A DNA stretch of 64,000 nucleotides from Mobula hypostoma. Lineage: Eukaryota. The stretch lies in contig NC_086097.1 of NCBI RefSeq assembly GCF_963921235.1, positions 63,304,001 through 63,368,000 on the forward strand. Direction: 5' to 3'. The position numbers were made by a program, and so were the translations under genes. How positions within the stretch are numbered: position 1 is the stretch's first letter; every line of letters starts with the position of its first letter. This document shows, one piece after another, positions 1 through 64,000 of this stretch. The notes beneath the pieces are model-generated. The model searched no databases, was not told where the DNA came from, and saw only the letters and a program-made list of their open reading frames with translations.

Positions 1-996
1 CATCCTAAAATCTACATTCTTGAAACTTTGGGTATTATATTAAATCTGTTATTCGATGAAAAGCAGTTTTAAAATATTTGAGTTATAACTTATGATGATC
101 TCAAGAGTATTTATTCCCAAAGGAAAAATAAGTTTAGACAGCAAATTAAAGGCATTTATGAGTATCCATTTATCACAATGCCATTCTTTAGCAACAGAGC
201 CAAGAAAGTGCTACCAACCCTGAATCTTTAGAGTTTCCTTTTTCTATAATCAAGCATGGATCTCCATGGCTGACTTGTTCACTTACAATGTTGCAGCAAC
301 TGGGAAAAACAAATAAATTCTTTATTCATTTCTTGCCTTGTGTGACGGACACTCCTTAAATAAGTGCATATCTCAAGGATTTTTCCTGACATCTATTACT
401 TTATATTTTGCTACATTGAAGTCCATCTACTTATTCATTAAGTTACTCCAAATCTCTGAACATCATCGCCCACATCCATATTAATCACCTGGTTATACAG
501 CTGAGTAATGAATAAAAGAATTTGGTGAATCAACTTTAGAAATTGTGCTTACACAAGATAAGACTGCAGAGTTCCCTAGTTATCTGAATTCATTTTTTGT
601 CTGTCATTATTCATCTCTAGCAGGTTGCCTATAATACCTTGAAATGTGACTTGCTCAATATGACGTTCAGTAATCTTTCCCTATGAGTTTTGTAATGTCA
701 AATCTATGCTTTATAATCATCCTTGAGATCCTTGAGTTGCATTATGACCTCAAGAAGTATTTGAGAGTACTTGAAGTTTATCAGAAAAGATGTTAAGGCA
801 TAGCTTCAATTGTGTGAAAGTATATAATGAAAATATCATAGAACTGCAGAGGCTACAAGATATACATCTGTTGCATTGCCTTTCATCCATTTCTCAGTCA
901 CAATTTTAAGCAGGGGCTGTAAGAAACGGATTGGTTATATGCTGTTTCTACGAGATTGGTCCTCTGTTAGATGTCACTAACCTGACAAGATTAGAC

Positions 997-1373
997 ATTC
1001 TTTCTCTCACTCTCCTTTTTCTCCCCCTGTCCCTCTGAATATACCTCTTGCCCATCCTCTGGGTCACCCCCCCTGTCTTTCTTCCCGGACCTCCTGTCCC
1101 ATGATCCTCTCGTATCCCCTTCTGCCTATCACCTGTCCAGCTCTCGGCTCCATCCCTCCCCCTCCTGTCTTCTCCTATCATTTTGCATCTCCCCCTCCCC
1201 CTCCAGCTTTCAAATCCCTTACTCACTCTTCCTTCAGTTAGTCCTGACGAAGGGTCTCGGCCTGAAACGTCGACTGCGCTTCTTCCTATAGATGCTGCCT
1301 GGCCTGCTGCGTTCACCAGCAACTTTGATGTATGTTGCTTGAATTTCCAGCATCTGCAGAATTCCTGTTGTTT
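997..1373 (+). mobile_element. Penelope-like element 3' non-coding fragment (pseudo-LTR/tail)
   Basis: Pyrimidine-rich tract, hammerhead motif and ...gatgctgcctggcctgctg...cagcatctgcaga tail, shared with the Penelope copies at 12.6-15.0 kb and 62-64 kb; 10-bp TSD aagattagac at 987-996 and 1374-1383. Confidence 0.85.
1240..1275 (+). ncRNA. Minimal type I hammerhead ribozyme motif (Penelope-associated)
   Basis: agtc-CTGACGA-agg(gtctcgg)cct-GAAA-cg-TC-gact: stem I agtc/gact, intact core, stem II agg/cct, palindromic ACGT in place of stem III. Confidence 0.75.
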
Positions 1374-2255
1374 AAGATTAGACCGAGCCTGATATTGGGA
1401 CACAACCCTCATTTGTATCAGATAATCTGTTGGTAAATGAACTATCCACACACCTAATTTCTCCATTTAAAATGGTGAAATTTACATCACTTATCTCACT
1501 GTCAGTATTACTAAGGAAAGTTCTGGAAGAAATACATTGAGTAACAATTGATAAGGACCAGAAGTGAGCATAAGAGAATGTTTCCTGTCTCTAGAATACC
1601 TGCATTAATATATACAGTATGTTTTTCATGGTGTCTACACAGGATGCAGAAAACACTTAAAATATTTAGAAATCTTAATACTCATAGTTTCAAATGGATG
1701 TAGGTTCACTTCCCTGACATCTTGCACCTTGCATTACTGTAAACTTCTTTGTTCCTTTGAAATCATTTTTCTCACCATGATTCATCCTTCAGTTGCTAGA
1801 AGAGCTAATACAACTGTTGGCATTCTTCAGTGATCTCCCTGTTCTGGAGCACATTTCTGACCAGTGTTATATTTTCAAAGGTGCTTCGTAAGATGGAAGT
1901 TAAACTGAGCTGTGTTCTGTTTTCTTGGGCATTTGTAAACAAATAGAAGTGCATTATTGAATATGCTGCATTGGATTTGTCATTGTTTCCTACCCTAGCC
2001 TAATTAATATTTAAGAATAGCATTGAAGTTGTGTATTTGATCCTCTCAGCTTTGATGGAACAACTCTTAATCCCCAGATAAGGCAAACCCCATCAAATGC
2101 AAGTTCATCCCAGCACGGGTGAAATGGGGGAACTGGGATCTCTGCTGTACATTCCAGCCATGGAGACCTGAGACAGTGTGGGATCTTTTCTGGTTTCCCT
2201 TTGATTCATCTCTGCCATACTAGGGAGACTTTCTGTAGTAAACATGGGGTATAAC

Positions 2256-2350
2256 TGTTGGAACCCTCTGTTTTAAATACATTTTATAAGATATTAGATG
2301 AATTATTGCAAGACTGAAGTTGTAGTTTAATCATTTGTGTTTTTACAAAA
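2256..2350 (+). repeat. Truncated ERV LTR copy
   Basis: Starts TGTTGGAA; aligns with the start of the LTR at 3790; cut by a CR1 fragment. Confidence 0.7.
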
Positions 2351-2369
2351 GTTGTAAGTTAATCATCTG

Positions 2370-3098
2370 AGGTGCAGAGGGACTTAGTCCGCATGCAAGA
2401 CTCCCAGAAGGTTAATTTACAGGTTGAGTCTGTGGTAAAGAAGGAAAAAGAAATGTTGACATTTATTTCAAGGGGAATAGAATATAAATACAAGGAGATA
2501 ATGCTGAGACTTTATAAGACACTAGACAGACTGCACTTGGAGTATTGTCAACAGTTTTGAGCCCCATTATCTCAGAAAGAATGTGTTGTCATTAGAGCAA
2601 GGTCAGAGGAGGTTCACATGGATGATTCTGGAAATGAAGGAGTTAACATATGAGGAGCATTTGGCAGCTTTGGGCCGGTACTCTCTGGAACTTAGAAGAA
2701 TGCAGGAGGATCTCATTGCAACCTACCGCATGTTGAAAAGTATAGATAAGGTGGACGTGGGAGAGGATGTTTCCTATGGTGGAGGTATCCAGAACTTGAG
2801 GGAACAGCCTCAAAACTGAGGGGTGACCTTTAAGAACAGAGGTAAAGAGGAATTTTTTTAGCCAGAGAATTGTGAATCTGTGGAATGCTCTGCCACAGAC
2901 TGTGGGGGAAGTCAAGTCCATGGGTATATTTAAAGCAGAAGTTCATAGTTTCCTGATTGGTCAGAGCATCAAAGGATATGGTGAGAATGTAGGTGTATGG
3001 GGTGGAGTGGGATCTGGGATCAGCCATGATGGAGTGGTGGAGCAGACTCAATGGGCTGAATGGCCTAATTCTGCTCCTATGTCTTATGGTGTTATGGT
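2370..3098 (+). mobile_element. CR1 LINE 3' fragment
   Basis: RGIEYK..MLRLYKTL.R.HLEYC, LWNALPQ motifs; CR1 3' UTR and tatgg-type tail repeats. Confidence 0.9.
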
Positions 3099-3249
3099 TT
3101 AAGCAGTGCTTATACATCTCTCTCACGTAATTAGCTGGGATCCTCTTGTACAGGCTTTGTCTTCCCTGCCATGTGTCACACACACACCTTACCTGCACCT
3201 CCCAAGTCTAGATATAAAAGAAGCATTTCAGAAGAAGAAAGCTTTACAG

Positions 3250-3705
3250 CCATCCTATTTCCATTCCATATGGTGTTGCAAGGAGTATAAGGAAGATCAG
3301 AAAGATTCTCCAAGCATTAGAAAAGGTGAGCAATGACACAGCTGATGCCTTGAACGAGGTAACAACAGAAACGATTGTCATGAACAAAATGGTTCTTCAG
3401 AATCGTATGACATTAGACCTTATCTCAGCAGTTAAGGCAAGGAATGTTGAAACTACATATCTGATAACACCAAAGACATAACTGATTTGGCCAATCACAT
3501 TCATAAGGAAGCTGCTAAGGTATGTCAAACTGATAAATGGAATCTCTTTGATTGGATTCATGTCAGTCTGGGGAACTGGGGTTACTCAATATTCAAAGTC
3601 ATCATATTCATGTTAATATGCAGTATCATGATCTACATCTTTGTGTCTGTTTATTACCAGAACAGCACAAACTCGTGTAAGCATTCCAAATGTATCCAAT
3701 CATGA
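3250..3705 (+). pseudogene. env: Endogenous retrovirus env transmembrane-subunit remnant
   Basis: Translates ALEKVSNDTADALNEVTTETIVMNKMVLQNRMTLDL (heptad plus LQNRxxLD immunosuppressive motif), then after a frameshift WNLFDW..GNWGYSIFKVIIFMLICSIMIYIFV (membrane anchor); followed by PPT and LTR. Confidence 0.85.
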
Positions 3706-3789
3706 TGCTATACTATAAATGCTTTGAGAAATAACATCTGAATTTTCAGATGTGATTCTGCCAGGGTCCCTTATCGAATCAAAGGGGAC

Positions 3790-4283
3790 TGTTGGAAACT
3801 GCTGTGTTTTTAAATACTTTTTATAAGATATTAGATGAAGTAGCGTAAGAATAAAATTGTAGTTTAATCATTTGTACTTTTTAACAAACATGTATTTTTC
3901 ACAGTATGTGGTGGTTCATCCCCACTTACTGGCAGAAGGTGGTATAGCAGTTAAACTAATGGTTTATCACCTTTCTCACTTTTCGTTGGCTAAGTGTTAG
4001 CACACTACCCATGTGATGTAACTGTGCAACCAGTGACTGGTTTATTTTTATCTAAGGAATTTCTCTGATCTTGATTATAAAGGGGATAGATGTTTCAGAG
4101 GTGCCATCTTTTTATTTTCACCTTCTTTGCTTCTCATTCATCTCTGCTTTGTTTCTCAGCTCTTTACTGAGTTTTCTTAGTATTTTTATGTTTGTTTAAA
4201 CTTCAAAATAAATGATCATTAAGGATTAAGACTGCTCAGCATTCTAAACCTCTGGAAGAACCCTAAGGATCAGAAACTTAACA
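3790..4283 (+). repeat. ERV 3' LTR
   Basis: PPT aaaggggac directly before TGTTGGAA; TATAAAA about 4076, AATAAA about 4207; ends ttaaCA (end approximate). Confidence 0.7.
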
Positions 4284-4619
4284 GATCCAACATGACCAAA
4301 GAAAATATGACAAGAGTCACTTAACACTTTAGCGCAAGGGTGTTTATTAGGAGTGTCAAAAATTAGTGAAAATATTGAAAGAAAATTACAAAATGATATC
4401 TACCATAAAACACAATTAATAGCTGCGTATTCATTCTTGTCCATTGTGAACTCCTGGCAGCCCCTATCCCTCTCTCATACTGAGGGCAAATAGCTCTTTT
4501 TTTTAGGCACCAGGGCATCCCATCTTTAATTACCAACAAAATTAACTTAAGACTGAACACGAATTAGAATATGATGCACCCCGACAATCATCTTACAAAA
4601 TAATCAGAAGTATCTACCT

Positions 4620-5525
4620 TAAAGCTGGGTGGCAGTGTGAAATGTGAGGAGGATGTTATGAGAATGCAGGGTGACTTGGACAGGTTGGGTGAGTAGGCAG
4701 ATGCAGTTTAATGTGGATAAGTGTGAGGTTATCCACTTTGGTGGCAAGAAGAAGAAGGCAGATTACTATCTGAATGGTGTCAAGTTAGGAAAAGGGGAAG
4801 TACAACGTGATCTAGGTGTCCTTGTTCATCAGTCACTGAAAGTAAGCATATAGGTACAACAGGCAGTGAAGAAAGCTAATGGCATGTTGGCATTCATAAC
4901 AAGGGGAGTTGAGTATAGGAGCAAAGAAGTCCTTCTGCAGTTGTACAAGGCCCTGGTGAGACCCCACCTGGAATATTGTGTGCAGTTTTGGTCTCCAAAT
5001 TTGAAGAAGGACATTCTTGCTATGGAGGGAGTGCAGTGTAGGTTCACTGGGTTAATTCCAGGGATGGCAGGAATGTCATATTTTGAAAGATTGGAGCGAC
5101 TGGCCTTGTATACACTGGAATTTAGAAGGATGAGAGGGGATCTGATTGAAGCATATACGATTATTAAGGGATTGGACACGCTAGAGGCAGGAAACATGTT
5201 CCCGATGTTGGGGGAGTCCAGAACCAGAGGCCACAGTTTAAGAATAAGGGGTAGACCATTTAGAAAGAGTTGAGGAAAAACTTTTTCACACAGAGGGTTG
5301 TGGATCTGTGAAATGCTCTGCCTCAGAAGGCAGTGGAGGCCAATTCTCTGGATTCTTTCAAGAAAGAGTTAGATAGAGCTCTTAAAGATAGTGGAGTCAA
5401 GGGATATGGGAAGAAGACAGGAACGGGGTACTGATTGTGGATGATCAGCCATGATCACAGTGAATGGCAATGCTGGCTCGAAGGCCCAAATGGCCTACTC
5501 CTGCACCTATTGTCTATTGTCTATT
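4620..5525 (+). mobile_element. CR1 LINE 3' fragment
   Basis: QMQFNVDKCEVIHFG, KKANGMLAFITRG, VRPHLEYCVQFWSP; (ctattgt)n tail. Confidence 0.92.
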
Positions 5526-5949
5526 AAATACAGCACACATACGCATCCCCATTTCTAAAGAAATAGAATATTCCATCGTGTATTGTGGGAAAGGCACCAT
5601 GAAGCCAAACAAAGCTCATCAGTTCAGTTTCGGACACAGTGGACTGCCATGAAATAACAGAACGCTCAACACAATCGACACTTACAGTTAGTACAAATAT
5701 GGAATGAAATTAAGCTAAACTTTGATGTCTGACTCTGATTGCATGCAGCAATGCAGAGGGAAACCAGTGGGTATACCAGGGAAGACATTGAAGTGTGTAC
5801 ACTCACAGCAATGACAGCAGAATAACAAGGCAACATTTGTGTGTGTGAGTAAACGCGTATGTATAAGGCATGCATTTTACTGAATGCTTTCGGTCACAAT
5901 TTTGATTAGCATTAGGGAGAATATGTCCAAGGGTAAACAGGGAAATAGA

Positions 5950-6879
5950 TCAGCATTTCCATGATTAATCATCCTCTCAATTTTGATCTTGTAATTGAGT
6001 CCTCCCAAGAAACAGAGCCCATATCTGTGTTCATGCTGCTGCTGTTAGTAGAACACCTTTCTGTAGATTGAAAATGGACACTAGTAATTGATGATCAGTA
6101 AGGAGGGTAAACTCTGTCCCATGCAAGTACTGGTTGAAATGTTTTTCAAACCATATTCAAGGTCTCTCTGTCAATCTGTGTGTAATTTTTCTTTGCAACA
6201 GTAAGAGAATGTGATACAAAGGCTATTGGGTGTCCGCTTCCTTTACTGTGACACATATCCATAGCTTCACTAGACAATGTGGATCATAACATGAGAGTAC
6301 TGTGTCTGACACCAACATTTCCTTTGTCTTTTGGAAAGTCACCTCACACTGGCCCATTGCCATTTCTGTCCAATCTGTAGTAATGAGTTCAAGGGGTGGA
6401 GCACAGTAGCCAGGTTTGGCAGGAACCTATTATAGTAATTGATAAATCCTTTTGCCTTGGGGCATCCACCATGGCTTGAATTTTCTCAGCACACTTGTGT
6501 AAATCCTGAATGTTGTGACCACAAACAGTGCCACTTGGTTTAACGAATTCACACTTGTCACATCATGCTCTGAGCTCATAATCTTCTAATCTATTTAATA
6601 CTGTCTTGAGATTTTGGAGATGTTCCATGTCATCCTCACTGGTAATAATGATGTCATCCAGGTAACACTGAGCTCCTGGGCACCTGGTCCATAGCTTTCT
6701 GCCAGAGTGCTGGTGCAGATGCTACTCCTAAAATAAGCCTATTATGGTGATAAAGCCATTTGTGAGTGTTAATGGTGAGAAACACTTTGGTCTTTTCTTC
6801 TGTCTCCATCTGTATGTAGGCCTCAGCTAAATCCATTTTGCTGAAGAGTTTTCCTCCAGCAAGGTTTGTAAAGATATCC
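5950..6879 (-). mobile_element. Decayed Ty3/gypsy pol fragment (RT/RNase H)
   Basis: DLAEAYIQM..LTINTHK.LY..NRL..GVASAPALWQKAMDQV, YLDD remnant, downstream RNase H remnants. Confidence 0.8.
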
Positions 6880-7614
6880 TGTCACGGTGTGCACCGGCAA
6901 ACGACTGAACCCAGGTGTAGAGGAACGTCAGACTCCCATGTAGAGACAGATACAAATTCCAGCAGAACATTGGTGGTTTGACCGAGCAAAACTGCAAGAT
7001 GATTCATTCTTGAAATAGAAGGACCCTGCAATAATTGCGAATCGGGAGTCCACTCACTCACTTTGCACATTTCCAAAGGCTTTCAGGTTTACAAAATATG
7101 GGCACTTTACCAAGTCCAATTTTATCCTGTACATTTTACAGAACCATTTATCTTACTGTATCATATGTTAACCAAACTCCCTATTTGATCGAATTTTAAA
7201 TTTGAAGACAATTTCTCAGTAGCAATTTTCTTAATTATACATGGCACATTAATCACAGTTTTGACATTCCTGGGGCCTGAATGCAGACAGATGGAACAAA
7301 TATCTTTAAAGGCCTACACATCTGACTAGTATCAGTCAAGCGGTCAAAGGGATAGAGCATCAAACAGCTTATTAATCAATTCAAGATTAGCAAACCCATT
7401 CACATCAAAGCAACAGTGAGTAAAATTCTTGAAATCAAATAGATGAAGTAGGGAGAACTAATTTGAGAAAAATGTGTCAGATGGATTGGTAAGACAAAGT
7501 TAAAAGAGTGACTTGCTTTGCATTCAGCCTAGCTACTTAGACAGAGTGACTGAAAAAGGAGAAAAGTCTTCCAGTTCCCCATTATCAGTGTTCAGCACCA
7601 AAATCATCTCAGCT

Positions 7615-8090
7615 TCAGGATTCGGGATTCAGGATTGTTTAATGTCATCTCCAGTACACAAGTGTAAAGGAGAACAAAATAATAATTACTCTGGATCCAA
7701 TGCAGCTCAAAAAAGGAACACAATAATAATAAAAGACAATCATAAATATAAATACATAAGATAGGTTATATACATGGATTGATTGTACGTCCATAGAGTG
7801 ATGTTATGCTGTATATGAGGTGACTGACAGGAAGTAATAATGTCGTGGTGGCATTAGTAGATGGAGGGGTTAATCAGCCTTACTGCTTGTGCAAAGTAAC
7901 TGTTTTTGAGTCTGCCGGTCCTGGTGTGAATGCTATATAGCCTCCTCCCAGATGAGAGTGGGGCAAACGGTCCTTGACCAGGGTGGGTGGGATCCATCAT
8001 GATGTTGTTGGCCCTTTCCCAGCACCTTTCTCTACAGATGGTGGGTATGCTGGTGCCGGTGATTACCCATTGTGGAAACTTCCTGTCCAG
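7615..8090 (-). mobile_element. Rex1/Babar-type LINE 3' fragment
   Basis: Encodes LPSGRRL...LKNSYF-like C-terminus; short tandem tail; similar to other copies in the window. Confidence 0.65.
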
Positions 8091-9135
8091 TGTAGTGCAG
8101 CTTTTCTCAGTACAAAAACAAGTTTTAATTATCTGTATTCAGTGTATTTTCATTGCAATAGCTACTTCCAAAGCTGAGAAGCAGACTGAATGATCAAAGA
8201 AAACAAGGACTTAAAATAGCTTGTAAATGAATAACCCAATACTGTCTAGAAAATCTGACGCGTTACTGCTTTTCTCAATACCATACATATCAAAATCATA
8301 TTTTCTTAGACTGAAATGCAATAGCAACTACCACATGCACTGTTCTAAAATTTTGACTGGTACTTTCAGTGTCAGTTTACCTTCACAGCCTGTCACAATG
8401 CCTGAATCAGTCGCACTGATGTGATGCCATTCCCAGGGTAGCACTCCTTTTGCGGCATTGTAGGAACCATTATATCATGCAAGTAACCATTGGTGCGAGC
8501 TCCTGGAATGCTAAGGGCTTTAGAAAGTAAAGGTGGATTTGGATTCCATGTAGGTAAGTCCTGTGCTTACCTATACTCCAAATCCTCCACCATCTGTGCA
8601 CATTGACCCTCCTGTTGGCCAAGATCCATGGCCCTCTAGTTGGCTGGGGACCATATTGGATTACCACTACTGCAACTTAACCTGATCACCAATGCCATTT
8701 TCTCCCAGCCTTTTTCCATCATCCAACCACAACCCCCCACCCCACCCCCCTTGCTTTGGTGATTGCCAGCCACCTCTTTGGCCCTACCCCTGTTTTCAGA
8801 TTGCTATCTCTGCTGCCACTCACCTAATCATAAAGCCAGCCTGAACCCAATCAACAGAGAGATCCTCAAGCCAAAGCACCACAGTATTCAAAGCTATAAA
8901 TGTATGACCTTTTCAGCATTGCCCAACATTTGCATTTTGACAGTTGCCCAACCTGGTCTTTGAGACCCTACTGTTCACTTACTGCTCCAGAAGTTCCTGT
9001 TCATATGCACAGTTTACAAAGAGTTATTGCATTGAGCATACTACATATTGATAACGCAAAATGCCTCAAAATACAACAGATACGACAAAATACTTCTAAG
9101 ACATGTTGCATATATATCAGTCCATGACTGGATAT

Positions 9136-9762
9136 TAGATTATGAAGACACGCAGTCCTCTTTTATTGTCATTTAGTAATGCATGCATTAAGAAATGATA
9201 CAATATTTCCTCTGGTGTGATATCACAAAACACAGGACAGACCAAGACTGAAAAAAACTAACAAAACCACATAATTATAACATATAGTTACGACAGTGCA
9301 ACAATACCATAACTTGATGAGGACCGGTCCATGAGCACAGTAAAAAAGTTCAAAGTCTCTCAAATGTCCCACATCTCACGCAGACGGGAGAAGCAAGAAA
9401 AACTCTCCCTGCCATGCCCGACCACAGTCCGACTCTGAGTCGTCCGGAAACTTCAAGCCTCCGATCAGCTCTCCAACACCGAGTACCGAGGACCATCTCT
9501 GTCCGAGCGATTCGACCTCAATTTCGGTCGCCAACAGCAGGCAAAGCCGGGGATTTTGAGGCCTTCCCTCCGGAAGAGTCTCGATCACACAGTAACAACA
9601 TCAGTGAACTTGCGTTTCAGAAATTTCTCCAGTTGTTCCTCTGTGCATTCATGTCTGTCTCCATCAAATCAGAATTGTCTATGGCCCATACATAACAGAT
9701 ACGATATCATTTTCACCGGAGGACTGCGCATGCGCGGCGCGCTGCTATCTTCTCCTCCCGCC
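9136..9762 (-). mobile_element. Non-coding, CpG-rich retroposon-like insertion
   Basis: Sharp GC/CpG-rich segment; minus-strand 5' end ggcgggaggagaagatagcagcgcgccGCGCATGCGC; 3' AATAAA-like signal then LINE-like tail; no coding homology seen. Confidence 0.55.
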
Positions 9763-10664
9763 AATAGAGGATATCATTTCACTCTAGAGGATAGACTTAT
9801 AATTTTGCCTGTGATAGACACAATTAGAACACATATTGTAGTGAAATAACAATTATCAAAACTTACAGTTAGTACCAGAAAATCTGATATATGAGTCACT
9901 TCATCAATTAATTCTACCCACATAGGAGAAGATTGAGTTCAGTGTGATTATTTTTCATTTGCCTCAGTGCAACTAACTGGCTCAAGGAATTCATCAGCAG
10001 CTTTTCATCGCCAGTTGGTGATGTAGGGTACACGCTACTGGCAAAAACAAATAGAAGTATAGCTGTTCAATATATTTTAAATTTGATTTTTCTCCCTATG
10101 GAGAGCAGAATGGTCATCTAAATTCCATTTCTGTTTAACCACCACAAAGATCTATTTTTATAGCATCTAATTTAAAAACTCTCCTGGGTTGACATTTCTG
10201 GATTTCCTTCTGCAATATTTTTGTGGGTTTTCATCAAGTTCACTTTATCTTTCTTGTCAATGGAATAATGCTGCGTTAAAAAGGAAAGTTGAACTACTAA
10301 GATGTGAAGTGTATGGCGGAGATGTTTGGTCCTGCGCCTGCTCTTTGCGCAAAGTGAGTGGCGCCTTCTTGTCCACAGCTGTGAAGAGTGAACGTGGGAT
10401 TTACTGGAAGCTGGGGCTCATGCCCATTCACTGCCATATTAAGCTCAAAGTGTCAAATTAGACATCCAGATGTAATTTCTAATCAGCAGGGAAGTAAACA
10501 GCAGGTGTTGTGTCGGAGGTCTGGTCCAGATACTTAGATCACATGCAGATCCAGGGTGAGGTCGACAGAAAGAAGTCAGAGGGTGTAAGTCCAGGGCTGA
10601 TTTGCAAATTGGAGATCTGTGGCTAGTGATGTGCCTCCTGCTGTTGATGTAGTTAACACCTGGT

Positions 10665-11625
10665 TGCTGTAAGTAGCATGACCAGAAACTTTGTGGATGA
10701 TACCAAAGTTGGCCATATAGTGGATAGTGAAGAAGATTTTCTTTGGATATCACAGCTCAAGGTGATCTGGGAGAGACGGCAAAACAAATTGCAGATCAAA
10801 TCTAATCAGACAAGTGCGAAGTGATGTGCTTTGGGAAGTTAAACCAAGGCTGCTGCAAAACAACAAATTTCACGACATATATCAGTGGTATTGGACCTGA
10901 CTCTAGTCCAGGTTCTGCAGGGCTCAGACACAGAAGGGCCCTGGGAGTGTTACAGAACAGAGAGATCTTGAGGTACAAGTACTTGGATCCCTGAAAGTAG
11001 CAAAGAAGTGATATGACACACTTGCCTTCACTGGAGAGCACTGAGTACAAGAACTGGGACATTATGTTCCTGCTGTACAGGACATTGGTGAGACTGTGCA
11101 TGGAAAACTACATGTACTGCTGACTGCCAGACCTTTGAAAGGATGTGACTAGGCTCGAGAAGGTGCAGAAAAGATTCGCAAAGATGTTTCAAGGACTGGA
11201 GGTTTGAGTTATAAGGAAAGACTGGATGGGTGGGAATGTTTTCCCTGGAGTAAAGGAGAATGAGAGGTGATCCTATAGAGGCTTATAAAATCATCAGGGG
11301 CATAGATAAGGTCACAGTCTTCTCCTAAGGGTAGTGGAGTCTGAAACTAGAGGACATAGGTTTAAGCTGAAACTGGAAAGATTATAAGGAGATGTGAGAG
11401 GTAGTTTTTTTTTACACAGAGTGTGGTGGATATATGGAATGAGCTGTCAGAGGAAGTGGTAGAACTGTGCACGATAACATCATTTAAAAGCCCATTGATC
11501 AGGAACGTGGATAGAAGGGATATGGATCAAAGTCAGGGAAATGGGACGAGCTCAAGTAGACATTTTGGTTAACATGGATGAGTTGGACCGAAGACCCTGT
11601 TTCCATTGTTGTTTAATTCTATGAC
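10665..11625 (+). mobile_element. CR1 LINE 3' fragment (old)
   Basis: FVDDTK, DKCEVMCFG, LYRTLVR remnants; tctatgact tail. Confidence 0.85.
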
Positions 11626-12611
11626 TGAGTATCAGCTGTGTGGAAAAAGGATCAGGGCAAGGCATCACCCAGAGCATTGGTCTAGACCTATAGATAAACA
11701 AATAATGGTATAAACAAAATAATCAGGATTATTGAACAATTGTACACTTTTTACCTTCATGCTAATTTTCATGAGAAAATTCTGAGTAGGTTAGGCAACT
11801 TGTAAAAAGAGAGAGCTAACATTGCCATTCAAAGGCTTTTCATCAGAAATTTCCACAGATGCTGACTATCCTGAGGAGTGTTTTCTTCCTTCTGATTTCT
11901 TTTAATTTCAGATTTCCAACATCTGCAGGGTTTTTTTGTTTGATTATTTCCAATTCCCAGTGAGTGACTAGAATTAAGGAAGCATGAACATGGAAGGCAC
12001 AGACTGCACTGGCAGATAATGTGATGCAGCAGAGGGTACAGAACATGCCAGCAGTCAAGAGAACAGAGGAGTCCACTTAAAGCCAGCTTTTGTTTCCAGA
12101 CTCACCCAGCTGTACATTTTAGCATTCCTTCACCAGAAACAACAATATTATTAAAGAGATTAATTTAATTTGGATAAAAATAGAATAGAAAAACTAACAG
12201 CCAGAAAACTATTGCTGGGGTATACAAGGATCCTAGAAGTACAGAATCTGAGAATATTTCTTTACCCAGAGTAAGTTTGCAAACTGACCTTGAGAGAGGA
12301 TATTGAAACACTTTAGCACTTTTATTATTTTTTGGAGTCTAACAAGTCTCTGTAGACAATAAAGGGTTGAAAACTGATGGAAACAGAGGTCTGAGCTTTC
12401 CTTGTATAACCTGCACCTCACCACCCAGTCCCACAAGAACTTACCCGAGTTCAGAGAATCAAGTCCCTTCAACCTAAAGTGTGAAACAGAATTGTATAAC
12501 CTGGTGATTTGTCGACCAGCGCAGAAAAATAAACAACCTTAAGAGCTGACATTCAATTTTCCACTTCAAATTAATCACATAATGTACAAAGGTCATGCAA
12601 TATGTATTGGA

Positions 12612-15050
12612 GACACAACAGATTCAGCAGGTGCCTGAAATCTTGAGCAACACACACTAATGCTGGAGGACCTCAGCAGGTTAGACAGTATCTATGGAGG
12701 GAGATTAACATTCGGTGGGAGCAGAAGCTAGAGAGAGAAAGTGGGGAGGGGGAGGAGCTCAAGCTGGCACGTGGTGGTTGAGAGAAGATGAGGGGAAAGA
12801 TAGGTGGGTGGGGTAGGGTGGATGAAAGGGATCAATGTGAGAAGTTAGGAGATGAGAGCTGTGGTCCATGTGAGTGCAGACAATTGCAGTGTTGTCATCG
12901 CCTAGCAGACTAACCTCTACCTTTCTGAGGCCAGACAGCAGCTCCCAGACTCCTCCTCTTACCTACCCCTTAACCAGTACCCAACCGAGGAGCAAAAGGC
13001 TATTGTCTCCATACCATCACCAACATCATCACCTCTGAAGATCTCCTATCTACAGCTTCCATTCTCATAGTTCTCCTACCACATACTGAAAATCCACAGA
13101 CTTAACTGCCCAGTAGGCCCACTACTTCTGCCTTCTCCTGCCCCACCTCAACTCTTGTAACCACAGAAACACATGTTATCCGTCACTTCAACAACTTTCA
13201 GTTCCCTGGCCCTATTGTGTTTATTATTGAGGGATAGTGCAGAGCACACCAGGACCCCAGCATGCAGGATACTTAACTGAACTTTATTGATAACTCTGCT
13301 TGTACAGTATGTGAACTCCTCCCATGTGGGAGTGGCTAACTGAGTGGCATAGAAATAACACTATTAACTTCCTAATTGCTTTATTTCCATTATGTGCTTT
13401 CAGTCCCTGTACACTTCAATGCCCCATCAGGAAGACATTAATGCCCTCTGCTTCTTTCTAGACAATAGCCCTAACCAGTTCTACTCCACCACCACCCTCC
13501 TCCATCTGGCAGAACTGGTACTTACCCTTATCAATTTCCTCCCACTTTCTCCAAACCAAAGGTGTAATCATGGGCATTCAGGTGGGCCCCAGCTATACCT
13601 GCCTTCTTGTCACCTGTGTGGAATAGCCATGGTCCCAGCCTACACTGATAATGCCCACAAATCTTTCCCTTGTACATTGATGACTGCATTGGTGATGTTT
13701 CCTGCATTCATGCCAGCCTCGTTAAATTAATCAACTTTGCCTCCAACTTACACCCTGCCATCAAATTTACTTGGTCCATCTCTGACACCTCTGTCCACTT
13801 TGATTTCTTTGTCTTCATCTCCAGAGACAGATTATCTACCAATATCTTTGAGTTGTAGCGTCAAACCCACTGGCTCCCACAGTTATTTTGACGGCACCTC
13901 TTCCCACCCTGTCACTTGTAAAAATGCTACTTCTTTCTTTCGGTTCCTTCACCTCCACCACATTTGTTCTTAGGATGAGGCTTTCCATGTCAGGACATCT
14001 AAAATGTCCTTTTTTTAGGAAAACAGGGCTTCTTTCCACCATTATCAATGCTGGCCTCTCCAGTATCTCCTTATTTCCTGCTCATTTGCCCTCACCCCCT
14101 TTCCCATGAGCCTCCACATTCAACATATCTTATTGCACCACGTCCAGGATACAACCACCAGGTATATCTTTCCCCTCCCACCCCCTCCGTTTTCCACAGG
14201 GATCACTCTCTCAGAGGCTCTGTTATCTATTCATCCCTCTCCACCAATCTCCCACCTGCTACTTATCCCTGCAAACATGTTAAGTGCTACACTTGCCCCT
14301 ACACCCTCTTCCTCACCAATGTTCAGGGCCCTAGAAGTCCTCCCAGGTAAGGTGATGCTTCACCCTCGAGTTGTTATTGCACCCAGTGTTCCTGGTGCAG
14401 CTCCACCACATTAGTGAGACCTGACACAGACTGGGGGAGCACTTCTTCAAGCACCTTCACTTCGCCTACCACAACAGCTAGGATCTCCTAGTGGCCACCC
14501 ATTTCAATTCCACTTCCCATTTTCACATTGACACAATGAGGCCAAATGCAGGCTGAAAGAGCCACACCTCAAAATTCTGTCTTGTTATCCCAACCCTATG
14601 GCATGAACATTGATTTCTCTAACTTCCAATAACGATTTCTCTCTGTTTCCCCCCAGCCCATTTGTTTTCCCTGGGTGGCCCGCTCATCCCTTCTCTTCAC
14701 TTCTCCCACCCTTATTACCTGCCCCCCCGGTTTCCCACTTTCCTCCCTTTATTTCACAGTCCACTGTCCTCTCCTATCAGATTCCTTCTTCAGCCCTTTA
14801 CCTTTTCCGCCTATCACCTCCTGGCTTCTCACATCACTCCGTTTTAACTGTTCCCCCACCCATCTACCTTCCCCCTCACCTGGACTCACCTATCACCTGT
14901 CAGCTTGTGCTTCACCCCCTCCCTCGACCTTTCAATTCTGTCTTTTGTCTCCTTCCATTCCAGTCCTAATGAAGGGTTTTGGCCCAAGAAGTTAACTGTT
15001 CATTTCCCTGATGCCTGATCTGCCGAGTTCCTCCAACATATTGTATGTGC
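12612..15050 (+). mobile_element. Decayed Penelope-like element with inverted 5' tail copy
   Basis: SLYTSMPHQE, YIDDCIG, KPTGSHSY RT motifs and GIY-YIG remnants on +; tail with degenerate hammerhead at about 14961-14998; inverted tail copy at about 12612-12850. Confidence 0.85.
13216..13360. repeat. Small solo-LTR-like insertion in the Penelope element
   Basis: TG...CA ends, 4-bp flanking repeat ctat, interrupts Penelope RT sequence. Confidence 0.4.
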
Positions 15051-15494
15051 GTTGAACTTCTAAACCAAATATCCTACCAGTTTATTTCTTGCACATTACA
15101 ATTCCCTTTTGTGCTTGATCCTTGAATTGGCCTGGTCATTACTGCACTGATATGCAGTAAAGCCACTTGAAAATGCAAGCCTTATTCATTTCTCAAGGAC
15201 GTAGGTTAAAGAAAAAACTAGGACTAGGCAGTTGTGTCACGTGCGTCTTATGATAACATATGTCACAGTTCTTATAGATGAAGATTCTCCTTAGTTTCCA
15301 ACCAGTTTCTGAATCATTTAAAGCCAGTGAAAACCAGAAAATCAAATTTCATCCTCTTCTGGCACTCAGTGAAATAGACAGCATTGATCTTTACTTAATT
15401 TTATTGATACATTAAAAATGGATTATGGGACAAGTAAGGTAACTCATTATTTCAGAAAGCAACAATTTTGGGAAATAGTCTGGTGCAACCAAAA

Positions 15495-16370
15495 GCATAA
15501 CAGCATAAGGCTAACTGGCCCATCCAATCCATGCCAGGTTGCTGTACAGTAACCAGTCAGTCCCATTCACCTGCTCCATGATCATAACCCAGAAAATTTC
15601 CCTCAAGTACAGATCCAACTTCCTTATGAGAAGAAAGATCATACTTACTTTCACTCACTTCCGAGACAGCCAATTTCAGGCCCTTACCATTCACTGAGTA
15701 AAGAAAATTCTTCTTTGTAGCACCTCTCTCTTATATCTTTTGCCTCAGTACTTACTGTAAATCTTATTGCCCTCGACCTTGAATCATGAACTAATTTCTA
15801 AATTCAGCTTTCCTGTGTCTACCTGTCATAATCATGTAGGCTTCTAACTAATTACCCTTTGCTCCAAGGAAAACAACCCACGCTTTTCCAATTTAACATT
15901 GAACCTCAACGCATGCTTCCTGAAGTCATTCTGGTAAATCCCCTCACCTTTATCTCCTCATCCCTATTTACGAAGCCAAAGATCCCACAACACAACATTT
16001 GCTAATTGCTCTACCACTGTCAAAGATTTATTCATATGAACCTATTTACAGGTCTGTTGCTGCAAATGCTTTATATCTATGCTCAGAAGTCTATATGTTC
16101 TTTCTCCAACCTTTTATCTAAATGCATCATTTCACATTTTTCTATCACTTACCTGTCTAGTTTGCTAGCCTCTCTGAGTTCTCTTGCAGTCAAATGGTTC
16201 TTCCTCCTTTTTGTTGCAGAAGTTGGTATCATCAGCAAACTTTGAAGTGTTATTTTGCATCCCAATATCCAAGTCATTAATAGATATACAATAATAGATC
16301 AAAGCAGTGGTCTTTTCACTGGTCCTTGAGAACACCACTGTTTACCATCCTTCATTCTGATACATGTCTC
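15495..16370 (-). mobile_element. Old CR1 LINE fragment
   Basis: Reverse-complement KFADDT remnant (gtatcatcagcaaacttt) and CR1 3' end. Confidence 0.65.
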
Positions 16371-17388
16371 CATGACATGCTGTTTTCTGTCTTCACCCAA
16401 GCTTGGATTCAAAGTCAAAGTCAATTTATTATCAAACTACATACATTACCATATACTACTTTGAGATTCATTTTCTTTCAGGCATTTACAAGAATCCATG
16501 AAAAATTATACATAAACAAAGACTGACAAACAACCAGTGTGCAAAAGAAGGTAAACTGTGCAAATAAAAAAAAATAATTAATACTGAGAAAATGAGTTGT
16601 GATATTTGAAAGTTAGTCTGTAGTTTACGAAATCAGTTCAGAGTTGTAGTGAGTGAAGTTAACCACAGCAGTTCAGAATCCTGTAGGATAATAACTGTTC
16701 CTGAAACATATATCTGAAAAAAATTGTCTTACACCGATCAAACAAATTAATTCATTACAACAGTGTATTGAGGTAGTAAAGGTTAAAACTATCACATAAT
16801 GCAGAATAAAGAATTACAGTTACAGAAAAAGAATAGTTAGACGATAAGGCGCTGTCATAATGACATAGATTGTGATGTCAAGAGTCCAATTATTGTACTT
16901 GGAAACCATTCAGTAGTTTTACAGCAACAGGATAGAAGCTGTCCTTGAGCCTGGTGGTACATGCTGTCAAGCTTTTGTATCTTCTGCCCGATGTAAGGGA
17001 AGAGCTGAGAGGAAGTCTTCAATTACTCTGGCAGCAAGTAGTACACACAGAGTCTGTAGGGGGAAGACTGGTTTCCATGGCATATGAAGCTGAGATCACC
17101 ACTCTCCATAGTTTCTGGTAGTCACAGGCAGAACAGTTGCCATTACCAAGCCCCAGTGCACTCAGAGAGGATGCTTTCTATGATGCAACAATAAACATCA
17201 GTGAGGTACAACAGGAACAAGCCAAATTTCTTTAGCCACCTGAAGAGGTAGAGGCATTGATGAGCTTTCTTAGCCATCGACATGCTTGGACCAGGACAGG
17301 CTAGTTATGATGTTCACTCTTAGGAACTTGAAACTCTCAACCCTGTTTACCTCAGAACTGTTGACGTAAACAGAAGGATGTGTATCAA

Positions 17389-18078
17389 CACGCTGGAGGA
17401 ACTCAGCAGGTCGGGCAGCATCCGTGGAAACGATCAGTCAACGTTTCGGGCCAGAACCCTTCGTCAGGACTGAAGAGGAAAGGGGCAGAGGCCCTATAAA
17501 GAAGGTGGGGGGAGTGTGGGAAGGAGAAGACCGGGAGGTTCCAGGTGAAAAACCAGTAAGGGGAAAGATAAAGGGGTGGGGAAGGGAGGCAGGGAGGGGA
17601 TAGGCAGGAAATGTGAAGAAGGAATAGGGGAAAGCACAATGGGTAGTAGAAGGAGGCGGAACCATGAGGGAGGTAATAGGCAACTGGGGGAGAGGGCAGA
17701 GTGAAAGTGGGACAGGGGAAGGGAGGGGGAGGGAATTCTACTACTACTACCTCTTCTACTACACCTCCTTCTACTACCCATTGTGTTTTCCCCTATTCCT
17801 TCTTCACCTTTCCTGTCTATCCCCTCCCTGCCTCCCTTCCCCACCCCTTTATCTTTCTCCTTACTGGTTTTTCACCTGGCACCTACCAGCCTTCTCCTTC
17901 CCACCCTCCCTCCACCTTCTTTATAGGGCCTCTGCCCCTTCCCTCTTCAGTCCTGCCAAAGGGTTCCGGCCCAAAACGTTGACTGATCATTTCCACAGAT
18001 GCTGCCCGACCTGCTGAGTTCCTTCAGTGTGTTGTGAGTGTTGCTTTGACCCCAGCATCTGCAGAGTATTTTGTGTTT
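17389..18078. mobile_element. Penelope tail inserted as a head-to-head inverted duplication
   Basis: 17389-17736 (-) and about 17763-18078 (+) are inverted copies; 14-bp TSD aggatgtgtatcaa at 17375-17388 and 18079-18092. Confidence 0.9.
17434..17473 (-). ncRNA. Minimal type I hammerhead ribozyme motif, intact core
   Basis: Minus strand tcagtc-CTGACGA-a-ggg(ttctgg)ccc-GAAA-cg-TT-gactga: 6-bp stem I, palindrome AACGTT. Confidence 0.78.
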
Positions 18079-18856
18079 AGGATGTGTATCAATGTCCTTC
18101 CTGAAGTCAATGACCAACTCTTTTGTCTTGCTGACATAGAGGGAAAGGTTGTTGTCATCATATCACCACATCAGTATGCTCTCTGTCTAGAAGTGGATTT
18201 CATGTGAGCACAAAGATAAAATCAAATATTTGTAATCTCTAATCACTTAATATGTTCTTCTTTTCACAGACAAACCCTTGGGATTGAGGGTCACTTCTTT
18301 TACACTGTTTAAGCGGCTTCTGTGGTGACTAATGAGGCCAAAGTGGAAAATGGAGATCTTCCACAGAGATGGCAGGGGATGGTTGATGGGAAGCACGAGT
18401 GGGGTACTATGTAAGGAGATATTCTTCTTCTGCCACCCACACTGACCGGTCACTATGTGTAAACATTTCTCAAGATCATCCAAAATGATTTTCTCATGAA
18501 ATTAATGAGGCAGAAGTTGTCAGGAGTAAGTGGAGATATCACGATTCTTCAAGCAAGCTATATTACCATTTACTCTTATCATCTAAATTTCCCAATTAAT
18601 AGACTTTAAAGTGTTTGAAATTAATAACTTAATTAACTTACCAATAAATCTAATTCAAATTTATGACCATGTTCAGAACCAAGTCTTGACATTGATTCTT
18701 CCTGTTTTTTGCTGCTATCATTTCTTCTTCAGACAAAACAGAAAATACGGCAGATCAGATAGCATCTGTGGAAAGAGAAACAGAGGTAATGTTTAACATC
18801 TGTCTTTGCATTGGATTCCTAGCTTTCCAGTTTTTAATTTCTAATTATGTAGAACT

Positions 18857-19097
18857 AATTGGGCACATGTTGGGCACGTGGCCAAGTGGTTAAGGCATTC
18901 GTCTAGTGATCTGAAGGTCGCTAGTTTGAGCCTCAGCTGTGGCAGCGTGTTTGTGTCCTTGAGCAAGGCACTTAACCACACATTGCTCTAGTGTCTGTGC
19001 GAGGCGCCCCACACAGACTTCCAATCTGCGCCTTGTAAGGCATGAAAATGCCCGATGCAGGCCCCTCATGGTCTGAGTTGACGTTCCCTCCCTCCCC
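18857..19097 (+). mobile_element. tRNA-derived SINE
   Basis: A-box tggccaagtgg, degenerate B-box gtttgagcc, CORE-like ccttgagcaaggcacttaacc, (ccct)n tail; 11-bp TSD tatgtagaact at 18846-18856 and 19098-19108. Confidence 0.85.
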
Positions 19098-22000
19098 TAT
19101 GTAGAACTCCAGCAGGTTTTATGTTTTTCCCATTTATTATGCCTATTCCATCAAATAATGGCAACAAAGTGCACAATGAAAAGAGAGATGCCTTCAACAC
19201 ATTATTGTATATTCACTTGCACAATTTAATTTTGGTGAAACAAAAGCGTATATATGTTCATTGTGTTGCAGCCTTGCCTTCATATGAACCGTGAGACTGG
19301 AGTCAATGGGCCAGATGGCAAGATTTCAGTTATTCAAAGTGCTCTGTCGGAAATCCTGCCATCTTGTAAAAGCGCTGTGTACTTTGCACTTTTGTCTTCT
19401 TTACAGGAGAAACAAATGAAACCATTTCTCAAAGGAAGTCATTGTCTGATATATCAGGGAACATGAGACAGGGCAATTTGATAAGTGGATGAGAAAATCC
19501 ATTAGTGAAGAAATTTTAACTTCCAGAGCTAAGGGAATGATTGGCCCTGAGATGGAGGTCAGTGAGGTGTTAAACTTGAGTAGATAGCACAAGTCCGTGA
19601 TTGTCTCCCCTTGGCAATATAGTGACACAGCCAGTTCATTTCTGCTGTAGTTATATTTATCTTTTCCTTTCTGTCACTACCATACAAAGTTCCTTCCATG
19701 AGATTTGAGGTTTCACTGATTTTGCTTCCTATATACCAACCAAAAAACATAGATTTTCTACTGGCCAGGTAGAATTTGATAGTGGAAAGGAACTTGTAAG
19801 GACTATTTGACCAGAAACATTAACTGTTTCTGTCTCCACAGGCGTTATCAGATCAGTTCTTTCCAACATTTTCTATTTTTTTTAAGATTTCCAGTGTCTG
19901 CTGTATTTTGTTTTTCTTTTCCTTCTATCATGTGTGATTTTGGTCATTGTTGGCCTTATCCCTAACCTAGCTCTTTGTCAACATCTGTAGTGTTTTTAGC
20001 ATTGCTATGAGGTATGCGTGTCTGATGAAACTCTGAAAGTGAACACCGTAATGAGATCAAATAATCCAGTGGCTTTAAGAGAGCCAGATTTCCAAATACC
20101 CAGAGCAGATGGTGAGTGGGTGCGTGGCATTTCTAACAACAATCACCATAACCTCAAAAGAAAAATTATGTAGGCATGATTGCATTGTTTTGTTATGAAG
20201 CAGGAGTTATAAGCACAAAAGAGAGATCTCAAGCATTAAAGTGGGAATGAAACCTAGCATAGTATGGACAATAGGTAGACTTTACCAGCTGTAACTTCAC
20301 TACAAGCATTTTTTATTGACAAAGCAAAATGAAGGCCTAAGTGGAAAAAAAAATATGCAGCCTGTTAAAGGAGGAGGCGGAAAATAAATTATATCTAAAC
20401 CAATTTTAAAATGCAAAGGAGAAAGCAACAAAGGGGGAATCGGGGGGAGGTGACTGTAGTTCAGAGGTGGAGCAGGAATTCATTTAAAAATGATAAATGG
20501 GATGGATGCAACACAACGCTGATGAGAAGAGGGACTGAAACAGGACAAGCCGAGGAAGACCACAAATTAATGCTGAGTAAAAGTCTGAGCATTAATCATC
20601 ACCTGCTTTTCAGAAAAACAAATTTCCAGCAATCTGAGCAGCCACACTCTGTCCATGTCCAGCATTCTAAGATATCGTTGTGAAAGCAATAAAAACCATG
20701 TACTATAACAATTACTAAACCATCCACTTTCAAAAAGAAATTATGGCAATTGGACAAACAAGAATCCTTCACATCGTATGAATGTCAAAGTTATGAAAGT
20801 ATGTGTATGTCTCCATTTACTATGTTGAGATTCATTTTCTTGCAGACATTTACAAGAAAATAAGGAAATAGATTTGAGGTGGGTGAAGTTATGCATATTG
20901 CTCAGAAACCTGATGATTGTAGGGTAATAATTGTTCCTGAATCTGGTAGTGTGGGTCCTAAGACTTCTGTCCCTCCTACCTGAAGATGGCAGTGAGAAGA
21001 GAGCATGACCTGGATGGTGGTGGCCCTTGATGATGAACGCTGTTCTCTTGTGGCACCGCACCATGTAAATTGGCTCAAAGCTTGGAAGGGCTTTGCTTAT
21101 GACAGACTGGGCTGTGCCCACCACTTCTCCATTCTTAGGCATTGGTGTGTCCATCCCAGGCTGTGATGCAACCCATTAGGATACTCTCCACTGTGCATCT
21201 ATAGAAGTTTGTCAAAGTTTTAGGTGAAATGTTGAATCTACACAAATGTCTAAGAGTGTAGAGGCACGGTTATGTCTTCTTTGTAAAGGCACTTACATGC
21301 TGGATCTAGGACAGAGGTTCTGATATAATAACACAGAACATAGAAGAGCACAGAACAGGAGAGGTTATTCAGCCCAGAGTGTTGTGCCAAACCAGCTAAA
21401 AATTAAATTTAAAACACCTATACACTAATCCCTCATACCAACACCATGTCCATATCCCACCATCTTCCTCACATCCATGTGATGCCTCCAGTGGATGCCT
21501 CCAAAAAGCCTCTAATGTATTTGGTTCTACCGTCATACCAGGCATCCACCACTCTCTGAATAAAAAGCTTACCCCTCACATCTCCCTTGAACCAACCCCC
21601 TCTCACCTTTAATGCATGCCCTCTGGTATTTGACATTTCAACCCTGGGAAAAAGATACTCCCTGTCTACCCCATCTATGCCTCGCATAATCTTATAAACC
21701 TGGATCAGATCTCCCCTCAGCCTTCAAAGCTCCAGAGAAAACAATCCAAGTTTATCCAGCCTCTCATGATAGACATGCCCTCTAAGCCAGACAGCATCCT
21801 AGTAAACCTCCTCTGCGCCCTCCCTAAACCTTCAATAACCTTCTTTTAATGAGGTTACCAGAACTGTACGCAATACTCCAGATGTGGTCTAAACAGAGTT
21901 TTATAAATTTGCAACATTACCTCCTGACTTTTGAACTCAATGCCTCAACTAATAAGAGCAAGCATTTTATAAGCCTTCTTAACCATCTTATTAAATTGTG

Positions 22001-22184
22001 TAGCCATTTTCATGGAGCTATGGGCTTGGACCCCAAGATCTCTCTGCTCAGCAACACTGTTAGGAGTCTTGCCATTAAAATTAACAATGTATCCTTGCAT
22101 TTACCCTACCAAGGTGACGCACCTCACATTTACCTGGGTTAAATTCCATCTGCCATTTGTCAGTCCATATCTGCAACTGATCTA

Positions 22185-25100
22185 CAGTGCCTATAAAAAG
22201 TATTCACACTCCCCCCAGAAAATTTCATCTTTTATTGCTTTGCAACATTGAAGCACAATGGATTTAATTTGGCTTTTTTTTACACTGATCAACAGAAAAA
22301 GACTTTTGTGTCAGAGTAAAAACAGATCTCTACAAAGTGATCTAAATTAATTACAAACATAAGACACAAAATAATTGATTGCATAAGTATCCCACTCCCC
22401 TTTTATATAATACATCAAATCATCACTAGAGCAGCCAATTGGTTTTAGAAGTCACATAGTTAGGTAAGATGTCCAAGCTATATATAAACTTGTGTGCAGT
22501 CAAGGTGTTTCAATTGATTGTAGTAAAAATACACCTGTATCTAGAAGGTCCAACTGCTGGTGAGTTAGTATCCTGGCAAAAATTACACCATCAAGATAAA
22601 AAAAAATTACAAGCAACTCCACAAATAAGTTATTGAAAAGCACAAGTCAGGAGATGGATAGAGGAAAACTTCCAAGTCACTGAATACCCTAGGAGCACAG
22701 ACAATTCAATCATCAAGAAATGGAAAGAATATGGCACAGCTGTAAATCTGCCTGAAGCAGGTCAGCCTCAAAAACTGAGTGACCATACAAGAAGGGGACT
22801 AGTGAGGGAGGCCACCAGGAGACCTATGACAATTCTGCAGGAGTTACAAACTTGAGTGGTTGAGATAGAAGAGACTGCACATAAAATAACTGGTGCCAGG
22901 GTGCTTCACCAGTTACAGCTTTATGGGAGAGAGACAAAGAGAAAGACACTTCTGAAAAAAGCTCACAAGAAACCTCAGCTGGAGTTTGCCAGATTGCCTG
23001 TGGGAGACTCTGAAGTCAGCTGGAAGAAAATTCTTGTCATGGTCCAGATCGGGGTCTCTTTAAATTTACTTTGTTTATGTTATGATCCGGACCGTTGACT
23101 CCCTGTTTCCCTTTGGTTCCCTGTTTTCCCGTGTCCCTCGGCCTTGGTGATTAGAGGCAACTTACTCTTGGCTGAACCAGTAGTTTACAGTCTCCGGCTT
23201 TCAGCTGTTCGACGCGAGAGCATCTGCAAATTCACCAAAGGTACGGCGTGCCAATGTCATCTGGCCGGAGCAAGCCTAGTCTCCGCCTGAAGCGAGTGCC
23301 GGTAATTCGCCTTTCCTCACCGGAGCAACCTTGTCAAGTTACCCCGCCAAAGCGAGCCTGCAAAGTTTCCTCATCGAGGTGGGTCTGTCAGTTAACCTGC
23401 CGGAGGGAATCAAGAACCGCTGTCTACTGTTCCCGGGCCGAGTCAAGAGCTCGCCACTACCTGGAGGCTCCAAGTCAAGTCCTGGCTCCGGGGGCATTCA
23501 AGTACCAGATCAAGTCCCATCCCTGGTGGCATCCAAGTTTCAAGTCAAGTCCTGGCCCTGGCGGTCTGTGATTCCTGTCCTACCCCCCTGTCTGAATCCC
23601 TTCTCTGCCTCTCTCGCCTCTAGCCCTCGTCTGCAGCCCCCGCCTGCACTTCGATCTAGTTCTATCGCCAGAGCTAGATAGGTACTGTCTGGTGTTCTTT
23701 CATGTTGTCTTGTCTTGTCCTCGCCTCCGTGAGGTAAGTCTGGCTGTCTTGCCGTGCCCCGCGGGAGGGTCATGTCTTGTCTTGTCTTGTCCTCGCCTCC
23801 GTGGTGGAAGTCAGGCCGTCTTGCCATTGCCCCGTGGGGGTCATGTTTTGTCTTGTCTTGTCCACGCCTCTGTGGGGGAAGTCAGGCCGTCTTGCCGTTG
23901 CCCCGCGGGGGGTCATGAGTCCCGGCCCTATGTTCTGTTCCCAAGGAGGGGTCCCAGCTCTCTGTTCTGTGTGTGAGTCCCGGCGCTATGTCCTGTACCC
24001 AAGGAGGGGTCCCGACTCTGTGTTCTGTGTATGTGTTCATGGTTCTATGTACCTACTCTCCCGAGACCGAGGCTCTGTTTTTCCATGTTCCTCCTCTCCC
24101 TAGCCCATGTCATGTCCATGCCTGGTTCTGAGGTCCAGGCCCAAGGCAAGACCCAGGTACTGGGTCCTTGCCCAGTCCCTGGCTCAGAGTCCATACCGTA
24201 GCCTCTTCATGTTGCCCCTTAGTTCTGGGATCCTATTCCGAGTCCTAGCCCAGACCCTTGTCCCAGCCTAGTCGTAGTCCTGAGTCCTTGACCAGTTCGC
24301 TATTCCTGCTTCTGCTTTGCTCTCTTGTAATCTAACAATAAGCTCAATTTACTTAACTTCACAAGATATGTCTTGCATTTGGGTCCACCCTTGCTCCCTA
24401 TGCCCCCCCACTGTGGCAATTCTCTGGTCTGATGAATCAAAATTGAGCTTTTCAGCCATCAGGCTAAACGCTATAACACTGCACGTCATCACAAACACAC
24501 CATCCCAACTGTGAAGCATAGTGATGGCTGCATCACGCTGTGGGGATGCTTCACTGCAGTAGACCCTGGAAGACTTGTGAAAGTAGAGGGTAAAATGAAT
24601 GCAGAAAAATACAGGGAATTCCTGGAGGAAAACTTGATGCGGTTTGCAAGAAAACTGCAACTTGGGAGAAGATGTGTTTTCCAGCAAGCCAATGACCCCA
24701 AGCATAAAGCCAAAGCTACTCAGGAATGGCTTAAAACCAACAAAGTGAAAGTCCGCGAGTGGCCAAGTCAGAGTCCAGACCTCAATCCAATTGAGAATTC
24801 GTGGCTGGACTTGAAAAGTCTGTACACTCATGATCCCCATACAATCTAACAAAGCTTGAACAGTTTTATAAAGAATAGGGAAAAATTGCAGTGTCCAGAT
24901 GTGCAAAGCTGATAGAGACCTATCCACACAGACTCAAGGCCATAATTGCTGCCAAAGTTGCATCTACTAAATACTGACTTGGAAAGGGTGAAGAGTGAGT
25001 AATTATGTACTCAATTATTTTTTGTTTAATAATTGTAATAAATTTAAACCAATTTGTAGAAATTCGTTTTCACTTCGACAAGAAAGAGTTTTTCTGTTGA

Positions 25101-25201
25101 TCAGTGTAAAAAAGCCAAATTAAATCCATTATGATTCAATGCTGTAAAGCAATAAAACATGAAAACTTCCAAGGGGGGTGTGAATACTTTCATAGGCACT
25201 G
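22185..25201 (+). mobile_element. Tc1-like DNA transposon (long TIRs), transposase disrupted
   Basis: TA|CAGTGCCTATAAAAAGTATTCAC...GTGAATACTTTCATAGGCACTG; about 220-bp TIRs; WSDE, FQQANDPKH, WPSQSPDLNPIEN motifs; stops, deletions and a solo-LTR insertion. Confidence 0.92.
23035..24418. repeat. Solo LTR (1384 bp) with internal tandem repeats, inserted in the Tc1 transposase
   Basis: TGTCAT...GTGGCA ends; 5-bp TSD attct at 23030-23034 and 24419-24423; three about 68-bp repeats at about 23700-23915. Confidence 0.82.
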
Positions 25202-27839
25202 ATCTATATCGTGCTGTATTCTTTGCCAGACTTCCACACTATCCACAAATCCACCAATCTTAGTATCATTCGCAAATTTACCCATCTACATTTTCATCCA
25301 GGTTATTTGTATACCATCACAAACAGCTGAGGTTCCAGAACAGATCCTTGCAGAACTCCACTAATTACAGACCTCCAGCTCGAATAAGTCTCTTCAACCA
25401 CTACCGTCTGTCTTCAATTTGCAAGCCAGTCCTGAATCCAAACAGCTAATTCACCACGGACTCCATGCATCTTAATCTTCCAGATTAGCCTCCCATGAGA
25501 GACAGTGTCAAATGCCTTACTAAAGTCCATGTAGACAACATCCACTGCTCTACTTTCATCAATCTCTCGCGTCACCTTGTCCAAAAATTCAATCAAGTTG
25601 GTAAGGCATGACCTGCCATGCTGGCTCTGCCGAATTAGGCCATGGGTTTCCTAAATGCTCATATATCCTATCCCTAAGGATCTGCTCCTATGATTTCCCT
25701 CCAACTGACATGAGACTCACTGGTCTATAGTTCCCAGGGTTTTCCCTTGCTCCCTTCTTAAATAGAGGTACAACATTAGCTACTCGTCAGTCTTCCGAGA
25801 CCTTGCATGTGGCTCTAGAGGACATGAAGGTACTGGTCAATGGCCCAGCAATCTCACCTCTTGCCTCCTTCAATTTTAAAGTTACTGATCCTCTCCATCT
25901 CCAAACCGCTCATAAGGTCTGGCTCATGGACCTCCGGCTTCTTTCTCCTGGAGTCGATAATCATCTTTTTGGTTTGGCTGACATTGAGTAAGCGGTTGTT
26001 TTTCTGGCACCATTCAATCAGATTTTCATTCTCCCTCCTGTACGCCGATTCGTCACCACCTTTAATTCGGCTAGCAACAGTGGTGTCATCAGCAAACTTA
26101 AATATGGCATGGGAGCTATTCATAGCCACAGAGTCATAAGTATAAAGCGAGTTGAGCAGGGGCCTAAGCACAAAGCCTTGAGGTGCACCAGTGCTGAAAA
26201 TGAGTGTGCAGGAGATGCTGTTGCTAATCCACACTGACTGGGGTCTGCAGGTGAGAAAATTGAGGATGTAGTTGAACAGGAATTTATTCAGGCTTAGGTC
26301 TTGGAGCTTAGTGATTAGGATTGAAGGGATAATGGCATTGAATGCTTAGCAGGAATCAATGAAGAGCATTCTGATGTATGCACCTTCATTGTCCAGGTGT
26401 CCCAGAGCAGACTGAAGAGTCAATGAAATGGCATCTACTGTTGACCTGTTGTGACAGTAGGCAAATTGGAGCGAATCCAAGTCACTGCTCAGGCATGAGT
26501 TGCTATGCTTCATGACCGACCTCTCTGAGCACTTCATCACAGTGAGTGTAGGTGCTACTAGATGAGAGTCAGTGAGGCAGGTTACCATGTTCTTCTTGAG
26601 CACCGGCATGATTCAGGCCTCCTCCTCCTCCTCCTCAGACTGCCAAAGTGAGATGTTGAGAATGTCCGCTTTAAATCAGCAACAGAGGAAATTCCCAGAA
26701 GAGTTTGCCTGGAATGGGGGGCTGAAGGTGTAAAGAGAGATTGAATAGACTGGGTTTATCTTCACAGGGATGTTCAAAGCTGAGGGGTGACCTGAAAGAG
26801 GTTTATAAAATTATGAGGCTCATAGAAAGGATAGAAAGTCAAAATCGTTTTTCTTGGGGCAGGGGAGTATAGAACTAGAAGGCACAGCTTTATAGTGAAG
26901 GGGAGAAATTTAAGGAAAATTTGAGAGTAAGTTTTACCACACAGAGGAGGTATTACTGGTAAGTATAATTACATGTAAAAGTCATTTGGGCAGGTAGCTA
27001 TATAAGCAAGAATGGAGCAATATGGGATTAGCATAATAAGTAGGCATCATGATCAGCACAGATAAGGTGGGTTGAAAAAGCCCGTTTCTGTATAAACCTC
27101 TATAAAAATGAATTGATTTAATATGGGGTTACAGAACACACTGAATATTTTGTTAAATGTGCAAAAAAAGGTATTGATTATTCTTTTGAGACATTTCAGG
27201 TAACTTCTGAAAGCCACAAATTCAATAAACTGACAACGTAAACAAGACAGGAATCCCCATACATTCACCTTATTAGTTCAGTATATTCAAATTGAGCTTG
27301 CAAACTGTCCCTTTGTGCACCAACATTCACTGACAGTAACTTTCTGAAACACTTTGAACAGTGACATATGATGCATAGACTGAGTACCAACAACTAACAT
27401 TGATAGTATAATTATTTCCCTTGATAATTTGAAGTGAACACGCTGTGAAGGATTGTTTTCTGTACCGTTACCACAATTACTCATAGTTCTACATTTCCTT
27501 CTCTGCAAAAAGATTTTCCTTATCTATCCTATCTATGACCCTCGCAATTGTATAAACTTCTATACAACTAAATTGATTTAATATGGCCTTACAGAATTAT
27601 GATCCTGGGTTTAGTCTGTGGGGTGTGAAATATAATATGTCATATATGACATATACATATTGCTTATTAATGCAAATATATATATGTATAGCATCTATAC
27701 ATTCATATAGATGTAAAATTACAGTACATCTAAGGTTACATATGTACAGGCAGTCTCCAAGTTATGTAACTAAGTTCTCTATTAGTCAGATATGTCCATT
27801 TACTATAGGATCCCAGATCATGATATTCATAAGACATAG

Positions 27840-27870
<31 letters not shown>

Positions 27871-27884
27871 GACATAGACATATA

Positions 27885-28385
27885 CCATGACTCATAGGAG
27901 AAGACCTAGGCCATTCGGCCCATCAACTCTGCTCCACTATTCTATCATGGCTAATTTATTATTTCTGGCCTGCCTTCTCCTTGTAACTTTTGACACTAAT
28001 CAAGAACCTATTAACCTCCACTTTAAATATACCCAATGACTTGGTCTCTACAGCCAACCATGGCAATGAATTTTACAGATTCACCACCTTCTTGTTAAAG
28101 ATATTCCTCCCCATCTCTGTTCAAAAGGGACATCCTTGTACTCCGTGGCTGTGTCCTCTGGTCATTGACTCTCCCACTATAGCAAATATCCTCTCTGCAT
28201 ACACTCTATCTAGGCCTTTGAATATTTGATAGGTTTCAATAAGATCTCCCTTCATTTTTCTAATCTCCAGCAAGTACAGGCCTAGAGCCATCAAATGCTT
28301 CTCGTACATTAACATATTCATTCTTGGGATCATACCCGTGAACCTTCTCTGGACCCTCTCCACATCCTTTCTTAGATGAGATTCC
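27885..28385 (-). mobile_element. CR1 LINE 3' fragment
   Basis: ERVQRRFTGMIP..GDLIETY..TRGHS. Confidence 0.85.
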
Positions 28386-28399
28386 ATAATTAGAGGAGT

Positions 28400-31300
28400 A
28401 GATAGGAGAGTCTGTGGACACAACAGAGAGTCTCAGATGTTATATTGCCTCCCAGGTGTCAGGGACAGTGACAACTCCGATCATGTCCACGACATTTTAA
28501 AGGGGGATGGTGAACAGCAGATGTCTTGACCCAATGACGTAGGAAGGAAAAGAGAAGAAGTCCAAAGAGAGAATATAGAGAGCTAGGTAGAAAGGTGAAA
28601 AACAGGACCTCCAGGGTAACAATTTCTAGACTGTTGCCTGTGCCACATATCAGTGAGGGAAAAAGTAGGATGACTTAGCAGATGAATGCGGGGCTGAGGA
28701 ATGTGCAGGGGGCAGGTTTTCAGATTTCAGAATAAGAATCAGGTTTAGTATCACCAGCATATAGTGTGAAATTTATTAATTTAGCAGCAGCAGTACAATG
28801 CAATACATCATAAAATATGGAAAAATGAATAAATAAAATGAATTGCACTAAGTATATATATGCTTATTAAATAGATAAATTAAAAACAGTGTAAAAGCAG
28901 AAATAATAGAAAAAAAGTGAGGTAGAGTTCATGGGTTCAATGTCCATTTAGAAATCAGATAGCAGAGGGGAAGAAGCTGTTCCTGAATCGCTGAGTGTGT
29001 GCCTTCAGGCTTCGTACCTCCTTCCTGATGGTAGCAGTGAGAAAACGGCATGACCTGGTGATGGGGATCCTTAATAATGGACACCGCCTTTCTGAGGTTC
29101 TGCTTCTTGAAGATGTCTTGGATACTACAGAGGTTAGTACCCGTGATGGAGCTGACTAACTGGGATCTCTTCTGAAGATGGTATGACATATACAAAAAGG
29201 ATGGGCTTCACCTGAGCCTGAGGAAGACGAATATCCTTGCGGGCAGGTTTGCTTGAGTTGATGGGGAGAGTTTAAACTATGGGAATGGGAATGATAGCGC
29301 TGAGGATAGGGATGTTGGTTTACAAGCAGAGGCAGTGTATGGTGAGACTGTCAGTAAGGAAAGGCAGACAACAGGGCAAAATTGCAGTCAGATGAGTTGC
29401 AGTGTAAAAGGAGGACAAAAATGAAAATGGTGACAAATACAGGACTGAAGTGGTTATATTTGGATGCACACTGTATACAAAATGATCTTATACCACAGTT
29501 AGATATTGGTAGGTATGATGTTGTGGGTATCACAGGGGTCATGATTGAAAGACTATAGTAATTGGAACTTAATGTCCAAGTATACACAATTTATTGAAAG
29601 TACAAGCAAGTAGGCAGTGGAGAAGAAGTGGTTCTGCTGGTAAAAAATGAAATCAAATCTTTAGGAATAGGTGACAGAGGGTTGGAATATATAGAATCTA
29701 TGTGAGTAGAGTGAAGAAACTACAAGAGTAAGAAGACCCTGATAGCAGTTATTTACAGGCCTCCGAACAGTGGCCAGGAAGTGGTCTACAAATTACAGCT
29801 GGAGATAGAAAAAGCATGTTAAACAGGCAATGTTACATTAGTCAAGGGGGGATTTCAATATGCAGATGGGTATGAGAAATCAAGGCGATACTGGATCCCA
29901 AGAAAGAGAATTTGTGGAATGCATCTGAGATGGCTTTGTGGACCTTGGTTGAGCCCACTGGGGGGTTAGCAATTCTGGAATGTGTGTTGTGTAATGAACC
30001 GGATAGGATTAAGGAGCTTAAGGAAAAGGAACCCTTAGGAAACCGTGATCATAATATAATATAATTCACCATGTAATTGAGAGAGAGAAGCTAAGGTCAG
30101 ATGTATTGGTACTACTGTGTAGTAAGGAAATTATAGAGGCATGGGAGAGGAGCTGACTAAGGTTGCTGGGAAGGGGGCACTAGCAGGGATGATGGCAAAG
30201 CAACCATGGCTGGAGTTTCTGGTAGCAATTTATAATGTACAAGATAGATACATCCCAAAGAAGAGCAAGTATTCTAAAGGCAAGATGACACAACTAGCTG
30301 AAAAAGGAAGTCAAAGCCAATATTAAAGCAAAAGAGAAGGCATACAATAGAACAAAAATTAATGGGAAGTAAAAGGATTGGAATTTTTTTAGAACCCATT
30401 GGGGGAAAGATAAAATATGAAGGTAAACTAGCCAACAATATTAAAAATAATACCAAAAGTTGTTCAGATATATACAGAGTAAAAGAGAGGTGAGAGTAGA
30501 TATTGGACCACTGGAAAATCACACTGGAGAGATAGCAATGGGGGACAAGGAAATGGAGGACAAACTGAATAAGTACTTTGCATCAATCTTCGTTTTTGAA
30601 GGCACTAGTAGTATGCTGCAGGTTTGAGAGTGTTAAGGGGCAGAAGTGAATACAGTTGCCATTACCAGGAAGATGATGTTTGGGAAACAGAAACATCTGA
30701 ACGTAGATAAGTCACCTGGACCCCAGGGACTACAACCCAGGGCTCTAAGGGAGGTGGCTGAAGTGATTATGGAGGTATTAGTAATGATCTTTCAAGAATT
30801 ACTGGATTTTGGCATGGTTCCAGTGGAATGAAAATTTGCAAATGCCACTTCACTCTTCAAGAAGGGAGGAAAGGCAGATTAAAGGAAATTATAGGCCAGT
30901 TAGGCTGACCCCAGTGATTAGGAAGATGTTGAAGTCAATTGTTAAGGATGTGGTTTGCAGGGTACTTGGAGACACATGACAAAATAGGCTGAAATCTGCA
31001 TGGTTTTCTTGAAGAAAAATTTTGGCTGACAAAACTGTTGGAATTCTTTGAAGAAATAACAAGCAGGATAGACAGAGGGGAATCGGTTGATGTTGTGCAC
31101 TTGGATTTTCAGAAGATCTTTGACAAGGTGCAATACATGAGGCTGCGTAACAAGCTTTGAGCCCATGGTATTACAGGAAAGACTCTAGCATGGAGACAGC
31201 ATTGGCTGAATGGCAGCAGGCAAAGAGTGGAATGAAGGGATCCTTTTCAGATTAGCTGCCGGTGACTAGTGATGTCCCACAGGGATCTGTGTTGGGACCG

Positions 31301-32575
31301 CTTCTTTTTACGTCGTATGTCAACTATTTTGGTTGATGAAACTGATAGCTTTGTTGCCATGTTTGTGGACAATAGGAAGAAAGGTGCAGGGCAGGTAGTG
31401 TTGAGGAAGCAGGGAGTCTGCAAAAGGATTTAGACAGAATAGGTGGATTGTCAAAGTGCACTTTGGTCGAAGAAATAAAAGCATCAACTATGTTCTAAAT
31501 CATGAGAAAATTCAATAAAATCTAAGGTGCAAAGGGATATCGGAGTCCTCATGCAGGAGTCCATAAAGGATAATTTGCAGGTTGAGTTGGTGCTGAGAAA
31601 GGCAAATTCAATGTTAGCATTAATTTCGAGAGGACTAGGATATAAAAGCAAGGATGTAATGCTGAGGCTGTATAAAGCACTGGTGAGACCCCATTTGGAG
31701 TATTGTGAGCAGTTTTAGAGCATAAGAACATAAGAAATAGTAGCAGGAGCAGGCCATCCGGCCCATCAAGCCTGCCCCGCCATTCAATAAGATCATGGCT
31801 GATCTGTCCATAAACTCAGCTCCATCTACCTGCCTTTTCCCCATAACACTTAATTCCCCTACTATGTAAAAATCTATCCAACTGTATCTTAAGTATATTT
31901 AGTGAAGAAGCCTCAACTGCTTCCCTGGGCAGAGAATTCCACAGATTCACCACTCTCTGGGAAAAACAGTTTCTCCTCATCTTCATCCTAAATCTTCTCC
32001 CCTGAATCTTGAGGCAATGCTCCCTAGTTCTAGTCTCACCTACCAATGGAAACCTTTTGTGCCCTTTATGTAAGAAATGATGTGCTGACATTAGAGAGAG
32101 TTCAAAGGAGGTTCATGAGAATGATTCAGGGAATGAGAAGTTCATTATATGAACAGTGATTGAAGGCTCTGGGCCTGTACCCAGCAGAATTTAGAAGAAT
32201 AAGGTGGGAGGATCACATTGAAACCTATCGACTATCAGAAGGCCTAGATCGAGTGGATGTGAAGTGGATGTTTCCTTTGGAGGGGTTTCTAGGACCAGAG
32301 GGCACAGCCACAAAATAGAGGGATGTCCATTTACAAAGGAGAGGGAGAGGAATTTCTTTAGCCAAAGGCTGCTGAGTCTGTGGAATTCATTGCCACAGGT
32401 GGCTGTGGAGGTCAGGTCATTGGGTGCATTTAAGGTGGAGGTTGATAGGTTCTTGATTTGTCAGGACATGAAAGGTTATGGGGAGATGGCAGGAGAGTGG
32501 AGTTGAGAGAGAAATGGATCAGCCATGATGAAACGGCAGAGCAGATTTGATGGGACAAATGATTTTATGGTCTTA
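28400..32575 (+). mobile_element. Long decayed CR1 LINE (ORF1 esterase, endonuclease, RT) with nested fragments
   Basis: ORF1 CLPG../TNDVG esterase remnants, IYRPP and GDFN endonuclease motifs, KSPGP, DF.KIFDKV, VPQGSVLGP, VRPHLEYC; interrupted by a Rex-type fragment (about 28730-29160, -) and a CR1 3' fragment (about 31717-32053, -). Confidence 0.88.
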
Positions 32576-35500
32576 TCTTGTTTAGCAGCCTCATGTGCAG
32601 CATCTTGGCAAAGGCCTTCTTAAAAATCAAAGTAAATAACATCCATTGACTCGCATTTGTCTATCCTAGCTGTTATTTCCTCAAAGAATTCCAACAGGTT
32701 TGTCAGATAGGATTTACCCCTAACCATGCTGACTTTGTCCAGTTTATCATGTGCCTCCAAGTACCCCAAAACATCATCCTTAATAATGGACTCCAGTACA
32801 CTTCCTTTAATTATTTCACTTCCCTGATTGGTCACCCAAATAAGACCATAATTCGACTAAAGTCAAATACACTGTATCCAGCCATAAAGGAATGCCATGA
32901 AACATTTTATTTTTATCATTATTATTTTTTGTAGTACTTCCTTGAAAACAATGTGTGAGAGAATTTGTGTGAAAACAACTTTCCATAAAGTGGATCATTT
33001 GTAAACCAGGGATCACTTGTGTTCTCACTACAGATTCAGCTAATTAGCAACACCCCTGAACAAGTAAACATGCAGAGAATGAATTGAAGAAATTATATAT
33101 TATAATTACCAAGGAGGTATTCATGAAACCATTGCAAGTTGATACAGGAGGCTGTGGTATAAAGCTTCAGGATGGTGCACCATGCACTAAAAACACAAAG
33201 CATGTGGTTTCCATATCATTTTCTGGTGTTTAAAGTTCATCCCCAACCACCCTGCATAAGATGCAAAGAAACCATGAACTAGAGCAAATCTCAAAGCTAC
33301 AGCTTTTATCACTTGGTAGCAGGAGGTAATTTCAGTTTAGGCATGTAAGCACAATCTAATTATGCTGTCAACTACCATAATAGAGGTTCTTAACGTGACT
33401 ATTCTCAATAGGAAGCACACATTCAAACATAGGGCCAAAATGACATTGCTTGGACCAGGAATAAAGAACTGATGTGGGAGTATGCATCTTGCATTTCTGT
33501 TAGAAAGAAGGCAGCTTGATTTTCAATTTGGAGGCACCTTGTCCTCAGGTGCAGATTCCCCGGCTGATTTCAGAGCCAAACACTCCAGGTTATTAAAAGG
33601 TCAACACACTTGCAAACAAAGCTTGTTCCCATATTCAAAGTTCACACCATTTCCTCAGAACTATTTATCCATCAATGATGCAGCAGCAGTGTCATCTGAG
33701 TAATGTGGCCAATGGCTGAGACTACTGTGTGCCCAGCAAAGCCACTCCACACACATGGAGGCTAATGCATCTACTTCCTATTAAGCAGTATGTGAGTAAT
33801 TTTCAACTGTGACTTAATGGACTTCATATCAATCACATACCAAGCAATGTACATAACACAGTATATTATATTTGTTTCATAACGTACAATAACAAAGAGG
33901 ACCATGCTAAAGTAAGAAATATAATATACTATCGAATCAATAAAACTACACCCAAATGTTTGATGCAGACAATTACAACTATCGGAAAAATTTAACTGAT
34001 ATATCTTTCACTTTAATGGATATTACTAGTGTTCCACTGATGAAACTAAAATTGAAGAAGTTATTAGAATCATAAATTTGCCCTGAATCTATAAAAAATT
34101 TTATGGTAAAAAAGTTATGCATTCTTTCACAGGATCATTGGCCTTCCTTAACAGAATTAACATCGAAGCATTTCATCTGTTTCCAAATTTAAATAAAACT
34201 GAGTTTTACCTTTTATTTTGACTCTGAATTCTTATTAAGTAAACTTCTTCCTCATTTAGAATGTATTAAAGAAATCTATATGTAAATAGTAACATTGTTT
34301 TCGGAAAGCACAAATTATGCCTTCATGGGTCTTTTTGTGTCCCTCTGGAAGGAAATGGGCAAGATTTTGTTAACTCTATCACCCCTTTTCAACTCCTGAT
34401 ACAGTTCACTCCTATCTTATGAAAATGTACTAGAGTTTGGAACTTAGGCGTCACCTTGTTATCCCTGCATGGACTCTAGTATTTAAGTGACGACCACCTG
34501 ACTTCTGGAATCTTCTGTGACTGTCACCTTGTGTCATCGCAGTGTGGATTTATGAACCCTACCTCACAGACACCTATACCTGTTCCCATGGATTTCGGAA
34601 CCTTCTGGATTGCCATCCTAGGACTCTGTTTACATTGCCTATATTTTGGGTTGAGTAAGATTTGAGAAGAACTGTTCCCAGACCTCCACAGTTGGTGAAC
34701 TAAGATGCATGGCACTGTTAATTTTTGGTTAGAGGAGTAATTGGTTTAATTGACTATTAAATTCAAAATACAGTTGTTTAACATTAAAAATCTGTGTCTA
34801 CGATCTACTGCTTCTGGCACGTAACATAAATTGGGGGCTTGTCATTCCTTTTGTCAGAGGGATCTGTTTCATTGAATGAAGAGTCATCTCCTGTGTCAGT
34901 GAAAATTCTTCGAGATACTGGGGCCTCTCAGTCACTCATGTTGGGCAATGTTCTAGAGTTTTGTGATGAGACCACCAGGGGGCAACATTGTTTCTGTACC
35001 TCTGCACAAGGTAATTTTGAAGTCAGACTTAGTTTCAGGACCTGTTAAGATAGGACTACGACCCAGTTTACTGGTGAAAGGTGTTTATTTGTTGTTTGGG
35101 AATGACCTAGCAAGTGGCAAAGTTGTCCCTGCAGTGCAGTTGATGACTAAGCCAATCACTGATGATCCAAGGATGGATTCTAATGTTTATCCATTGTTAC
35201 GTACCCCGTAACTGGATTGCCAAACCAGCAGAAATGGACCACTCATTGGAGTCTGGATTACTAGGAACTAATAAAGTTTTATTAAAGAAATAAGTAACAC
35301 TGTACTCTAATCGTACGGATATAAATGCAACAGGTTAGCAATGATAATACACACATGTACACAGAACTAGGGTAATAGGAATCAAACCAAGCTCTATCGC
35401 AGTCTAGGGGTAAAATGATCAGTCTTAAGTGACGCAGAGTTCAGTTCAGCTTAGTACAGTTCGCAGTAATCGCTGTTGTGCCGTTGGGGGGGGTGCAGTT

Positions 35501-36107
35501 TGTTTCAAGCAGACCTTTGATGTCTTCTATTCCGCTGTGGTCACCAACTGTGACCCCTCCATTCCGGATACGACCGTTCTTCCGCGGTGAACCCGACACC
35601 CAGGCAAGGGCGGACAAACACACCAGGTTCCCACCGATCGCACCTTTACACCCTGTGGGTCTATGGTCGGTTCCCGCGAACCGGACCTCCAAATTTCCAC
35701 CAACTTGTGGGGGCACACTGCTCTTTCCAGGGTCTCGTTATCTCATGATCTCGTGGTGTGTCGTGTGCCGAGCGAACCTGCTCTTTTTATCCCCCTGCTG
35801 GGGTATCGCCTGTCCATCAAACTTCAAACAGTTCGGGTTCAAAGCAACCGGTCTGTCAATATTCTGAATTGTGTTTCTTTTCCGTTAATCTCTCTCTCCT
35901 CTCTCATTAGCATTTTGAACGTTTCTCCAGTGTCTCTCTTATTTCTCTCATTAGCATCAATCACCCAATAACTTGGTTCGGCGTCACACCCCTACCCTTC
36001 AAAGGATTTTTACCGGGGTAAAAATCATGGGCATGAATGCACATTATTAGATACACACTAATATACAGGGTCATCAGCTATTCGGCTAATACAGAGAACT
36101 TTAAATT

Positions 36108-37337
36108 TCAACACCTTGACAGACAGTCAGCAATCACATTGTCCGTTCCTTTTATATGTTTTATTTTAATATCAAGTTCCTGTAAGACCAGGCTCCAACT
36201 TAGTAACCTTTTGTTTTTATCCTTCACAGTGGCCAAAAACACTAATGGGTTGTGATTAGTGTAAATTATCAGTGGTTTCCGTGCCGGACAAATATAAACT
36301 TCAAAATGTTGTAATGCTAGTATGATTGCCAGTAATTCCTTCTCCACAGTGGAATAATTTCTCTGATGGATATTAAATTTCTTAGAAAAACAAGCCACTG
36401 AGTGGTCAACCTCCTCTTTGTCTGTCTGCAACAGCACCGCCCCGGCTGCTTCGTTGCTAGCATCTGTTGCTAGGGAGAAGGGTTTTGAAAAGTCAGGCGC
36501 ATTCAGCACAGGATGGTGACACAGAATCGCCTTCAGACTCTCGAAGGCCTGTTGACAAAGGTCGTCCCACACAAACTTCGCATTCTTTGGCAAGGGCTCA
36601 GTAAGAGGGAGGGTAATATCCGCAAAGTTTTTGCAAAACTTCAGATAGTACCCCACCATCCCCAAGAACCTTCTCAGGGCTGTCTTGTCTGTCGGGGCGG
36701 GGACTTCAGAGATAGCCTGCACCTTAGCCTGCATCGGTGCCAGCTGACCCTGTCCTACCACAAATCCCAGATAAGTGACCTTCGCGTGGCCGAATTCACT
36801 TTTTGCAAGGTTCACTGTCAGGTTGGCTTCCGACAGCCTCCTAAACAGCTCCTCTACTGCCACAATGTGCTCCTCCCACATGTCACTCCAGACCACTAAA
36901 TCCTCAATATATGCTTCTGCGTTCTTTAACCCTTTTATCACTGAATTAATCATCCTCTGGAAGATCCCTGGGGCGTTTTTTATGCCAAAAGGTAAAACAT
37001 TATACTCGTATAACCCGGATGGAGTGATAAATGCTGAGATTTCTCTAGCCCGGTCAGTTAAAGGAACGCACCAGTACCCTTTCAGCAAATCGACCTTTGT
37101 GATGTACTTAGCTCTCCCTACTTTATCGATGCAATCGTCTACCCATGGGATGGGGTACACATCAGTTTTTGTGACGGCGTTCACTTTTCTGTAATCTGTA
37201 CAGAATCGTATGCTCCCATCGACTTTCAGGACAACCACACAGGGGTACGCCCATTCCGATTTGGATGGCCTAATAATATCTGTGGCTAGCATGTGTTCAA
37301 TTTCCTTCTCCACTAGCTTGCCCTTCTCCAAGTTCAT
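36108..37337 (-). CDS. Element B reverse transcriptase-RNase H (same frame, after the premature stop)
   Basis: RFCTDYRKVN, DLLKGYW, LPFG.KNAP, YIED (YxDD mutated), TDAS, EKELLA, ADCLSR. Confidence 0.92.
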   Translation of the reverse strand: MNLEKGKLVEKEIEHMLATDIIRPSKSEWAYPCVVVLKVDGSIRFCTDYRKVNAVTKTDVYPIPWVDDCIDKVGRAKYITKVDLLKGYWCVPLTDRAREISAFITPSGLYEYNVLPFGIKNAPGIFQRMINSVIKGLKNAEAYIEDLVVWSDMWEEHIVAVEELFRRLSEANLTVNLAKSEFGHAKVTYLGFVVGQGQLAPMQAKVQAISEVPAPTDKTALRRFLGMVGYYLKFCKNFADITLPLTEPLPKNAKFVWDDLCQQAFESLKAILCHHPVLNAPDFSKPFSLATDASNEAAGAVLLQTDKEEVDHSVACFSKKFNIHQRNYSTVEKELLAIILALQHFEVYICPARKPLIIYTNHNPLVFLATVKDKNKRLLSWSLVLQELDIKIKHIKGTDNVIADCLSRC

Positions 37338-37340
37338 CCT

Positions 37341-40300
37341 CTAGGGGTGTTGTTTAATAGGCTGGTCTGATGTGACAACAATATCATGCACCGTCCCTTT
37401 GCATCGCCTCGGGACATCCAGACATACGTCTGCGTACCGGTTAATTAGCTTTATCAGCGGCTCGCTCTGTTCGGGGGTTAAGTGAGAAACCTTATCAGCA
37501 AACTTGGCCAGAACAATAGAGTTCTCCAATCTGGTTGGCACCATATTTATCTTTTCAAGCTGGGTTTTCCCCTTATCATTTGACACCCCAGTCTCATTAA
37601 TTTTCGTGATAACACCAACTAGGTCTGTTTTCTGATCGTGGTAAGCTTCTAACGTATTAATGTGTACCAATTGCGTGGGCTTACGCCTGTCCGGCATTTC
37701 GATAACGTAGTTCAAAGAGTCTATCTTTTTCATCACTTTGTACGGACCGTGGAATCTCGCCTGGAGGGGCTTGGTTACCACTGGGAACAGAACTAAGACC
37801 CGATCACCCACTTGAAACACTTGTTCACGGGCATGCCTATCATACCATTGTTTCATTCTAGTTTGGGAGTGTCGTAGATTTTCTTTGGTAAGGTCACAGA
37901 TCCTTTTAAGCCTCTCACGAAATTTTAAAACATAATCAATCACATTAACTTGGACTGCCGGACTGGACCATTGCTCTTTCAGTAAGGTCAAGGGGCCTCT
38001 GGGCCAATGACTGAAGACGAGCTCGAATGGGCTGAACCCCAATGGCTCCTGAACCGTATCCCTTACAGCAAATAGCAAAAGCGGCAAAGCATCATCCCAG
38101 CCCCTAGCGTTTTCTTTACAGTAAATTTTAATCATGGTCTTTAATGTTGCATGGAATCGTTCCAATGCCCCTTGGGACTCTGGGTGGTACGCGGAGGCCA
38201 AAATCGGCTTTGCTCCCATCTCATCCAACATCCGTCGGAATGTGTGAGATGTGAAGACACTCCTCTGATCTGACTGGATTTCCCTTGGCAACCCCACCGT
38301 AGTGAAAAATTTCACAAGTGCCTTTACCACTGCGGGAGCCTTGACACTTGCCAGGGGCACCGCCTCCGGAAACCTGGTGGCGGCGCACATCATAGACATC
38401 ACATACTCTCGCCCACTTGCAGTTCTGGGCAGGGGACCGACAAAATCCACAATTATTCGGAAAAAAGGTTCCCCGAAAGCGGGTATCGGTCGAAGGGGCG
38501 CTTCAGGCAGGGCCTGATTTGGCTTTCCTACCACCTGACATAAATGACATCGCCTACAATATTCAACAATATCCTTCCGCATGTTCGGCCAGTAAAACTC
38601 CTTCATAATTCTATCAACTGTCTTCCTTACCCCAAAATGTCCACCGAGGGGTATCTTGTGGGCCAGGTTAAAAATCTCGCCCCTATAAATTTTCGGCACT
38701 ACCACCTGGTGCACCACCCCCCATTCCTCATCTGCGGGCATGGTACTTGGTCTCCATTTCCTCATTAGTACTCCCTCCTTCACATAATAGCCCACTGGCT
38801 CCCTTTTTAATTCTGCTTCAGAGAGAGCTGTCTCCGTCAAAACCATTAGCTCCTTGTCTCGTTCCTGTGCCTGTATAAATTCCTTCCTTGCTAATGATAA
38901 GTCTACCTCAACTCCCTCACTTCCTTCCATTTCACTATGCTCCTTCTTGTCACTTTCTAAACCCTCCTGGTGCAAGGCTGGTAAAAACATCTCAGCTAAA
39001 TCTACATTCGCTTCGGCAACCTTTCTGGACATGCGCCGAGTCACTGCGCAAACGGGATAAACCTGTGAGTCTATGGGTGGGTCTTCAATCCTGGCAGGTT
39101 TGCTTGTCAGTTTTACTGCTGGGTACACCTCTCCACCGGCGAGGTCCATACCGAGTAAGACCGCCACATCTTCCATCGGTAGTTCGGGCCTCACTCCTAT
39201 CGTGACCGGTCCGGAGACCAAGTCACTTTTTAGGTGTATCTGGTGCAAAGGTACTGCTTCAGTCCCTTTCCCAATGCCTTTTATCACACTGACCTCCCCA
39301 GTCTCAGTCTCTGAACTAAAATCTAAAACACTCCTTAAGATCAGTGACTGACAAGCTCCAGTGTCTCTCCAGATCCATACTGGAACTGGGTTTGACCCCT
39401 CCTTCACCGACACCAATCCGGCTGAAGTAAACTTCTCGCGCCCTTCCTGAACTCTATCAGACCTCTTCTCCCCTAGCGGTTTGTTTGCCGGCTCAATACA
39501 GCCAGTCAGAGTCATTGTTTTTCCTTTCCCCATCTCCTTCTTTGGGGCAAAGCACCTGGACGCAAAGTGACCGGCTTTCCCACAATTATAGTATACAACC
39601 CCAGGAGACTTCCTACCAAACTGCTTCCTATCTTCCTTATCCTTCTCACTAGTCCCCGGCTTACTTTCTGGCTTTTCCGGAGGACTCTCTCCGCCCTCTC
39701 GACTACCCTTCTGGTAACTTTTACTCAGGGTAAATTTCGCTTTGTGTGTTAATGCGTAATGATCCGCTAACTTAGCAGTTGCTGCTAAGGTTTCTGCCTC
39801 TTTCTCATCTAGATAGGGCCTCATACCTTCAGGGACACAACCTTTAAATTGCTCAATCAGTATTAGCTGTAGCAGTCTGTCATAATCCCCATTGACCCCT
39901 TTCGAGGCGCACCAACGCTTACAATACATCTGCATCTCACGGGCAAACTCTAAATACGTGCGGCCCCACTGCTTCCTCACATTCCGGAACCTCTGCCGGT
40001 ATGCCTCCGGGACCAACTCATTAATCCTGAGTATCGCCTCTTTCACCACATCATACCTCTGGGCATCTTCTGCAGACAATGCCAAGTAAGCTTGCTGAGC
40101 TTTCCCTTTAAGTACGCTCTGAAGCAAAACAGCCCACTTATCCCTCGGCCAGTCCTGACTTGCAGCAACTTTTTCAAAATTTAGAAAGTACCGATCAACA
40201 TCGGCCTCCTCAAATGGGGGAACCAGCCTAACCTCCTGGGTCGCCCTGAACCCTCCACCTTGGTTCGGCATGGGCCCCTGTGCTAACGTCATCTTTAACT

Positions 40301-40652
40301 TCTTCAGCTCAAATTCCCTTTCCTTCTGCTTCTCTCTGTCTTGCTGTTCTAACTGCTTCTCTTCTTGTTCTAGCTGCCTTACCCGGAACTCGTGCTCGAG
40401 TCTCAATTTTTCCATCTGCAGCTGCACCGCCTCTCCACGAGGTTTGCCCATAGATACCACCTCCAGCTCCCCTTGGGGAAACACACCTTTAGATACATAG
40501 TGCTCAATGACAGCTCTGTGCATCTCCGTTCTCCTCATTGTCGACTTCACCTTAAAAAGATTCAACCGTTTGGCAACAGTCGCCAATTCTGATTTCCTGG
40601 CATCCTCTAATGTCTCCAAGGTTGGTGCCTTTAGAAATTCCTCAATCTCCAT
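37341..40652 (-). CDS. Element B gag-protease-integrase part of the polyprotein (1103 aa)
   Basis: SCAN-like capsid C-terminal domain (VPEAYRQRFR..LILIEQF..LADHY), degenerate zinc knuckle, RDTGA protease, HHCC, DFVGPLP / SDQ / GALERF core, GPY motif; ends at an in-frame TAG. Confidence 0.92.
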   Translation of the reverse strand: MEIEEFLKAPTLETLEDARKSELATVAKRLNLFKVKSTMRRTEMHRAVIEHYVSKGVFPQGELEVVSMGKPRGEAVQLQMEKLRLEHEFRVRQLEQEEKQLEQQDREKQKEREFELKKLKMTLAQGPMPNQGGGFRATQEVRLVPPFEEADVDRYFLNFEKVAASQDWPRDKWAVLLQSVLKGKAQQAYLALSAEDAQRYDVVKEAILRINELVPEAYRQRFRNVRKQWGRTYLEFAREMQMYCKRWCASKGVNGDYDRLLQLILIEQFKGCVPEGMRPYLDEKEAETLAATAKLADHYALTHKAKFTLSKSYQKGSREGGESPPEKPESKPGTSEKDKEDRKQFGRKSPGVVYYNCGKAGHFASRCFAPKKEMGKGKTMTLTGCIEPANKPLGEKRSDRVQEGREKFTSAGLVSVKEGSNPVPVWIWRDTGACQSLILRSVLDFSSETETGEVSVIKGIGKGTEAVPLHQIHLKSDLVSGPVTIGVRPELPMEDVAVLLGMDLAGGEVYPAVKLTSKPARIEDPPIDSQVYPVCAVTRRMSRKVAEANVDLAEMFLPALHQEGLESDKKEHSEMEGSEGVEVDLSLARKEFIQAQERDKELMVLTETALSEAELKREPVGYYVKEGVLMRKWRPSTMPADEEWGVVHQVVVPKIYRGEIFNLAHKIPLGGHFGVRKTVDRIMKEFYWPNMRKDIVEYCRRCHLCQVVGKPNQALPEAPLRPIPAFGEPFFRIIVDFVGPLPRTASGREYVMSMMCAATRFPEAVPLASVKAPAVVKALVKFFTTVGLPREIQSDQRSVFTSHTFRRMLDEMGAKPILASAYHPESQGALERFHATLKTMIKIYCKENARGWDDALPLLLFAVRDTVQEPLGFSPFELVFSHWPRGPLTLLKEQWSSPAVQVNVIDYVLKFRERLKRICDLTKENLRHSQTRMKQWYDRHAREQVFQVGDRVLVLFPVVTKPLQARFHGPYKVMKKIDSLNYVIEMPDRRKPTQLVHINTLEAYHDQKTDLVGVITKINETGVSNDKGKTQLEKINMVPTRLENSIVLAKFADKVSHLTPEQSEPLIKLINRYADVCLDVPRRCKGTVHDIVVTSDQPIKQHP

Positions 40653-42360
40653 TTCTGCTGTTTGCCCTTTCTTTCTTTCGGGAATTTTAACCCAATCAAT
40701 TTACCCAGTTCCAAATTTGGCGTTCAAAATTGCGGACGAGATCCCCACTTATGTTATGTACCCCGTAACTGGGTTGCCAAACCAGCAGAAATGGACCACT
40801 CGTTGGACTCTGGATTACTAGGAACTAATAAAGTTTTATTAAAGAAATAAGTAACACTGTACTCTAATCGTACGGATATAAATGCAACAGGTTAGCAATG
40901 ATAATACACACATGTACACAGAACTAGGGTAATAGGAATCAAACCAAGCTCTATCGCAGTCTAGGGGTAAAATGATCAGTCTTAAGTGACGCAGAGTTCA
41001 GTTCAGCTTAGTACAGTTCGCAGTAATCGCTGTTGTGCCGTGTGGGGGAGGGGTGCAGTTTGTTTCAAGTAGACCTTTGATGTCTTCTATTCCGCTGTGG
41101 TCACCGACTGTGAACTCTCCGTTCCGGATAGGACCGTTCTTCCGCGGTGAACCCGGCACCCAGGCAAGGGCGGACACACACACCAGGTTCCCACCTATCG
41201 TACCTTTACACCCTGTGAGTCTATGGTTGGTTCCCGCGAACCGGACCTCCAAATTTCCACTAACTTGTGGGGGCACACTGCTCTTTCCAGGGTCTCGTTA
41301 TCTCGTGATCTCGTGGTGTGTCGCGTGCCCAGCGAACCTGCTCTTTTTATCCCCCTGCTGGGATATCGCCTGTCCATCAAACTTCAAACAGTTCAGGTTC
41401 AAAGCAACCGGTCTGTCAATATTCTGAATTGTGTTTCTTTTCCGTTAATCTCTCTCTCCTCTCTCATTAACATTTTGAATGTTTCTCCATTGTCTCTCTT
41501 ATCTCTCTCATTAGCATCAATCGCCCCATAACTTGGTTTGGCGTCACACCATCCTGCACAGTAACTCGAGCAATGGCCAAGAAGCTTGCCAACGCAGATA
41601 GTCCTGTGCAGAATGGTTCCGCTACTCATGATAGCCTAAAACAGGGCTCAGGTTTTGATGACCTGTCAGTGACTTCCCTTCCTACACTGTTTGACCAAGA
41701 TCCTTGTATCAGGTCTGACTATAAAGATTTGTCTCTGTCTGGGAAGGAGTTTATAACGGAACAGACCAGAGACCCTGTGATTGCTGCATTGAGGGTTACA
41801 GCTCTCTCAGGTGATAAGATTGAGAAAATGCCAGTTGGGTACTAGGAGACCAGCTGATATCTCTGCAAGTGAGGAATGGGCAATTGTTCACCAGGTTGTA
41901 GTTCCTATGGTCTATAGGAATGATATTTTAACCTTGGCGCATAGTATGCCCTTGGGTGGCCATCTTGGTGTGAATAAAACTGTGGACAAGGTTTTGAAAC
42001 AATTCTTCTGGCCTGGTTTGAGGAAAGATGTTTTGATACTTTGCCGAACTTGTCACACTTGTCAGGTTGTGGGTAAACCTAATCAGGTCACCCCAGAGGC
42101 TCCTCTACAGCTTATTCCTGCGTTTGGTGAACCCTTTTCCAAAGTTATTGTGGATTGTGTTGGCCCATTGCCAAAGACTAGAGCTGGCCATCAGTATTTG
42201 CTAACCATCATGTGTACAGCATCTAGATTTCCAGAAGAAATACCTCTCAGGAATATCAAAGCTCCAACTGTGTTGAAGGTTCTCATAAAATTGTTCACCC
42301 TATGTGGTTTGCCAAAAGAAATCCAGTCTGATCAAGGATTTTTTATGTCAGGATTATTCC

Positions 42361-42808
42361 CAGGGGTGCAGTGGTAGCCGGAGCACTCTGGAACACATTC
42401 GGCACCTCTTTAAGAAAAAAAACAAAATAAACAAGCTTAAAATAAACAAAATTAGGTGCCACCCAGGGTGATTTGAGTATCTCAGAAGCTGCTGATCTCC
42501 TGGGGTTTTTACGCACAAAAAACTCTGAAGTTTACAAAGAATGGTAAAAACAAAATAATCCAGTGAGTGGCTGTTCCGTGAGTGAAAACATCTTGTTAAA
42601 TCCACTCTCTGGAACTTTTTTTGTTTTTGGCACCATTCTTTGTAAACTCCAGAGTCTGTTGAGTGTAAAAATTCCAGGAGATCAGCAGTTTCTGAGATAC
42701 TCAAATCACCCTGGGCAGCAGCTAATTAATTAGCTTGTTTATTTCGGCTTTTTTCTTAAAGAGGTGCCGAACGCGTTCCAGGACACTCCAATTACCACTG
42801 CATTCCTG
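42361..42808. mobile_element. Palindromic hAT-type MITE with Tc1 transposase fragments
   Basis: CAGGGGTGCAGTGGTA...TACCACTGCATTCCTG TIRs; 8-bp TSD attattcc/gttattcc (42353-42360, 42809-42816); both arms contain SISE(T/A)ADLL..VYKEW. Confidence 0.85.
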
Positions 42809-45182
42809 GTTATTCCAGCAGGCAATTTACGAACTAGGAACCAAACAGCTTACATCTTCTGCGTATCATCCAGAATCCCAAGGGGCCTTAGAAAGATTCC
42901 ATTCTACCCTCAAAACCATGATTAGAACATGCTGTTTTGAAAATGAGAAGGTTTAGGATGAGGGAGTTCACTTGCTTCTATTTGCAGTAAGGTAGTCTGT
43001 GCAAGAGTTCCTAGGCTTTAGCACCTTTGAGCTTGTGTTTGGGCACCAGGTTCAAGGTCCTTTTGCCTTGTTAAGGGAGCAATGGACCAATAATGACCTG
43101 CATATAAATTTGTTGGACATTGTTTTAAAATTCAAGGACAGATTGCAGAGGGCTTGCTACCTAGCTAGGAAGAAACTAAAATCTGCTCGGAGTAAAATGA
43201 AGGCCTGGTATGATAAGAGAGCCAGAGACAGGACATTTAAGCCAGGAGATAAGGTGCTTGTTCTTTTCCCTGTGCAGACAAATCCTCTGCAGGCCAGATT
43301 CCATGGTCCCTATGAAATTGTGTCCGAGGTCAATGACGTGGATTATGTTGTCAAAACTCCAGATAGAAGGAGGCCAACACAGCTCTGTCACATTAGCATG
43401 CTTAAGCCGTACTATGAAATGCCAACTGCAGTTGTGACGGTTGCTGTGTATCAGGATGGATCTGGGCTCTCTGAAGATTTTATGGATAATCCTTCTGAGG
43501 CCCGCTTTAAACCAAACATTGTTCGGGCTAGATTGCCAAATTCCACTATTTTAGAAAACTTTGATGAAAAACTGGCTCATTTACAACCACAGCAGCAGCA
43601 GCAAATGAAGCAGTTGATCATGAAATTTCGGGATTTGTCCCCTAATGTTCCAAAAAGAACAATGGTAGCCTCACATGATGTGGATGTTGGTGATGCCAAT
43701 CCTATAAAACAGCATCCGTATTGCATGAATGTTGAAAAATGTAAATTGGCTGATCAAGAAATTGAGTACATGTTAGAAAATGGTATTATTAGGCCTTCTA
43801 CTTCAGATTGGAGCTCAGCTTGTGTCATGGTACCTAAACTAGATAGTAGTATCAGGTTTTGCACTGGTTACAGAAAGGTGACTGCTATAAAAAAAATGGA
43901 TGCTTATCCAATCCCTAGAGTAGATGATTGTGTAGACAAGGTTGGAAAAGCTAAGTTTCTTATAAAAATCAATCTGTTAATAGGGTATTGGTGTGTTCCA
44001 CTACCAGATAGATGTAGAGAAATTTCTGCATTTGTAACATCTTCTGGGTTGTATGAATACAATGTTCTGCTATTTGGAATGAAAAACGCTCTGGGAACAT
44101 TTCAGAAAATGATTAATTCTGTAATTCAAGGGTTAGAACACACAGTCGCCTATATTGATGACTTGGTCACAGGAAATGACAAATGGGAAGCCTGTTAAAG
44201 TGAGTTTTTTTCTGGTTAGATAATTTGTTGACACTTAAAATGACTTTGACCACCAAACCTCTATTTTAACTGTTTGACAAAGGACTGTGGATTGAGTCCA
44301 CCACAATGGGCTTCCTATAAGGTGTGAATACCAGATGCTTCTGGTACCATAGTTTGACCAGATGCTGTAGTTTCAAAGACAGTATTATCTATATATTATA
44401 AATATTAATTGTCTTCTATGTTAGCACGTAAAATGCCAAATAAATGAATTGTGGATTGAACTAAAGGCTGTGGATACCAACACAGACATGTGGCGTCGGA
44501 AGGAAAGGATGAAATCCGAAGGTGTGATGTTTGTATGTAGCTTCAAGAGAATGCATTGTATATAACTTTTTAATTAGCGATTGCCTTTGTGTTTAGCATA
44601 TAAATATCGAGCCCACATTGAGCTAGCAGACCTTTCTGCGGAAAGCGTCTCTGTCCGTAAGATGCCTGCTGTACCTTGTTGTGTCGAATAAAGAAACTGC
44701 TTTGTATCTACCAGTGACTCTGTTTCTCCAGTAATTTCATCCACGCTACAACATTTGGTGTCAGAATTGGGATACCTTCGTGACCCGTTGTGTGGTCAGC
44801 GTTCCTAGCAGTCTTAAGTTGGTGAGTATTTTTCTAAAATAACACTCACACTTGGATCTGTTCGGTCGGTGGACACACGGGAACACGAGGTATCACGAAC
44901 ATGGAGAGCTGAACTGGTAGATATAAATGTAGTGTGTGCATGTGCATATGTGTTTATGTAAGTGAGGAATCTTTGCATGTTAAACTTGGGCAACCAGTTG
45001 CAAAAGGTGGTAACCAACAGTATGGTTCAAGACGTTTGGGGAGCTACATTTTAGTGTATGTGTTTGCAAGTCTGATGCAGGGGAATACAGCAGGCATCAT
45101 GAGTTCGAGTACTCAAAAGTGGCAGATTGTGGAATACATACTCTGCGGTTTTAAGTAAGTACTGTTTAACTGCTACCTGTCT

Positions 45183-46568
45183 GTGATATCTTGCGTAGTG
45201 TGGGAATTAGTATGGAGATATCTCAGGGAGAGGTTTTACCCAGAGAAATCTACCAGAATGGCACCTATTGAGATCAGGCAACGTCAGGTTGAGAACCCTG
45301 ATGATCCGAGCCAGCCCTTGACCTTGATTATGACTATTCATAAGCCCTTCACCCCCAGGAAGAAACAGAGCATTTTGTCCGAGTTGCCCTCACTTAAAGT
45401 CGCCTGTGGGAATTCAGAGTTCTGGCATAAGCTCAAGGAAATGGTTGAAATTCACCAGATGCACTCTGAAGATATATATGTGTTAGTGAAAGCCAAGTGC
45501 CCGAGGAATATGTGGGACAGTATGGCCCAAGGGGTGCCGGATGGTACATGGGCAACTACCGGAAGCGCCAGTAATGAAGAAGGATATCACTCTTTTAAAG
45601 GGGAAGTGAGGCAGCGGCTGGGGGGAGGCGAGAGTAGCTGGGGAACGATAATGGCAATGATTCAAACAGCTGACGAGGCAGCCATGGATTATGCAGAACG
45701 TAAATACCGAGTATACGAGAAGTATTCAGGGTTGGATAATCCAGGGATGGATGACCCAGTCTTCCTAAAAATGCTGAAGGAAGGCCTGAGCTCAGCCCAC
45801 AAGGATGTTTTAGATTTAGGCATAACGGTGGGGTCCGACTACTCTGCGATAGTTTCGTGGGCCAGTGAGATAGACCGAAGAAAAGGCGAGAGAAATCGTA
45901 AAGTGGGTATAGTGGATGCAGCTGCTGTGATGTCCCGGAGAGTTTGTTTTGCTTGCCGGCAGCCATGGCACATAGCAAAGGACTGCTGGACCAGGTATAA
46001 GGCAGTGAAGGAGTTGATATGCTACAGCTGTGGCCTATCGGGACATGGCTAGAGACAGTGTCCAAAAGGGAGGGGGAAAACCCAGGCAAAGGTCACAGCG
46101 GACACCCGGTCACTCATCCCATCAGCAACCAGTCCAAATGTCGATCAGATCAAAGAGTTAGTGACAGCGCCTCTTAAGGCAGTAAAGGATGTGGCAGCGG
46201 GCTCCACGGCCAGCTCTGATGACTCACGGATGTATACTACGGCCTTGTTAGGGGGACGGCAATGCAATATGTTAGTAGACACAGGGGCATTGGTATCGAT
46301 AACAGACTTACCCTTACCAACAACCGGACAGGCCAGTTATATTAGGAGTGTAGGAGGGAAAACAGTAAAAGCAGAAAGAAGCGAATTGCAGATACTAGAA
46401 ATCGGGGGAGTGCAGCTTCCAGTTTATTTCTGGGTATGTCCAAATAGTGAGGGCACGATCATTGGAATAGACATCTTAAGGAAAGCAGGAGCTGTTATAG
46501 ATTCGGGAAAGGGAGAAATAATATGGACAAGTCAGGGGCAGCGAACTCGCACAACCTGTCTAGTATAG
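45183..46568 (+). pseudogene. Element C gag-protease frame with one in-frame stop
   Basis: Two CCHC knuckles (CFACRQPWHIAKDC; CYSCGLSGHG*RQC); the frame continues to LVDTGA and IIGIDIL; ORFs 45183-46052 and 46161-46568 are in the same frame. Confidence 0.85.
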
Positions 46569-47656
46569 GCACAGCTGCCCTGATCGTCAGAGACTGGAGC
46601 CAGGATGGCGTATATGGGTTACCTTGTCAGCAGCTCCCAGCTGTGTGGGCTGGAGACAAGCAAGATTGTGGACAGGTGAAGACAGACCCAGTTAAAATAG
46701 AGGAGGGTCTGTATAAATCCTCTAAGCAGGACCCTATACAAACTGACACACTGACCACTGTTCTGGGTATAGCGAAGGAACAAAAACACCAGGGGATACT
46801 CAGAGAGACTGCGACCACTCCAGAACATAAAGTTTTCCCAGTTTCTCCAAGCGCAGACATTGCTGCGAATAAGGCAGCAGGGGAACAAGAGGCAATTGAA
46901 ATTGCAAGTGTGCAGGAGGAAACGACAGAAGCCAGCTTAGTAAAATTATATGAAGACGTAGAGGCAGAAGAGAAGGAAAAATGGAGGAGAAAAGGAGCGA
47001 AGGAGGGACTAGATGGGTGCTGGACACATGGGAATGTTGAGAAATTCTGCCCCCGTTGTATAATTTGTGCCTGGCATAACCCTGGTAAGGGCATAAAGCT
47101 ACAGCTGGCAAATCAGCCTCAGCCGAGGGGACTCTGGGAAAACATCCAGATAGACTTCACAGGGCCCCTGCCAAAAAGCAGGGGGAAAAGTTGCTGTCAA
47201 CTTAAAGTATTAAAGGACCGAGTGAAACAACAGCAGCGAATCACTGATCAGAAAGAGCCAGAGGGAAAGGGGAAAGGGGAGAGGGGACAGCCCGGCGACC
47301 AAGTTATGGTGAGGGTGCTGCCAGAAAGGCCAGGGTTTGCCCCGAGGTGGATAGGACCACAGATGGTACTCTTAACGAATGATACGTGTGTCTGTGTACA
47401 GACTCGGCGAGGCAGCCAGCGGAAACACTGGACTCAGGTTAAAGCATATGACTCACCCTCTTGTTGCTCCCACAGAAGGAGTGGGGAACCAAGTGTACCC
47501 GGTAACCATGTAATTACAGAGAACCTAAGAGAGGAACACCAGCCGGCCATGGCAGACCTGACCACAGCTGATGAAAACATACCCGGAGAAAACGCAAAGG
47601 CAGAAAACGCTGAGAGCATGGCAGAAGACACTGAGAATGTTTTGGAAAAACCATGA
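46523..47656 (+). CDS. Element C collapsed pol remnant (open 377-aa frame, no catalytic cores)
   Basis: RT N-terminus (VWA..KQ.P..QGILRE), RNase H end (ADIAANKAA), INT CxxC plus IQIDFTGPLP, INT C-terminus (PGDQVMV..PRWIGP..VLLT..HWTQVK); no YxDD or complete DDE. Confidence 0.7.
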   Translation: MDKSGAANSHNLSSIGTAALIVRDWSQDGVYGLPCQQLPAVWAGDKQDCGQVKTDPVKIEEGLYKSSKQDPIQTDTLTTVLGIAKEQKHQGILRETATTPEHKVFPVSPSADIAANKAAGEQEAIEIASVQEETTEASLVKLYEDVEAEEKEKWRRKGAKEGLDGCWTHGNVEKFCPRCIICAWHNPGKGIKLQLANQPQPRGLWENIQIDFTGPLPKSRGKSCCQLKVLKDRVKQQQRITDQKEPEGKGKGERGQPGDQVMVRVLPERPGFAPRWIGPQMVLLTNDTCVCVQTRRGSQRKHWTQVKAYDSPSCCSHRRSGEPSVPGNHVITENLREEHQPAMADLTTADENIPGENAKAENAESMAEDTENVLEKP

Positions 47657-49557
47657 ATCGCCTGCTGAAGTGTGATGACGATGGTACTCTGTAAAGAAGG
47701 CTGGTTGCTGAAGGAAGATGATCAATTTTATAGTATAGTATAGAAAATTATTTGGGAAATAGACGGGGAGGGATTTTTGAGTTAAAGCAGAGACGGCAAG
47801 TTCCACCACTTTGATGGCATTTCAGACTGCACACGGCATCTGAAAGCAGTCACCCCAGTCTGAGGAGCAGGGCCCTTTTCAGCAGTTTGACCAGTTATCC
47901 ACCAGACAGTTCGGAAGGGGGTGCCACCGGGGAGAGGTCCTTGCAGACATTTACATAGAGGCCACCCCATCCCCTTCCTGTACATCGATGTGAGAGCCTG
48001 TGGGTGCTCCTGGAAGGAGAGTTTCAGCGACCAGAGGCTAAAGGGCTGAAGACAAAGAAATGTGATTAAGATGCAGTCAGCCTGCAGGCACACGAGAGGA
48101 GCTGCATTTCTAAAGACTTGGAACAGCCTCTCTGCTTAACATTTGGTAGGTAGCGATTAGGTAATGCTAAGATAGATATCGAGGTACGTAATTCGGGGGG
48201 GGGGGGTTTGAGACAGGGCATTTTTGCAGCCCTATTTGAGCAGATCCTCCTAGATTGGCCTTTCCTGATACAAATTTAATTTTTGTCCAGGAGGGCCAAG
48301 AGGAGGGACTGTTAGAGTGAGTTTTTTGGATAGATGATTTGTTTACACTTAAATGACTTTGGCCACCAAACTTCTATTTTAACTGCTTGACAAAGGACTG
48401 TGGATTGAGTCCACCACAATGGGCTTCCTATAAGGTGTGAATACCAGATGCTTCTGGCACCATAGTTTGACCAGATGCTATAGTTTCAAAGACAGTATTA
48501 GCTATACATTATAAATATTAATTGTCTTCTATGTTAGCACGTAAAATGCCAAATAAATGTATTGTGGATTGAACTAAAGGCTGTGGATACCAACCCAGAC
48601 ATGTGGCGTTGGAAGGAAGGATGAAATCCGAAGGTGTGATGTTTGTATGTAGCTTCAAGAGCATGCATTGTATATAACTATTTAATTAGCAATTGCCTTT
48701 GTGTTTAGCATATAAATATCGAGCCCACATTGAGAAAGTAGACATTTCTGCGGAAAGCGTCTCCGTCCGTACGATGCCTGCTGTACCTTGTTGTGTCGAA
48801 TAAAGAAGCTGCTTTGTATCTACCAGTGACTCTGTCTCTCCGGTAATTTCACCCACACTACAACAAAGCCCATATCTCTGCAGTAGAAGAGCTGTTTGAA
48901 AGGCTCTCAAAGGCCAACCTTACAGTTAACTTAGCTAAGAGTGAATTTGGCCATGCCACTGTGACCTATCTTGGTTATGTTGTAGGTCAGGGTAGATTGG
49001 CTCCTGTTCAGGCACAAGTTCAGGCTATTTCTGAGTTTCCCGTTCCAACTGGTAAGAAGGCTTTTAGAAGATTTCTGGGAATGGTCGGATATTATCGCAA
49101 GTTCTGTAAGAACTTTGCTGATATTGTCCTTCCATTAACTAACATCCTGAAGAAGGGTGTGAAATTTGTCTGGACAGAGCCTTGCCAGAAGGCATTTGAC
49201 AAATTGAAGGCCATCTTGTGTCATCAACCTGTGCTCAGGTCAGCTAACTTTGCAATGTCATTTTCCACAGCAGTGACTGCCAGTACCGAGGCTGCAGGAG
49301 CGGTGTTATTACAAAGGGATGATCATGATGATGTTGACCATCCTGTGGATTACTTTTCAAACAAATTCAATAAGCATCAAAGAACTTATTCCGCAATAGA
49401 GAAGGAATTATTGTCACTTGTTTTGTCTTTGCACCATTTTCATGTTTATGACCGTACAGCTCAGAAACCACTTGTAGTACATACAGATCATAATCCATTG
49501 GTGTTCTTGAGTAGGATGAAAAACAAAAAATCGGAGGTTGTTGAATTGGAGTTTGAT

Positions 49558-51797
49558 TTTATACTTTATACTTTATACTTTATTGTTGCCAAACAATTGG
49601 TACTAGAACGCACAATCATCACAGCGATATTTGATTCTGCGCTTCCCACTCCCTGGATTACAAATATTAAATGTTAAAGATATTAAAAATAGTTAAAATT
49701 AGTAAATATTAAAAATTTAAATTATAAATCATAAATAGAAAATAGAAAAATGGGAAGTAAGGTAGTGCAAGAAAACTGAGAGGCAGGTCCGGATATTTGG
49801 AGGGTACGGCCCAGATCCGGGTCAGGATCCATTCAGCAGTCTTATCACAGTTGGAAAGAAGCTGTTCCCAAATCTGGCCGTACTAGTCTTCAAGCTCCTG
49901 AACCTTCTCCCGGAGGGAAGAGGGACGAAAAGTGTGTTGGCTAGGTGGGTCCTTGATTATCCTGGCAGCACTGCTCCGACAGCGTGTGGTGTAAAGTGAG
50001 TCCACGGATGGAAGATCGTTTTGTGTGATGTAATGCGCTGTGTTCATAATCTTCTGCAGCTTCTTTCAGTCTTGGACAGGACAACTTCCATACCAGGTTG
50101 TGATGCACCCTAGAAAAATGCTTTCTACTGTGCATCTAAAAAAATTAGTGAAGGTTTTAGGGGACAGGCCAAATTTCTTTAGTTTTCTCAGGAAGTGAAG
50201 GTGCTGGTGGGCCTTCTTGGCAGTGGACTCTGCTTGGTTGGACCAAGTCAGGTCATTTGTGATATTGACCCCAAGGAACTTAAAGCTTTTGACCTGTTCC
50301 ACTTGCCCACCACCGATGTAGATTGGGTTGTACAGTCCACTACTCCTTCTGAAGACAATAACCAATTCCTTCATCTTGCTGACGTTGAGGGATAGGTTAT
50401 AGTCTTCGCACCATGCCACCAGGTTCTTAATTTCCTCTCTGTACTCAAACTTATCATTACCCGAGATACGGCCTACGATTGCTTGTGTCATCAGCAAACT
50501 TATATATTGAGTTTGATATAAAACTTGGCTACACAATCATGGGTGTACAGTGAGTACAGCAGGGGGCTAAGTACACAGCCTTGTGGGGCACCGGTGCTCA
50601 GATTGATTGTAGAGGAGAGCTTGTCTCATATTTTTACAGCCTGGCTCCTGTCTGTGAGGAAGTTCAAAATCCAGCTGCAGATCTGAGTGCTAAGGCCCAG
50701 GTTCCGGAGCTTAGGAATCAGTTTATTTGGAACGATGGTATTAAAGGCAGAGCTGTAGTCAATGAAAAGGAGCCTTATGTATGCGACTTTATTCTCCAGA
50801 TGTTCTAAGGAAGAACGTAGGGCCAGAGAGATGGTATCTGCAGTTGACCTGTTGCTCCGGTAGGCGAATTGCAAAGCGTCGAGGTTGACCGGTAGGCTGT
50901 GGTTGATGTGTGCCAAAACCAATCTCTCGAAGCACTTCATAGCAATTGATGTCAGAGCCACAGGTCGATAGTCATTCAGGTATGCCACCTTGCTCTTCTT
51001 CGGCACTGGGATTATCGTTGCCTTCTTAAAACATGAGGGGATCTTAGACTGAAGCAAAGAGCAGTTGAAGATGTCAGCAAACACTCCAGCTAGCTCGCTT
51101 GCACAGGCCCGGAGAACCTGTCCTGGGATGCCATCTGGGCCCGTCGCCTTCCTTGAATTTATCTTCAGGAAGGCCCTTCTAACGTCCTCCTCGGTGACAA
51201 TGAATCTCGATGCCACCAGGTCCGGTTCATCCGGAGGGAGCGGGACACTCCTCTTCTGTTCGAATTTTGCGTAGAATACGTTAAGTTCATCAGGAAGAGA
51301 AACGCCACAGTTATTGATATTCCCAGCCTTTTCTTTGCGCACCATGATCTCATTTAGACCCTGCCATAGTCTACTGGCATCCCTTTGGTTAGCCTGGGCT
51401 TCCATCTTGGCTCGATATTGCCTCTTGGCGCCCTTAATGGCTTTCCGGAGTTCATGCCTGGATTCCGTGTAGCGACTGGTATCCCCAGACCTAAAAGCCG
51501 CAGCTCTAGCCTTTAAAAGGGACTTGACCTCATAATTCATCCAAGGTTTCCAGTTAGGGAATACCCGGATCGTCTTGCGAGACACACAGTCCTCCGTGCA
51601 TTTCCAAATAAAGTCCGTGACAGCTGAGGCATACTCATTGAGGTTAGTTGCCGAGTCCTTGAATATTAACCAGTCCACCGATTCAAAGCAGTCACGGAGG
51701 ACCTCATCCATTTCTTCTGTCCAACATGACACTACTTTTGACACCATGACCTCCCGCTTCAATTTCTGTTTGTAAGCCGGGAGGAGGAGTATGGCCT
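49558..51797 (-). mobile_element. Rex1/Babar-type LINE, 5'-truncated, inserted in element A RNase H
   Basis: 398-aa frame with KATGPDG, NDYRPVALTS, LQFAYR, LFIDYSSAFN; (tttatac)3 tail. Confidence 0.92.
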
Positions 51798-52121
51798 GGA
51801 GTATAATCTCACGATAACTCACATTAAAGGTAGAGAAAATATAATTGCAGATTGTCTTTCTAGGTGTTAAGCTTGCAATGTACTTTTGATAACAAAATGA
51901 GATGATTATTATACATAATATCTTGTATTGCCTCTTGAATGTGTTGAGTTACTTGGAAACTATTGGGATTGAATGGAATCCGATATTTATATATGCCCCA
52001 CAATATATAAATGTTGTTCCATAGTGTGATATATGGTAATTGTATATGTATTATTTCACATGTAATTTGTAGCTAAAAATTTTGCTGTTACAGATCAAAA
52101 CTTTCCCTTCTTGGGGGGAGG

Positions 52122-52958
52122 TGTTAAATATCAACTTTTTTTAATTAACCGTAAGTGTCATTTAGGCGCGCCTGGACGAGGTGGGGGGGATGACGTCATA
52201 TAACAAACGCGCGGAGGCTTTTTCTATTCAATTCGAGAGGTTTCTGGAAAATCCGTGAGTTAAACGATTAAACGGACCGTGAGCTACCAGCGAGAGAGTG
52301 AATTGAGTTGAGTGAGTTGAAGAGTTCACTATAGCAGTGGGCAGTCCCAATATTTGTCCGTGTCAGAAGACTGAGATAATTTGCAGCACACAGTGCATAT
52401 TGGATACGTGACTGTCACTTTGTATGATCCATACTTGGATTTCTGGAGTATTCTATGGTGACCACTTTTTGTTAACCTATACATTCGGGATTCGGGTGTG
52501 TTACGCGGTGACCACTTGTGTTAAGGAATATTCCGTGACTGTCACCTTGTGATATCCATACGTTGATTTCAGAACTTAGGCGTCACCTTGTTATCCCTGC
52601 GTGGAGTCTAGTATTTAAGTGACAACCACTCGACTTCTGGAATCTTCTGTGACTGTCATCTTGTGTCATCATAATGCGGATTTATGAACCCTACCTCACA
52701 GACACCTGTACCTGTTCCAGTGGATTTCGGAACCTTCTGGATTGTCATCCTAGGACTCTGTTTACATTGTCTATATTTTGGGTTGAGTAAGATTTGGGAA
52801 GAACTGTTCCAAGACCTCCACAGTTTGTGAACTAAGATGCATGGCACTGTTAATTTTTGGTTAGGGTAGTAAGTGTTTTAATCGACTATTAAATTGAAAA
52901 TATAGTTGTTTAACATTAAAAATCTGTGTCTGTGGTCTATTTCTGCTGGCACGTAACA
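52122..52958 (+). repeat. Element A full LTR
   Basis: PPT ttggggggagg then TGTTAAAT...CGTAACA; the 3' part aligns with 34440-34826. Confidence 0.9.
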
Positions 52959-54499
52959 TAAATTGAGGGCTCGTCATTCCTTTTGTGTTAGAGGGATCTG
53001 TTTCAGTGAATGAAGAGTCACCCCCTGTGCCTGTGAAAATTCTTCGAGATACTGGGGCTTCTCAGTCACTCTTGTTGGGCAACGTTCTAGTGTTTTGTGA
53101 TGAGACCACCACTGGTGAAGTGAATCTTATACAAGGCATTGGGGGCAATATTGTTTCTGTAGCTCTGCACAAGGTAATTTTGAAGTCAGACTTAGTATAC
53201 CAGCATTTTTGGAAATAGCTTTCCTCCATACAAAATAGAAAGAGACCATTCTAACCTGTGCTCCCATTTATGTTCACTGACTTTTCACTCATCCTTTTCA
53301 ATCTTTTCTCAGATTTACACAATATTTTTCTGTTCCTTTGCTTTCCGAATATTTAAATTTGTTTGTGAAAGGTTTCCAGCTTTTTGGTTCACAATCTCTT
53401 TTTGAGGTATCAGGTTCCGCATTCCAACCATTCACTGTGAAGATTTTTTTCTTTCCCATTGGATTTATTTAGCACCAATCTTGTATTCTTGACTTCTGGT
53501 TTAGAAACACCTTACAAATGAAGATATTTTCTTTAAATCTACACTTTTGCTTTATGCTCTAGAGATTTAAAATATTCTTATATGTCTGCAGTCCCCTGCA
53601 TTTTTATTACAAGGCCTAATGCAAGCCTCTACTGTCTGGGGATGTTGCTGTCTTCTGGATTCCATATCAAATAACACAACTTCAACTTTCACCGCCGGTA
53701 TCAGAATTGGCCATTTCTGCTGTGAGTTATCCAATAGTGATGACAGCTCAGCTTTATCTCGCCATTAACACAGCTGGCATCTCCCACAGCCCTGCACTTT
53801 GCAACATTTGTATTATGAACTGTTTCCATTAACCCACTGACCCAAGGAACTTTAAAGTTATCCCCACAGCAACCCCGGCTTCACTCAGATTCAGGTTCAC
53901 ATTTATTTATTTATTTATCACATGTACAAAGAAAAATATAGTGTGTCGTTTGCGTTAATAACCAACACAACTGGCAGGCATTCCAGTGCTGACATAGCAT
54001 GCACACAATGTTCAGCAGAACAACACAAGCGGCAACAAAACAAAAACAAAACAACCAGAGCAAGCAAGCCCCATTCCCACCCACTCACACACACAGACAG
54101 GCGTCCAACCCCAGGACAGGCAGCCTCCCAGCTTCCAACCTCCTGTCCTTCACCAGGACTCGCAGACATCAGGCCTCCAATCTCCAGACAAACGAACCTG
54201 GGGCTTTGACCTCTTTACTCATCCACCACTAAACTTCAACCTTTGCCTCTGACCTCCGGAGTCACTGACTTCTGACTCTGGGACTTGCAACCTGGGGGGA
54301 AGTCACTGACCTTTGTCCTTGAGATCTGTTGACCTTGGTCCTTAACTATGGTGATTGCTGGGGATCGCTAGTCTTCGTCCTCGGTGCCTGTCAACCCAAC
54401 CACTATCCTCGGGGATCTTTTTTGTTCTTTTCACAAAGATATACCTGATTATGGAGGGCCTGAGTGAAATCCTAGTAAGTTTTTGTTTTTTTTTTGGTC

Positions 54500-55455
54500 T
54501 ATTTATACTTAGCTAGTGTGTTGAGAATAGATCCAGGGTTAGAGGTATGTTCTTTGTGTGAGATGTGGGAACTCTGGGAGACCTCCATTCTCCCTGGTAA
54601 CTAAATCAGCATGAAATGCACCGAGCTGCAGCTCCTTAGAGACCGTGTTGAGGAACTGGAGCTTCAGCTGGATGACCTTCGGCTCATACAGGAGAATGCG
54701 GAGGCGACAGATAGGAGCTACAGGAGGTAGCCACCCCTATGTTGCAGGAGGCAGGTCTCTGGGTGACTGTCAGGCGAGGGAAAAGGAATAGGAATAGGCA
54801 ACCAATGCAGAGTACTCTGGGGCCATTCCCCTCAATAATAAGTACACCAGTTTTGGAAGAAATGTCCTACCAAGTGGAAACTGCAGCAGCTGGGCCTCAG
54901 GCACCGACTCCGACTCTGTGGCTCAGATGGGAAGGAGGGAGAAGAGGAGTGTAATTGAGATAGGGGATTCCAGAGTCCAGAGTTAGAGTAGTAGCCAGCA
55001 GATTCTGCAGATGTGACAGAGATGCCTGGATGGTATGTTGCCTCTCAGGTACTATGGTCAAGGATGCCTCGGATTAGGTCCACAGCATTAAAAGGGGGGA
55101 GGGTGAACAGCCAAAAATTATGGTATATATTGGTACCAATGACAGAGGTAGGAAAAGGGATGAGGTCCTGAAGAGAGAGTACAGTGAATTAGATAGAAAG
55201 CTGAAAAGCAGGACCTCCAGGGTAGTAATCTCTGGATTGGTGCCTGTGCCACCTGCCAGTGAGGGTAAGAATAGGTTGATTTGGCAGATGAAAATGCGGC
55301 TGAGGAATTGGTTCAGGGTGCAGCCTTTCAGATTTATGGATCATTGGGATTTCTTCTGGAAAAGGTATGATGTACACAGTGGACGGATTACACCTGAATT
55401 TGAAAGTCATCAATGTCCTTGTGGGCAGGTTGGGAGAGTTTAAACTAATTTGGCA
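54500..55455 (+). mobile_element. CR1 LINE ORF1 remnant (zinc finger/coiled coil plus SGNH esterase)
   Basis: CSLCEMW..C.ELQLLRDRVEELELQLDDLR, GDS, YIGTND..RVVISGLVPVP. Confidence 0.85.
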
Positions 55456-55459
55456 GACT

Positions 55460-58400
55460 TCTACTTTTACTGGAAGTTCATCAGGAACTTCAGCTCAATA
55501 GCGGCTCTACTGACAGCTCTGACCAAGAAATCCACAGTCCCCTTTGTCTGAGCTATCGAAGCAGAGATTGCTTTTGCAGAGCTCAAACAATGGTTCACAG
55601 TAGCTCCCATCTTAGTTTCACCTAACCTGGACCCTCCCTTCATTGTGGAGGTGGATGCCTCAGACATCAGATTGTTGCAGTGTTGTCGCAACAATCATCT
55701 TTGGACAGTAAACTGCACCCATGGGCATTCTTCTCCAGGTGCAAACCCCAGCAAAGAGAATCTATGACATTGGGAATTGGGAGCTATTTGAGGTTAAGCT
55801 GGCTTTGGAAGGATGGTGTTACTGGCTTGAGGGGGCCAAGAAATCCTTCATCATTTGGACAGACCACAAAAACCTGATTATATTTAGGAGAGAAAGAGAC
55901 TGAATTCCAAGCAGGCCAGGTGGTCTCTTTTCTTTAACCGCTTTAATTTCATCTTGACATATTCACTGGGGTCAAAAGAAACAGAAACTAGATGCTTTGT
56001 CCCATCAGTTTGACGAATCTGAATGAGTGGAGCAGCCTACCACCATTTTGTCCCAAGCCAAGGTGATAGCGCCAATTCATTGGGGAATCGATACTCTTGT
56101 TCTCATGAGGAAATTCCTAAGAACGGCCCTCCTTGTCAGCTGTTCTTCTCAAGTTCTGTCCGGACTCAGGTACTCCAATGGAGACATTCATCAAGAATGA
56201 CCACTCATCCAAAGATTGCCAGGAGCCTTGAGTTTATCAAGAGAAGCTACTCGTGGCCCGGGATGGTGAAAGAGGTTTGACAATACGTGCAGGCGTGCAA
56301 GGTAGGCGCCTGAAACAAGGAGCCCCTTAACCAAATTCAGGGGCTCCTCCACCCTCTACCTGTTCCAGACAGACCATGGGCACACATCTCCATGGACTTT
56401 GCCATGGGTCTTCCGCCATCCAAAGGGAAGACCATCATCATGGTAACTGTCGACTGGTTTTCGAAGGCCTGCAAATTCATTGCCTTGAACAAGCTACTAT
56501 CTGCAGCAGAGAGGGCCAAAATTGTCCTGGACCAGGTCTTCAGGATCCATGGATTCCCAGTAGACATTGTCATGGACCAAGGTACACAATTCACATCATG
56601 TTTCTGGAGGACGTTCTGTAAGCTGATTGGGGCAACGGAGAGTTTTTCCTCTGGGTTTTACCCGTAGTCCAATGGCCAGACAGAGTGAGTGAACCAAGAT
56701 TTAGAATGAACTCCAGGATGCCTGTGTAACATTTGTGTAGTGCTTGTCTTATCTCCTGTGACTGGTCACCACACTCGTTACAAAAAAAATCAATTTACCT
56801 AGTACTACACTAGTTACCAGTGGGCCATCAGAAGCTCTAGGTATCAGAAGGAGGCAGTTAATGGAAAACACACACTTCTAGAAGTAAGTTTGTTTATAAT
56901 TCTGATTCTAAAAAATAGCAATAATTACAGGAGCAAGAACAATTCAAAATTCCAACATTCTGTTTTAGGTTCCAAATCTCAGATATCAAATGAAATCCAA
57001 ATTCCTTTCTGTTAGAATCGGTGAGCTTCTGTTAGAATCTGTAAGTAACCTTTATTACTCCAACTTCTCTAGCTAATTAGATCTAGTGTTATTCCCTATT
57101 TAAAGGTTTACAGACTGACTTTTCCTTTTTTGCTATTTAAAAAATATTGAATTTCTATTCTTAAGTATTACGGTTAACTTCAGTTTCAGTTCAAGTTAGC
57201 ATGTCTTTAAATTCAAATACAAATTCAAAAATTACATATCTATACAGCTTAACTCCTTTCACACAATTCTCCAACATCACAACTTTCAAACAAAGTAATT
57301 CTCATTCAGTAACTGATCAAGCTCTTTGCAAAAATAATCAGTTTTTGAAGAAAATAGAATTCAGATCCTTTGAAAGAAAATGAACTTATACAGCCAACCA
57401 TATTAAATCCTCTATATCATTAAACATTTTGTTCCCACGCTGGTGCTTCATCTTGTGTGGCTCACCATCTTGTTTCTTGTTTTGTTGGAGTTAACCAGCC
57501 ATGGAAAGACAATTCACAAACTTATACAAAAAAAACCTGATCTGTATAGAACAGGATTATAATCCATAAATTTTCTATTTTCTATTTCAAAGTAACTCAA
57601 TATCACATTGTCATTTCCAAACATTTCTCAGTTACAACACCACTGAACATATCTCACACACAAATTTATACATTCAGAACAATAAAAGTTTTAACTCACC
57701 AAATCCTTTGGTACGATTTAACAGAACTAATTCCCAGTTACACAATAGAGATCTTGGACATTCATCTCTGCCAATATTGTCTCATTATAGCTGCTACTTG
57801 ATATAGCTGTAGGTGCAATAGATCTTTTATCACTATTGTCTCTCCTCCAGAGGTCTCACCCTGAGGATTTCAAGTAAGTAGGGTACTGATACTCATTACT
57901 AATTCCACTTTTAACAGTTTATATCTTTAGTTTCTAATAGTTTGCTGTGTTTCTCTCGCTCTCCCTCACCTGCGTCAGCCACACTTCATTCTCGCATAGC
58001 TTTTTCTCCCCCAAGTTCTTTTTTTTTAATTCAGTAATCCCCGTTTTCATCCCTCCACAGGTGGAGCTTTCTAACGTTACATCTTTGGGTTTAATTAACC
58101 TGGGTTACACGTGGCCTCAGAAAGACCTGACAAGTATAGCGAACATTTGATGTGGGCAGAGACCGGCCGCATCACCTTACAGGATTCAGTGTACAGGATG
58201 TCACCGTTTGAGTGCCAGTTTGTGCATCCTCCACCACTCTTCCCAGATCAGAAGGCTGATGCTGGGGTTCCTGGGGCCGACGATCTTGTCCAATGCTGCA
58301 AGCAAAAATGAACGAGGGCGAAAGAGATTTTGCTGGCCTCTAACCAGAAGGCGGAAACCATGGCTAACCAAAGGAGAAGACAGGGACTCTCTTTGCAGCC

Positions 58401-59148
58401 TGGGCAACAGGTCTGGCTGTCCACTCAGGATTTGCCTCTCTGGGTGAAGTCTAGAAACTTGACACTCAAGTTCATTGGACCCTTCAAAGTCCTGAAGAAA
58501 TTAAACCTGGTGGTTTACATGCTGCAGCTCCCCAAGACTCTGAAGATAAATTCCACTTTCCACATCTCTAAGTTAAAACCTGTGAGCATTAGCTCCACCG
58601 CCATCAGGCCCACTGCCACCCAGGTTTATCAGTGGGGAACAGGTCTTCACCGTGGGAAGAACTTTGGACTCACGAACTGTTCAGGGTGTTCGGCAGTTCC
58701 TCGTGGACCAGGAAGGATTTGAACTCAAGGAGAGCTGCTGGTTGCCTGAAAAGGACATCTTGGACCAGCTCTCATCCATGACTACCATCACCAGCCAGGG
58801 CTGTCAGAAGTCAGCCATTGGAGAGGGGGCCCTGTTACGATATGCACCCATCTGCGCTGGCGTCCGGAATTCCAACACTCTAACTCTCCGGAGTATGGAT
58901 AGCTGGCACAGCCCCCTTACGGATTCAGGAACATCCTACTAATTGACTGCCATATTTTGGCACCAGGATTTCAGTATTTAAGGAGCACCTGAACGGAGGT
59001 TCAATGCTCAATCATAAACTCACTTGGATTATCACCTATCATCTTGATTTGTACTCATTTCTAGTTTGTCTCGTATTGCATCTTGATCCTAATCTCGAAA
59101 ACTCCAGCACTTGAATACTAACCATCCTTGTCAACGTCTTTCGTCACA
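55460..59148 (+). mobile_element. Element D: 5'-truncated chromodomain-bearing gypsy remnant
   Basis: EVDAS, WTDHKNL, PWAHISMDFAMGLP, DQGTQFTS, SNGQTE, KFIGPF, chromodomain LDSR..QFLV..EG....W; PPT; LTR 58833-59148 (TGTTAC...GTCACA). Confidence 0.88.
56725..58109. repeat. AT-rich solo LTR (1385 bp) inserted in element D integrase
   Basis: TGTAAC...GTTACA ends; flanks cctg/cgtg (4-bp TSD with one mismatch); integrase sequence resumes after it. Confidence 0.72.
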
Positions 59149-59720
59149 AAGGGAAGTCAAAGACAACATAAAATCTAAAGAGAGGACATATAATATAGCA
59201 GAAGTTAGTGGGAAATAAGAGGATTGGAAGCTCAATTAGAAAAGCCATCAGGAGAGAAAAAATAATATATGAAGGTAAGGTAGCCAATGATGTAAAAGAA
59301 GATACCAAAAGTTTCTTCAGATGTATAAAGAGTAACAGAGAGGAGAATGAGAATTATCAGACTACTGGAAAAATACACTAGTAATGGGAAACAAATAAAT
59401 GGCGGATATACTTAATAAGTATTTTGCATCACTCTTCACAGTGGAAGTCATTAGCAATATGCCAGAAATTATAGTGTCGGGGGCAGAAGTGAATGTAATT
59501 GTCATTACTAAGGAGAAGGTGCTAAGGAAGCTGAAGGTACATAATAACTCAGATAGGCTGCACCCCAGGGATCTGAAAGGGGTAGCTGAAGAGATTGTGG
59601 AGGCATTAGTGGTGATTTTTCAAGAATCACTGGTTTCTGGACTGGTTCCAGAGGACTGGAAAATTGCAAATGTCACTCCACTCTTTAAGAAGGAAGGGAG
59701 CAGAAAAAAAAAGAAATGTA
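59149..59720 (+). mobile_element. CR1 ORF2 fragment
   Basis: MADILNKYFASLFT..VPEDWKIANVTPLFKK. Confidence 0.88.
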
Positions 59721-60115
59721 GTTCAAAGTTCAAAATAGATTTATTATCAAACTACATAAATATCGCCAAATCCTTGCAGGCATACTCAATAAATCCATAA
59801 TAGAATCAGTGAAATACTGTGACAACTTGGGTCTTCAACCACTGTGCAAAAGACAACAAGCTGTGCAAATACAAAAAGAAAGAAATAATAACAATAAAGA
59901 AATAAGCAACAAATAACCAGAACGTGAAGAGTCCTTGAAAGTGAAACTATTAGTTGTGGGAACATTTCAATGATGGAGCAAATGAGTTGAGTGAGGTTAT
60001 CCCCTATGGTTCAAGAGCTTAATGGTTGAGGGGTAATAACTGTTTCCGAACCTGGTGGTGTAAGTCCTGAGGCTCCTGTGTCTTCTTCCTGATGGCAGCA
60101 GTAGAAAAGAGAGCG
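59720..60115 (-). mobile_element. Rex1/Babar-type LINE 3' end
   Basis: LLPSGRRHRSLRTYTTRFGNSYYP; (gttcaaa)n tail. Confidence 0.8.
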
Positions 60116-62035
60116 TGTTTTGTGTGGTGTCTTTGGAACTACACGTCAAGTAAATAAGAGCACACACGCGGGAGATGGCTTTAACTGGTGTATTCACAAT
60201 GCATCAAGAGAGAGAGAGAGTACAGTGTGCATGCGTAGACGACAGATCATATGTTGTGCTAAGGGGAGTCATTGCTCTAAAAGAAATAAATCCATACACT
60301 ACACTTCCTCTCCCCTTTAGTTTAATGCAATGTAAAACTGTATACGTATGAAACATTCAACTTCCCTTTCATAAACTATTTTCCAAATAAACATGCTTTC
60401 ACAATAACAATCCATAACTAATTTCACTATACTCAATATTAAGTCTTTTGGGTGGTACTCTGCTTCTTTCAGGATAGCGCCTCTGGACCTGTGGAGAGGC
60501 ATCAGGTTTGGCAGATATCTTGTCTAAAACAACGTTCTCGGTTGCCAGTGTCAGGTTGTTGTCAGTGACATGATCATCACTGAGAGGTAAATCTAGTGAC
60601 TGTCATGTGTCCGTCTTGTTGGATGCAGTCAACTCAAGTGTGTTCTTCAGTTAAGAATCCAGTGTCTGGTCCATGTGACACCTCCTACATCAACTGTGAA
60701 TATCAGTGGTCCAGTTCTTGCAGCTATCCTACTGCATGTCCAATTGTCTTCTCAGTAATCACGTGCAAGGGTTTCCTGTCCAAGCTCGAAGCTCCTTGCT
60801 GATTCACTTGGCAAGTGGCTGAACTCTTTATTCTGCACTTCCTTCCATAGATCTGGTCTCAGGAGGTCTATGCGAGATCTCAGATTTCAGCTCCTGAACA
60901 GCATTGCAGGTGTTTGATTTGTTGTCGCATGAACAGAGTTCTGATACTCAAAAAGGAAGTTATCCACCTTGATCTATAGAGAAATGTCCTCCTTGTCCAT
61001 TGCTTTAAAGGGCTTCTTGAATGTTTGGATAAACCCTTCAGCTAACCAATTTGTTGCTAGGTGACGGGGAGCTGAATTGAAATGTTTGATGTAATTTTTC
61101 TTCATGAGTAGTCTGAACTCCTCTGAGATGTATTGTGGTCTGTTGTCACTCAAAATTTGTTCAGATAAGCCATTTCTGACAAAGATAGTCCTCAGAGTGG
61201 AAACAGTTTTTTCTGAGGTGGTTGACTTCATTGGTATGACCTCCGACCACTTCAAATGAGCATCCACAGCAACCAGAAACATGGAGTCTATGAATGGCCC
61301 AGCAAAGTCAATATGTACTCTTTGCCATAGTGACAATGGGTGTAATGGTGCCTGTGGGGGTGCATTTTGACCTTTTTTGGCATCTCAAATAGCTTTTGGC
61401 CAAATCTTCAAACTGCTTATCTATTTTCAGCAACTGCTTATCTATTTTTAGCTCCAGGTGGGAGTCTTCATCTTGACTGTACCCAGTTATCCTTCATGCA
61501 GATTCTCTGTCACTCTGGTGTGCAGCTTAGAGGGAGCCACAACACAAGATCCACACATCAGCGTTCTTCAACATACAGACAGATGGTCTTGTCTCGCTGC
61601 GAACTCTGGCAACAAAGGGTTACCATGACCTGGCCATTCTTGTGTAGTGATGTCATAGACTTTTGACAATGTCGGATCATTCCCTGTTTCTCTTTGTATT
61701 TCCAAATTTGTCACCAGCAACTGGTCCATCAATGCCATATTGAACACTTCTGCTGGGTCACAGTCTGAAGACTTTTCTTCTGTTGGATCACAGTATGAAG
61801 CAGATCACAAAATCATCTGGATCACAATAGATGTGTCTGATGTAAAATGGATCTGGATACAAGGTCAGCTTTGTTTATAATTCCAGAAGCTGACTACAAA
61901 CGGATCGCTTTCTAAGCTACCATTAGAGAAGACCTTACTGATGCTCAAGACTACACAGGCAAAATGTGTCTCCCAAAGACAAACTGGAAGTAAATGTGAT
62001 GTATGGAGGCAAAACACAACAGTTAGAGCTTTATG
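60116..62035 (-). mobile_element. Element E: decayed gypsy (3' LTR about 60116-60303, PPT, integrase) with an inverted protease piece
   Basis: WQRVHIDFAGPF..VDAH.KW.EV..SDN; PPT aaaggggagaggaag before TGT on minus; 61790-62035 carries protease-region remnants on +. Confidence 0.8.
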
Positions 62036-64000
62036 CAACACACATAAAAATTGCTGGTGAACGCAGCAGGCCAGGCAGCATCTACAGGAAGAGGTACAGT
62101 CGGTGTTTTGAGCTGAGACCCTTCGTCAGGACGAACTGAAAGAAGAGATAGTAAGAGATTTGGGAGGGAGATCGGTGGGAAGGGATGGGAGGGGAACGAA
62201 TGGACATGGGAATCATGTAGGGAGTGATCCCTGCGGAAAGCGGGGGGGGTGGGAAAGGTGTGCTTAGTGGTGGGATCCTGTTGGAGGTGGCAGAAGTTAC
62301 GGAGAATAATATGTTGGACCCAGAGGCTGGTGGGGTGGTAGGTGAGGACAAGGGGAACCCTATTCCTAGTGGGGTGGCGGGAGGACGGAGTGAGAGCAGA
62401 TGTGCATGAAATGGGAGAGATGCGTTTGAGAGCAGAGTTGATGGTGGAGGAAGGGAAGCCCCTTTCTTTAAAAAAGGAGGACATCTTCTTCATCCTGGAA
62501 TGAAAAGCCTCATCCTGAAAGCAGATGTGGCAGAGATGGAGGAATTGCAAGAAGGGGATGGCACTTTTGCAAGAGACAGGGTGAGAGGAGGAATAGTCCA
62601 GATAGCTGTGAGAGTCCGTAGGCTTATAGTAGACATCAGTAGATAAGCTGTCTCCAGAGATAGAGACAGAAAGATCAAGAAAGGGGAGGGAGGTGTCAGA
62701 AATGGACCGGGTACACTTGAGGGCAGGGTGAAAGTTGGAGGCAAAGTTAGTGAAGTCAACAAGCTCAGCATGCGTGCAGGAAGCAGCGCCAATGCAGTCG
62801 TTGATGTAGCGAAGGAAAAGTGGGGGACAGATACCAGTATAGGCTTGGAACATGGATTGTTCCACAAAGTCAACAAAAAGGCAGGCATAGCTGGGACCCA
62901 TACGGGCAACACCTTTAGTTTGGAGGAAGTGGGAGGAGCTAAAGGAGAAATTATTAAGAGTAAGGACTAATTCCTCTAGATGGAGCAGAGTGGTGGTAGA
63001 GGGGAACTGGTTAGGTTTGGAATCCATAGAGAAGTGGAGAGTTTTGAGACCTTCCTGATGGGGAATGGAAGTGTATAGAGACTGGACATCCATGGTGAAA
63101 ATAAAGCGGTAGGGGCCAGGGAACTTAAAATCATCAAAAAAATTCAGAGTGTGAGAAGTGTCACGAACATAGGTAGGAAGGAATTGAACAAGGGTGGATG
63201 AAACAGTGTAGAGGTATGCAGAAATGAGTTCGGTGGGGCAGGAGCAAGCTGAGACAATGGGTCTACCTGGACAGGCAGGTTTATGGATCTTGGGTAGGAG
63301 GTAGGAATGGGAAGTGCAGGGTGTGGGAACTATAAGGTTGGTAGCAGTGGATGGGAGATCCCTTGAGCAGATAGAGTTGGTGATGGTGTGGGAGACAATG
63401 GCCTGGTGCTCCTTAATGGGGTCATGATTGAGGGGTAAATAAGAGGAGGTATCCGCGAGTTGTCGCTGTGCCTTGGCAAGGTAGAGGTCAGTATGCGAGA
63501 TTACAACGACGGGTTTAATAGTAAGATTAGTGCGGAGGGAGTGGAGAGCACAGCGTTCGGAAGGAGGGAGGTTGGAATGGGAACAAGGTGCGGTGAAGTC
63601 GAGACGGTTGATGTCCCATCGGCAGTTAGCTATAAAGAGATCCAGAGCAGGCAGAAGACCAGAGCGGGCTGTCCATGAAGAGGAGGAGGGTTGAAGATGG
63701 GAGAAGGAGTCATCGGAGGGGGTAGGAGAGTCCTTGCCGAAGAAGTAGGTTGGAGGATGGAGTCGGCAGAAGAAGAGTTCAGCGTCATGGCGAACGCAGA
63801 ACTCGCTGAGGTGTGGGTGAAGGGGGACAAAGGTGAGGTCCTTGCTGAGGACAGAGCACTCTGCCTCAGACAGTTGAAGGTCAGAGGGGATGGTAAAGAC
63901 CCGGCACAGATGAGAAGTGGGATCGGGGGGAGGGGGAGGGAGGCTGGTGGTGTCAGTGGAGAGGGGAGGGTTGGGGTGAGAGGAAGATGGAGCTTCTGAG
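62036..64000 (-). mobile_element. Penelope-like element (RT ORF 62023-63093), runs off the window
   Basis: MDVQSLYTSIPH, GPSYACLF, LRYIND, FLDL, YYKPTDSHSYL; GIY-YIG region missing; tail with degenerate hammerhead at about 62097-62135. Confidence 0.92.

Follow-up and report, generated by a model that had tools for sequence, protein, structure and literature searches.

A dead endogenous retrovirus copy in Mobula hypostoma from a family that probably multiplied without its own reverse transcriptase

The insertion at positions 44193..48865 of a 64,000-nucleotide stretch of the Mobula hypostoma genome (the window) is dead, and no host function has been demonstrated for this single copy. It probably derives from a non-autonomous endogenous retrovirus (ERV) family whose expansion in rays followed the loss of env, of the reverse transcriptase (RT) core together with RNase H and, it appears, of matrix. 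The deletion of RT and RNase H is common to many copies of the family, which looks RT-less. Defective families that borrow the enzyme of a helper follow a known strategy, which is met here in a little-studied lineage of retroviruses.

Structure of the insertion and its gag-protease region

Long terminal repeats (LTRs), a primer site, a purine tract and a 5-bp target duplication, as in other retroviral ERVs, identify a reverse-transcribed insertion made by an integrase (Table 1). The LTRs, the duplication, the tRNA-Leu-type primer site and a splice-donor-like sequence in the leader had been recorded in the initial annotation, and all were located. Alignment of the two LTRs gives 527 matches and 28 mismatches (K2P 0.052; about 5.2% divergence). 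The element sits inside a gypsy RT, whose reading continues across it, and there are no other copies within the 64-kb window. A Pfam match of the leader to 7tm_7 (E 0.002, below cut-off) was dismissed as noise. The window copy lacks env, otherwise expected of a retroviral ERV: as had been claimed, no env-like Pfam match occurs in the three forward frames of 47440-48309.

Table 1. Coordinates of the element's features within the window
Feature	Position	Strand	Details
Left target-site duplication, AAGCC	44188..44192	+	5 bp
5' LTR	44193..44753	+	561 nt, TG...CA, AATAAA at 44687
Primer-binding site, tRNA-Leu type	44756..44773	+	11/12 letters identical to the tRNA-Leu primer site quoted in PMC8905726
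Splice-donor-like GGTGAGTA	44821..44828	+	Putative, from sequence alone
Gag from capsid domain onward	45258..45944	+	Beta-hairpin, then helices; model pLDDT 87
Two CCHC zinc knuckles	45945..46061	+	In-frame TAG in second knuckle, 46050-46052
Retroviral protease with DTG	46236..46499	+	Pfam RVP E 1.7e-07; 52% to P0157
Frame shift, protease/pol remnant	46540..46568	+	P0157: frame 1 to 46550, frame 3 from 46547
Linker and first RT part	46565..46843	+	P0160 98-190, 39%; stops before catalytic core
Junction 1	46843..46853	+	About 545 codons gone relative to P0160: RT core, tether, RNase H
Final RNase H helix and start of integrase	46853..47032	+	P0160 736-795
Junction 2	47026..47034	+	43 codons gone relative to P0160, including integrase HH
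Integrase CxxC and first catalytic Asp	47033..47197	+	37/55 identical to P0160 839-893
Junction 3	47195..47203	+	About 163 codons of integrase core gone relative to P0160
Integrase linker and C-terminal beta-barrel	47198..47449	+	P0160 1057-1141
3' non-coding region	47657..48297	+	No env trace
Polypurine tract	48298..48308	+	
3' LTR	48310..48865	+	556 nt
Right target-site duplication, AAGCC	48866..48870	+	5 bp

The predicted Gag model has an orthoretroviral capsid fold, matching the capsids of HTLV-1, MLV, BLV and HIV (four with E up to 0.001). No matrix was detected upstream of the capsid, and the N-terminal 117-221 residues of the relatives have no match in the element. The protease shares the gag frame, with no gag stop between the knuckles and the protease. 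A Mobula hypostoma protein with 90% identity across its Gag match likewise has gag and protease in a single frame, and the Mobula relative P0003 stays open where the element carries its TAG. Intact relatives, unlike the element, read protease and pol as one frame; loose contig ends accumulate at 46556 (32 and 29 contigs), and the frame shift is probably damage confined to this copy or to its sub-lineage. Both this shift and the zinc-knuckle stop would have arisen after insertion. The description of gag-pro as kept is not confirmed: the second knuckle is interrupted, protease and pol lie in different frames, and no matrix was detected.

The pol remnant and its junctions in other copies

The pol-like frame (46451-47656) is open for 401 codons from stop to stop and for 377 from the first ATG, the latter being the length first annotated. 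Its alignment to the full-length Pol P0160 scores 583, against 99 for the best of 30 shuffles, and bears out three jumps, all in frame. The remnant had been called catalytically empty, which is correct for RT, RNase H and integrase (HH, second Asp and Glu gone), although the first integrase Asp is retained and the protease DTG is present. In the predicted model the C-terminal barrel is the sole well-folded part (pLDDT 84-93 in blocks 281-330, 53 overall). The retroviral character attributed to this integrase tail agrees with its matches to the MLV integrase C-terminal domain, by Pfam (E 0.021, below cut-off) and by fold (2m9u, rmsd 2.5, 55 columns, E 0.004). The RT stub keeps 18/34 conserved columns, against 27/34 in intact P0160 (p 0.04), and the other segments keep 48/71 against 52/71 (p 0.58), which suggests that RT function was lost first; within the element itself, stub and other segments do not differ significantly (p 0.20). 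When the pol remnant was used as query against word-indexed proteins of near or greater length, no match emerged, a weak result, as Gag later reached relatives.

Further copies were sought in the contigs of four runs from three other organisms; three runs are of DNA type and X13, RNA by guess, is not counted as a sign of expression. In the DNA-type runs, from three organisms, 12,839, 12,133 and 9,912 contigs align to the element, covering 30/30 bins, and 86 and 76 contigs exit the LTR end into dissimilar flanks (agreement 0.36). Position 46849, at junction 1, is spanned by 32, 20, 23 and 9 contigs in the four runs, the longest-reaching covering 46804-46894, 46808-46890, 46721-46977 and 46818-46880, and junction 1 is absent from the best 24 of 4,730 loose ends. 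Besides these ends, the contig evidence covers 15 joints out of 885 and 40 substitutions out of 1,445. A deletion common to many copies, the mark of an IAP 1Δ1-type family, is therefore found at junction 1. The initial proposal of a non-autonomous, many-copy family of retroviral rather than gypsy origin is upheld, with the RT/RNase H deletion common to three other organisms.

Aligned pieces around junction 2 end at 47032-47033 in 4/4 runs and start at 47027-47030, and junction 2 is probably absent from most copies, as judged from the distances to piece ends and not from the sequence itself. One contig of run X13 starts at 47203, at junction 3, after 37 unaligned letters of other sequence, which hints against sharing of that junction. 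In many copies, more of the integrase may survive than in the window copy. Replication in the exact triple-deleted form, as first proposed, finds no support here. The annotation had named junctions unique to this copy as evidence against it: junction 1 is common, whereas junction 2 apparently is not and a contig diverges at junction 3.

Retroviral lineage

The relatives of the element are canonical retroviruses of sharks, teleosts and turtles. In an RT tree of 31 rows chosen from about 80 Pol proteins, P0004 (Heterodontus) and P0155, P0157 and P0160 (Mustelus) form a 99/96 clade. Full-length relatives group with retroviruses by RT and carry two RNase H-type domains, a tether and a second RNase H; of this signature the window copy retains only the RNase H tail. 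P0104, taken as the SnRV Pol through an eye-match to a supplement row, shows 38% identity to P0160 across RT-tether and lies in an open fork of the tree, which has no ERV-L or foamy rows.

Several other origins find no support. A Ty3/Gypsy origin conflicts with the relatives' two RNase H-type domains and with their 100/100 split from three gypsy-like rows. For lokiretroviruses the argument is an indirect motif comparison: PFG stands in every compared loki row that includes the stretch concerned, and LPQG takes its place in the relatives; these loki rows lie outside the tree. Spumaretrovirus Gag is not known to carry CCHC knuckles; the element has two, and P0004 matches MLV RT at E 8.5e-63 versus 2.6e-42 for foamy RT. 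Ten rows labelled gamma-/epsilon-like (class I) by hosts and Pfam form a 100/99 clade that excludes the relatives, in a tree without a named epsilonretrovirus. The loki- or spuma-like origin first suggested is thus not supported, and an epsilon origin appears unlikely from these sequence comparisons. Searches of the published literature gave no description of this family, which may already have a name, for instance in Repbase or Dfam.

Explanations and comparison with known systems

Active members of the family would have encoded a single polyprotein comprising capsid, nucleocapsid, protease, RT stub and integrase region. Because the family lost its copying enzyme, it would have spread by borrowing RT from a helper virus, its RNA being packaged intracellularly and a related helper provirus supplying the RT. 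By analogy with IAP 1Δ1, translation of the fused frame may aid the RNA in cis, which would favor in-frame deletions. Both deletions in integrase probably happened later, in this copy or a small sub-lineage. No helper provirus was found among the contigs and proteins searched, the nearest intact Pol proteins being just 33-67% identical by segment. A more specific version, which we advance tentatively, is that the family parasitizes RT only: its many copies in rays would encode a stop-free polyprotein with capsid, nucleocapsid, protease, RT stub and a whole working integrase, lacking matrix and env. Such a family would assemble and mature its own particles, carry out its own integration and depend on a helper for RT and RNase H alone.

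It is unlikely that the three deletions together marked a replicating sub-family in which selection kept the frame of a catalytically empty spacer open. In its favor, all three junctions would be in frame by chance in 1 of 27 cases; the bins of junctions 2 and 3 show no drop in depth, and the best 24 of 4,730 loose ends include neither junction. The best run contains 0.36 of sampled words, less than half, so the source organism may lie outside the runs, with a younger sub-family. Against this, pieces end beside junction 2 in every run, the three rows flanking it have the shortest reach in run X9, 35-47 versus 75-159 in the others (21 coding rows, at least 20 contigs), and the integrase remnants are conserved to the same degree as in intact relatives. 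Selection holding the frame open, also raised initially, left no sign: 4/18 listed differences in the remnant are synonymous, as expected without selection. One change "to stop" among the differences is an artefact of two neighboring places scored separately. In neutral simulations at 2.6% substitution (substitutions only, no indels) the frame remains open in 26%, and an open 401-codon frame is unremarkable at this copy's age.

These neutral-looking differences and simulations, together with the 1 in 3 chance of a single in-frame junction, would also suit an RT-less family whose fused frame was never selected, in which shorter RNAs copy well, deletions spread and openness is luck. We consider this very unlikely, as the 12 small indels with the best support (103 others are unlisted) all fall outside 46451-47640, and the parts of capsid, protease and integrase that remain show good conservation. 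An ordinary autonomous family, one copy of which decayed through post-insertion deletion, is highly improbable: some contigs of about 82% identity diverge into other sequence at the capsid start and junction 3, hinting at fuller copies, and sharks have intact relatives, but the bridging of junction 1 in 4/4 runs and three organisms largely refutes it, and just 2-3 in 100 aligned DNA records continue unlike the element. No full-length relative locus was present in metagenome or viral contigs.

Among non-autonomous ERVs with an in-frame gag-pol fusion, mouse IAP is the best known. An independent ray case from another retroviral lineage would show one solution arising twice: env and membrane targeting lost, borrowable enzymes dropped and translation kept. 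With many copies across several species, sequence comparison alone can test which proteins are needed in cis.

Mouse IAP 1Δ1, like the ray element, is env-less, internally deleted and non-autonomous with an in-frame gag-pol fusion; it outnumbers or out-jumps its helper (PMC6466679, PMC7411935). Its fusion acts in cis and requires Gag and Pol in trans (PMC6466679, PMC7411935), a cis effect that was tested in IAP and would apply to the ray family by analogy. IAP is betaretrovirus-like and its deletion takes part of gag and pol, whereas the ray element keeps capsid, nucleocapsid and protease and loses matrix and RT/RNase H. In HERV-H, deletions are common to sets of loci; the RTVLH2-like subgroup, like the ray family, has hundreds of copies with pol and env deletions common to locus subsets (PMC6629862). 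It belongs to a class I lineage and, unlike for the ray element, the part of that paper drawn on claims no single open fused frame (PMC6629862). Zebrafish BHIKHARI (bioRxiv 2024.03.25.586437) and MaLR, ETn and VL30 (PMC6466679) are likewise non-autonomous vertebrate LTR families of retroviral origin; as described there they are gag-only or non-coding, unlike the ray element, and BHIKHARI is loki-derived. Heterodontus P0004, Mustelus P0155, P0157 and P0160, and Pimephales P0088 have the Gag family and Pol segments in common with the element; they retain RT and tether, mostly RNase H too, and are too distant to be its helper. Snakehead retrovirus/clade Huo and the elephant-shark CmiERV lineage I are likewise canonical fish retroviruses outside gamma/epsilon; they occur in cartilaginous fishes and have similar RT motifs (PMC4422223, PMC6001957).

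Structure of the insertion and its coding remnants

The element is genuine, a defunct copy belonging to a non-autonomous ERV family: it is a retroviral insertion, the family has many copies, and these have the loss of RT/RNase H in common. It has LTRs of 561 and 556 nt (TG...CA; 28 substitutions between them, K2P 0.052), AAGCC on both flanks, a tRNA-Leu-type primer site downstream of the 5′ LTR, matching the site quoted in PMC8905726 at 11 of 12 letters, and a purine tract upstream from the 3′ LTR. A gypsy element hosts it: the insertion splits that element's RT, and the gypsy frame resumes on either side. Applying the two rates quoted in PMC4422223 to the LTR distance gives, by our arithmetic, an age of roughly 12 to 120 million years, as a range only. 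Retroviral LTRs make up 0.15-0.63% of batoid genomes in the available text of bioRxiv 2026.10.27.761883.

Gag begins at ATG 45258, and its predicted model (pLDDT 87) starts with a beta-hairpin and matches the capsid folds of HTLV-1, MLV, BLV and HIV. Five long relatives (P0004, P0007, P0009, P0013 and P0020) carry 117-221 N-terminal residues that match nothing in the element, in which matrix is therefore missing or unrecognisable. The initial annotation regarded gag-pro as kept, which is not confirmed: the capsid is followed by two zinc knuckles and a downstream protease with DTG, but a stop at 46050 interrupts the second knuckle. No gag stop occurs between knuckles and protease in the element or in its Mobula hypostoma relative P0003, unlike several more distant Gag proteins, which terminate shortly past the knuckles. 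Protease and RT share one frame in intact relatives; the element shifts frame near 46550, where contigs of other copies diverge from it.

Three pol jumps within an open frame, as originally described, are confirmed by comparison with the full-length Mustelus Pol P0160, to which the 401-codon frame corresponds in four pieces. Missing are the YVDD of RT, the tether, the greater part of RNase H, and the HH, second D and E of the integrase; a confident fold is predicted only at the C-terminal barrel. The described lack of env also stands, no trace of it being found in the element. In another full-length relative, Pimephales promelas P0088, the integrase core is likewise absent from the predicted protein, for which a genuine deletion or a faulty gene model may be the cause.

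Features of the element, its pol pieces and neighbouring repeats
Feature	Window position (strand)	P0160 residues	Remarks
ERV element	44193-48865		LTRs and target duplication
Variable leader	about 45110-45190		structure varies among copies; joints end at 45186; in three runs the reach at 45072 is a constant 40 letters
Pol piece 1		98-190	RT start
Junction 1	46843-46853		RT/RNase H
Pol piece 2		736-795	RNase H tail and integrase start
Junction 2	47026-47034		integrase HH
Pol piece 3		839-893	CxxC to first catalytic Asp
Junction 3	47195-47203		integrase core
Pol piece 4		1057-1141	integrase tail
Extra 330-nt skip	46956-47287		a single contig per organism, in three organisms; another deletion variant or old shared insertion
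Purine-only patch	47270-47286		unlike 25-34 contigs per DNA run, which have loose ends at 47287
Host gypsy	41793-44198 and 48847-49677 (+)		integrase precedes RT; ERV interrupts RT directly after YIDD motif
Imperfect palindrome	42360-42809		inverted self-match within host gypsy; 450 nt, 78%
Gypsy related to host	35195-41550 (-)		direct repeats of 800 nt, 96% alike; two long frames (1119 and 410 residues), one stop apart
Inverted self-match	17386-18034		271-nt arms 93% alike
LINE-type RT frame	50626-51948 (+)		440 residues
Repeat pair	34440-35033 and 52572-53196		600 nt, 88% alike

Copies in public sequencing runs

Contigs of four public runs, out of 24 listed, were aligned at 80% likeness to the internal region together with the 5′ LTR. 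Three of these runs are of DNA type, each from a different organism, and yielded 12,839, 12,133 and 9,912 aligned contigs with all 30 bins covered; 86 and 76 contigs run out of the LTR end into flanks unlike one another. The expectation that copies share the deletion junctions is borne out at junction 1, which is spanned in all four runs by at least 31 letters either side of its listed place; this RT/RNase H loss is common to family copies.

The same seems not to extend to junction 2, where, in our reading of reach distances to piece ends, most copies probably carry other sequence. The best reach at 46999 is 35, 34, 35 and 34 letters in the four runs, ending at 47032-47033, and at 47073 aligned pieces start at 47027-47030 in two runs. 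The three rows flanking this junction in run X9 have the shortest reach among 21 coding rows with at least 20 contigs, the others reaching 75-159. The short reach of the 46999 row could alternatively come from a break at 46965; also counting against other sequence, neither junction 2 nor junction 3 is among the 24 loose ends listed out of 4,730, and depth shows no dip there. At junction 3 no row among those listed is bridging, and one contig of about 82% identity starts at 47203 after 37 unaligned letters. Fuller relatives may exist, because some diverged contigs (records 9 and 17) match the leader as far as the capsid and others (records 10 and 22) start aligning only at the capsid ATG.

Lineage, order of loss and propagation

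The element's Gag has relatives in Mobula (90%), Heterodontus, Rhincodon, turtles and teleosts, and their Pol relatives possess tether and RNase H. A careful tree of RT and tether was built on 31 rows, leaving out the element itself because its RT core is gone. In this tree the shark-type relatives unite as a clade at 99/96, grouped with teleost elements at 88/92 and distant from gypsy-like rows. They fall outside the 100/99 clade that we label gamma/epsilon-like, which argues against the epsilon-like lineage first considered. An SnRV-like row is placed in an open fork of the tree; SnRV-related ERVs are described from elephant shark in the available part of PMC4422223. A loki-like lineage is disfavoured by the relatives' RT motifs, which are unlike the loki motifs in the available PMC7947760 supplement; shark, skate and chimaera rows in the accessible part of that paper's genome table bear no loki mark. 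A foamy origin, the spuma-like option, is ruled out by zinc knuckles, capsid fold and match scores. No account of the family was found in a literature search, Repbase, Dfam and bioRxiv supplements lying outside it.

The RT stub retains 18 of 34 conserved columns versus 27 of 34 in intact P0160 (p 0.04), and the protease and integrase pieces 48 of 71 versus 52 of 71 (p 0.58); within this copy, stub and other pieces compare at p 0.20. These column counts suggest that loss of the integrase pieces may have come long after that of RT. Selection, proposed earlier for the open frame, finds no support here: 26% of substitution-only simulations keep the pol frame open at 2.6% substitution. Synonymous changes make up 4 of the 18 differences listed for the pol remnant and 5 of the 8 listed for gag-pro, against an expectation of about a third of random transitions, these differences being mostly private to this copy and uninformative on the active family. 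The chance of three in-frame junctions is 1 in 27, with only one junction demonstrably shared.

Copying would be intracellular, with a helper supplying RT. That the family retains its own integrase and borrows only RT is less likely than not. Active members would translate one fused polyprotein, and its translation may bring a cis benefit, by analogy with IAP 1Δ1, the model for such a benefit from translating a fused product in the available texts of PMC6466679 and PMC7411935.
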